In this document: piece by piece, positions 1 through 64,000 of the stretch
Layout: each line of letters begins with the position of its first letter
Position numbering within the stretch: position 1 is the stretch's first letter
DNA from: Eledone cirrhosa
Taxonomy: Eukaryota
Reading direction: 5' to 3'
NCBI GenBank assembly: GCA_964016885.1
Contig: OZ024742.1
Span: 306,652,001-306,716,000, forward strand
Length of the DNA: 64,000 nucleotides
Translations under genes and position numbers: made by a program
Notes under the pieces: generated by a model
What the model was told of the DNA's origin: nothing
The model's input: only the letters and a program-made list of their open reading frames with translations
Databases searched by the model: none

Positions 1-36
<36 letters not shown>

Positions 37-39
<3 letters not shown>

Positions 40-232
40 TGAGTTTTTTTTTACAAAATGAAAAAAAACGAGATGAGTGAAAGTATAAGGAAAAAAGATG
101 AAATCGAAAATGCAACTGGAGTCTTTTTTCAAAATATATATATTTATTTGGTTCCTTTACCGGCTTCGCAGTTCTTGTGCTTTTCAAAAGTAGAATTGAG
201 CTGGAGGCTTTGTGGTTTTTCTCGCATATCTA
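37..232 (-). mobile_element. Degenerate copy of the HHR-bearing PLE terminus found at 7692-8017
   Basis: Matches 7692-7815 and the reverse complement of 7812-8016; the GAAA core strand is mutated to GAAG; it lies next to (GA)n. Confidence 0.7.
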
Positions 233-1317
233 TATATATATTCCTGCCTAGATTTATTTTAATATTCTGTATTTTACAACTTCATCGGTATGGCGCCCCA
301 CATAGTTCTGGCGTACATATCATTTAGAGTTTTTTATTTATTTTGGAGCATGTGGAATTCAAAGGAAGAGCATCTATACTTACGAATAATTTTTAGGTAG
401 AGGATTAAGTTTTAATTTGATAGACAAAAAAGGAAGTGTATAACAATAATATATTTTCTAGTCAGTACGCCTTAACGACAATAGAGGATTTCAATTTCTC
501 GTAAACATTTCTTTAAGGTCATTTGGCTTTCCACTTTCGATTTCCATCAAATATTCTTATTCATAGGGATTCCTTGAGGCATCCATAAGTCAATATCTTA
601 TACGCATTAGATTTGTCCATCTGTAAATAATTCTATGTTCGTCAGAAACCAGCATTACGCGTTTTAACCTTTGAAACATCTGACTATATTAGATTTGAAT
701 TTTGTTCAAAAACGCAGAAAAGATTATTCTATTGTTTGCATAGTTGCAAACATCCATGCTTCACCGAAAAGATAGTGAACGGTGAAAGCAATATAATTTG
801 CTTTAGAATAAGAAGCGTGCTACTTTGAATGTTTCTCCTTTTTCATCAGATTAGAAATAAAAGGTACCTCACTAATATTTTTCGAGCATTGTTTTTGGTT
901 TTAACCGCCGTTTGCACCTATCGGTTTAATAATCGTGGATAATGTCTACTAAGTTACGTTTAAATTGCAACATAATGTATGTCTCCTATGATAAAAAGGC
1001 TTCCGAAATTTCCAACATATTGCCATAAAAAGGGCTACAAATGTTTTCGCTCTGCCTTTCAATATTTATAACTATAATACAGTAAAAAATGATAACACAC
1101 AAACAAAAAATTCTAGGACTTAATAATAATTATGAAACTAAAATTATTTTGAAGTGACTTTCCCTATCAAATATTCGAAGTGTTTTCCTAGAGCATGTAA
1201 TTATAGACATGTCAAATTGGTTTTTTTTTTTTTTTTTTTTCAGTTACTTTCATCTTTGTTTCGTTGAATGTAGCTGGTAAGTTATGATTTAAGTGACCTT
1301 GCAAAGGACCGCTCTCT

Positions 1318-1353
<36 letters not shown>

Positions 1354-2900
1354 GATTAATAATAAAGTACATATTAAGATTATAGTATAAATATATTTCT
1401 TACATGCAGAATTTATTAGAAAGATTGTAATGAAATGGTTAAAATGTACTTGAGCCGTACTCATCCCATCTTCATGGGGATACGTAGATATATATTAGCT
1501 AAGTTATCTAACCTATCCTTTATTGCAGATGGTATTGGGGGATCGAAGGTGATTTGATAGTTAAATTCTATCAAGTATATAGAGCGATCGCTTAGAGGGA
1601 CTCTTCATAAGATGCCGGCGTACGGATGTACATCGACATACCAGAATATATGAGCCAGATCAATATTTCTGTTGGTGACCTATACAGATCTTCAAACGAA
1701 ATAGCAAGAGTAGTAGAAAAAGTGGTTGTTTCTGTTGTTTATGTCGTTTCTTAGCTCCATATCCAGCAGACGTAGGATCAAAGTACTTCTTGTTGAACAA
1801 TGTTACTTTTGTTTCAGACATCCTACTAAATCGAATCTGTTCGAGACAGCGTTTGCACTGCAGAAATATCACCGTACTTCTGAGAATATTTATTTTGAAA
1901 CAACTTCTGTATCTGAGACAACAATCACATTATCCGAGTGTAATGTGTTTGTTCACTGACTAAAATTACATTAGAATCTCAATATTACCAACATGTGTTA
2001 CTAGTAGAGTTCCATGGTTTTGTTATGCCAGCAGGTATTCACCAGTGACTGAATGAATGGACGTTACTTTCTTGAATTCCAAAGACACTGCCTTTGGGTG
2101 TTGTTCTCTTATTGTTTCAAATCAAATAATACATCATTATTTAAGAAACTGTTACTGCTTTCTCCTCTTGACACCGTTAGTAATTACATTGAAAATAACA
2201 ATAACCTGGTAAAAGCAATGTAAATAGGGATTCAAATTGTTGTGCACAGTTTATCCAGTAAAACTATATATATGATATACATACTATATTAGTATATCCG
2301 TTGACAATCACACATACACAATCATATACGAACACTTCACAATGTGTTTTCTAATATGTGTCCTGTGTCCGTGAAATCGGTGTACAGTTGTACATATGCC
2401 TACAAGGAATGTATTCAATTTGATAGATCTTTCACATATTAAACAAAAAGAGAAAAAAAAAACTAACTAATGAAAAAACGAAAAAGGAGGAGAGGAGAAG
2501 ACACTACATCTCTGGCTAGGTGGTATATCGCGGCTGAGCCCCGCTGACAAGAAACATTTCTGTGCGAACATAAGTGTCGAGTGCCTTTGTTGTGTCCCTG
2601 ACAGGTAATGGCGTTGTACGTGCATATGCGCTTGTCTATGGATATTTTGGTGAAACTATGGGGATATGTTTTTTGTGTGCAGCCATACGTGTCTGTATAC
2701 TGATTGTTGTGTGCGAAAAGCTCTGTACTGGTAGACAATATATAAACAATACTGAACTAAACATTTAGTTATTCCTGCTGAGGTTATCTTTACCTTTCGT
2801 CCTTACGTCGTCGAGAAAATACTGTACAAGTAACGCACTGATGTCGAAATCAGAATTGATGGTCTTCTGACTGAATTAAAAACCATTATTACAGTTAAAA

Positions 2901-3090
2901 GGTGGATTGGCAGTATCGGTAGAGGGTCGGACACCATGCTTTGCAGCAAAGAGTTACGGCACTTTATGGTCTGAGTTCAAATCCCGCCGAGGTTAACTTT
3001 GCCTTTCATCCTTACAGGGTCGATAAAATAAAGTACCAGTAATACACTGGGTAAATTGCTGGCCTTATGCCAAAAGTAGAAACAATTATT
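2901..3090 (+). mobile_element. tRNA-derived SINE (octopod-type) with 16-bp TSD
   Basis: A-box-like TGGCAGTATCGGTAG, B-box GAGTTCAAATCCC, core GCCTTTCATCCTTAC.GGGTCGATAAAATAAAGTACCAG; TSD ATTATTACAGTTAAAA at 2885-2900 and 3085-3100; many copies in the window. Confidence 0.85.
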
Positions 3091-4141
3091 ACAGTTAAAA
3101 TGGAATTGTAATTTATATCATTCATTGTGTTTTTCTATAATTCAAAACCCGGTTGGAAGGTAATTATTTTATACAGAGGCGAGGTTATAGCTGAACATAT
3201 AAGCAGAAATCAACAGTGGCAAAATTAGGGGGAAACTTGAAAGGGATTCAGTCTTGGCGTCGTCTCCTAGCAGACGGAATGACTTGAACAATTTAAATAC
3301 GGTGGAGCCCAAGACTGAATAACCGATTTCTTCCAGAGAACAAGAGAGAGAGATGGAATGGAAGATTCGATACGTAATGTTGGATATGTAGATTATATAT
3401 ATCGACCACGATTGGATGAAAGGTAGAGTTAAGAATGGTAGGATTATATATTAGGTCGCAGAGTGCTAGAACAATTATCAAAGTATTTTTCATCTAACAG
3501 GCTACACACACAGCCTAGTTGCCGCATTAACCAATGGAAACACTATGTAATTCTAAATACAACATTGGTTCATAAGCGAACGTTTGATGGTCATGAATGG
3601 TTCATCTTTTGTACAATAATATTGCCGATGTCTACTATGCCTTGATTTTACAGAAGATTATTTATGAGCAAGACAGACATATATATATAGTATAAAAGAG
3701 AAAACACAGGTAAGCATTAAGAGAAGGATTTTATCCAGGTATTTACGACCGTTTCATTGGTAAGTGCAACCTTACATTGCTATACTGCAAATAGCAGCCA
3801 CTCAATTATAATTTGAAAATTTGGACTGTGAACAACAATTATAATTGAGTGGCTGATATTTGCAGTATAGCAATATAAGGTTGCACTTACCAATGAAACG
3901 GTCGTAAATACCTGGATAAAATTCTTCTCTTAATGCTTACCTGTGTTTTCTTTTTTATACTTTATACTCCAAGATTGAACGGAATTCTTACAAACTTGTG
4001 GAGTTACCCCTAACCGTACGTTGAAACCATCCATGAAACTGGCTTTCTTAACCAAGAACTGGATCACAATAAGCAATTTTTTGCTTCTCTAACTACAGGC
4101 TCCTTACCGGTCGAGCAACCACCTAAACATACAATACTACT

Positions 4142-6489
4142 ATGGAAAAGCATTACATGGGTATGTCCCTAAAGAACATTCCTATACCTCGGAGAAAGGA
4201 TTATACCCTCGGGATGATACAGCGAACAAACGACTTTATACGCAGAGTTAGATGGAAAACTTTCCATTTCGACAAAGGACGTAATGGTCGCACCGTGGAA
4301 TACAACAAGGAAACATACGGCTTCAAATCGTGTAAGAACCCACCTACCAACCCTCAACTGGATGCCTTTGAACATGACTTACTGAAGATGATTATGAATA
4401 TCAAATTCAAAAAGCGGAGGAATAATAAACTCCAGAATGACATAAATACATTCCTAAAAAAGCTGCGAACCACCAATGGAATTATTGTCAAAGCGGACAA
4501 AACATCAAATGTGTATACGATGGATGTAAATACATACAATAGCTTCATACGGGAGGAATTACATAGGAAATACAAAAAACTAATGAGGCGGCACTGATAA
4601 ACATCAACAACGAAGCACACAATATAGTCAAACACCTAGGAATAGACGGCAGAACGGAGCCACTTAGGCCATCTACCCTCACATTTAACCTCAAGGACGA
4701 CAAGGTAAATTTTGATTATAACCCCACAATTAGACTTATATGCCCGTCCAAATCAGACATTGGGAAAATTAGTAAACATATATTAGACAGAGTGATAGCA
4801 CAAATGAAGAATAAACTAGTGATTAAACTATGGGGTAACGCTACGGAAACAATTAAGTGGTTTAACAATATAGCTAACTAAGAAGTATCTAAATTTATAC
4901 AATTTGACATTAACGATTATTACTCATCTATATCCCCCAACACCTTGGATAAAGCCTTAGCATTCGCCAAAGCCAATTCTGACGACGAGATAAAAATCCT
5001 AGTAGCTGCTAGGAAAACAATAATTAAATTTGAAAACGCCTATTGGGAATGTAAGGATAGATTAAATAACTTTGACATCACGATGGGGGCTAACGACTCG
5101 GCTCAAGTCACAGATTTAGTAGGTATTTACATAGCCCATAGTTTACAAAGTGAGTTTAGCGACCTTCACGGTGGAATCTACAGAGACGACGCCCTTCTCC
5201 TAGTTAAGAACCTAAATAACCAGAGCATAGAAAGACTCCGTAAGAATATTAGAAAGACTCTCGGAAAACTAAGCCTTAGCATAACGTATGAGTATATCAC
5301 TAAAACAGTTAACTTTCTAGACGCGACGCTTAACCTAAATACGGGACTTATAAGACCTTTTCACAAGATTAATGAAAACTTAGCATACATCAACTGTAAC
5401 TCAAACCACCCACTATCCATAATTAAATCCATTCCACGCAGCATAGCCCTTAGGATCTCCCGCCTCTCGTCTAACCGACAAATCTTCGAAGAACATGCAG
5501 AATACTACAATACCGCATTACACAAGGCAGGCCACTTAGATAGAGTAGAATATATAGATGAAAGCCTCCGTGAAGCACACACGAACACGCATAACACAAA
5601 CTACGGTAACACACGCACACACGCACTTACGCATAGAACTACAAAGTATACTGAAAATAGAAATACAACATCGAAATCAAACAAGTTACGCAGTAGAAAA
5701 TATATTTGGTATAACCCCATATTTAACACCTCTATTAGTACTAACCTACCCTCTACCTTCTTTAGAATAATAAATAAGCACTTTTCAGATTCACATTGAT
5801 ACAGCAAAATCCTTAACACTAAATCTATTAGACTATCTTACTCCACGGCACCAAATATAGAGGCACACATTAAGATACTTAACGCTAAAAAGATACATAA
5901 CAACACCAAAACGCAAATTTACAACAATAACAATACAATCACCACCGAACACAACAGAATATCTAATACACAACCACCCACTAATAGGCAAACAAAACGT
6001 AACACACTCGTACAGGCATCGCAGCCCACCAATAATGCCAAAGTTGCCCATGATAAGAATTGTAACTGCCACCTACCTGAAACCTGTCCATTACATAATG
6101 AATGTATGCAGTCTAACCTGGTTTACCTATGCACAGTAGAATCAGACAACCAGAAATGGTATTACATCGGAGCTACTGGGAATACATTTAAAGCCCGTTA
6201 GTATACACACCGTTACGCAATGAAACATTCCCAGCATCGTTATGTAAGTACCCTTGCAAACAAGACCTGGCAACTGAGGGAAAGTAACCATCAATACACC
6301 CTGAAGTGGAAAAAATTATCGAACGCGCCCCCATATCGGAGTGGTATGAGAAGCTGTCGATTATGCGACCTTGAGCTGTTCAACATCTTGAGTTCGAAGA
6401 ATAAGTTACTCAACAATAAAATCGAAAGATCAATTTATTGTAACCATAGACTCAAAGAGAAGTTTTCGCACTACAAATCGAACCCTTAA
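4142..6489 (+). pseudogene. Disrupted PLE RT / GIY-YIG polyprotein
   Basis: Motifs IVKADKT, FIQFDINDYYSSI, FDITMGANDSAQVTDLVG, GIYRDD, FLD, SNHP, CNCHLPETCPL, YYIG, CRLC; frameshift near 4580 and in-frame stops near 4880, 5799 and 6200. Confidence 0.9.
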
Positions 6490-6715
6490 TCTCTTACTAC
6501 CAACTGACAAACTGCATATACTTAGACTTTATACCCTCTTGTTGTACCTAAACCCTTTTAATTACCCACAAAACCAATGCATATATCTCTCTCTTCTCCC
6601 TCATTCCTCTTCTATTTCTTCGTTTTCTTCTTTCCTTGCCTCCCCTTCTTGGCTATCTTTTCTTTTCTTCTTTCTCACCCCCTTCTTTGCTTTTATTTTT
6701 GTCATTATTATCTTT

Positions 6716-6900
6716 TGGATTGGCAGTATCGGTAGAGGGTCGGACGCCATGCTTTCCAGCATAGTTACGTCCCTTTACAATCTGAGTTCAAATCCCGCCG
6801 AGGTTGACTTTGCCTTTCATCCTTACGGGGTCGATAAAATAAAGTACCAGTAATGCACACGGTATTTGCTGGCCTTGTGCCTAAAGTAGAAACAATTATT
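6716..6900 (+). mobile_element. tRNA-derived SINE inserted in the PLE 3'UTR
   Basis: Same family as 2901; TSD ATTATTATCTTT at 6704-6715 and 6895-6906. Confidence 0.85.
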
Positions 6901-6925
6901 ATCTTTATCTTTATTTTATTTTTTT

Positions 6926-6958
<33 letters not shown>

Positions 6959-7341
6959 ACATGTTATCCATGTGCAACCTGCAGTATTCTTCTCCCCATT
7001 TTTTCATATATATATATATATTTACCTCTTTATATCTCCCCCCTCTCTCTCTCCCTCTCTAGCCATCCCTCCCTCCTACTATGATCAATTTAATTCTCTT
7101 TAATTCACTACATTCCACGACATGAAGTCTGCTATCAAAACTGACCAAAGAATCCTTCCACCTCTACCCCTCCCCCCATCTCAGTTTGTCACTCTACTTC
7201 CTACCTCTACCCCCTTCCTCTCTCTCTATACTATTCCGTTTGTCCCCTCACCTTCTGATTCCTCTCTCTCTATACTAGTAAATACAATTCCAAATAAATG
7301 TATTTCTCTATATATTAAGAATTATTTCAAGGGTAACTTAC

Positions 7342-7443
7342 TATTTTGAAAATTTGGACTGTGAACAACAATTATAATTGAGTGGCTGATATTTGCAGTA
7401 TAGCAATATAAGGTTGCACTTACCAATGAAACGGTCGTAAATA
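7342..7443 (+). ncRNA. Type I hammerhead ribozyme variant (U3-A8 core, long stem II) in the 3' pLTR
   Basis: TATT-TTGAAAA-TTTGG...CCAAT-GAAA-CGGTCG-TA-AATA; stem III ACG/CGT, triplet GUA. Confidence 0.55.
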
Positions 7444-7621
7444 CCTGGATAAAATCCTTCTCTTAATGCTTACCTGTGTTTTCTTTTTTATACTTTATAC
7501 TCCAAGATTGAACGGAATTCTTACAAACTTGTGGAGTTACCCCTAACCGTACGTTGAAACCAGCCATGAAACTGGCTTTCTTAACCAAGAACTGGAACAC
7601 AATAAGCAATTTTTTGCTTCT

Positions 7622-7691
<70 letters not shown>

Positions 7692-7695
<4 letters not shown>

Positions 7696-8012
7696 AAAGG
7701 GATGAAATCGAAAATGCAACTGAAGTCTTATTTTTTTTTAAATATATATATTTATTTGGTTCCTTTACCGGTTTCGCAGTTCTTCTGCTTTTCAAAAGGT
7801 GAGTTGAGATGGAGAAAAACCACAGACCCTCCATCTCAACTCACCTTTTGAAAAGCAGAAGAACTGCGAAACCGGTAAAGGAACCAAATAAATATATATA
7901 TTTTTAAAAAAATAAGACTTCAGTTGCATTTTCGATTTCATCCCTTTTTCTTTATACTTCCACTCGTGTAGGACACCTCGGTTATTTTTCATTTTGTAAA
8001 AAAAAACCTCAC

Positions 8013-8017
<5 letters not shown>
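7692..8017 (+). mobile_element. Non-coding fold-back PLE terminus in (TA)n
   Basis: Near-perfect inverted arms 7692-7814 / 7829-7951 followed by a unique tail. Confidence 0.8.
7844..7881 (+). ncRNA. Minimal type I hammerhead, U3-A8 core variant (mirror copy 7762-7799 on minus)
   Basis: CCTT-TTGAAAA-GCAG(AAGAA)CTGC-GAAA-CCGG-TA-AAGG; palindromic stem III ACCGGT. Confidence 0.7.
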
Positions 8018-8058
<41 letters not shown>

Positions 8059-8093
8059 ATGTATATTTATATATATATATATATATATAAATG

Positions 8094-8133
<40 letters not shown>

Positions 8134-8673
8134 GGGAGATACAGATATATATATATATATATATGTCTGTGTGTTTGTAGGAGTGTATATATACATACGC
8201 ACATTCATATACATACATGCATTTGTACTTACGTATAAATCCACCGCCAGGCACACACGTGTTTATATTTTGTGTGTGTGTGTCTACATATATATGCGTG
8301 TCTGTGTGTGTGAGTCTGTGTGGGGGCGGGGGGAATGAATGTATAATCATTGTAACACATACACAGATATTTCTCTGTCATTTTATACATTAATCTTTAT
8401 ATATATTCCACGGTAACGTATACAGAACCAAATATATAAACACTACGTATATAACTAATCATATTAACATACACATACAGAATCAAACTAACATCTCTAT
8501 ATAACAGGAATAAAATATTTGGTGAAAATGAAGTGTGAAGAGAGAAAATGATATCAGTCTTTCATAACCAAACACATTTGATTTATTTTCTTTTGTATTG
8601 CTCCTTTCTTCTTTGCCATCACTCTGTCCATATCTTCTTTTACACACAAATTATCTCTCTTTCCAATACTCGT

Positions 8674-8805
<132 letters not shown>

Positions 8806-9857
8806 CTTTCTGTTTCAGTGATACTCTCAAAATCTATCTTAATATCTATACATCTTATTTTCTCAAGACTGTATTAGAAACTGAAATTTGAACATCAAAA
8901 ATGTTTTGTTGTTCTCTTTCTAAAATATGCGAGGTACAACAGCGATAGTTAAACCGGCGGAATAAATATCTGGCTATATTTAAGGTCGTCAATCAATATT
9001 CTATGTAAAACTCAGCTAGCGTTGATAGAATAATTACGAAGAATATATCCTTCCCGAACAAACATGATGCCTCGTGTCAATGTTAACACACTAGATATAA
9101 TAAATTACTATTTTATCGATTGTCGGAAGATGGCAGAGTTTCTCAAGCAGCGATTATATTTACTTATGGCATGTAGTCGTGTCCTTTTACTTTCTGCTTT
9201 CAGTTTACACCGAGGTCAATATTGCTCCCTGTTAAAGAAGATAATTGCAAAGATCCTGAATAACTGTGTCTTTTTAAGAACGATGGCGCAAATAGAGCAA
9301 AAGAAAAGAAGGTATTTATTCGTGCCTATTGTTCATAAAGCCACATATGGATCTCCTGAACCATGACATCAAAGGCGAGACCAAAGAAGAAGACAAAGAA
9401 AAGAAAGCATTACGAGTCACAAAAGACGCACGAAAGTCCGGAAGGATCTCAGGCCTGCTGAGAGTGAGACTTCAATGAAGAAATATATTAGTAGGAAAAG
9501 AGTCTTTACTTTTCAGACACTAATTCTTCAGCAGAGGATAGAATTAGAAATAAAAGATGAACTAGAAAGATACATCAAGTAAAGGTAGGAACGGAAAAAA
9601 CATTTTGAGAAAAACCATGTGGATATTCAGGCAACCATAAGAGATGTCAATATGAATGGACCTGATATTTTTATCTAAAGACATTTTTTCCAATTCCACC
9701 CGCCCGTCCCTTCAATCTATTTTATTTCTCATTCTATATTCTGATGAAGGACTATCATCCGAAAGGTTTAGACCCTCTTCCTGCTATTCCAAGCGTTAAC
9801 CTAATATATTCCATACATATACTGTACCGATTGTTTTGTTATTTCCGTTTACATTTT

Positions 9858-10036
<179 letters not shown>

Positions 10037-10102
10037 GACACACATTCAAATTCCTTTATTTCTCACTGCACATATATGCAATGAGAAGTAAAGGTATTTG
10101 AA

Positions 10103-10136
<34 letters not shown>

Positions 10137-11119
10137 GATAGATAGATAGATATATCTATGTGTGTGTGTGTGTGTGTATATGTGTGTGTGCGTGTGTGCA
10201 TTGAGAAGTTAAGGAATTGTTATATATATTCCTAGATGATGCTGTATTTGAACTATAGTTCATACGCACATATACATGTGAAGGTACGTGCTTATGCATG
10301 TGTGTGCACGCAAGTTGATCTTACTACATATCAATTGTGTTATGTTTTGTGCATGTAAAATGTACTGATAAAACGAGTGGTGGGGCGAGATAGAGAGAGT
10401 GATGTTTTTAACAATCTCTGTAAATGATAGAGAGCGCATAGGAGAAAATAAAATGAGATAGGAAGAGACAGAGAAAAAACAAGCACAATCATAGATGTAG
10501 GTAAATAATGATTGTGTTTTGGATGTTGATGTGTGTGTATATTTATGCCCGTATGTGAGTCAACATATATGCATGTCTCAACATTAGCATGCATGTGTAT
10601 GTGCGCGTCTAACGGTATTTGCACGCTTGCGTATTTTTAATAGTATCAATTTAATAATATGCTGCAAGTGTTCTTATTACAAATAGCAAGTGACCTGTTT
10701 TGATGAATTCTTTCTTTTGATGACTGACGATAATATATCTTAGATATCTTGGTAACAAAATACCTTATTGATTGACTCCGAAATCAAAAAGAGGACACGT
10801 AAATAAAAAATTAAAAATAAACAAATGAAATAAAAACAAACAACAAAACCATGAGCACCGAGTTCTATATCAGCAACAGCGTGCAGCGTCGCTGCCATTC
10901 TTTTAACCTCTCTGTCATTATAAACACTCGTTGATGTTGTATAGTTTATTGGAGTAACGTTACTGAGAAGAGTATGTCTTTTGGAATAGTTTCAAAGTGT
11001 TTAATTACATAAGGAATGGATAGGCATTTAATACTGAACTGATGCCTGTGACGATATCGATTCAGACGCTCAATTTGATTAGTTTGTTAATTAGATTCAT
11101 ATAACATAAAATCACTTTG

Positions 11120-11345
<226 letters not shown>

Positions 11346-11477
11346 ATTTACATGTATGTATACTGTATTTAGGTGGTTATGCATGTAAGTACGCTCAGTA
11401 AAAGTTAATGTAAGTATGCATTACATACATGCATATATATGTATATAATAATGTATATACACGTATATATATATATA

Positions 11478-11958
11478 TTAGGTATAGGATTATCCAAGAT
11501 GTAGTAATGGTTAATTACTACACTGGATATGGTTGACGTACGGTAAGAGATTACTCTACGAGTTATGGAAGAATTGTTGAAGAAACTTAGTTCCTGATCC
11601 TTCAGTATTCCGGAGTGTATATAAAGAATGAATAATAACGGGTAGACATCATAAAAAGGTAATTTATTCCGTGTGCTTACAAGTGTTTCCACGGTGGTAC
11701 TGCAGCCTAGTTATGCTACGTGCAAATTCACAAGTACTTGCAGAACTCAAATATCCAATGCTGTGACCACTGTTTCCTCAGAGCAGAATCTGAGCATTCT
11801 GCTCTGAGGAAACAGTGGTCACAGCATTGGATATTTGAGTTCTGCAAGTACTTGTGAATTTGCACGTAGCATAACTAGGCTGCAGTACCACCGTGGAAAC
11901 ACTTGTAAGCACACGGAATAAATTACCTTTTTATGATGTCTACCTGTTATTATTCATT

Positions 11959-11965
<7 letters not shown>
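11478..11965 (-). mobile_element. Fold-back PLE terminus in (TA)n
   Basis: About 170-bp inverted arms 11618-11789 / 11796-11967; tail 11478-11617. Confidence 0.8.
11800..11911 (+). ncRNA. Hammerhead-like motif with long stem II (mirror copy 11674-11785 on minus)
   Basis: TGCT-CTGAGGA-AACAGTGGT...ACCACCGTG-GAAA-CACTTG-TA-AGCA. Confidence 0.55.
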
Positions 11966-12028
<63 letters not shown>

Positions 12029-12287
12029 ATGTGTGTGTATATATATATATCTATACATATATATATATATATATATTTAAATAGATTGCCGTCGTTCGAA
12101 TATAGACGCTTTATTTCGGATCTAGCTGTCGAAACAGCCGAAGCTCAGCTGTCGGGGTCCTGAATCTTTTCATTTTACCGAATGTACTATCCCAAGTATC
12201 GAGTAATCGGGTGGGTTATGGTCCACAACTTATCTGATGTATATATAAATATATATATATATAAGTGAGTGTGTGTGTGTATATATA

Positions 12288-12365
<78 letters not shown>

Positions 12366-12377
12366 CATATATATATA

Positions 12378-12648
12378 TATTTACCTCTTTATATCTCCCC
12401 CCTCTCTCTCTCCCTCTCTATCCATCCCTCCCTCCTATTATGATCAATTTAATTCTCTTTAATTCACTACATTCCACGACATGAAGTCTGTTATCAAAAC
12501 TGACCAAAGAATCCTTCCACCTCTACCCCTCCCCCCATCTCAGTTTGTCACTCTACTTCCTACCTCTACCCCCTTCCTCTCTCTCTATACTATTCCGTTT
12601 GTCCCCTCACCTTCTGATTCCTCTCTCTCTCTATACTAGTAAATACAA
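12378..12648 (+). mobile_element. Isolated fragment of the 3'UTR of the PLE at 3689-7628
   Basis: Near identical to about 7020-7287; embedded in TA/GT repeats. Confidence 0.85.
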
Positions 12649-12664
12649 AGTGAGTGTGTGTGTG

Positions 12665-12746
<82 letters not shown>

Positions 12747-12774
12747 TGAGTGTTTGTGTGTATATATATATATA

Positions 12775-13213
12775 TAATACATTTATACTTACGGTAAACA
12801 TGTTGACAAATTGGTGTTGCGTATGCCACGCCCCAGTCAGTGAATAATTATGCAATTTGATGTAAGCACTCAACGTCGTGTATTTACTTCCATCTATGAT
12901 TTATTAGTCAGTGATGGAGTACATATAGAATAAGGAAACTGCGAAGTTCGGTGTAGATGTTAAAAACCCTTTATTAACAAAGATGTGATATATATTTCAA
13001 TGACGATTGTGGCTACGTAAATTGTTCAATCGTATAACCAGTCACGCGATTTCAACAGACACCATCTTATGCAATAGCGTTACGTTTCCGAGGCAATCCA
13101 ATCTAAAGACAGGGGAACGAACGGAAACATAACCTTATTTCATTGGTTGCCGTCTGATGATATTTCGGAACTGGCTGTATCATTGAGCAATCACTTAGCC
13201 ACAAATTATTATT
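12775..13213 (-). mobile_element. PLE-type terminus with degenerate hammerhead (12980-13068)
   Basis: Minus strand: AAGATGGTGT-CTGTTGA-AAT...ATT-GAAA-TATATATC-ACATCTT (A6 mutated), then TACTCCATC...GATGGAAGTA hairpin; flanked by TA repeats. Confidence 0.5.
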
Positions 13214-13231
13214 AGTATATATATATACATT

Positions 13232-13335
<104 letters not shown>

Positions 13336-13421
13336 TATATATATATTTCGTCTCTTAAATATATATATATAAATGTATGTAAATATATATATATATGTGT
13401 GTGTGTGTCTGTATATATATG

Positions 13422-13515
<94 letters not shown>

Positions 13516-13719
13516 TATGCAAACAAGTGTACGAGTCAGAACTTGGGATGAAATCAGAGAACCAGAAAGATCTCATTTGATTGCAGTTTCTGAATGACGA
13601 CTGCAATATTATGCTTTAGCTGCTATATATTTATAGCTTCTCTAGTCAGTAGGTGAGGCGAGGAACACAGGCACACAAAAATAACAAAAAAAAACAAATA
13701 AATATGTATATATATATAT

Positions 13720-13796
13720 ATTGTGTTATACTTTGGGAGGGTCATGTTGCCAATACATGTTTTCAGATAAAGAATCTTGCTAAACAAATTCAGAAA

Positions 13797-13799
<3 letters not shown>
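13720..13799 (+). mobile_element. Minimal insertion of the 15122-17673 PLE family (inverted subterminal piece plus 3' tail only)
   Basis: GTTATACTTTGGGAGGGTCATGTTGCCAATA is the reverse complement of about 17581-17611; it is joined to TTCAGATAAAGAATCTTGCTAAACAAATTCAGAAACGA, the family 3' end; set in (TA)n. Confidence 0.8.
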
Positions 13800-13864
<65 letters not shown>

Positions 13865-13865
13865 T

Positions 13866-13914
<49 letters not shown>

Positions 13915-13990
13915 ATTTACAATCCTTTAAAACGTATAATGGTATTATAATGAAATAGTATGATAGAATATTAAAATGTCAAGTGTTAAT

Positions 13991-14029
13991 TGAACAAGTA
14001 CTTTCATGTTTTCGCAATCTTCAGGTTCA
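13991..14029 (-). ncRNA. Minimal type I hammerhead, weak stem II
   Basis: TGAAC-CTGAAGA-TTGCGAAAACAT-GAAA-GTAC-TT-GTTCA; palindromic stem III AGTACT. Confidence 0.55.
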
Positions 14030-14041
14030 TAATGTGTGCTG

Positions 14042-14096
14042 ACAGTCAAGTTTGCAATTTTCAACTTTCACAGTTGAAAATTGCAAACTTGACTGT
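14042..14096. repeat. Perfect 25-bp inverted repeat with 5-nt loop
   Basis: ACAGTCAAGTTTGCAATTTTCAACT-TTCAC-AGTTGAAAATTGCAAACTTGACTGT. Confidence 0.9.
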
Positions 14097-14143
14097 TGGA
14101 ATTCCTCTTATTAATACATATATATATATACTTATATATATAC

Positions 14144-14305
<162 letters not shown>

Positions 14306-14325
14306 GTATGCATGTACATATATAT

Positions 14326-14600
14326 CATCATCATCATCATCATCAACGTTTAACGTCCGTGTTCCACGCTTGCATGGGTTTGGACGGGGGTAGTCCCACT
14401 TGAGGCAAGAGTGATTGTCTTTCTCGCATAGGACTGTCTGGCAGGTTTTCTACAGTTGGATGCCCTTCCTAACACCAACCACATTTACAGTGTGGGTCTG
14501 GGAGGTTTTTACCGTGTTGCCTACACGGCCACATTACAGCGTGGACTGTGTGTTTTTTTGTCGTGACACCTACACGATCTCATTTGTTTCGGCCTCGATG
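14326..14600 (-). mobile_element. SINE/LINE-tail-like repeat ending in (ATG)n
   Basis: (CAT)n followed by CGTTTAACGTCCG...GGATGCCCTTCCTAACACCAACC, resembling a common octopus retroposon 3' end (from memory). Confidence 0.5.
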
Positions 14601-14729
14601 GCGCGGCACCAACATAACTTTACATAGAACGGGGTGGTGTGGATCGGGTGGGGGTGGTGGTGGTGGGACGGGGTGTATTTTGTTAGAGATGCCTACTGGC
14701 TGGAGTAGGTTTTACTATATATGTATATA

Positions 14730-15084
14730 TTAATTCAAAATATTAACAAAAATAGACATTCGTGTGATCAAGTATATTTTATTATACATATTTCGGATAT
14801 ATTGAGCTATCTTCAACAGTACGTCCTCATCAGATAAAATAAGATGATGCATGACACACCCTGACGAAGTAGATGGTTAAAATTCAGTCATGACTGCCTT
14901 GACTGAAAGATAGCTCAGTACCTCTGAAATATGTATAATAAAATATACTTGGTCATACGAATGTCTATTTTTGTTAATATTTTGAATTAATATTAATAAC
15001 TCCAGAAAATAATTACTGTGGAGTGCTTCAAATCTATTGTAAAACTTTATTCTTTAATTTACTCATTGAACCTTGTTTAACCTT

Positions 15085-15088
<4 letters not shown>
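14730..15088 (+). mobile_element. Fold-back PLE terminus in (TA)n
   Basis: Imperfect inverted arms about 14730-14815 / 14905-14990, then ACTCCAG...CTGTGGAGT hairpin and tail. Confidence 0.75.
14776..14840 (-). ncRNA. Type I hammerhead ribozyme
   Basis: ATTTTAT-CTGATGA-GGA...TCC-GAAA-TATGT-ATA-ATAAAAT; extended stem II TGTTGA/TCAATA. Confidence 0.7.
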
Positions 15089-15122
<34 letters not shown>

Positions 15123-15127
<5 letters not shown>

Positions 15128-17228
15128 ATACTTTGGGAGGGTCATGTTGCCAATAAGAAACACACATATCCAGGCAATGCAACCCCACATCACTAACACA
15201 AGAGAGGTAACACCACAAGAGCATGAGGATAGAGAAAAAGCCCTAAATGCCCATATGGTGATGTGGACGAATATAATGCAGCCCAACAAAAGGACTGCCA
15301 ACAACTTCCAGGCCTGGAACAATGACGTGCCGGCGTTGTATGGGCTTCGAAAAGACCATAAAACGGGCTGTGACCCTGTCGCAGGACCACCAACTCGGCC
15401 AGTCTGTGGGGCTAACATTGCTAGTAACTACAGACTGTCCTACTTCCTATCCCTGTTCATACGCCCCATCATTGAAATGTCCCCAGATGTATGTGACAGC
15501 ACGGAGGACCTCCTCAGCAGAATCGGCGTGGGTAACCGATCTGGGGACCTAACAAACTGCATAATAGGCAGTATGGATGTTGTGTCCCTGTATCCATCTA
15601 TTGACGTGGAATTTGCTGTGGAGAAATGCGTAGAAATGATCAGTGAGAGCAAGGTTGAGTTCCGTGGGATTGATACCAGTGAGCTGGGACTCTTACTTAA
15701 GCTTACCTATAGTAATAGTTACCTAGACACATATGACCTTAGCAACCTGTGCCCTACAAGACCAACAAGAGGCAGACCACCTACCATTACCTCAATGGCC
15801 AAGAAAACCCACACAGATAGATGGAACGGGTGGACCAGAGCCATACGGACACCCGAAAACCACGATGAACTGAAGAAAATGATTGCACATGCGGTAGGGG
15901 CCAACATAAAACTAACCCTGAAGGAACATATGTTCAAATTTAATGGAAAAACATATGCCCAAGAGGAAGGAGCAGCCATTGGTGTTAGCATTGCAGGCGA
16001 CATAGCTAACTTATTCATGGTATGGTGGGACAGCAGACTTAAACTTAAACTTAAAGAACAATTAGAAGACCCCTTAACACTGATAATGTACTCCCTCTAC
16101 GTAGATGATATAAACATCGTAGTTAAGACACCCCCACTAGAGAACAGTCAGGAACTAGGGAAAAACACAATGGAAAGCATCCAGCAAATAGCAAACTCCA
16201 TCCACCAGAGCATTAGAGTTACTATAGACTACCCTAGTAAACACCCCAACCATCGATTACCTGTACTAGACACAGAACTCTGGTTAGATACCATTAACAA
16301 CAAAAAACAAATCCTCCATTCCCATTATGCCAAACCCATGACTTCCAAACATCTAATCCACCGAAACTCGCCCATTTCGGACCATACCAAAATCAACATA
16401 CTGATTGCGGATTTGGTACGGGTGATGAGAAATGTGTCCCGCATGTGCAATCCCGAAGAACTAGAGAGACACATACAACACTTCATCCACCGTATGCAGT
16501 TCTCTGGTTACAATAGGAGAGATAAAATCAGAGTGTATAGAGGAGCCAGAACGAAATGGGAAAAAATCGTAAATAATGACACAAATGGGACCTGCCCCTT
16601 GTATAGGAGCAAATTTTGGAATAGAATAGAAAGAACTAGGAACAAGGCTAATAGAATAAACTCATGGTATGATAGCAATAAATACCAGAGTGTAATGTTC
16701 ATCAATACAACTCCTAGAGGTGAATTAGCTTACAAATTTAGAAGGGCCCTAAATAAACATAAACTCAATATTAAGATAATAGAAAGACCAGGTACCTCCG
16801 TAAAAACACTTATTAGCAAGACATACCCTTTTCAAAGACCTTCATGTATAGATAAGAAATGTATAACCTGTAAAATAAGCCCCCATATTAACTGTAAAAC
16901 TAGAAATGTAGTGTATTGCATAAGATGTACTGAAGGACAATGTAGAGACAAAAATATAGTGTACATAGGTGAGACAGCTGGTAGTGTAGGGGAACGGATA
17001 AATGAACACTGGCGAGACCTTCAAGATAATAAAGAATCATCTGTACTCTACCAACATGCTAAGATAGAACACAAGGGTAAATTAGAGGACATAGAAATAA
17101 AAATAGAATCTACACACAGAAAAGACGCAATGTTTAGACAAATTACAGAGGCAATAAACATAAAAGAATTACAACCAAAATTAAATAGAAAATATGAGTG
17201 GAACAGCAACATCACAACTTACAATTAA
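15123..17228 (+). CDS. PLE reverse transcriptase + GIY-YIG endonuclease, uninterrupted 701-aa frame (first ~15 aa come from the inverted terminus)
   Basis: LYGLRKDHK, RPV, SMDVVSLYPSI, GAAIG, LYVDD, LPVLD, CIDKKCITC, VVYCIRC...YIGET, RINEH, EA..I....P.LN. Confidence 0.9.
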
Positions 17229-17429
17229 GGACAAAATGAAAACACAACACACACATAGAACAAACAACCAACCAGTAACATGTAAATAAACAAATAAATA
17301 AATGAACATAAACACACACAGACACCCGGATGTAACGCATGCGCAGACTGAGCACACAACACACACACAGAAACCAAATGGCGTAGGACAGAACAAAGGA
17401 GAGGCACAGAAACAAAGAAAGGAATCCCC

Positions 17430-17474
17430 AGTCACTGAAGAGGTCACAGAGTGTGTGACGAAAGAACTATGACT
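17430..17474 (+). ncRNA. Minimal type I hammerhead in the PLE 3'UTR
   Basis: AGTCA-CTGAAGA-GGTCAC(AGAGTGT)GTGAC-GAAA-GAAC-TA-TGACT. Confidence 0.75.
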
Positions 17475-17672
17475 ATATATAAACAACTATCTGGTTGTGG
17501 AACCAACCAACCAACCAGAAATTTATAAATTTATAAATATATAATAAATTGAAGTGAAAGAAACTGGTGCGTGTGTTTCTTATTGGCAGCATGACCCTCC
17601 CAAAGTATAACAATATCGGTTTCAACACACGATTTCAGATAAAGAATCTTGCTAAACAAATTCAGAAACGAA

Positions 17673-17805
<133 letters not shown>

Positions 17806-17823
17806 TATATATATAAATATGTA

Positions 17824-18208
17824 TAGTGACGAAACATAAGTCAATTGCATGAACTCATAATCCTTTATTTACTGCTATATATATTTCGATGATAGCCATT
17901 GAATGGCTATGACCTCATCAGGCAGTTAGTCAGTTCTTAGATATGCCAGCTCTGTGTTTATAGTGTTGATGGTATCCAACACTATAACCGCAGAGCTGGC
18001 ATATCTAAGAACTGACTAACTGCCTGATGAGGTCATAGCCATTCAATGGCTATCATCGAAATATATATAGTAGTAAATAAAGGATTATGAGTTCATGCAA
18101 TTGACTTATGTTTCGTCACTATTATTACTCCGGAACTTATAACTTCGTTGAGTGCTCCCTATCCGCATACTGAAGTACTGGATTTTAACAACACCTACTT
18201 TCTTGCTT
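17824..18208 (+). mobile_element. Fold-back PLE terminus with a hammerhead in each arm
   Basis: About 145-bp inverted arms 17824-17968 / 17977-18121 plus tail; in (TA)n. Confidence 0.85.
18019..18074 (+). ncRNA. Type I hammerhead (mirror copy 17871-17926 on minus)
   Basis: ACTGC-CTGATGA-GGTCATAGCCAT(TCA)ATGGCTATCATC-GAAA-TATAT-ATA-GTAGT. Confidence 0.8.
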
Positions 18209-18211
18209 ATA

Positions 18212-18296
<85 letters not shown>

Positions 18297-18395
18297 TTAT
18301 TACTAATTAACTATTTTTCACTGGGAAACATCTGTCAGCATTTTCTTTTCCTTTTACTAATATATCACAACTCGGGTGTTACACCTCTATTGTTT

Positions 18396-18453
<58 letters not shown>

Positions 18454-18494
18454 CGAAACATACGTCAATTGCATGAACTCATAATCCTTTTTTT

Positions 18495-18550
18495 ACTGCT
18501 ATATATATTTCGGTGATAGCCATTGAATGACTATGACCTCATCAGGCAGT
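18495..18550 (-). ncRNA. Type I hammerhead, same family as 18019
   Basis: Lies in repeat copy 18447-18615; stem II changes keep pairing. Confidence 0.8.
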
Positions 18551-18666
18551 TAGTCAGTTCTTAGATATGGCAGCTCTGTGTTGATGGTCTTGATGGTATC
18601 AGAGTCTTGGGATATATATAAAATAAAATAAATAAGTCAAATGTTTAAAATTTGGCCTCGTTTATT

Positions 18667-18721
18667 ACTGCTATATATATTTCGGTAACAGCCATCTTTG
18701 GCTGTGACCTCTTCAGGCAGT
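18667..18721 (-). ncRNA. Type I hammerhead, diverged relative of 18019
   Basis: ACTGC-CTGAAGA-GGTCACAGCCA(AAGA)TGGCTGTTACC-GAAA-TATAT-ATA-GCAGT; compensatory ACAGCCA/TGGCTGT. Confidence 0.8.
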
Positions 18722-18831
18722 CCGAATTAGTGTGGTAGAGACGAGTACACATGTTGTTGAGGTGTATACCTTTGTCAATACTCTGATATGCCCAGTTCCT
18801 GGTTGGGTTGTTATTTCACTGAGGAACTGTA

Positions 18832-18938
<107 letters not shown>

Positions 18939-19018
18939 CATGGCTATCATCGAAATATATATAGCAGTAAATAAAGGATCATGAGTTCATGTAATTGACT
19001 TACGTTTCGTCACTATAT

Positions 19019-20107
19019 ATCAATACAACCCCTAGAGGCGAACTAGCCTACAAATTTAGAAGGGCCCTAAATAAACATAATCTCAATATTAAGATAGTAG
19101 AAAGACCTGGTACCTCCGTAAAAACACTTATTAGCAAGACATACCCGTTCCAAAGACCCTCATGTATAGATAAGAAATGTATAACCTGTAAAATAAGCCC
19201 CCATATTAACTGTAAAACTAGAAATGTAGTGTATAGCATAAGATGTACTGAAGGACAATGTAGAAACAAAAATATAGTGTACATAGGTGAGACAGCTCGT
19301 AGTATAGGGGAACGAATAAATGAACACTGGCGAGACCTCCAAGATAATAAAGAATCATCTGTGCTCTACCAACATGCTAAGATAGAACACAGGGGTAGAT
19401 TAGAGAGCATAGAAATAAAAATAGAATCCACACACAGAAAAGACGCAATGTTTAGGCAAATTACAGAGGCAGTAAGCATAAAAGAATTAAAACCAAAATT
19501 AAATAGAAAATATGAGTGGAACAGCAACATCACAACTTACAATTAAGGACAAAATGAAAACACACACACACATAGAACAAACAACTTACAATTAAGGACA
19601 AAATGAAAACACACACAAAATGAAAACACACACTGGACAAAATGAAAACACACACACACATAGAACAAACAACCAACCAACAATAAATAAATAAATAAAT
19701 AAACAAATAGATAAATGAACACAAACACACAGAGACACCCGGATGTGGCGCATGCGCAAACTGAGCACACAACACACAAACAGAAACAAAATGGCGTAGG
19801 ATAGAAGAAAGGAAAGGCACAGAAACGAAGAAAGGAATCCCCAGTCACTGAAGAGGTCACAGAGTGTGTGACGAAAGGACTATGACTATATATAAACAAC
19901 TATCTGGTTGTGGAACCAACCAACCAACCAGAAATTTATAAGTTTGTAGGTTTGTAGATTTATAAATTTATAAATATATAATAAATTGAAGTGAAAGTAA
20001 CTGGTGCGTGTGTTTCTTATTGGCAACATGACCCTCCCAAAGTATAACAATATCGGTTTCAACACACGATTCCAGATAAAGAATCTTGCTAAACAAATTC
20101 AGAAACG

Positions 20108-20110
<3 letters not shown>
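19019..20110 (+). mobile_element. Second, more truncated copy of the 15122 PLE family (EN domain + 3'UTR)
   Basis: ORF 18995-19546 nearly identical to the C-terminus of the 701-aa ORF; same 3' end into (TA)n; local duplications at 19530-19660. Confidence 0.9.
19843..19887 (+). ncRNA. Minimal type I hammerhead (copy of 17430)
   Basis: AGTCA-CTGAAGA-GGTCAC...GTGAC-GAAA-GGAC-TA-TGACT. Confidence 0.75.
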
Positions 20111-20189
<79 letters not shown>

Positions 20190-20190
<1 letters not shown>

Positions 20191-20309
20191 GTTGTTTCTA
20201 CTTTAGGCACACGGCCAGCAATTTCCCAGTACATTACTGGTACTTTATTTTATCGAACCCGTAATGATGAAAGTCAAAGTTAACCTCGGCGGGATTTGGA
20301 CTCAGACTG
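20190..20309 (-). mobile_element. Partial tRNA-derived SINE
   Basis: Reverse complement of the 3' two-thirds of the 2901 family. Confidence 0.8.
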
Positions 20310-20312
20310 TAT

Positions 20313-20659
20313 ATAATATAAGATAAAAAGATGGTTAAAAGAGTTCCAATTATTTCCAAAACAAATATCATCATGGGATGATATTTGCGTTTTCATCAGA
20401 TGATATTTGCGTTTTCGTTAGATAATATAGCGAGACATGATATGAAGCTTCATATCATGTCTACCTATTTTATCTGATGAAAACGCAAATATCATCCCAT
20501 GATGATATTTGTTTTTGAAATGCGCATAATAAAATACTTGGAACTCTTTTAACCATCTTTTGATCTTATATTATTTTTATACTCCAGTCCTATAAACTGT
20601 GGAGTGGTACTTATCCGATATTTGCATTGCTTTATTGTGCTACAATAAAACTCACCACT

Positions 20660-20661
<2 letters not shown>
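20313..20661 (+). mobile_element. Fold-back PLE terminus in TA repeats
   Basis: Rearranged inverted arms 20313-20400 / 20472-20573, central AGACATGATATGAAGCTTCATATCATGTCT palindrome, ACTCCAG...CTGTGGAGT hairpin. Confidence 0.75.
20466..20536 (+). ncRNA. Type I hammerhead ribozyme
   Basis: TATTTTAT-CTGATGA-AAACGCAAATATCATC(CCAT)GATGATATTTGTTTTT-GAAA-TGCGC-ATA-ATAAAATA; palindromic stem III ATGCGCAT. Confidence 0.8.
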
Positions 20662-20699
<38 letters not shown>

Positions 20700-20753
20700 T
20701 AAACAAATAATGAATAAAACAATGAAACAGTTCCTTATATTAAACAAAAAAAG

Positions 20754-20907
20754 TTCATTATTTAACGATCGTTTCTAGGATATATATGTGTTAGAATTGG
20801 CATGCATATTCAACAGATCTATGTACAAAATTATACAAAATTATACAAACTATCAAGATTAAATATACATACCAACACATATATACGCCGTCTTCAGAAA
20901 TAATGAA
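20754..20907 (-). ncRNA. Type I hammerhead with about 115-nt stem II domain
   Basis: TTCATTATTT-CTGAAGA-CGGCGTATATATGTGTT...AACACATATATATCCTA-GAAA-CGATCG-TT-AAATAATGAA; perfect 10-bp stem I, palindromic stem III. Confidence 0.65.
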
Positions 20908-21404
20908 ATATATTTATTGAAAGTGAAATAATGAAATATATTTCACCGAAAGTGATTTTTCATTACATCTCTTCTTTCCATGATATCCGGAATACATTGA
21001 GTTCTTCATACGGATTGGACACTACCGTAAACTCTTGGTAGATTTATCTACATATATATATATATATATATATAAATGGAACAGAATGAAACGAAATTTC
21101 ATTTCTCACTCTTAGTACGGCAGTTACTTAAATGTAAGTATGTATGTATGTATACGTACATAGATATCTGTATACAGACGTACAGTAGTATGTATATATA
21201 TACATACTACTGTACGTCTGTATACATATATGTATGTACGTATACATACATACTTATATATATATATATATATATTTGTGTGTGAGCATCTCTCTTTCTC
21301 TCTCTCTCTCTCTCTCACCATCTATCTCCCTCTCGATGTATGTGTATGTAGTCTTTTTTCACTCGTGGGGACTTAATGTTCTTAAATAAATAAGTATATT
21401 AATA

Positions 21405-21566
21405 TAATTGTTTTTACTTTTGGCACAAGGCCAGCAATTATCCAGTACATTACTGATACTTTATTTTATCGAACCCGTAAGGATGAAGCGCAAAGTTAAC
21501 CTCGACGGGATTTGAACTCAGACCGTAAAGGGACGTAACTATTCTGGAAAGCATGACGTCCGACCC
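21405..21566 (-). mobile_element. tRNA-derived SINE
   Basis: Reverse complement of the 2901 family. Confidence 0.8.
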
Positions 21567-21871
21567 ATAATAAGGACATTAATATAATGGCGGCTCTGGT
21601 GGCATTAAAAGATAGTGCTCTGATTTGAATTGATTTTTCAGAATGTATGGTTGTCAACACTGAGCTATTTTCTTTCAAAACCCGCATAGAAATATATGAA
21701 TTGAGCAACATCTCGACACAATTACTCACGTCGGACTACATCAGTGGATCTGCCACGAAACAGCAAGCAAACTATAAAAATAAAATAGCGACTACATAGC
21801 AATCCATCTACTATCTGCACAATTGCTAGACTTATTAGGATTAGTAAATGTACTCGAAATATCCTTTAAAT

Positions 21872-22412
21872 TAGAGGCTCTCGAAGTGGGCGCTAGCGCT
21901 ACCGCCACGGGGCGTTGAAAAGGTCCAGGGGGCACTGGGGCCTAAGGGTGTGGTAGAGATGATAGAATAGTATATTAAATATCAATGATACCTATTATAT
22001 ATAAATAGAGTAAAATAAAAAATATTTTTTTATACATAGTATATATTATATTATTATATATAAATAAGGCGGTGGATTGGCAGTATCGGTAGGGGGTCGG
22101 ACGCCATGCTTTGCAACAAAGAGTTACGGCCGTTTATGGTCTGAGTTCAAATCGCGCCAAAGTTAACTTTGCCTTTCATCCTTACGGGGTCGATAAAATA
22201 AAGTACCAGTAAAGTACCAGTAATGTACTGGGTAATTGCTGGCCTTGTGCCAAAAGTAGAAACAATTATTATATATAAATTAATGATTTTATTTATTATA
22301 TATTATTTACTGTTTGCGTATAGGTGGGTTTCTCCGGAAATAGTGTTGGAGGCGTTGAGGGTATTACGTGGCCGTGGGGGAGTCAATTGCACAAAAAGTT
22401 TCAGAACCTCTG
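21872..22412. mobile_element. Decayed hAT (Charlie-like) MITE interrupted by a SINE
   Basis: Imperfect TIRs TAGAGGCTCTCGAA / TTCAGAACCTCTG; similar 8-bp flanks CTTTAAAT / CTCTAAGC. Confidence 0.5.
22068..22270 (+). mobile_element. tRNA-derived SINE
   Basis: Full-length match to the 2901 family. Confidence 0.85.
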
Positions 22413-23717
22413 CTCTAAGCCTCCAAAATATTTCTGAAATGACCCTCTCTTAGCATAGAATAATGGCATATTAGATCTATAAATCTTTTTGATCGGGCTT
22501 AAACTGGTGCTAAACATCATCGTTATCAACTTCTTGATATATGACAAGAAGCGATATACTTTCATGCAAACATTCGAAATATCATTGTCGCGGCTTCAAA
22601 TTTGTATCGTTCAGAATTTATAATGCTGGAACTAAATTCTTGCTAAGCTACTATATTTGCTATGTATTATATTTCAAACAGCCGATGGTCAGGTTTCTTT
22701 CGACTAATTTTCTTAGACAGCACAGCAAAGCTGACTAGTGAAATTGAGTATAACACAAAACTAATAACAGACTTGTCAACCAATCCCATCTTATCAATGC
22801 TTAACTGTATAGTGGAAAGATATCTATCTCTGGTTGTTGATACGTCATAAAAGTGTTTTCTCTTTCCCCCCAAGTGTGAGGTTTAAATGATAGACCACGT
22901 CAGCAGAGGAAATTATCAATTTACTTCACAGAAGAAAAATACACAATTTCATTGCTAGATTCCCCTGAGATGTAAGTAAATTATATGTGTCGAAAACCAC
23001 ACGACGAAAGATTCATTTGAGAAGACAGAACTTTTTCAGAGTTCTTCACTATAAGTAGAGTATTAAGTTAGTCTTCCTTTTAAGACCGTATACGTTTAAC
23101 AAAACAGGTATTGTGTGGGGAAGATCTGGCCAGTGGCAACTAAAATATCTGTTAATTATTAGTGATGTCACTTTAAACAAAGTTTATCCTAAATGCCGTA
23201 CAGAACGTTACTGAATGTATTTTGACGACATTTAATTCTAATTTGTCGCCAGAGTTTGGCTGACACCAGCCTAAATATTTATGAAACACAATTCACACTA
23301 TTTATCATTTTTATATAATTATATCAGTTACCATTGTTATCTGCAAAAGATGTAATTTTTTTCTCAATGTATGTTATTAGGAAAAGATGTTTAAATATGT
23401 TGTCTGTGTTATTCTAATAAATTATGAACGAAATTATCATGTACAAAATTTAAAGAACATTTATTTAACCTATGTCTTCGGGGAATATATCTCATAAGTG
23501 GATGTATTGGGGATGTAAAAAATAATAATAGTAATAAGTATAGATGTAAGTAGTTACAACATGGTGTAAGACCATGCATTATATTGACTCTAGAACCTGA
23601 ATGGTATTGTAATTTATTGACCCTGGAAGGACGAAAGGCACAGTTCAATTCGGCGGGATTTGGACCCAGACAGTATACCGGAAATACCAACAAATACCGG
23701 AAACTATTCTGCCATTG

Positions 23718-23898
23718 TGGTGGATTGGCAGTATCGGTAGAGGGTCTGACGCCATGCTTCGCAGCAAAGAGTTATGGCACTTTATGGTCTGAGTTCAAAT
23801 AGCTTTGCATTTTACCTTACGGGGTCGATAAAATAAAATGCACCAGTAATACACTGGAGTATTTTCTGGCCTTGTGCCAAAAGTAGAAACAATTATTT
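23718..23898 (+). mobile_element. tRNA-derived SINE, preceded by an older inverted copy at about 23605-23700
   Basis: Match to the 2901 family with an internal deletion. Confidence 0.8.
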
Positions 23899-24918
23899 TC
23901 ACAGAAATATAGTAAGCATTATAAAGATATTGGTTGCAATTCGTTTGGGGCTGGACATATGCGCAGAAGAAGACGGATTTTCGGAAATGACTTGTGTTGC
24001 TAAGGGATTACGAGTACATGCAAATCCACACTAACAACACATCGCCCTCCATCCTGATTTTCCTCTTCAGGTGGAACATGAAATATTGATTAGGGCTTGT
24101 GCCGAAGATGAACGTACTTGCCCTAAACCCTTTCAAACGTGTTCGAACATACGACCTCTTTCGCCATGGACACCAGACAGATAACTGCTTGACCTTCGGG
24201 CTAGAGGAAGACGGTGGGGCGATCTTCACGGTGGATTTAGCTGATAGTTGGATCGAATTTACACTTAGCAACACATTTTCTCCATAAATCACTTCAGCAA
24301 TACCCGTACACTCAACTAGGCTTAGGGGTGGTCCCGTAATTCTGCGTGCAGCTCGGACAGGTCCGACTGATGGCATTTCTATATCTTGAACTAGCAACAC
24401 TCTCAGGTAGCACTGCCAGACCAGAGATTTCTGATGTTTATCGGTGGGTCCTGGAAAGAAAGTCGTTCGAAAAAAATGAAGATAGTTGATTTTCGTCGAC
24501 GCCCAGTGACACCCAAAAACTTCGTCGTTTTTACCTGCCATTTAACCTATATATAATGTCAAGGTAGGGTTTCCAAAGATTGTATAGTCAATTGGAAGAG
24601 GACAGTAAGCACTTGAAGACATTTCAGTTTCCATGCACTCCATCTTGGTCTTCGCTTGACCCAGGACGACAGCCTCGACAAAAGATAGGCTGGGAAAAAC
24701 GCGTCTCACGAAAGGTCCTCATCTTTGAAGAGGACCTCGATGCAGACAAACAGCCTTACAATTTGTATGTGGGCAACTTTTGACATTACTTCTTATAAAG
24801 CTTTCTACACTTGTAAAAACGTTTGCAGGTTCCGTCCGTTGGTACCTCAGTGACATACTTCGTTAGAAACCGTTAGTGTGTGTGTGTTTGTGTGTGTGTT
24901 TGCACTTTCCACCACTGA

Positions 24919-27900
24919 CTCGGACGGCAGTATTACTGTTGCCTCCCTTTGTCACATTTTTCATCTTCTCGGACGGCAGAATTACTGTTGCCTCCCTTTC
25001 TTCACATTTTTCATCTTCTCGGACGGCAGAATTACTGTTGCCTCCCTTTCTTCACATTTTTCATCTTCTCGGACGGCAGAATTACTGTTGCCTCCCTTTC
25101 TTCACATTTTTCATCTTCTCGGACGGCAGTATTACTGTTGCCTCCCTGTCTTCACATTTTTCATCTTCTCGGACGGCAGTATTACTGTTGCCTCCCTTTG
25201 TCACATTTTTCATCTTCTCGGACGGCAGAATTACTGTTGCCTCCCTGTCTTCACATTTTTCATCTTCTCGGACGGCAGTATTAGTGTTGCCTCCCTTTCT
25301 TCACATTTTTCATCTTCTCGGACGGGAGTATTAGTGTTGCCTCCCTTTCTTCACATTTTTCATCTTCTCGGACGGCAGTATTACTGTTGCCTCCCTGTCT
25401 TCACATTTTTCATCATCTCGGACGGCAGTATTACTGTTGCCTCCCTTTCTTCACATTTTTCATCTTCTCGGACGGCAGTATTACTGTTGCCTCCCTGTCT
25501 TCACATTTTTCATCTTCTCGGACGGCAGTATTACTGTTGCCTCCCTGTCTTCACATTTTTCATCATCTCGGACGGCAGTATTACCGTTGCCTCCCTTTCT
25601 TCACATTTTTCATCTTCTCGGACGGCAGTATTACTGTTGCCTCCCTGTCTTCACATTTTTCATCTTCTCGGACGGCAGTATTACTGTTGCCTCCCTTTCT
25701 TCACATTTTTCATCTTCTCGGACGGCAGTATTACTGTTGCCTCACTTTCTTCACATTTTTAATCTTCTCGGACGGCAGTATTACTGTTGCCTCCCTTTCT
25801 TCACATTTTTCATCTTGTCGGACGGCAGAATTACTGTTGCCTCAATGTCTTCACATTTTTTATCTTCTCGGACGGCAGTATTAGTGTTGCCTCCCTTTCT
25901 TCACATTTTTCATCTTCTCGGACGGCAGTATTACTGTTGCCTACCTTTCTTCACATTTTTCATCTTCTCGGACGGCAGTATTACTGTTGCCTCCCTTTCT
26001 TCACATTTTTCATCTTCTCGGACGGCAGTATTACTGTTGCCTCCCTGTCTTCACATTTTTCATCTTCTCGCACGGCAGTATTACTGTTGCCTCCCTTTCT
26101 TCACATTTTTCATCTTCTCGGACGGCAGAATTACTGTTGCCTCCCTTTCTCACATTTTTCATTTTCTCGGACGGCAGTATTACTGTTGCCTCCCTGTCTT
26201 CACATTTTTCATCTTCTCGGACGGCAGAATTACTGTTGCCTCCCTTTCTCACATTTTTCATCTTCTCGCACGGCAGATTTACTGTTGCCTCCCTGTCTTC
26301 ACATTTTTCATCTTCTCGGACGGCAGTATTACTGTTGCCTCCCTTTCTTCACATTTTTCATCTTCTCGGACGGCGGTATTACTGTTGCCTCCCTTTCTTC
26401 ACATTTTTCATCTTCTCGGACGGCAGTATTACTGTTGCCTCCCTGTCTTCACATTTTTCATGTTCTCAGACGGCAGTATTAGTGTTGCCTCACTTTCTTC
26501 ACATTTGTCATCTTCTCGGACGGCAGAATTACTGTTGCCTCCCTTTCTTCACATTTGCCATCTTCTCGGACGGCAGAATTACTGTTGCCTCCCTGTCTTC
26601 ACATTTTTCATCTTCTCGGACGGCAGTATTAGTGTTGCTTCCCTTTCTTCACATTTTTCATCTTCTCGGACGACAGTATTACTGTTGCCTCCCTTTCTCA
26701 CATTTTTCATCTTCTCGGACGACAGTATTACTGTTGCCTCCCTTTCTTCACATTTTTCATCTTCTCGGACGGCAGTATTACTGTTGCCTCCCTTTCTTCA
26801 CATTTTTTATCTTCTCGGACGGCAGTATTAGTGTTGCCTCCCTTTCTTCACATTTTTCATCTTCTCGGACGGCAGTATTACTGTTGCCTCCCTTTCTTTA
26901 CATTTTTCATCTTCTCGGACGGCAGTATTACTGTTGCCTCCCTTTCTTCACATTTTTTATCTTCTCGGACGACAGTATTAGTGTTGCCTCCCTTCTTCAC
27001 ATTTTTCATCTTCTCGGACGGCAGAATTACTGTTGCCTCCCTTTCTTCACATTTTTCATCTTCTCGGACGGCAGTATTACTGTTGCCTCCCTGTCTTCAC
27101 ATTTTTCATCTTCTCGCACGGCAGTATTACTGTTGCCTCCCTTTCTTTACATTTTTCATCTTCTCGGACGGCAGAATTACTGTTGCCTCCCTGTCTTCAC
27201 ATTTTTCATCTTCTCGCACGGCAGTATTACTGTTGCCTCCCTTTCTTTACATTTTTCATCTTCTCGGACGGCAGTATTACTGTTGCCTCCCTGTCTTCAC
27301 ATTTTTCATCTTCTCGCACGGCAGTATTACTGTTGCCTCCCTTTCTTTACATTTTTCATCTTCTCGGACGGCGGTATTACTGTTGCCTCCCTGTCTTCAC
27401 ATTTTTCATCTTCTCGGACGGCAGAATTACTGTTGCCTCCCTTTCTCACATTTTTCATCTTCTCGCACGGCATATTTACTGTTGCCTCCCTGTCTTCACA
27501 TTTTTCATCTTCTCGGACGGCAGTATTACTGTTGCCTCCCTTTCTTCACATTTTTCATCTTCTCGGACGGCGGTATTACTGTTGCCTCCCTTTCTTCACA
27601 TTTTTCATCTTCTCGGACGGCAGAATTACTGTTGCCTCCCTTTCTTCACATTTGCCATCTTCTCGGACGGCAGAATTACTGTTGCCTCCCTGTCTTCACA
27701 TTTTTCATCTTCTCGGACGGCAGTATTAGTGTTGCTTCCCTTTCTTCACATTTTTCATCTTCTCGGACGACAGTATTACTGTTGCCTCCCTTTCTCACAT
27801 TTTTCATCTTCTCGGACGACAGTATTACTGTTGCCTCCCTTTCTTCACATTTTTCATCTTCTCGGACGGCAGTATTAGTGTTGCCTCCCTTTCTTCACAT

Positions 27901-30900
27901 TTTTTATCTTCTCGGACGGCAGAATTACTGTTGCCTCCCTGTCTTCACATTTTTCATCTTCTCGGACGGAAGTATTACTGTTGCCTCCCTTTCTTCACAT
28001 TTTTCATCTTCTCGGACGGCAGAATTACTGTTGCCTCCCTGTCTTCACATTTTTCATCTTCTCGGACGGCAGTATTAGTGTTGCCTCCCTTTCTTCACAT
28101 TTTTCATCTTCTCGGACGGCAGTATTAGTGTTGCCTCCCTTTCTTCACATTTTTCATATTCTTGGACGGCAGAATTACTGTTGCCCTCCCTGTCTTCACA
28201 TTTTTCATCTTGTCGGACGGCAGTATTACTGTTGCCTCCCTTTCTTCACATTTTTCATCTTCTCGGACGGCAGTATTACTGTTGCCTCCCTTTCTTCACA
28301 TTTTTCATCTTCTCGGACGGCAGTATTACTGTTGCCTCCCTTTCTTCACATTTTTCATCTTCTCGGACTGCAGAATTACTGTTGCCTCCCTTTCTTCACA
28401 TTTTTCATCTTCTCGGACGGCAGTATTACTGTTGCCTCCCTTTCTTCACATTTTTCATCTTCTCGGACTGCAGAATTACTGTTGCCTCCCTTTCTCACAT
28501 TTTTCATCTTCTCGGAAGGCAGTATTACTGTTGCCTCCCTTTCTTCACATTTTTCATCTTCTCGGACGGCAGAATTACTGTTGCCTCCCTTTCTCACATT
28601 TTTCATCTTCTAGCACGGCAGAATTACTGTTGCCTCCCTTTCTCACATTTTTCATCTTCTCGGACGGCAGTATTACTGTTGCCTCCCTTTCTTCACATTT
28701 TTCATCTTCTCGGACGGCAGTATTACTGTTGCCTCCCTTTGTCACATTTTTCATCTTCTCGGACGGCAGTATTACTGTTGCCTCCCTTTCTTCACATTTT
28801 TTATCTTCTCGGACGGCGGTATTACTGTTGCCTCCCTTTCTTCACATTTTTCATCTTCTCGGACGGCAGTATTACTGTTGCCTCCCTTTGTCACATTTTT
28901 CATCTTCTCGGACGGCAGAATTACTGTTGCCTCCCTTTCTTCACATTTTTCATCTTCTCGGACGGCAGAATTACTGTTGCCTCCCTTTCTTCACATTTTT
29001 CATCTTCTCGGACGGCAGAATTACTGTTGCCTCCCTTTCTTCACATTTTTCATCTTCTCGGACGGCAGTATTACTGTTGCCTCCCTGTCTTCACATTTTT
29101 CATCTTCTCGGACGGCAGTATTACTGTTGCCTCCCTTTGTCACATTTTTCATCTTCTCGGACGGCAGAATTACTGTTGCCTCCCTGTCTTCACATTTTTC
29201 ATCTTCTCGGACGGCAGTATTAGTGTTGCCTCCCTTTCTTCACATTTTTCATCTTCTCGGACGGCAGTATTAGTGTTGCCTCCCTTTCTTCACATTTTTC
29301 ATCTTCTCGGACGGCAGTATTACTGTTGCCTCCCTGTCTTCACATTTTTCATCATCTCGGACGGCAGTATTACTGTTGCCTCCCTTTCTTCACATTTTTC
29401 ATCTTCTCGGACGGCAGTATTACTGTTGCCTCCCTGTCTTCACATTTTTCATCTTCTCGGACGGCAGTATTACTGTTGCCTCCCTGTCTTCACATTTTTC
29501 ATCATCTCGGACGGCAGTATTACTGTTGCCTCCCTTTCTTCACATTTTTCATCTTCTCGGACGGCAGTATTACTGTTGCCTCCCTGTCTTCACATTTTTC
29601 ATCTTCTCGGACGGCAGTATTACTGTTGCCTCCCTTTCTCACATTTTTCATCTTCTCGGACGGCAGAATTACTGTTGCCTCCCTGTCTTCACATTTTTCA
29701 TCTTCTCGGACGTCAGTATTAGTGTTGCCTCCCTTTCTTCACATTTTTCATCTTCTCGGACGGCAGTAATACTGTTGACTCACTTTCTTCACATTTTTAA
29801 TCTTCTCGGACGGCAGTATTACTGTTGCCTCCCTTTCTTCACATTTTTCATCTTGTCGGACGGCAGAATTACTGTTGCCTCAATGTCTTCACATTTTTTA
29901 TCTTCTCGGACGGCAGTATTAGTGTTGCCTCCCTTTCTTCACATTTTTCATCTTCTCGGACGGCAGTATTACTGTTGCCTCCCTTTCTTCACATTTTTCA
30001 TCTTCTCGGACGGCAGTATTACTGTTGCCTCCCTTTCTTCACATTTTTCATCTTCTCGGACGGCAGTATTACTGTTGCCTCCCTGTCTTCACATTTTTCA
30101 TCTTCTCGCACGGCAGTATTACTGTTGCCTCCCTTTCTTCACATTTTTCATCTTCTCGGACGGCAGAATTACTGTTGCCTCCCTTTCTCACATTTTTCAT
30201 TTTCTCGGACGGCAGTATTACTGTTGCCTCCCTGTCTTCACATTTTTCATCTTCTCGGACGGCAGAATTACTGTTGCCTCCCTTTCTCACATTTTTCATC
30301 TTCTCGCACGGCAGATTTACTGTTGCCTCCCTGTCTTCACATTTTTCATCTTCTCGGACGGCAGTATTACTGTTGCCTCCCTTTCTTCACATTTTTCATC
30401 TTCTCGGACGGCGGTATTACTGTTGCCTCCCTTTCTTCACATTTTTCATCTTCTCGGACGGCAGTATTACTGTTGCCTCCCTGTCTTCACATTTTTCATG
30501 TTCTCAGACGGCAGTATTAGTGTTGCCTCCCTTTCTTCACATTTGTCATCTTCTCGGACGGCAGAATTACTGTTGCCTCCCTTTCTTCACATTTGCCATC
30601 TTCTCGGACGGCAGAATTACTGTTGCCTCCCTGTCTTCACATTTTTCATCTTCTCGGACGGCAGTATTAGTGTTGCTTCCCTTTCTTCACATTTTTCATC
30701 TTCTCGGACGACAGTATTACTGTTGCCTCCCTTTCTCACATTTTTCATCTTCTCGGACGACAGTATTACTGATGCCTCCCTTTCTTCACATTTTTCATCT
30801 TCTCGGACGGCAGTATTACTGTTGCCTCCCTTTCTTCACATTTTTTATCTTCTCGGACGGCAGTATTAGTGTTGCCTCCCTTTCTTCACATTTTTCATCT

Positions 30901-33900
30901 TCTCGGACGGCAGTATTACTGTTGCCTCCCTTTCTTTACATTTTTCATCTTCTCGGACGGCAGTATTACTGTTGCCTCCCTTTCTTCACATTTTTTATCT
31001 TCTCGGACGACAGTATTAGTGTTGCCTCCCTTCTTCAGATTTTTCATCTTCTCGGACGGCAGAATTACTGTTGCCTCCCTTTCTTCACATTTTTCATCTT
31101 CTCGGACGGCAGTATTACTGTTGCCTCCCTGTCTTCACATTTTTCATCTTCTCGCACGGCAGTATTACTGTTGCCTCCCTTTCTTTACATTTTTCATCTT
31201 CTCGGACGGCAGAATTCCTGTTGCCTCCCTGTCTTCACATTTTTCATCTTCTCGCACGGCAGTATTACTGTTGCCTCCCTTTCTTTACATTTTTCATCTT
31301 CTCGGACGGCAGTATTACTGTTGCCTCCCTGTCTTCACATTTTTCATCTTCTCGCACGGCAGTATTACTGTTGCCCCCCTTTCTTTACATTTTTCATCTT
31401 CTCGGACGGCGGTATTACTGTTGCCTCCCTGTCTTCACATTTTTCATCTTCTCGGACGGCAGAATTACTGTTGCCTCCCTTTCTCACATTTTTCATCTTC
31501 TCGCACGGCATATTTACTGTTGCCTCCCTGTCTTCACATTTTTCATCATCTCGGACGGCAGTATTACTGTTGCCTCCCTTTCTTCACATTTTTCATCTTC
31601 TCGGACGGCAGTATTACTGTTGCCTCCCTGTCTTCACATTTTTCATCTTCTCGGACGGCAGTATTACTGTTGCCTCCCTTTCTCACATTTTTCATCTTCT
31701 CGGACGGCAGAATTACTGTTGCCTCCCTGTCTTCACATTTTTCATCTTCTCGGACGGCAGTATTAGTGTTGCCTCCCTTTCTTCACATTTTTCATCTTCT
31801 CGGACGGCAGTAATACTGTTGCCTCACTTTCTTCACATTTTTAATCTTCTCGGACGGCAGTATTACTGTTGCCTCCCTTTCTTCACATATTTCATCTTGT
31901 CGGACGGCAGAATTACTGTTGCCTCAATGTCTTCACATTTTTTATCTTCTCGGACGGCAGTATTAGTGTTGCCTCCCTTTCTTCACATTTTTCATCTTCT
32001 CGGACGGCAGTATTACTGTTGCCTCCCTTTCTTCACATTTTTCATCTTCTCGGACGGCAGTATTACTGTTGCCTCCCTTTCTTCACATTTTTCATCTTCT
32101 CGGACGGCAGTATTACTGTTGCCTCCCTGTCTTCACATTTTTCATCTTCTCGCACGGCAGTATTACTGTTGCCTCCCTTTCTTCACATTTTTCATCTTCT
32201 CGGACGGCAGAATTACTGTTGCCTCCCTTTCTCACATTTTTCATTTTCTCGGACGGCAGTATTACTGTTGCCTCCCTGTCTTCACATTTTTCATCTTCTC
32301 GGACGGCAGAATTACTGTTGCCTCCCTTTCTCACATTTTTCATCTTCTCGCACGGCAGATTTACTGTTGCCTCCCTGTCTTCACATTTTTCATCTTCTCG
32401 GACGGCAGTATTACTGTTGCCTCCCTTTCTTCACATTTTTCATCTTCTCGGACGGCGGTATTACTGTTGCCTCCCTTTCTTCACATTTTTCATCTTCTCG
32501 GACGGCAGTATTACTGTTGCCTCCCTGTCTTCACATTTTTCATGTTCTCAGACGGCAGTATTAGTGTTGCCTCCCTTTCTTCACATTTGTCATCTTCTCG
32601 GACGGCAGAATTACTGTTGCCTCCCTTTCTTCACATTTGCCATCTTCTCGGACGGCAGAATTACTGTTGCCTCCCTGTCTTCACATTTTTCATCTTCTCG
32701 GACGGCAGTATTAGTGTTGCTTCCCTTTCTTCACATTTTTCATCTTCTCGGACGACAGTATTACTGTTGCCTCCCTTTCTCACATTTTTCATCTTCTCGG
32801 ACGACAGTATTACTGTTGCCTCCCTTTCTTCACATTTTTCATCTTCTCGGACGGCAGTATTACTGTTGCCTCCCTTTCTTCACATTTTTTATCTTCTCGG
32901 ACGGCAGTATTAGTGTTGCCTCCCTTTCTTCACATTTTTCATCTTCTCGGACGGCAGTATTACTGTTGCCTCCCTTTCTTTACATTTTTCATCTTCTCGG
33001 ACGGCAGTATTACTGTTGCCTCCCTTTCTTCACATTTTTTATCTTCTCGGACGACAGTATTAGTGTTGCCTCCCTTCTTCAGATTTTTCATCTTCTCGGA
33101 CGGCAGAATTACTGTTGCCTCCCTTTCTTCACATTTTTCATCTTCTCGGACGGCAGTATTACTGTTGCCTCCCTGTCTTCACATTTTTCATCTTCTCGCA
33201 CGGCAGTATTACTGTTGCCTCCCTTTCTTTACATTTTTCATCTTCTCGGACGGCAGAATTCCTGTTGCCTCCCTGTCTTCACATTTTTCATCTTCTCGCA
33301 CGGCAGTATTACTGTTGCCTCCCTTTCTTTACATTTTTCATCTTCTCGGACGGCAGTATTACTGTTGCCTCCCTGTCTTCACATTTTTCATCTTCTCGCA
33401 CGGCAGTATTACTGTTGCCCCCCTTTCTTTACATTTTTCATCTTCTCGGACGGCGGTATTACTGTTGCCTCCCTGTCTTCACATTTTTCATCTTCTCGGA
33501 CGGCAGAATTACTGTTGCCTCCCTTTCTCACATTTTTCATCTTCTCGCACGGCATATTTACTGTTGCCTCCCTGTCTTCACATTTTTCATCTTCTCGGAC
33601 GGCAGTATTACTGTTGCCTCCCTTTCTTCACATTTTTCATCTTCTCGGACGGCGGTATTACTGTTGCCTCCCTTTCTTCACATTTTTCATCTTCTCGGAC
33701 GGCAGAATTACTGTTGCCTCCCTTTCTTCACATTTGCCATCTTCTCGGACGGCAGAATTACTGTTGCCTCCCTGTCTTCACATTTTTCATCTTCTCGGAC
33801 GGCAGTATTAGTGTTGCTTCCCTTTCTTCACATTTTTCATCTTCTCGGACGACAGTATTACTGTTGCCTCCCTTTCTCACATTTTTCATCTTCTCGGACG

Positions 33901-36900
33901 ACAGTATTACTGTTGCCTCCCTTTCTTCACATTTTTCATCTTCTCGGACGGCAGTATTAGTGTTGCCTCCCTTTCTTCACATTTTTTATCTTCTCGGACG
34001 GCAGAATTACTGTTGCCTCCCTGTCTTCACATTTTTCATCTTCTCGGACGGAAGTATTACTGTTGCCTCCCTTTCTTCACATTTTTCATCTTCTCGGACG
34101 GCAGAATTACTGTTGCCTCCCTGTCTTCACATTTTTCATCTTCTCGGACGGCAGTATTAGTGTTGCCTCCCTTTCTTCACATTTTTCATCTTCTCGGACG
34201 GCAGTATTAGTGTTGCCTCCCTTTCTTCACATTTTTCATATTCTTGGACGGCAGAATTACTGTTGCCCTCCCTGTCTTCACATTTTTCATCTTGTCGGAC
34301 GGCAGTATTACTGTTGCCTCCCTTTCTTCACATTTTTCATCTTCTCGGACGGCAGTATTACTGTTGCCTCCCTTTCTTCACATTTTTCATCTTCTCGGAC
34401 GGCAGTATTACTGTTGCCTCCCTTTCTTCACATTTTTCATCTTCTCGGACTGCAGAATTACTGTTGCCTCCCTTTCTTCACATTTTTCATCTTCTCGGAC
34501 GGCAGTATTACTGTTGCCTCCCTTTCTTCACATTTTTCATCTTCTCGGACTGCAGAATTACTGTTGCCTCCCTTTCTCACATTTTTCATCTTCTCGGAAG
34601 GCAGTATTACTGTTGCCTCCCTTTCTTCACATTTTTCATCTTCTCGGACGGCAGAATTACTGTTGCCTCCCTTTCTCACATTTTTCATCTTCTAGCACGG
34701 CAGAATTACTGTTGCCTCCCTGTCTTCACATTTTTCATCTTCTCGGACGGCAGTATTACTGTTGCCTCCCTTCTTCACATTTTTCATCTTCTCGGACGGC
34801 GGTATTACTGTTGCCTCCCTTTCTTCACATTTTTCATCTTCTCGGACGGCAGTATTACTGTTGCCTCCCTGTCTTCACATTTTTCATCTTCTCAGACGGC
34901 AGTATTAGTGTTGCCTCCCTTTCTTCACATTTGTCATCTTCTCGGACGGCAGAATTACTGTTGCCTACTTTCTTCACATTTGTCATCTTCTCGGACGGCA
35001 GAATTACTGTTGCCTCCCTTTCTTCACATTTGCCATCTTCTGGGACGGCAGAATTACTGTTGCCTCCCTGTCTTCACATTTTTCATCTTCTCGGACGGCA
35101 GAATTACTGTTGCCTCCCTTTCTCACATTTTTCATTTTCTCGGACGGCAGTATTACTGTTGCCTCCCTGTCTTCACATTTTTCATCTTCTCGGACGGCAG
35201 AATTACTGTTGCCTCCCTTTCTCACATTTTTCATCTTCTCGCACGGCAGATTTACTGTTGCCTCCCTGTCTTCACATTTTTCATCTTCTCGGACGGCAGT
35301 ATTACTGTTGCCTCCCTTTCTTCACATTTTTCATCTTCTCGGACGGCGGTATTACTGTTGCCTCCCTTTCTTCACATTTTTCATCTTCTCGGACGGCAGT
35401 ATTACTGTTGCCTCCCTGTCTTCACATTTTTCATGTTCTCAGACGGCAGTATTAGTGTTGCCTCCCTTTCTTCACATTTGTCATCTTCTCGGACGGCAGA
35501 ATTACTGTTGCCTCCCTTTCTTCACATTTGCCATCTTCTCGGACGGCAGAATTACTGTTGCCTCCCTGTCTTCACATTTTTCATCTTCTCGGACGGCAGT
35601 ATTAGTGTTGCTTCCCTTTCTTCACATTTTTCATCTTCTCGGACGACAGTATTACTGTTGCCTCCCTTTCTCACATTTTTCATCTTCTCGGACGACAGTA
35701 TTACTGTTGCCTCCCTTTCTTCACATTTTTCATCTTCTCGGACGGCAGTATTACTGTTGCCTCCCTTTCTTCACATTTTTTATCTTCTCGGACGGCAGTA
35801 TTAGTGTTGCCTCCCTTTCTTCACATTTTTCATCTTCTCGGACGGCAGTATTACTGTTGCCTCCCTTTCTTTACATTTTTCATCTTCTCGGACGGCAGTA
35901 TTACTGTTGCCTCCCTTTCTTCACATTTTTTATCTTCTCGGACGACAGTATTAGTGTTGCCTCCCTTCTTCAGATTTTTCATCTTCTCGGACGGCAGAAT
36001 TACTGTTGCCTCCCTTTCTTCACATTTTTCATCTTCTCGGACGGCAGTATTACTGTTGCCTCCCTGTCTTCACATTTTTCATCTTCTCGCACGGCAGTAT
36101 TACTGTTGCCTCCCTTTCTTTACATTTTTCATCTTCTCGGACGGCAGAATTCCTGTTGCCTCCCTGTCTTCACATTTTTCATCTTCTCGCACGGCAGTAT
36201 TACTGTTGCCTCCCTTTCTTTACATTTTTCATCTTCTCGGACGGCAGTATTACTGTTGCCTCCCTGTCTTCACATTTTTCATCTTCTCGCACGGCAGTAT
36301 TACTGTTGCCCCCCTTTCTTTACATTTTTCATCTTCTCGGACGGCGGTATTACTGTTGCCTCCCTGTCTTCACATTTTTCATCTTCTCGGACGGCAGAAT
36401 TACTGTTGCCTCCCTTTCTCACATTTTTCATCTTCTCGCACGGCATATTTACTGTTGCCTCCCTGTCTTCACATTTTTCATCTTCTCGGACGGCAGTATT
36501 ACTGTTGCCTCCCTTTCTTCACATTTTTCATCTTCTCGGACGGCGGTATTACTGTTGCCTCCCTTTCTTCACATTTTTCATCTTCTCGGACGGCAGAATT
36601 ACTGTTGCCTCCCTTTCTTCACATTTGCCATCTTCTCGGACGGCAGAATTACTGTTGCCTCCCTGTCTTCACATTTTTCATCTTCTCGGACGGCAGTATT
36701 AGTGTTGCTTCCCTTTCTTCACATTTTTCATCTTCTCGGACGACAGTATTACTGTTGCCTCCCTTTCTCACATTTTTCATCTTCTCGGACGACAGTATTA
36801 CTGTTGCCTCCCTTTCTTCACATTTTTCATCTTCTCGGACGGCAGTATTAGTGTTGCCTCCCTTTCTTCACATTTTTTATCTTCTCGGACGGCAGAATTA

Positions 36901-39900
36901 CTGTTGCCTCCCTGTCTTCACATTTTTCATCTTCTCGGACGGAAGTATTACTGTTGCCTCCCTTTCTTCACATTTTTCATCTTCTCGGACGGCAGAATTA
37001 CTGTTGCCTCCCTGTCTTCACATTTTTCATCTTCTCGGACGGCAGTATTAGTGTTGCCTCCCTTTCTTCACATTTTTCATCTTCTCGGACGGCAGTATTA
37101 GTGTTGCCTCCCTTTCTTCACATTTTTCATATTCTTGGACGGCAGAATTACTGTTGCCCTCCCTGTCTTCACATTTTTCATCTTGTCGGACGGCAGTATT
37201 ACTGTTGCCTCCCTTTCTTCACATTTTTCATCTTCTCGGACGGCAGTATTACTGTTGCCTCCCTTTCTTCACATTTTTCATCTTCTCGGACGGCAGTATT
37301 ACTGTTGCCTCCCTTTCTTCACATTTTTCATCTTCTCGGACTGCAGAATTACTGTTGCCTCCCTTTCTTCACATTTTTCATCTTCTCGGACGGCAGTATT
37401 ACTGTTGCCTCCCTTTCTTCACATTTTTCATCTTCTCGGACTGCAGAATTACTGTTGCCTCCCTTTCTCACATTTTTCATCTTCTCGGAAGGCAGTATTA
37501 CTGTTGCCTCCCTTTCTTCACATTTTTCATCTTCTCGGACGGCAGAATTACTGTTGCCTCCCTTTCTCACATTTTTCATCTTCTAGCACGGCAGAATTAC
37601 TGTTGCCTCCCTGTCTTCACATTTTTCATCTTCTCGGACGGCAGTATTACTGTTGCCTCCCTTCTTCACATTTTTCATCTTCTCGGACGGCGGTATTACT
37701 GTTGCCTCCCTTTCTTCACATTTTTCATCTTCTCGGACGGCAGTATTACTGTTGCCTCCCTGTCTTCACATTTTTCATCTTCTCAGACGGCAGTATTAGT
37801 GTTGCCTCCCTTTCTTCACATTTGTCATCTTCTCGGACGGCAGAATTACTGTTGCCTACTTTCTTCACATTTGTCATCTTCTCGGACGGCAGAATTACTG
37901 TTGACTCCCTTTCTTCACATTTGCCATCTTCTGGGACGGCAGAATTACTGTTGCCTCCCTGTCTTCACATTTTTCATCTTCTCGGACGGCAGTATTAGTG
38001 TTGCTTCCCTTTCTTCACATTTTTCATCTTCTCGGACGACAGTATTACTGTTGCCTCCCTTTCTCACATTTTTCATCTTCTCGGACGACAGTATTACTGT
38101 TGCCTCCCTTTCTTCACATTTTTCATCTTCTCGGACGGCAGTATTAGTGTTGCCTCCCTTTCTTCACATTTTTTATCTTCTCGGACGGCAGAATTACTGT
38201 TGCCTCCCTGTCTTCACATTTTTCATCTTCTCGGACGGAAGTATTACTGTTGCCTCCCTTTCTTCACATTTTTCATCTTCTCGGACGGCAGAATTACTGT
38301 TGCCTCCCTGTCTTCACATTTTTCATCTTCTCGGACGGCAGTATTAGTGTTGCCTCCCTTTCTTCACATTTTTCATCTTCTCGGACGGCAGTATTAGTGT
38401 TGCCTCCCTTTCTTCACATTTTTCATATTCTTGGACGGCAGAATTACTGTTGCCCTCCCTGTCTTCACATTTTTCATCTTGTCGGACGGCAGTATTACTG
38501 TTGCCTCCCTTTCTTCACATTTTTCATCTTCTCGGACGGCAGTATTACTGTTGCCTCCCTTTCTTCACATTTTTCATCTTCTCGGACGGCAGTATTACTG
38601 TTGCCTCCCTTTCTTCACATCTTTCATCTTCTCGGACTGCAGAATTACTGTTGCCTCCCTTTCTTCACATTTTTCATCTTCTCGGACGGCAGTATTACTG
38701 TTGCCTCCCTTTCTTCACATTTTTCATCTTCTCGGACTGCAGAATTACTGTTGCCTCCCTTTCTCACATTTTTCATCTTCTCGGAAGGCAGTATTACTGT
38801 TGCCTCCCTTTCTTCACATTTTTCATCTTCTCGGACGGCAGAATTACTGTTGCCTCCCTTTCTCACATTTTTCATCTTCTAGCACGGCAGAATTACTGTT
38901 GCCTCCCTGTCTTCACATTTTTCATCTTCTCGGACGGCAGTATTAGTGTTGCCTCCCTTTCTTCACATTTTTCATCTTCTCGGACGGCAGAATTACTGTT
39001 GCCTCCCTGTCTTCACATTTTTCATCTTCTCGGACGGCAGTATTAGTGTTGCCTCCCTTTCTTCACATTTTTCATCTTCTCGGACGGCAGTATTAGTGTT
39101 GCCTCCCTTTCTTCACATTTTTCATCTTCTCGGACGGCGGTATTACTGTTGCCTCCCTTTCTTCACATTTTTCATCTTCTCGGACGGCAGTATTACTGTT
39201 GCCTCCCTGTCTTCACATTTTTCATCTTCTCGGACGGCAGTATTAGTGTTGCTTCCCTTTCTTCACATTTTTCATCTTCTCGGACGACAGTATTACTGTT
39301 TTCTCCCTTTCTCACATTTTTCATCTTCTCGGACGGCAGTATTACTGTTGCCTCCCTTTCTTCACATTTTTTATCTTCTCGGACGGCAGAATTACTGTTG
39401 CCTCCCTGTCTTCACATTTTTCATCTTCTCGGACGGAAGTATTACTGTTGCCTCCCTTTCTTCACATTTTTCATCTTCTCGGACGGCAGAATTACTGTTG
39501 CCTCCCTGTCTTCACATTTTTCATCTTCTCGGACGGCAGTATTAGTGTTGCCTCCCTTTCTTCACATTTTTCATCTTCTCGGACGGCAGTATTAGTGTTG
39601 CCTCCCTTTCTTCACATTTTTCATATTCTTGGACGGCAGAATTACTGTTGCCCTCCCTGTCTTCACATTTTTCATATTCTTGGACGGCAGAATTACTGTT
39701 GCCCTCCCTGTCTTCACATTTTTCATCTTGTCGGACGGCAGTATTACTTTTGCCTCCCTTTCTTCACATTTTTCATCTTCTCGGACGGCAGAATTACTGT
39801 TGCCTCCCTTTCCCACATTTTTCATCTTCTCGGACGGCAGTATTACTGTTGCCTCCCTTTCTTCACATTTTTCATCTTCTCGGACGGCAGTATTACTATT

Positions 39901-40179
39901 GCCTCCCTTTCTTCACATTTTTCATCTTCTCGGACGGCAGTATTACTGTTGCCTCCCTTTCTTCACATTTTTCATCTTCTCGGACTGCAGAATTACTGTT
40001 GCCTCCCTTTCTTCACATTTTTCATCTTCTCGGACGGCAGTATTACTGTTGCCTCCCTTTCTTCACATTTTTCATCTTCTCGGACTGCAGAATTACTGTT
40101 GCCTCCCTTTCTCACATTTTTCATCTTCTCGGACGGCAGTATTACTGTTGCCTCCCTTTCTTCACATTTTTCATCTTCT
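24919..40179. repeat. Satellite array of about 305 units of 49-51 bp; consensus CTTCTCGGACGGCAGTATTACTGTTGCCTCCCTTTCTTCACATTTTTCAT
   Basis: Direct observation; pyrimidine-rich plus strand; kb-scale higher-order duplications. Confidence 0.99.
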
Positions 40180-40257
40180 TGTCTCGAGCCAGTTCGGAGT
40201 TTCCAATTTCAATTTAAGCATTTCTTTTAAATTTTTTTCTCACGATCTCCGAAAACA

Positions 40258-40700
40258 TGTTGTTGTTGGTTTGTTGCTGTTATATTACTTTTCATTGGTT
40301 TTGTTGTTGCTGTTGCTGCTGTTATTTCTATCGTTGTTGTTTATGATGCTCATGTTGTCACTGTTGTTGTTGTTGTTGCTATTGTTGTTGTTGTTGTTGT
40401 TGTTGTTGATGTTGCCATATGTGCTGTTATCGTCCTTGGTGTTAATTATATTTTTTTTTTGCCTGTGGTTTTTATTTAATGGGAGTAGTGGTGGTGGCAG
40501 CATCTTGTTCTTGATGTGTGCATTTCATACTGTAGTTTTTATGAAGAGATATTGTTGCTGTGTGTTTTTATTGTTGTTGAGGTTGTTGGCGGTGTCGGTG
40601 GCGGTATCGGCAGCGGCGGTGGCGGCGGTCGTGGTGGTGGTGGTGGTATTTTCGATAGTGTCGTGGGTGGTGGTGGTGGTGGTGGTGGTGGTGAGGGTCG
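40258..40700. repeat. Low-complexity (GTT)n/(GGT)n tract
   Basis: Direct observation. Confidence 0.85.
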
Positions 40701-41022
40701 GTGGCAGCCTGGTTGGTTATTTCTGTAGTGATGATGGGGACAATTATGGTGTCGGGAGTGGCATTGTTATTATTACTCTTTGGACATTTTCTGAAATCGT
40801 GAGACATGGTTTGCCCGTACAAAATGAATTATGGCGACCTATTTACAGATTATAACAAACATTGTAACGAAGAACATTATGCAAACAAGTGAAAATCAAC
40901 AAAACTTACGGAGCACAAGCATGAGTAACTACTTGAAAAAACTATTGATAATAATTTCCCAAATTTTTTATTTAAATATTTAACAGGCCACAATGATGTG
41001 GCTGTTGATTTCGAATTATTTA

Positions 41023-41236
41023 AGTGGATTGGCAGTATCGGTAGAGGGTTGACGCCATACCTTGCAGCATAGAGTTACAGCCCTTTATGATCTGAGTTCA
41101 AATCCCGCCGAGGTTCACGTTACCTTTCATCCTTACGGGGTCGATAAAATAAAGTACCAGTCACGCACTGGGGTCGATTTAATCGACTTTCCCTCCCTAA
41201 AATTGCTGGCCTTGTGCCTATATAAGAACCCATTAT
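41023..41236 (+). mobile_element. tRNA-derived SINE (older copy also at about 41497-41650)
   Basis: Match to the 2901 family, longer subfamily with CTGGGGTCGATTTAATCGAC. Confidence 0.8.
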
Positions 41237-43943
41237 TTAATGGCGAAGAAAAACACATTTGACATAGTTAGTAAAATATTATGATATTTAAACTAATACC
41301 ATTCTCATTCATCTTTCTAACATTCTTTTCATATACGCTACAAAGGTAAGGTATGATTCTTACTGTATGTTCAGCGCCGTTGTTTATGTTATATTTTACA
41401 TTAATATCTTCCTTATTAGTAGTTTGCTGCATTCATGTTTCTGCTTCAGTATTACAGATATTACATTTAATTTAATATTTGTGTTTTACAGAATATTGGA
41501 TTGGCAAGATTCGTAGAACGTCAAATAAATACCATTGCGGTATTTATTCTGAGTTCAAATCCCACAGAATTCAAGTTTGCCTTTCATCATTCCAGGGTCG
41601 ATAAAATAATGTACCAAAGTTTGCTGGCGTTGCCCCTAAATTAGATATCAATGTTTAACTTTGGTATTGATTTGTTTTTCTATTTTGGAGTCCACAACTG
41701 GGTTTTCGCCATTTGTTAGTCACATTCCATGTCAAATCTTCTATTGATTCTTTCATGTCAAATCTTCAAGTTGCTTTTTCATGTCAAATCTTGATTCTTT
41801 CATCACAAAGCATGCGAGTATTCATGTATTCCATGATACTGACGATTAACACTAATGGATGGATTTCATCTCTATTTGTTTTTTGTTTTTGTTTCTTCAA
41901 TGGATATTATTTTTTTTTATACTGTTAATGTTATCTTCTTGAGCGAAGATTTGTCTTTATAATGGAAGCCTTCCGAAACCAGTGGAGATAAAGTGCTTCT
42001 TCTTCTCTTTCTCTTTCAATTTATTCTTCCTCAATAATGTTGAGACTGTGTGCTCAGATATGTATTCCGGAGAGTCCTATCAGACGCAATGGGCTCCCAG
42101 TTAATCAAATGTATCCTCAAGCGACCCAACAAAGACTCAGGGATATTATCCCACCTTCTTGCTCGTGGTCTATCTTTGGGTACCTACCGGTTGACTTAAA
42201 ATCTGGTCAACGCTTCTTTCCTGAGACATTCCCACCACATGTTCAATGTGCCGAGGATGCATGAATAAGAAAAGAATAGATAGATCATAGTTGTGCATCT
42301 TAATGCACTAAATAAATAGTCATGGCCAATATCTAAGGCTTAATTTCTTTCAATTTTACGTTTTGATTGCTAAGGTTTATATTTGATTTATTGTCTTTGG
42401 TGTATATTCTATCTCTGTTCCACATCAGCTCATTATTTTCAGACAGACATATCAGAGGATACCCTTCACCCTCACTTTCCCTATATAACAATAATTTACG
42501 TCTCTCAAAAAAAAAAAGTCTATCAAATCGCTATTCATCATTTAAAGGTGTTTCTCTTTCTTCTGCTTAAAACTAATATGTGTAGCTCTGTGTGTGAGTG
42601 TAGAGCTGCATGTGTTAAAAGCGTATGTACGATGAGTGACTAGTCACACACAGCCCAGATATTTAGTCCTTCGTATGTTTTCTAGTATTTGCTGCCACGC
42701 TGCATACCTCTTTCTTGCCACACATATCGTACATCGCACGAAATACTTGAATATTTGACCTTCAATTAAGAATAGAGAATTGTTGAATAGTAACGAAACG
42801 ATAAACATAAAATTTATATACAGACTTCACAAGAGAACGTAGTTGTAGACTAAGTAATAGTGTTACATACACGCAGTTACATCGACAATATATATGTACA
42901 CAATTACGTAATTATAGATATGAATATCGACATCATAATAGTAACGTTGAAAATGCAAAACGATTAAATTTATGTATTTATGTGTTTGATTTTATGATGA
43001 TAGTCAATTCTCCCACTCATGCTAAAATGTATGTTAAAAAGTTTCATGTTACAAATGAATTCTAGAATTATAGATGTGCATAATTTAATTGAGACACAGG
43101 AATATAAATTCGACGCATTTTTTACGCATTCTAAGTATTCATATCAAACATATTACTGATTTTTGTTTTATGGTCAATGTTTCATTTTTCTTTTTCATAT
43201 AATCAGCTTCGTCTTCTCTAAGGTAAATGAATAAATCTTCATATGTTCACATTTGCATTTCATTAGTTTCTTTACTATTCTACAAATATATATTTCTAAT
43301 TGATTTACTTTTGACAGAGTAAAATAAATTAAAGCCTTCTCATAATTAGACTTGATGCTCTAGATTGTTTTTTTCTTTTATCGATTGTTATATGACATTA
43401 CTAGACATTGTCCCCTATCAACTCACATGAGGAATGTAGGTGCGCAATGTATAAACTTAGAAGAAGATTATAATTCTAGAAGCATATAATTCTAGATATC
43501 AAGACAGTCGAAAATTTGCTTATCTAGTGATAGGAAAAGAAAAGATGAAGTGTTATAATTAATTTGAGGAAGTATACATATCTGAGCCTTGTTGCAAGTT
43601 ACTTGGTGGTTGGTTGTGCTTGGTTCACCATGCCAATTTGTTTTGTTACAGGTGTCGCAGAGTGATATTAACAACGTGTTAATATTTATTAGGATAATAT
43701 AGACTGTGGTAATTTTACATCACATATCTCAGAGCTGTAGATTGTCCTTCTTCTCTTAGAGGTTACTAGTTTCTACATTGTTCGCATTACATTCAGTTGA
43801 ATATAGCAACTCGCTATATAATCATAACACCGGAGGTGTTAAAAATCTTGATCCTTATCATCAACGATAAATGATTTGTAAGAGATAGCTATGGTCAACC
43901 GTAATGGCATCCTACGTGACATATATTTTGGCATTAGACAAAG

Positions 43944-44055
<112 letters not shown>

Positions 44056-44059
44056 TATA

Positions 44060-44096
<37 letters not shown>

Positions 44097-44104
44097 CTAT
44101 ATAT

Positions 44105-44535
44105 GTCAGGTCGCTCTTAAGTGCTACTTGTAACATGTAACCCAGTACAACCTGTCTCAAGGTCGGGTCGTTGGCAACTAAACTGGCAACACCATCAAGC
44201 TAGCTTGGTGAGGAGGGTGATATTGGGACACTCTGCGGGGTGAAATGCAAGACCCGGCAAAGGGCGGAGGAACTCAGCAGAGTCAACGGCCATCCAGATA
44301 GTAGGGTTTTTTTGTTTGTTTGCTTTGTTTTTTTGTTTTTTGTTGTTTTTTTCACCTGGGAGTGAAAGGCCCCCAGTTGTTGTTAAAACACCTTTCTAGG
44401 AAAGGGAAACTCTGAAAAAAGCCTGCGACTTCAGAAGCATCCGATGATGTTGTTTAGTTCTCCTTTTCGGGTAGTGTTTTCGATGCTCAGAGAGTGGGAT
44501 TGGTCGATTTTAAGGCCTTTCCCCACTTAACAAAC
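44105..44535 (+). mobile_element. Interspersed repeat resembling an RTE-type LINE 5'UTR derivative
   Basis: Homologous to 47385-47982 (minus) and 49038-49126; the RTE assignment rests on remembered motifs such as GGAAAGGGAAACTCTG. Confidence 0.5.
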
Positions 44536-44657
44536 CTTCAAAGCACAGGCATGCCTTGTTCAGGATATGTTACAGGTTCGTGTGGGTGGCGGTAGCGTAA
44601 AAGTGCACCAAACTCTATAATCTGACAAGCGATTGCAATACTCTTAGTAGAGATGCA

Positions 44658-44700
<43 letters not shown>

Positions 44701-47384
44701 TGTGTGTGGGTACATACATCCACTAATAGGTGACTAGGTGACTATGTATCGTAGTTACACCACGAAACTTCCATTGAAACAAAGGCATAATGATTCAGCT
44801 GTTGCTATTGTGTGAGATATATACCTCTGCGTGGGCGGACATAAACAAACAAAATATCAAGATACGTTAATTATTCAGTACTTTCTTCCTTTTATATGTT
44901 CATTGTTGAATACCTTGGTTCTTTGTAACAGAGGCGTGTCCATCGCTTTTGTTCCCCAGTTACATATTTCGCCTCCGATGTTAATATTAATTACAAAAAT
45001 GGTAGAATTTGATTAAAATGGGAAGCCAAAATCTGAACAGAATATCTTCAACGGTGTACACAATTGAAAGGGATTAAAATAATGAATATCTTTCTTATAA
45101 TTCTGAATTTACGCTCTAACCTTAAGATAGTGTGCAGTTATATGAATCACGATCTTCCTATGTACTCATATTTGTACGTAAAAGGCTTCATTGCATCACA
45201 AACCAATTACTTTTCAATATCATTCACTTTATTAGATTCGATTTATTCTCACATAGTGCAGTATTCCAGTCATTTTCAATGGTTGAATGTCAAATTTAAT
45301 ATATCTCTGATTAATTCAATTCGATATGGTTTAAATATTTTCTTCCATTTTGGTACACTACTATTCCCCAAACTGATGTTATTTCTACAGTGTACCGCAT
45401 ATGTCTAGTAGATAATTGAAACACTCACTGCGGACCGCTTTAGTTTAATATTCCATTATTTCCCTGATGTAGGTGTTGTTGCAGCTTTCGATAGTATTCT
45501 ATACATATTACTAGTTTAAATGACTGATTACAAAAATATTTTACTAGTTCTGAAAATCAACTGCTGAAATGTAAAAGGGATGGCGGTGTGAAAAGACCAT
45601 GTCATATTTAACAAATGCATCGCGAATATTCACATATTAACGAACAGAAGGATACAAAGATCGAATGAAAATTACGTGTCATATGTATGAAGAAGGATAA
45701 GAAATGTAATACCCAATGCAGCATGAACTATGCACGTTAAAGAATCGGGTCTATATCATGTTATTAAAAAGAAATTCTATATTTTTTGTCTGTTCTGCTT
45801 TAGTATGGAAACTGTAAGTCGGTATACACTCTTTGTATCTTAGTCTTTAGCGTTTGATTGAAACCGAAGGAGCCTCAGAGAATTTGTGAAAAACAAATAC
45901 ATCCGTATTTACATTATCTTTTTAGGATTAGATTAAGTGCTTAGAGGCAGTCAAATAGTTTTTAAAGATGCGTTTGTTAAAACTATTCTTACTTTTTATT
46001 TATTTGGCTCACGATTGATTTTGATCCTGTTATTGTTGTAGATAATGTTTTTCACATGTTGATACTTCCTGCGTCTTTATAAATGCACCGTGTATTGTGT
46101 TTTATATAAATATTTAAATTCTTTCGTTATTTCCGTTGTTTGTTTGTTTGTTTTCTTTTTGCATATTTGTTTATTTTGAATCTTCAAAGCAATGAGTGTT
46201 GTAGTCATCGTATCTTCTCAATCAAACAATGACAAACTTGATTCCACCAAGAGCACTATGAAGATTTCTATAGAGAACAACCAACAAATCCAAAAATATC
46301 GATGTCAAAACAACTATCATCACACTGATTCTCACTCTTTTATCTTCCATTTATATTCTAGCATATTTATTGTTATTTTTGATAATATTAGTATAGCCGA
46401 GTGGATCATTCTGAGGAAATCAGTTATCTCGACTCATGCGTTTAGAGTTTGTATCATGTTACATTTGCAGTGCTGTCTCTATGACTAAAACAATTATCTC
46501 TGCCTCAGTCCAACAAACACCATTTTAGATATCGACAGGGGTTTTGGTAGTGTTTGAATGATCTCTGCACGGTATGACATAATAAATTCACTAACAGCAT
46601 ATGAATATTTCAAAGGGAACATTTTCAATGTGTGGATGTTTATGGAATATGATTATAGGTGTGGATGTTTTTTTTTTACTAATGCTGATTTGAATGCATG
46701 ATAGAGTTTTCAATCATATCATATAATAAACTGCGTATAATTTTCTGCACTTGGAGTGCGTTACTATTACATTAAGGTTTAGAGGAAGCTACAAATGACA
46801 GGCGTAGTGTAAGTACAATAGAATACTTACAATCAGGAATCCACATTTTTTTCCTCTGTCTAGAAATATCAATGGTCGTTCTTTGTCTTCTCTCGTCAAT
46901 ATAAACAGTCGAAAGAAAAATATAGGATTAACGTCATCAGATCTCATAGTATTTGCTTTGAGCATATTTAAACGAATTATAATACCTGATCGCAATTGAC
47001 AAGACTTGATACATGCAAAGATTATTAAAACCAATGTGTTAACACATTCAAATGACATAGACAGACATAGAAAAAATGTGGAGTAATGGTAGAGTAAAAG
47101 GTAGATTAAGGTGGGGTTAGTTCACGTAAGGGACACATAAGGATGCATAGAAGAAGGGTTTTAAAAATTTAATTTAGTTAATTAATGGACTAATTACCTG
47201 AATAATAATAAAACTAATGAAATCCCACCCTCCCAAAATACAACACAAATAAACATACAGAGGGATACATACATATACATGAAATCTGCCCACTCGTTAT
47301 CGAGTATGGCCATTGCACGATATAACATTATTAATAATTATCAATTAATACTATTATCGTGCAATGTCTGTGCGTGAAATTTTT

Positions 47385-47634
47385 TTTTAAGTAAGGAAAG
47401 ACTGTGCACTGAGCCAATCCCACTCTCTGAGCGACAGTAGCTATAACCCCAAAAGAAGAAAAGATCTACATCATCGGTAACTACTGAGCCGCACGTTTTA
47501 TGTCGGAGTTATATGTCGGAGTTATCCCTGACAAAGGCTAGAGGTGCTTCACTCCCAGTGGTTTAAGCACGCGACCGGGTATCCAGCCCGATTATTTCTA
47601 TGTCCCCGCGCATATACATACATATGCATACATG

Positions 47635-47696
<62 letters not shown>

Positions 47697-47982
47697 ATAC
47701 ATTAACAGAGAAAGCTGTAAGCAATACTCCGACCGGCTATATATATACACACACACAAACCGATACAGTATATACAAATTTAGACAATTTTGGATGGCCG
47801 TTGACTCTTATGAGTTCTTACACTCTTTGTCAGGTTTTGTTTTTTGCCCTGCAGGGTGTGCAAAATCACCCTCCTCACCAAATAAACTTGGTGAGGTTAA
47901 CGATTTAGTCGCCGACGTCCCGACCATGCGACAGGTTTTACTGTGTTGCATGTTATCAGTTGCACTCAAGAGTGACCCGACA
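47385..47982 (-). mobile_element. Same repeat family as 44105, interrupted by (TA)n
   Basis: Shared blocks GCTCAGAGAGTGGGATTGG, GAGTCAACGGCCATCC, TTGGTGAGGAGGGTGAT. Confidence 0.6.
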
Positions 47983-48116
47983 TATACATACACGCACACA
48001 TACATACATGCATACATACATACCCACATACATACACGAGCATGCGCCCACACACACATACACGCACACACACATATATATATATATATATAATTACCCG
48101 TGAGCTTGTAAGCTTA

Positions 48117-48520
48117 ATAATTGTCTCTATTTTTAACACAAGAGCAGTAAAAACCCAGTGTATTACTGGTACTTATTTTATCGACCCCGTAAGTTAACCT
48201 CGGCGGGATTTAAACTCATTTAATAATTGTTTCCACTTTTGGCACAAGGCCAGTGCATTACTGGTACTTTATTTTATCGACCCCGTAAGGATGAAAGGCA
48301 AATTTAACCTCGGCGGGATTTGAACTCAGATCATAAAGGGACGTAACTCTATGATTCAAAGCATGGTGTCAGATACCGCCAAGCCACCGCCCTCGCTAAA
48401 CTCATTAAACTCACTTAATAAATGTTTCTACTTTAGGCACAAGGCAAGCAATTAGCCAGTGCATTACTGGTACTTTATTTTATCGACCCCGTAAGGATGA
48501 AAGGCAAAGTCAACCTTGAC
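48117..48520 (-). mobile_element. Cluster of three partial SINE copies
   Basis: Repeated TTACTGGTACTT(T)ATTTTATCGACCCCGTAAG blocks. Confidence 0.8.
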
Positions 48521-48617
48521 TGTATTTAATACGACTGTGTCGCATTTAAGCATGTGATTTCCACTATTATATATTATATACTGAATCTATATATGTGTGT
48601 ATATACATATAGGTGTG

Positions 48618-48731
<114 letters not shown>

Positions 48732-48748
48732 CACGTGTTTATATATAT

Positions 48749-48827
<79 letters not shown>

Positions 48828-48968
48828 ACGTGTATATACACACACACAGGTTAACTTACGAGGTTAGCTTACGGGGTCGATAAAATAAGTACCAGTAATG
48901 CACTGGGTAATTGCTGGCCTTGTGTCAAAAATAGAAACAATTATTAAGTTTACAAGCTCACGGGCAAT

Positions 48969-49006
<38 letters not shown>

Positions 49007-49129
49007 CGCGTGTATGTGTGTGTGCGTGTATATATATGTCGGGTCACTCTTGAGTGCTACTGATAACATGCAACACAGTACAACCTGTCGCATGGTCGGG
49101 TCGTCGGCGACTAAATCGGCAACCCCACC

Positions 49130-49248
<119 letters not shown>

Positions 49249-50054
49249 CATATATATATATACGAAATTACTAATCTCGGAAATACATACTTAAGTTGCA
49301 AGCTCAGACGCAGAAAATAACTGCAATTACACTCAGTTTCTATAAAATAGCTTTAACAATATCGGGTAAAGAATCCTTATATATATATGCATACAGTATA
49401 ATACGCAAAGATACATATATATATACTTTGATGCATACAGACACACAGACACACATATATATGTGTAAGTGAGAGTGTATCCGCGTGAGCATGTGTGCGT
49501 GTTTTTGTGTGCGCTAGCGTGCGTGGGATGAGTTACCTGTTTGTTTATGTCCCGCTGCTGATAAGCCCCATTTACTTATTATCCAAGTCCTTAAACAATA
49601 TAACTGCACATAGAAAGATCTATCAGTTGGTGGAATTCTCTTTAAAATCAATTAAGTATTATTTATTAAGTATCTTTATATGAATGTAAAGAGTGTGTGC
49701 ACTGAGCAGTACCTATAGGATATGATTGATTATTAATTTCTCTGATATAAAAGGGGAGCGAAATGAAAGTGGTTATATCTCAATATATAACATAATATAC
49801 ATTGTCGTTCCCATTCATATAATCTACGGTGACATCAGCAAGTTGTCATGAAAATATTTATTATACTTTTTATCGCATAAATATCGAATAAATATTCCCA
49901 ACGAGCCAGACCTGCATTTTCTTCAAGGCAAGTGCAATAAACGAAAAAAGATATACATAGTTCGTGATGTATATATTAATAACCAAAAAACCTGGGTGTG
50001 CCTCTTCAGATCAATAAGAACCCCCCCCCCCCCACACACACACACACACACCAG

Positions 50055-52370
50055 CCTATTGGAAGAGTTCGAGAAAGAAATGATTGGCATCATTTCCAAC
50101 ATCAAATTTTCCGACCAACCATACCGGGGTCGAGAGTACCTTAGACGACTGGAAAATGAAATTACCGAGCTTAAGGAATATACAGGAATACTCGTCCATG
50201 CCGACAAAACCAACAACCTTTACAGCATGGACGTTCAACTTTACCATGAGCTAATCCTCAGGGAATTGAGAATAAGATACAAAAAAACGCCCGAGGCTAC
50301 CCTGGAGGATATCAACATCAAGGCTTATGAGATCGTATCTGGTCTTGGTATAGATGATAGGACGGCCCCATACCAACCAAGGGAGCCGAATATTACCATT
50401 AAGGACGACAAACCAAACTTCGAGTCTAACCTGCCGGTCAGACTGATAGCCCCCTCCCGGTCAGACATGGGGGTTATTAGCAAAAGCATTTTAGATAGGA
50501 TCCTGCCCACACTTAAGAGTAAAATAAGGTTACAACTCTGGTCCTGCACCAGCCAGGTGCTGGACTGGTTTACGTTTTTACCTGACAAACATAGGACTAG
50601 CTTCATACAACTAGACATCAACAATTACTATTCCTCTATCTCGCCCATAGTCCTGAACAAGGCACTCATATTCGCGATGAATAGGACAGACCTAACACGC
50701 GACGAGGTCCGAATCATACACGCCACCAGAAAGATCCTGATCCGATTCGGTGGGGACATATGGACCCGGAGCGACTGGCCAAATAATTTTGACATTACAA
50801 TGAGCTCCAGTGACTCCGCGCAGCTAACGGACTTGGTTGGGATATACATACTCTACGAGATCAGGAGAGAAATACCCAACGACAATGGTCGAAAATATGA
50901 AGCGGAGAATTAGGCACTTCTTTAGCAAGGTAGGACTTAAAGTAGATATGGAAGCCAATAGAAAAGTAGTGAATTTACTGGACACCACCCTCAACCTCAA
51001 CACCAAGCTACACCACCCACATCATAAACCCAATGAGAAGCTGGTGTATATCAACGCTGGGTCCAATCACCCTAGATCTATAGTTAAGATCGTAGTTAAG
51101 AGATCTTCAATAGTAACGCTGATTACTATAACTCAGCGCTAGCCAAGGCGTCCCACGGCCATAGGATCAGCTACAACCCTAAGGGAATGATCGAGATGAC
51201 CCAGGGGTACCCCGGACCAATACCCTCAGGGGCATGAGTCGCCCACCTAATACCTCGGTGACCAGTAGTAACACTCCCAGACACCTATCCATCACCACCC
51301 CCGGTAGAAGGTCCCGCATACCCCACCGGTCTAATACCTACAACGCTGAAGACCACTGTGCAGCGGAGCATAGGCACCCCTGCACCGGCCCCACCACCCG
51401 CCGAATCCTAATTGAGCAGAGAAGCCGCACCTCACAGGTGTATAGCCCCACGGTGGTCCCATATAACCCTCGTGATAGTGACCGCTCCACACACCTGAGT
51501 AACACCAACCGAGCTCGACCTGAGCTGTGCACAACCACGCGCTGGACCACGGCGGACACCCAACAACCCCGCAAGAATAGGACCAGGAAGGTCACATGGT
51601 ATAACCGTCCGTACTCGGTGGGTCTACGTACCAGCCTGGCTAGAACATTCTTTAGAGTACTGGATAAATGTTTCCCTAGGGCCCACAAGTACCATAAAAT
51701 ATTCAACAGGCACACGGTGAAGCTTTCCTACTCAACCACACGCTCCGTAGCCCAGCACATAGCTGGCATAAATAGGAATAGGCTCACTGCCTCTAATACC
51801 ACCGTAAACCCCGGAGCCACCCAACAGAACCAGCTCGCGGGACGCACCGGAACCCGGACGGGCCCAACTAGCACACCGGAACCCAACGACCCTGTGCTGA
51901 TTGCGGAGGCTACCCAGCCAACCCTGAGTGATGGTAACCACGCGGTACATGTGGTGGGGCTTAAGAAGTCATGTAATTGCAGAGACCCATCAATATGCCC
52001 CCTTAGTAATGAATGCATGACGAAAAACTTAGTCTACAGGTGCAAGGACACAACCCTTAACTCGGAGCACCACTACATAGGATCCACAGCGACGAGCTTC
52101 AAAGATCGGTGGTATAACCATCGCCATGCCTTTAACAGAATAGATAAGAGGAAATGTACGGCCCTTTCTGAATTGATCTGGAAGCTCAAACTTGAAAAGA
52201 CCCCGCACTCTCTGGTCTGGTCCGTGGTTAGAAAGGCTCCCCCAGACAGAGGCGGGTCTGGCATTTGCAACCTCTGTCTTAGTGAGACACTCGAGATACT
52301 TCATGGCGGAACCAAGCTATTAAAAAGAAGGGCCGACTTAATCGGTACCTGTAGACCTGTAGACACGTAA
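50055..52370 (+). pseudogene. Disrupted PLE RT / GIY-YIG ORF
   Basis: LVHADKT, FIQLDINNYYSSI, FDITM..DSAQLTDLVG, LLDTTLNL, SNHP, CNCRDPSICPL, HYIG, CNLC; YRDD motif absent near 50885 with a frameshift. Confidence 0.88.
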
Positions 52371-52686
52371 GGACGGGAACATTCCTCAAACTATATGGAT
52401 AAACCCCGGTTAAGGCCTCCCACAACGCCCCCCCCCCTCCCTGTAGGTCCGTTACACCCCGTACCAATGACCAATGGACAACAACAACCACACATAGTTT
52501 GTGGTCCCTATGGTGGATGGTCCACCGGATCCTCTACTGGTTAGGAGTCATCAAAACCACGTTTAATTGAACCTGTACAATGACTCACGTTCTATGCAAA
52601 TTAGTCTACCCACTACTAATTTTCATAGAAAAAGCATATAACGATATGTGCTTTTACAATTCTCCAGAGAAGCCGGAAGATGGGTA

Positions 52687-52731
52687 AATATTGCTGATGA
52701 GATGTAATAACATCGAAACTAGTCCAATATT
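52687..52731 (+). ncRNA. Minimal type I hammerhead, copy 1
   Basis: AATATTG-CTGATGA-GATG(TAATAA)CATC-GAAA-CTA-GTC-CAATATT; palindromic stem III ACTAGT; predicted cleavage after 52724. Confidence 0.88.
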
Positions 52732-53155
52732 CCTGTCTGGCCCTCTGGAGAATAGAGGAAATGTGTTTCCTTGAAAACTCGTATGACTCTAAAACCCGGT
52801 CCGTCTGTGTGGTTACATACAGACTAGCTGACACTCACTGTAAAGTGTCTAGTGAAAAACTGAGTACATGTACATATGTATACATGTGTGTATTTATATG
52901 CATACTAATACTTCCGTATACATATGTAGATGTACACTTTAACTTAATTGTTTAAGCGTCAGTCATACAAAAGTGAGTTAGAAGCGAAACGAAATTTAAT
53001 TTCGTTTCGTTATTTGTTTTTATCGTTTCCGCTGAACCGGTGCGTACAATGACTCACGTTCTATGCAAATTAGTCTACCCACTACTAATTTTCATAGAAA
53101 AAGCATATAACGATATGTGCTTTTACAATTCTCCAGAGAAGCCGGAAGATGGGTA

Positions 53156-53200
53156 AATATTGCTGATGAGATGTAATAACATCGAAACTAGTCCAATATT
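53156..53200 (+). ncRNA. Minimal type I hammerhead, copy 2
   Basis: Identical to copy 1. Confidence 0.88.
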
Positions 53201-53624
53201 CCTGTCTGGCCCTCTGGAGAATAGAGGAAATGTGTTTCCTTGAAAACTCGTATGACTCTAAAACCCGGTCCGTCTGTGTGGTTACATACAGACTAGCTGA
53301 CACTCACTGTAAAGTGTCTAGTGAAAAACTGAGTACATGTACATATGTATACATGTGTGTATTTATATTCATACTAATACTTCCGTATACATATGTAGAT
53401 GTACACTTTAACTTAATTGTTTAAGCGTCAGTCATACAAAAGTGAGTTAGAAGCGAAACGAAATTTAATTTCGTTTCGTTATTTGTTTTTATCGTTTCCG
53501 CTGAACCGGTGCGTACAATGACTCACGTTCTATGCAAATTAGTCTACCCACTACTAATTTTCATAGAAAAAGCATATAACGATATGTGCTTTTACAATTC
53601 TCCAGAGAAGCCGGAAGATGGGTA

Positions 53625-53669
53625 AATATTGCTGATGAGATGTAATAACATCGAAACTAGTCCAATATT
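53625..53669 (+). ncRNA. Minimal type I hammerhead, copy 3
   Basis: Identical to copy 1. Confidence 0.88.
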
Positions 53670-53896
53670 CCTGTCTGGCCCTCTGGAGAATAGAGGAAAT
53701 GTGTTTCCTTGAAAACACGTATGACTCTAAAACCCGGTCCGTCTGTGTGGTTACATACAGACTAGCTGACACTCACTGTAAAGTGTCTAGTGAAAAACTG
53801 AGTACATGTACATATGTATACATGTGTGTATTTATATGCATACTAATACTTCCGTATACATATGTAGATGTACACTTTAACTTAATTGACTTAATT

Positions 53897-53969
<73 letters not shown>

Positions 53970-54016
53970 GTGTATATATATATATATTGTATATGTGTAT
54001 ATGTGTGTATTTTATA

Positions 54017-54062
<46 letters not shown>

Positions 54063-54896
54063 TATATATATAGATATATATATATTATATATATATATAT
54101 ATATGTAAATATATGTATTTTAAATGCATATATATGCATGTATATTTTATATGTATGTGTATTTTATATATATGTGTATTTTATATGTGTATATATATTT
54201 TATATATATATGTGTTTTATATATATATATGTATTTTATATGTATATATATATATAGGTGTGCATACATATATATATATATACACACCTGTATGGATTTG
54301 TGTGTGTAGATGTGTGTGTGTTTGAGGGGGTAGGTGTGAGTATGTATAAGTCAACCAACATAAGCCTTTTATTTCTAAATTTTCTAAACTATCTATGTAT
54401 CTGACTCTAACCATTATTATTATTTTAAGTATCACCACCCCACATTAATTCCTCAATTTGTATGTGTGGATGTGTGTGTGTGTGTGGCGGTGGGTGTGAG
54501 TGTACGTGCAAGCCAACCTACATAAGTCTTTTTATTTGTAAATTTTCTACTCTAACCATAATTTTCAGTAGCACCACTCCACATAAATTCCTCAATTTAA
54601 GAATGACCTGTAGTATCTATTTCATACTATTAACCTTAATTGAATATATATCTGAACAGGAATGATTTTTGTGAAAATCAGTCATATGGAACTATTGTCT
54701 TCTTGCCTGACGGTTTGAACATTACAACACCACCTGCCTCTTTGAAGTCAAATACCAACCCTACTAGCATCTACCAATGAGAATTAAGACTATTCCTGCT
54801 GACAACATTAAATTATTCCTAACAAGCTCATATGTCCCAAGGCTCTGATACCATCAACACTATAAACACAGAGCTGGCATATCTAAGAACTGACTA

Positions 54897-54952
54897 ACTG
54901 CCTGATGAGGTCATAGCCATTCAATGGCTATCATCGAAATATATATAGCAGT
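54897..54952 (+). ncRNA. Type I hammerhead, same family as 18019, in repeat copy about 54830-54996
   Basis: ACTGC-CTGATGA-...-GAAA-TATAT-ATA-GCAGT. Confidence 0.8.
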
Positions 54953-54994
54953 AAATAAAGGATTCTGAGTTCATGCAATTGACTTATGCTTCGT

Positions 54995-55065
<71 letters not shown>

Positions 55066-55067
55066 TT

Positions 55068-55901
55068 ATAAGAAAAATGGAGTGCTGCGTGGTGCATATG
55101 GGTTACATATGAATAAAATTAGTTCTTCATCAGTGATCTTCCAACCTTCATTGGTATTTCATCGCTTTAAAAATCATATATCTCTGATTGGTGCGAGCAA
55201 TAACTAAATAAAGTTATTGGGACAAATAAAATAGCGTGAAGCGAACGAGACATGTAAACAAACAAAGATGGTATTGCAACAGAAAGATATGAAGAGACAA
55301 GTACATGATATCTATAAGCTTAAGCTTGGTGAATTCATGGACGAGAGATACAGATCATCCGACATGGGTGAGATGTGAGCGAGAAAAGGACTTCACACAG
55401 GTCAAACGGGAGGAAGTGAGAGAGGGGAGAAGCAGAGAGTGAGTGAGTGGAAGTGTGAGGAAGAGACCAGCCGAGAGAGAGTGTGACTGGCAGAGGGGGT
55501 AAAAAAAGGTGAGAGATACAGAGAGAGGAGAAGCAGTAAGAAAGAAACAGACAATCGCAGCTGAGGAAAAAATATAAATATAAGAAAAATGGAGTGCTGC
55601 CTGGTTGCACATGGGTTACAAATGAATAAAATTAGTCCTTCATCAGTGATCTTCCAACCTTCATTGGTATTTCATCGCTTTAAAAATCATATACCTCTGG
55701 TTGGTGCGAGCAATAACTAAATAAAGTTATTGGGACAAGTAAAATAGCGTAAAGCGAGCGGGGCATGTAAACAAACAAAGATGCTATTGCAACAGAAAGA
55801 TAGGAAGAGACAAGTACATGATATCTATAAGCTTAAGCTTGATGAATTCATGGACGAGAGATAGGGACCATCCGACATGGATGAGATGTGAGCGAGAAAA
55901 G
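55068..55901. repeat. Direct repeat of about 320 bp (period 512) between TA tracts
   Basis: 55068-55390 vs 55580-55901. Confidence 0.9.
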
Positions 55902-56212
55902 ATATATATATATATATAAAGTCTAATATTATTATTATTATTATCATTATCAATTATATTATATTATATTATATTATATTATATTATATTATATATAGTA
56001 CAATAATTCCCGCTCTATATCACTACCTTTGTTTAGCTTTAGTTTTTGCATTGGACTATATTTGTAATATGGTTCAAAATGTTATTCACTTCCTTAGCAA
56101 TTTTTACTTGAGAATGCTTACCCGATAATTTTCCTATGCTTTAATGTATGTACATTCCATATTCTTCTGAGTTTTTGGCTTGTATTGGCTGATAGTGCTT
56201 CTTATAGCTTTA

Positions 56213-56257
56213 ATTGCCCTGATGAGTCCTTAATAGGACGAAACATTGTTGGCTAAT
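56213..56257 (+). ncRNA. Minimal type I hammerhead
   Basis: ATTGCC-CTGATGA-GTCC(TTAATA)GGAC-GAAA-CATT-GTT-GGCTAAT; short tail, then (TA)n. Confidence 0.8.
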
Positions 56258-56327
56258 AAAGACTTTTGATGTATTGAAGGCTTCTTTGGTTTATTTTCAT
56301 AATATATATATATATATATATATATGT

Positions 56328-56452
<125 letters not shown>

Positions 56453-56969
56453 AATGTGTATATATACATATATATATATACATACACACATATGCGTGTG
56501 TGTCTGTCTGTACATATATATTATATATACATACACATTATATATATATAATGTGTGTGCATGTGTGACTTAGGGGTTGTGGTGCTTGGCTCGTGATCAT
56601 AGTTTCGCGGATTCGATTCCAAGACACTATATTTCATGTTGATCCAAACCGTTGAACTAATAAAAAATATATTCTACCTGTAAATTCAAAGAGTCAGCCT
56701 TATTATCACATATTTTTGTCAGACTGTTTCCATTTAAGAGTACAGGTGTCTGTGGAATGCTCAAACAGTTGCATGTTAATTTCATAGCCCAGTATTCTCC
56801 TTTAATCATATCAACTGGAGCACTCGTTGTCAGAAATGATGAATCCCCGTCACACTCAAAGATTAATAAAATGTATATCACGATGGTAAACTGGTGCATT
56901 TTATATAACCATGGCTCCATATAAACTATATTTAAGTGTATTGAATGCAGCAGTGTAGATTTTGACAAG

Positions 56970-57137
56970 TAACAGATTTCCCGGCGTCGAAGACGCTACT
57001 TTTTTCCTAAAATAAGTCTCAAAAGTCTACCATGCGTCCTGGAGGCCGAAGTTTGTTTATTATTTTTGTTACACATTTTTGGTTCTCAAAATTAGGGTGC
57101 GTCCTCAAGGACGCCTTCAGCGCCTGGAAATACGGTA
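56970..57137. mobile_element. pogo/Tigger-like MITE
   Basis: TA-flanked imperfect TIRs TAACAGATTTCCCGGCG / CGCCTGGAAATACGGTA. Confidence 0.6.
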
Positions 57138-59122
57138 TATAATTCTATACTTCGCAGCATGTCGGCGTGTCTATGTTGAAGATTTACTTTGCGCGTCCTC
57201 GACAGGTATTATGTTGTTATTGAATGCCAGATCAGCAATGATCGGGCAAATCTATAAATATAGCCGTTTCAGACATGAACAACTCAACTTTCATTCAAAC
57301 AACGAGCGTACGATTATTGTATCCAATGAGGGTGTCAATTTTAAATACAGTATTTTGTGATTTGAGATAGTATTGGATGCTATTTCCTGAACGTCTATTG
57401 ATCCCACACAATTTTATTTTGACCACGATGGATGTAATCAAGGTAACAACTGTCGCTTATCATATGCATTTGCATCGTGCAACTCATCACACTGTGATAG
57501 ACATTGAATACTCGTAGTTTTGTGTGTATATTGTATATTTGTTGTGGTAGTCGAGTCTTTTTGTCATGGATTGTGTTAAGATTTTTCAGAGTGCTTTGGT
57601 ATGTTGTAATTATGATCTGTTTGTTACTGTGTGAGGTATTCTGCAGGTAATAACATGGTTTTGGTGTCGGCTACTGGAGTATCAAACTCTTTTCCCTAAC
57701 TTATCGTTCTAGTCGTTTCCCCTATGTTTGTTTCATTATGTAAGTGTTCTGTGTCTTAATCTGCATGAATCATTTAATGGTGCAATGTGTATTGTTTGAG
57801 TACATTACTTTTGAGTTGCTATGGAGGTCCTGCTGGGAAGACCAGAGCCGCAGAGGTGTTGTTTTCCCTTCTGTTCATTCTCTCAGTAGGCGAGCGTTAA
57901 ATCATATACAGATAGTGTTTGTAAGATTTTGTTATGTACCATTTGATAATATAGTATGTTTATAAATTTTTTTTCTTGTTTATTTCCGGCTCAGTCATAA
58001 TTATACAAACGTATGATCAAATGTATTCTAGCTGTGACAATCCCATATTTTATTCTGACGCAGTCTACCTAAGTCTACATTATCCAATCTTTACTTCACT
58101 TTTGTAAAACTTTGCCTGTGGATTAGTTGCAAGTTAGTGACTGCCTCTAACAGATTCTTCGGTTATAGTAAATTACCACAGTTCGCACATTTATAGTTTA
58201 TTAGTGTTATTGAGTTTGACAGCTTCTTGGTAAAAACAGAAATAGTGAATTTTGTACTTGGTTCTTTTGTCTGTTTTTATATAGTATATAACTGATTTAA
58301 GCTGTTGACTTTGACAAAGACATAAATGTCACTGCATTCCACTTTGAATGTCTCTTAAAATGTTGTTCATCGGTAGATAAAACGAAGAGCTGGCTTAAAT
58401 TAGTCCTAAATATTGGAACCCGAATGTTAGAAATCTAATACAGATTTGTGAAACAAGTAAGTGAATCACGCGGCAATTAATGTTCAAGAATAGAGTCCTG
58501 TACCGATAAAACGACACTAGCTTAGTAATTCTTTCAAAAGATACGCATCAAATGCGCTGAACCTGATTGTGCTAATGTTCTACAATGCTTTTTATCATGA
58601 AAAACGTTGTGATGAAATCCTTACCATAGTGTCATGCATTACACTAAATCCATAAATTGATTGTTTAAGATTATATGATCTACTTTGGTCGCCAAGAGAG
58701 TGTATATAGGAAAAAGTGTTATTGTTTTCTGACACAATGGAAATGCATTAGTACCTCTCTTTGACGGAGAACGGCGCTTATCCATCGACCATATATTATA
58801 GGTAACAAATAGTTATAATCCCTTTCCTGTCTTTCCCTATACATTGGAATAAATATATTTTTCCTTGTATCTTTGTCGCCGTCGTCATCTTAGTATAGAT
58901 GGTGTTTTACAGAATTGAATTTTGAGATATCACATCAAAAGTAAAGACATGGAAACACTTTAATATTTGTGTAAACAATATACAATCCCTATATATTGGA
59001 GATACAAGAACTAGTACTTTATGGTGATATAAATATGGAAAATATGATTTTCCTATCACTACAGATTAGCCTTGACAAAGCAGTCATCAACATCTCGCAA
59101 TTTTCTAACAATGACGCTTTTT

Positions 59123-59384
<262 letters not shown>

Positions 59385-59540
59385 AAAAAGTATGACCCCG
59401 ACGGTAGAGCTGAAGCCGTTTCGACGGCTTGAGCTCTACCGTCGGGGTATACTTTTTCCTATTTCCCACTCTACTACCCTAAGTATTGAGTACTCTTGTG
59501 CGTTATGGTCCATCTGGTTCCTTACCACAATTCCTTTGTT
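59385..59540 (+). mobile_element. Mini fold-back PLE terminus (related to 12080-12240)
   Basis: About 35-bp hairpin 59385-59458, then ACTC...GAGT hairpin and GTTATGGTCCA shared with about 12215. Confidence 0.65.
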
Positions 59541-59548
59541 ATATATAT

Positions 59549-59594
<46 letters not shown>

Positions 59595-59702
59595 AAGATC
59601 GGAATTAAGAGTATTCCGCAGTTCACTGTAATAATAATAATAATAATAATAATAATAGTATTAGCTCAAAGAAGAATAGAGAATTTCCTCTGAACTCAAA
59701 TG

Positions 59703-60412
59703 CAAGTATATGTTACACAAAGAGAAGTGTGTTACACAGTGAGATGTGTGTAAATAATTATTACAAGTGATTTTACCGTTACTGTATAGGGAACAATATC
59801 TACAGGTTAGCAATTAAATAGAAAGAAACCAGTTCAGAATCAAATCTCTGGACTGGAGTTTTAAATCACAAACCTTATAACTATATTTTGCTGATACGAA
59901 TCTAGCTTCGTTTCACCACTTATATGTGCAGTATCAGTTCACATGGATCCTCAGTCAGCAAAATGCGAACACTGAACACTACACATCTAACCTTATGGAT
60001 AGAGAGAATGCAAATAGGCACGCTGGCCAGAGTAGGGCGGAATCACGTGTTATTTGAATCAAATAACGGCTCTCATGGATTGGGGAAGATGCTAGCATGT
60101 CTATTTGCATTCTCTCTATCCATGAGGTTAGATGTGTAGTGTTCAGTGTTCGCATTTTGCTGACTGAGGATCCATGTGAACTGATACTGCACATATAAGT
60201 GGTGAAACGAAGCTAGATTCGTATCAGCAAAATATAGTTATAAGGTTTGTGATTTAAAACTCCAGTCCAGACATTTTATTCTGAACTGGTTTCATTCTAT
60301 TTAATTGCTAACCTGTAGATATTGTTCCCTATACAGTAACGGTAAAATCACTTGTAATAATTCTTTACACACATCTCACTGTGTGCACACTTCTCTTTGT
60401 GTAATATATACT

Positions 60413-60414
<2 letters not shown>
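59703..60414. mobile_element. Large fold-back (about 315-bp arms) with a hammerhead in each arm
   Basis: 59703-60019 is the reverse complement of about 60098-60414. Confidence 0.85.
60154..60233 (+). ncRNA. Type I hammerhead with full stem III (mirror copy 59885-59964 on minus)
   Basis: ATTTTGCTGA-CTGAGGA-TCCA...TGGT-GAAA-CGAA(GCTAGA)TTCG-TA-TCAGCAAAAT. Confidence 0.75.
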
Positions 60415-60465
<51 letters not shown>

Positions 60466-60656
60466 GATTGAGTTAGAAACTCAAAATAGTCTTTTACAAT
60501 TAAATAGCTCAAAGAGAGGAATCTTTCCGAGACGTGTAATATATATATATATATATATATTGAAATTTCCGTTGAAAGCAGAAAAGGTCATAGAAGTGAA
60601 GAGTGCTCTATGTAAGTACCAGAGCAAAATTTAAAGTATAAAATCAATACAACATA

Positions 60657-60734
60657 ATTACTTCATTACCTGAGGTTTCCCGAATGAGGCGAATACGAAA
60701 GAAACGTCTTCATTCGTTCGTCAGACGAGGCAAT
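60657..60734 (-). ncRNA. Type I hammerhead near the PLE 3' end
   Basis: ATTGCCTCGT-CTGACGA-ACGAATGA...TCATTCGG-GAAA-CCTCAGG-TA-ATGAAGTAAT. Confidence 0.7.
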
Positions 60735-62149
60735 ATAAAACATGGCTAAATACTTGGAAAGTCTCATCAAGAAAAGCAAAAAAAATTATATAAATATAGA
60801 CAAAGGAATTACAATAGCCATATGAAATATATAAAAATCTTTCAAGAAATATAGTTAGGTGTGTGTATATGTATGTATATACGCTCACAGATGTACATAT
60901 GTGTGTATGTACAAATGTGTACGTATAGTGAAAAAGTGTGCGTAAATATATGTGTTAGGGCAAGTGTATCTGTGTATCTGTAACTACAGACAGACATGAT
61001 ATGATTGTCCGTTTGGCAGGTACACAGAAAAACAATAAGAATATGAAGGCACACGTATAAACACACACACACGCACGTACACTTATATGCGGAAGAAAAA
61101 GAGGTAAGGGAGTGTAATAGTAAAAAGAAAGTATCATTCTCGATATATTTATAAAAATGGAACAATAATTTAGAAAGAAAAAATTTAAGAAAAGAAGACA
61201 AACAAGGTACACGCGTACACACACACATATATCTACAAGAAACGTATATCTATAAGAAATATATATATATACACGCAAAAACGTGCAGACAAAAGCGTAT
61301 GCAAGCATACATACGCACACAGGATGCACATATATACGTATATACGCCTCGCCCCATGTATATCTAATCACGTGCACGCACGCGACTGTATATACACTCA
61401 CACACACACACACACACACACACAAAATATACATGCCTATATACATACGCACACTTACACATCCATACATTCAGTACGTACACACACACACGCACACACA
61501 CACATACATACATACACTCACGCATATTGACCTGTTTACATGCACACACATAAAAATGAGGATGTAAAAAAAGAGAAAAAAACAAAAAAACATAGATGTA
61601 AAAACACAGTTATAAAAACACACATACATACACATATATATATATATATATACACGAACGCGCGCGTACATACGGAGGCGTTCGTGTACATATATAGAAA
61701 GTATACACACATTAAGGCGCTCAGACACATAGATACAGAGAGTAAAAAGCCTTGTGGATGAGTAAGTACAAATATAAAATTATAAGATTGGCTGCGAAAT
61801 AACAGAAAATAACAGAGTGGAAAACGCAGGTGACCTCTGTAATCAGGTAGTGAAGAAAATAGGGAAGTAAAAAGTGGAAAGTGAAGATATTAGGTAAGCG
61901 AATCGGAGATTAAAGGGGGGGGTTATTGGTGGATGTGAAGTAAAAATAAAAATAAAAATAAAAATAAAAATAAAAATAAAAATAAAAATAAAAATAAAAA
62001 TAAAAATAAAAATAAAAATAAAAATAAAAATAAAAATAAAAATAAAAATAAAAATAAAAATAAAAAAATAAAAATAAAAATGAAATTAATAAAAAGGATA
62101 AAAATGAAAGTAAATCAGAAAGGGTAGTCATAAAGAGAATAATAAGAGT

Positions 62150-63338
62150 TTATGGAGGATAAGTATCTGAAAGTGTGTTAAGTTTATATGAGCTGGAAAG
62201 CAGGTGTGATTTCATGTGTGGGCAACTGGTGAAAATTTCTGTCTTTGTGTTCAGGCAGGTCTTTGGTGATTTAAGATTTTGCAAGATCCAATATTTTTCA
62301 TTTATGCAGAGCGTGCATTTTCTTGTTCCTTTTGCATATTCTTTAGATTGGTTCAACATTGACCAATCCAATTTATATTGGATACCTTGGTCTTTCAAAT
62401 CCCATATTCTGCTAGCCAGAGCTGTTGTAAATCTTTTTTCTGGATGTCGAAAGGATGCGACATGTGAGTAATAACGCGTTTTGAATTTGTCTTGCGTCAT
62501 ACCCACATATCGTTCACTGGTTGTTGCTGATCGTTGTCACTTTAGCCGCATATACAATGGCTTTGGTGTTGCATTTACGTTGTAATGGGCATTCACTTTT
62601 GATTCTACAGGAGCAATTTTGATGTTCTCTAGGTGATTTTTTGTTCATGATATAGGATTTAATAGGGGGACCGCAGGAGTAGCTAATTTTGACACAGTTT
62701 CTATTAAAGATCTTATAGTATCTATGTGTTCTAGGGAAATGTTTATCTAGGAGCTCTAGGAATTTTTTGCCTACATTAGTTTTAACTGCTAGAGAGTAGG
62801 GGGTGTGAACCAGATTATTTTTCTTTTCCTGTTTTTATGTTTAATAGAGTTAGTATAGTTGTGTATGTATTTAATCGGTTCGCTAAAACCGCTATTTTGG
62901 AGGGCTTTATTATAGTAGGGGGATGCCTTATTAAAAATAGCTTCTGAAAAAGAGAGGGTGGAGATCCTACGGCTAATATTAGGGATAAGGTTTTTAAAAA
63001 CTATAGGAGGATGGCAAGAGCCTTTATTTATATGTTTTAAGTTTTCATTAGGTTTATGGTATGGTTTATAAGAAGCAGTAGGCAAATCTAGGTTTATATC
63101 TAGGAAATCTACATTGGAAAGGTTAGTGCCAATAGTAATTTTAAGATTTAAAACTAGCGAAGGTTTTTATTAAGTCTTTCCTTAATCTATCTAAGTTATG
63201 GCCTATGGTGGTATGGGAAAGTAATAGACCATCGTCGCGATAAAGCCCCAAAATATGGTTAGGAAATTTTTCTTTAAGTGTGTGTAGGAGGAATAGGCCG
63301 ACCAAATCACAAACATCAGCACTGTCATAAGAGCCCAT
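62150..63338 (-). pseudogene. PLE RT C-terminal half + GIY-YIG, frameshifted
   Basis: MGSYDSADVCDLVG, GLYRDDGL, PYHKPN, RKRKIIWF, CSCRIKSECPL, FKTRYYSH, CTLC, SCPH. Confidence 0.88.
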
Positions 63339-63760
63339 TAACTTAACACACTTTCAGATACTTATCCTCCTTAAACTCTTATTATTCTCTTTATGACTAC
63401 CCTTTCTGATTTACTTTCATTTTTATCCTTTTTATTAATTTCATTTTTATTTTTATTTATTTTATTTTATTTTTTTTTTTTTTACTTCACATCCACCAAT
63501 AACCCCCCCCCCCTTTATTCTCCGATTCACTTACCTAATATCTTCACTTTCCACTTTTTTCTTCACTACCTGATTACAGAGGTCACCTGCGTTTTCCACT
63601 CCAGATATTTTCTGTTATTTCGCAGCCAATCTTATAATTTTATATTTGTACTTACTTATACACAAGGCTTTTTACTCTCTGTATCTATGCGTCTGAGCAC
63701 CTTAATGTGTGTATACTTCTATATGTGTACACGAACGCCTCTGTATGTGCGCGCGCGTGC

Positions 63761-63796
<36 letters not shown>

Positions 63797-64000
63797 ATGT
63801 ATGTGGTTTTTATATCTGTGTTTTTACATCTATGTTTTTTGTTTTTTTCTCTTTTTTTACATCCTCATTTTTATGTGTGTGCATGTAAACAGGTCAATAT
63901 GCGTGACTGTATGTGTGTATGTGTGTGTGTGTATGTGTGTGTGTGTACGTACTGAATGTATGGATGTGTAAGTGTGCGTATGTATATAGGCATGTATATT

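What the first reader, a model, noticed from the sequence alone, without database searches (positions are those of the whole stretch)
52575..53888. Retrozyme-like 469-nt tandem still attached to its parent PLE: predicted circular RNA
Seen: three near-identical units, each with a canonical GUC hammerhead in a long stem (TTCTCCAGAG..GCCGGA..AATATTG / CAATATT..TCTGGC.CTCTGGAGAA) and several more hairpins (AAAAGCATAT/ATGTGCTTTT, GTCTGTGTG/CATACAGAC, GACACT/AGTGTC, AACGAAAT/ATTTCGTT). Established: minimal HHRs with palindromic stem III cleave as dimers, and metazoan non-LTR retrozymes are tandem HHR repeats that yield circRNAs. Inference: cleavage after 52724, 53193 and 53662 releases exact 469-nt monomers, and the tandem may reflect rolling reverse transcription of a circle, i.e. 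a retrozyme arising from a PLE pLTR.
Basis: partly seen in the sequence, partly recalled or inferred. Interest (0 to 1): 0.8.

Follow-up and report, generated by a model that had tools for sequence, protein, structure and literature searches.

The report
Young retrozyme nested in unrelated retrotransposon
A ribozyme-carrying 469-base tandem repeat sits inside the tail of an older, unrelated, broken Penelope-like retrotransposon; it belongs to a large, young, protein-free repeat family whose insertion ends suggest it is likely copied by Penelope-like enzymes, possibly from a circular RNA.

Summary
The repeat and ribozyme are real; the 'parent' is not. The 2.8 units (52575-53901) each carry a type I hammerhead with predicted cuts after 52724, 53193 and 53662. 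But 19 of 19 other host copies spanning the site lack the unit, the junction occurs once in the genome, and the host, a dead Hydra-clade PLE, has its own pLTR and hammerhead downstream (cut after 54947). The array is a younger insertion into the host's (TA)n tract. It belongs to an ORF-free family with at least 1541 insertion ends and arms of up to about 30 units: a non-LTR retrozyme. Its insertions carry PLE marks: (TA)n targets, inverted two-arm layout, and two fixed 3' ends about 70 nt apart (45 of 61 sampled). Both arms share one haplotype in 27 of 30 insertions (8% for cross pairs). One haplotype forms near-identical arrays at 7 loci, with an 18-unit arm that has no longer template in the assembly; this favours rolling reverse transcription. 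Against: arrays also turn over at DNA level, breaks are not enriched at the cut site, and cleavage and circular RNA are untested. The mobilising PLE was not found.

The parts
52575..53901 (+). Retrozyme insertion: one arm of 2.8 units, 5'-truncated, ending at the family's fixed inner 3' end (unit position 375/380) next to (TA)n; no ORF longer than 87 codons; GC 36%
52687..52731 (+). Type I hammerhead 1 (stem I 52687-52693 with 52725-52731; core from 52694; predicted cut after 52724)
53156..53200 (+). Type I hammerhead 2 (predicted cut after 53193)
53625..53669 (+). Type I hammerhead 3 (predicted cut after 53662)
52725..53193 (+). Predicted 469-nt monomer between two cut sites; its two ends are held together by stem I
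53880..53901 (+). 3' end of the insertion with a 9-nt tandem duplication, possibly a re-priming scar (inferred)
49973..52574 (+). Host Hydra-clade PLE body: 5'-truncated, with a 54-nt deletion at 50879/50880 that removes the YRDD motif, and further frameshifts; DKT and CxCX5C motifs present
53902..54249 (+). Host (TA)-rich spacer, the target of the insertion; 217-395 nt in 17 of 19 other copies
54250..54997 (+). The host's own 3' region and pLTR, with its own hammerhead (core from 54902, predicted cut after 54947), ending at (TA)n

Best explanation
The 469-nt tandem is a young, ORF-free hammerhead repeat (non-LTR retrozyme) inserted into the (TA)n tract of an older, unrelated Hydra-clade Penelope-like element, and it was likely copied there by the enzyme of another, unidentified Penelope-like element from a predicted circular or end-paired RNA monomer. 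Shown: nesting, family size, absence of an ORF, (TA)n targeting, two fixed 3' ends, inverted arms with matching haplotypes. Inferred steps: (1) an array is transcribed; (2) neighbouring hammerheads pair through the ACUAGU palindrome and cut out 469-nt monomers; (3) the monomer is ligated or stays closed by stem I; (4) a PLE RT-endonuclease nicks both strands of a (TA)n tract and starts cDNA at two fixed internal sites (unit 375/380 and 449); (5) each cDNA runs round the RNA for a variable number of turns, and their 5' ends are joined, giving an inverted two-arm array, or one arm as in this window; (6) older arrays are later reshuffled at DNA level.
For: Nesting. Family: 449 matches from 39 of 642 candidates scored; 1541 exact (TA)n-449 ends; 1787 exact copies of one hammerhead variant. 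PLE marks: 45 of 61 insertions taken in listed order along contig C1 end in an inverted 375/380 arm, 14 have none and 2 run off the fetched stretch. The Neptune and Hydra PLEs of this genome also show two fixed ends beside (TA)n, 60 and 88 nt apart. Two internal RT start sites explain the PLE tail (PMC11167929). One template per insertion: arms differ by 1% or less in 27 of 30 unbiased insertions, against 68 of 859 cross pairs. One haplotype has 69 exact motif copies at 7 loci; units are essentially identical, and the longest arm is about 18 units with no longer same-strand template in the assembly. 12 of 26 arrays with 4 or more full units have no shared internal variant, and shared variants rise with singleton load (rho 0.45, p 0.02). 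Ribozyme kept: 0 of 16 fixed core positions vary between subfamilies while 92 of 493 columns do (p about 0.04); 2 compensatory pairs, one in stem II, and 98.9% of cells paired in 12 chosen variants.
Against: No RNA evidence was obtained. 5' breaks are not enriched at the cut site: 8 of 106 lie within 141-161 against 4.7 expected (p 0.10), none at 151. 14 of 26 arrays carry shared internal variants (one of the 14, L133, pools two insertions); two such variants are confined to one locus genome-wide, one of them in both arms. So DNA-level copying between units and arms happens and could also lengthen or homogenise arrays. In the anole PLE, uncut RNA was the main substrate and hammerhead mutants still inserted. 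Only 1 of 9 predicted Xenopus retrozyme dimers cleaved in vitro. Minimal PLE hammerheads cleave weakly. No autonomous partner sharing the unit's sequence was found.
Confidence: 0.62

Rival explanations
1. Same family and same PLE machinery, but the template is a long uncut multimeric transcript of a source array; the hammerhead is weak or a passenger, and long arms grow by DNA-level duplication.
For: Frangieh et al.: unprocessed RNA was the dominant substrate, with no reads at the cut site. Breaks are not enriched at 151. Periodic variant patterns occur in older arrays. Local copying is shown by locus-private shared variants.
Against: The 18-unit arm of a mutation-free haplotype has no longer source in the assembly. 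New haplotypes are repeatedly fixed across all units of both arms. The two mixed variants tested do not recur at other loci, as copies of a mixed source would. The core is conserved across subfamilies.
Confidence: 0.32
2. The tandem is the multiplied pLTR of the adjacent Hydra PLE, a retrozyme being born from its parent.
For: Same strand, directly after the ORF's 3' UTR; pLTR-retrozyme kinship is reported in Xenopus.
Against: 19 of 19 host copies lack it; the junction is unique; the host has its own pLTR and hammerhead; similarity between unit and host 3' region is limited to a TA-rich stretch; this host copy lacks YRDD; 8 of 61 other insertions lie within 1.5 kb of various different PLEs.
Confidence: 0.02
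3. An ordinary satellite spread by DNA mechanisms, with a relic hammerhead.
For: Long arrays with higher-order patterns exist.
Against: Over 1500 dispersed insertions with fixed 3' ends, variable 5' ends, inverted arms and (TA)n flanks are marks of target-primed retrotransposition.
Confidence: 0.04

Closest known systems
Metazoan non-LTR retrozymes (Cervera & de la Pena 2020, PMC7229834; review PMC7761336)
   Same: ORF-free tandem repeats with a type I hammerhead in each unit, GC below 50%, highly self-paired predicted monomer, many loci.
   Different: The unit (about 461-473 nt) is longer than the 170-400 nt circles reported there. In the passages I read the mobiliser is only proposed and no diagnostic motif is known; here the insertions show two fixed 3' ends, inverted arms and (TA)n targets. 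Circular RNA was shown for coral, mussel and axolotl, not here.
Li, Clavereau & Pollet 2026, bioRxiv 10.64898/2026.07.22.740005
   Same: [quoted passage not shown]
   Different: Their evidence is co-occurrence and pLTR phylogeny, mostly in vertebrates. Here the evidence is insertion-end anatomy, and the adjacent PLE is not the parent.
PLE insertions with inverted 5' copy and tail; non-autonomous Chlamys such as MRC1 (Craig et al. 2021, PMC8557442; Frangieh et al. 2024, PMC11167929)
   Same: Inverted truncated arm, tail between two RT start sites, microsatellite targeting, multicopy head-to-tail non-autonomous insertions.
   Different: The tail is about 70 nt rather than 30-40; no ORF; arms reach about 30 units; Chlamys generally lack canonical hammerheads; no autonomous family with matching 3' end was found.
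Hydra-clade PLE (the host)
   Same: DKT, CxCX5C linker, C-terminal endonuclease region, hammerhead in the pLTR, (TA)n insertion.
   Different: It is the landing site, not the source, of the tandem; this copy is truncated and lacks YRDD.

Membership tests
Non-LTR retrozyme | Tandem units each with a complete type I hammerhead, at least two in a row | tested here: met
Non-LTR retrozyme | No protein-coding capacity; low GC; no LTRs | tested here: met
   Longest stop-free frame 87 codons, GC 36%; arrays flanked by (TA)n. PBS and PPT were not searched for.
Non-LTR retrozyme | Dispersed multi-locus family independent of an ORF | tested here: met
   1541 ends; ORF-free arrays; 8 of 61 have a PLE protein hit within 1.5 kb, from different families
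Non-LTR retrozyme | Self-cleavage of the transcript | not testable with these tools
   Only structure and conservation
Non-LTR retrozyme | Expressed as monomeric circular RNA | tested here: inconclusive
   No listed holder is on record as RNA, and only contigs could be laid
pLTR of the adjacent PLE | Same repeat ends other copies of that PLE family and precedes its ORF | tested here: not met
PLE-mobilised non-autonomous element | Two fixed 3' ends (tail), inverted 5'-truncated arm, microsatellite target | tested here: met
PLE-mobilised non-autonomous element | 3' sequence shared with an autonomous PLE | tested here: inconclusive
   None found in 1.18 Mb of loci and 60 further hammerhead loci; the genome could not be scanned whole
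Hydra-clade PLE (host) | RWK-like, DKT and CxCX5C motifs, hammerhead, (TA)n insertion | tested here: met
   RWR in copy L051, DKT and CNCRDPSIC in the window copy; definition. No tree was built.

The most novel reading that the evidence does not exclude
These insertions are a genomic record of a PLE enzyme reverse-transcribing one circular ribozyme RNA from two fixed start sites about 70 nt apart, each rolling for up to about 30 turns to build the two arms of an inverted array. That would tie animal retrozymes mechanistically to PLE machinery and to a circular template, in a family active very recently.
Probability: 0.5. Interest if true: 0.7.

Novelty: new member of a known kind. Interest (0 to 1): 0.45.

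Why it matters
Which enzyme mobilises animal retrozymes, and whether the circle is the template, is stated as a hypothesis in the papers read. This family gives base-level start sites, a defined target and mutation-free recent insertions, so both questions can be tested directly. It also warns that a hammerhead tandem next to a PLE ORF can be nesting through a shared (TA)n target rather than parentage.

Tried and rejected
Rfam at gathering threshold: 0 matches. Pfam on 4 PLE fragments: only a weak RVT_1 hit on the Neptune-type ORF. Sequencing runs: no RNA holder listed among 7 runs. Laying 4 runs on a 419-base part: the guessed-RNA run gave 0 contigs; two runs of unrecorded type gave 499- and 497-nt contigs about one unit long, one of which loops back on itself, which a DNA tandem also produces, so this is no evidence of a circle; runs coded as organisms C and D carry diverged relatives. 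Earlier findings of this scan: none. Search for the autonomous partner: profile search of 1.18 Mb of loci, hammerhead patterns with other stem II lengths (182 and 174 matches, 30 loci fetched each) and tblastn found only a sister ORF-free family; a protein search of the genome failed on a frame slip and was not repeated. In-register matching of variants between the two arms fit some arrays (L042, L028, L029) and not others (L031/L032), so it was dropped. Mosaic scan of 329 full units found 1 subfamily switch, with an interval starting at the cut site but 69 nt wide, on a small contig: too weak to use. RNAcofold did not give the dimeric stem III, which needs a pseudoknotted fold it cannot model. 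Literature searches listed no paper on this family or on two-arm end anatomy of retrozymes; the library lacks most subscription papers, and supplements were not read (those of the preprint are closed), so a prior description, for example in Repbase, is not excluded.

Full report
Observation. The tandem is real: period 469, 2.8 copies, 99% matches, with 3 mismatches between copies. Each unit has a type I hammerhead with a 7-bp stem I, 5-bp stem II and a 2-bp stem III inside the palindrome ACUAGU; predicted cuts follow 52724, 53193 and 53662. All quoted hairpin arms are present. The monomer folds far better than its shuffles (z = -10.85, 0 of 100). Rfam does not detect it.

The adjacent PLE is not its parent. 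The upstream ORF fragments carry DKT and CxCX5C motifs, and a fuller copy has RWR, matching the Hydra clade as defined in PMC8557442 (no tree built). I fetched 20 host copies chosen from the top hits. 19 span the site, and all 19 continue from the same base into a TA-rich spacer and then into sequence matching window 54250-54995, without the unit; the spacer is 217-395 nt in 17 and longer in 2. One fetched stretch (L068) holds a separate, diverged array about 2 kb beyond the host's end. The host's downstream part has its own hammerhead (cut after 54947), and in L051 that pLTR end leads into the ORF start. The host-unit junction motif occurs once in 3.0 Gb. Host copies are about 88-95% alike; the window's units are above 99% alike to other loci. 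The window's host copy is 5'-truncated and lacks YRDD through a 54-nt deletion. The array therefore landed later in the host's first (TA)n run, with loss of a few host bases. Such neighbours are common: 8 of 61 other insertions lie within 1.5 kb of a PLE protein hit, from several families.

The family. The unit gave 449 matches from 39 of 642 candidates scored. One exact end motif occurs 1541 times and one hammerhead variant 1787 times. 15 long arrays, picked for being top hits, had no host body joined. For a less biased set I took 60 stretches from the first 59 places listed (all on contig C1, all with the 449 end by construction; the 12th place fell inside the 11th stretch), giving 61 junctions, two of which are a duplicated segment. 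45 have an inverted second arm ending at unit position 375 or 380 beside (TA)n (pattern call; some are short remnants), 14 have none and 2 run off the stretch. Subfamilies of about 461-473 nt differ by up to about 12%. The catalytic core is invariant between subfamilies except the cleavage base (p about 0.04), and stems hold with 2 compensatory pairs among 12 variants that I chose (related sequences can beat the shuffles, so this is modest support). A sister ORF-free family of about 420 nt has the same layout.

How it moves. Fixed 3' ends, variable 5' ends, an inverted arm and microsatellite targets are PLE marks (PMC8557442). In vitro, a PLE RT starts at two adjacent internal sites that define the genomic tail (PMC11167929). 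The Neptune and Hydra elements of this genome show two ends 60 and 88 nt apart, and the retrozyme about 70. PLE mobilisation is thus well supported by inference, though no partner with shared sequence was found. The window's copy is a one-arm insertion ending at 375/380.

Circle or multimer. For a single monomeric template: the two arms differ by 1% or less in 27 of 30 unbiased insertions against 68 of 859 cross pairs. One haplotype has 69 motif copies at 7 loci; its arrays are essentially identical, up to 26 units in one insertion, and the 18-unit arm has no longer template in the assembly. 12 of 26 arrays lack shared internal variants, and such variants rise with singleton load. Against: 14 of 26 arrays are mixed; two mixed variants are private to their locus, one in both arms, so local DNA copying occurs and could explain some length and homogeneity; a source array could be missing from the assembly; breaks are not enriched at the cut site (8 of 106, p 0.10; some values are phase artefacts); and published tests show weak or dispensable cleavage. 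No RNA data could be used. I put nesting at about 0.97, PLE mobilisation at about 0.9 and a circular or end-paired monomer template at about 0.65.

Relation to what is known. It meets the sequence criteria of non-LTR retrozymes and fails the test for being this PLE's pLTR. Retrozyme origin from PLEs and rolling reverse transcription are already proposed in print. What I read: the preprint, parts 1-3 of 5 (abstract through discussion); PMC7229834, parts 2-3 of 6, the discussion and passages; PMC11167929, parts 1-2 of 4; PMC8557442, passages and section 11; PMC4209133 and PMC7761336, passages only; no supplements. Eight searches listed no description of this family or of two-arm ends in retrozymes, within a library that lacks most subscription papers.

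Verdict. The feature is real and the headline claim of a retrozyme still attached to its parent is wrong. It is a new member of a known kind, whose value lies in a young family with base-level start sites that makes the mobiliser and circle questions testable. Interest 0.45.

Noticed in passing
window 21070-21260; L146:4733-7221; L047:8382-9202: A sister ORF-free hammerhead family of about 420 nt, remotely homologous to the 469-nt unit (E about 1e-31), also with two fixed ends and (TA)n targets; a short two-arm remnant lies in the window.
   Followed up: partly
L139:7280-7900: A third hammerhead tandem, period about 310 nt, with a different palindromic stem III.
   Followed up: no
L138:4173-4639 (contig C744): A unit switches subfamily haplotype somewhere in the 69 nt that start right after the cleavage base; possible template switch or ligation at the cut site, or an assembly chimera.
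   Followed up: partly
window 24919-40179: A 50-bp minisatellite, 306 copies, 15 kb, 93% matches.
   Followed up: no
window 15081-17670 and 18995-20110: Neptune-type PLE copies with their own 3' region, and inverted pLTR remnants of the Hydra host family at about 17826-18200 and 18449-18700.
   Followed up: partly
L076:2000-5390: An open 1130-aa Neptune-type ORF, a candidate recently active PLE; its 3' end shows no evident likeness to the unit.
   Followed up: partly
L119:4700-5500: A retrozyme array sits directly at the (TA)n end of a Neptune-type element, a second case of apparent attachment to a different PLE.
   Followed up: yes
L095 and L096 (G000:C1 near 55.97-55.99 Mb): Two matching insertions with the same layout 17.7 kb apart, probably a segmental duplication.
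   Followed up: no
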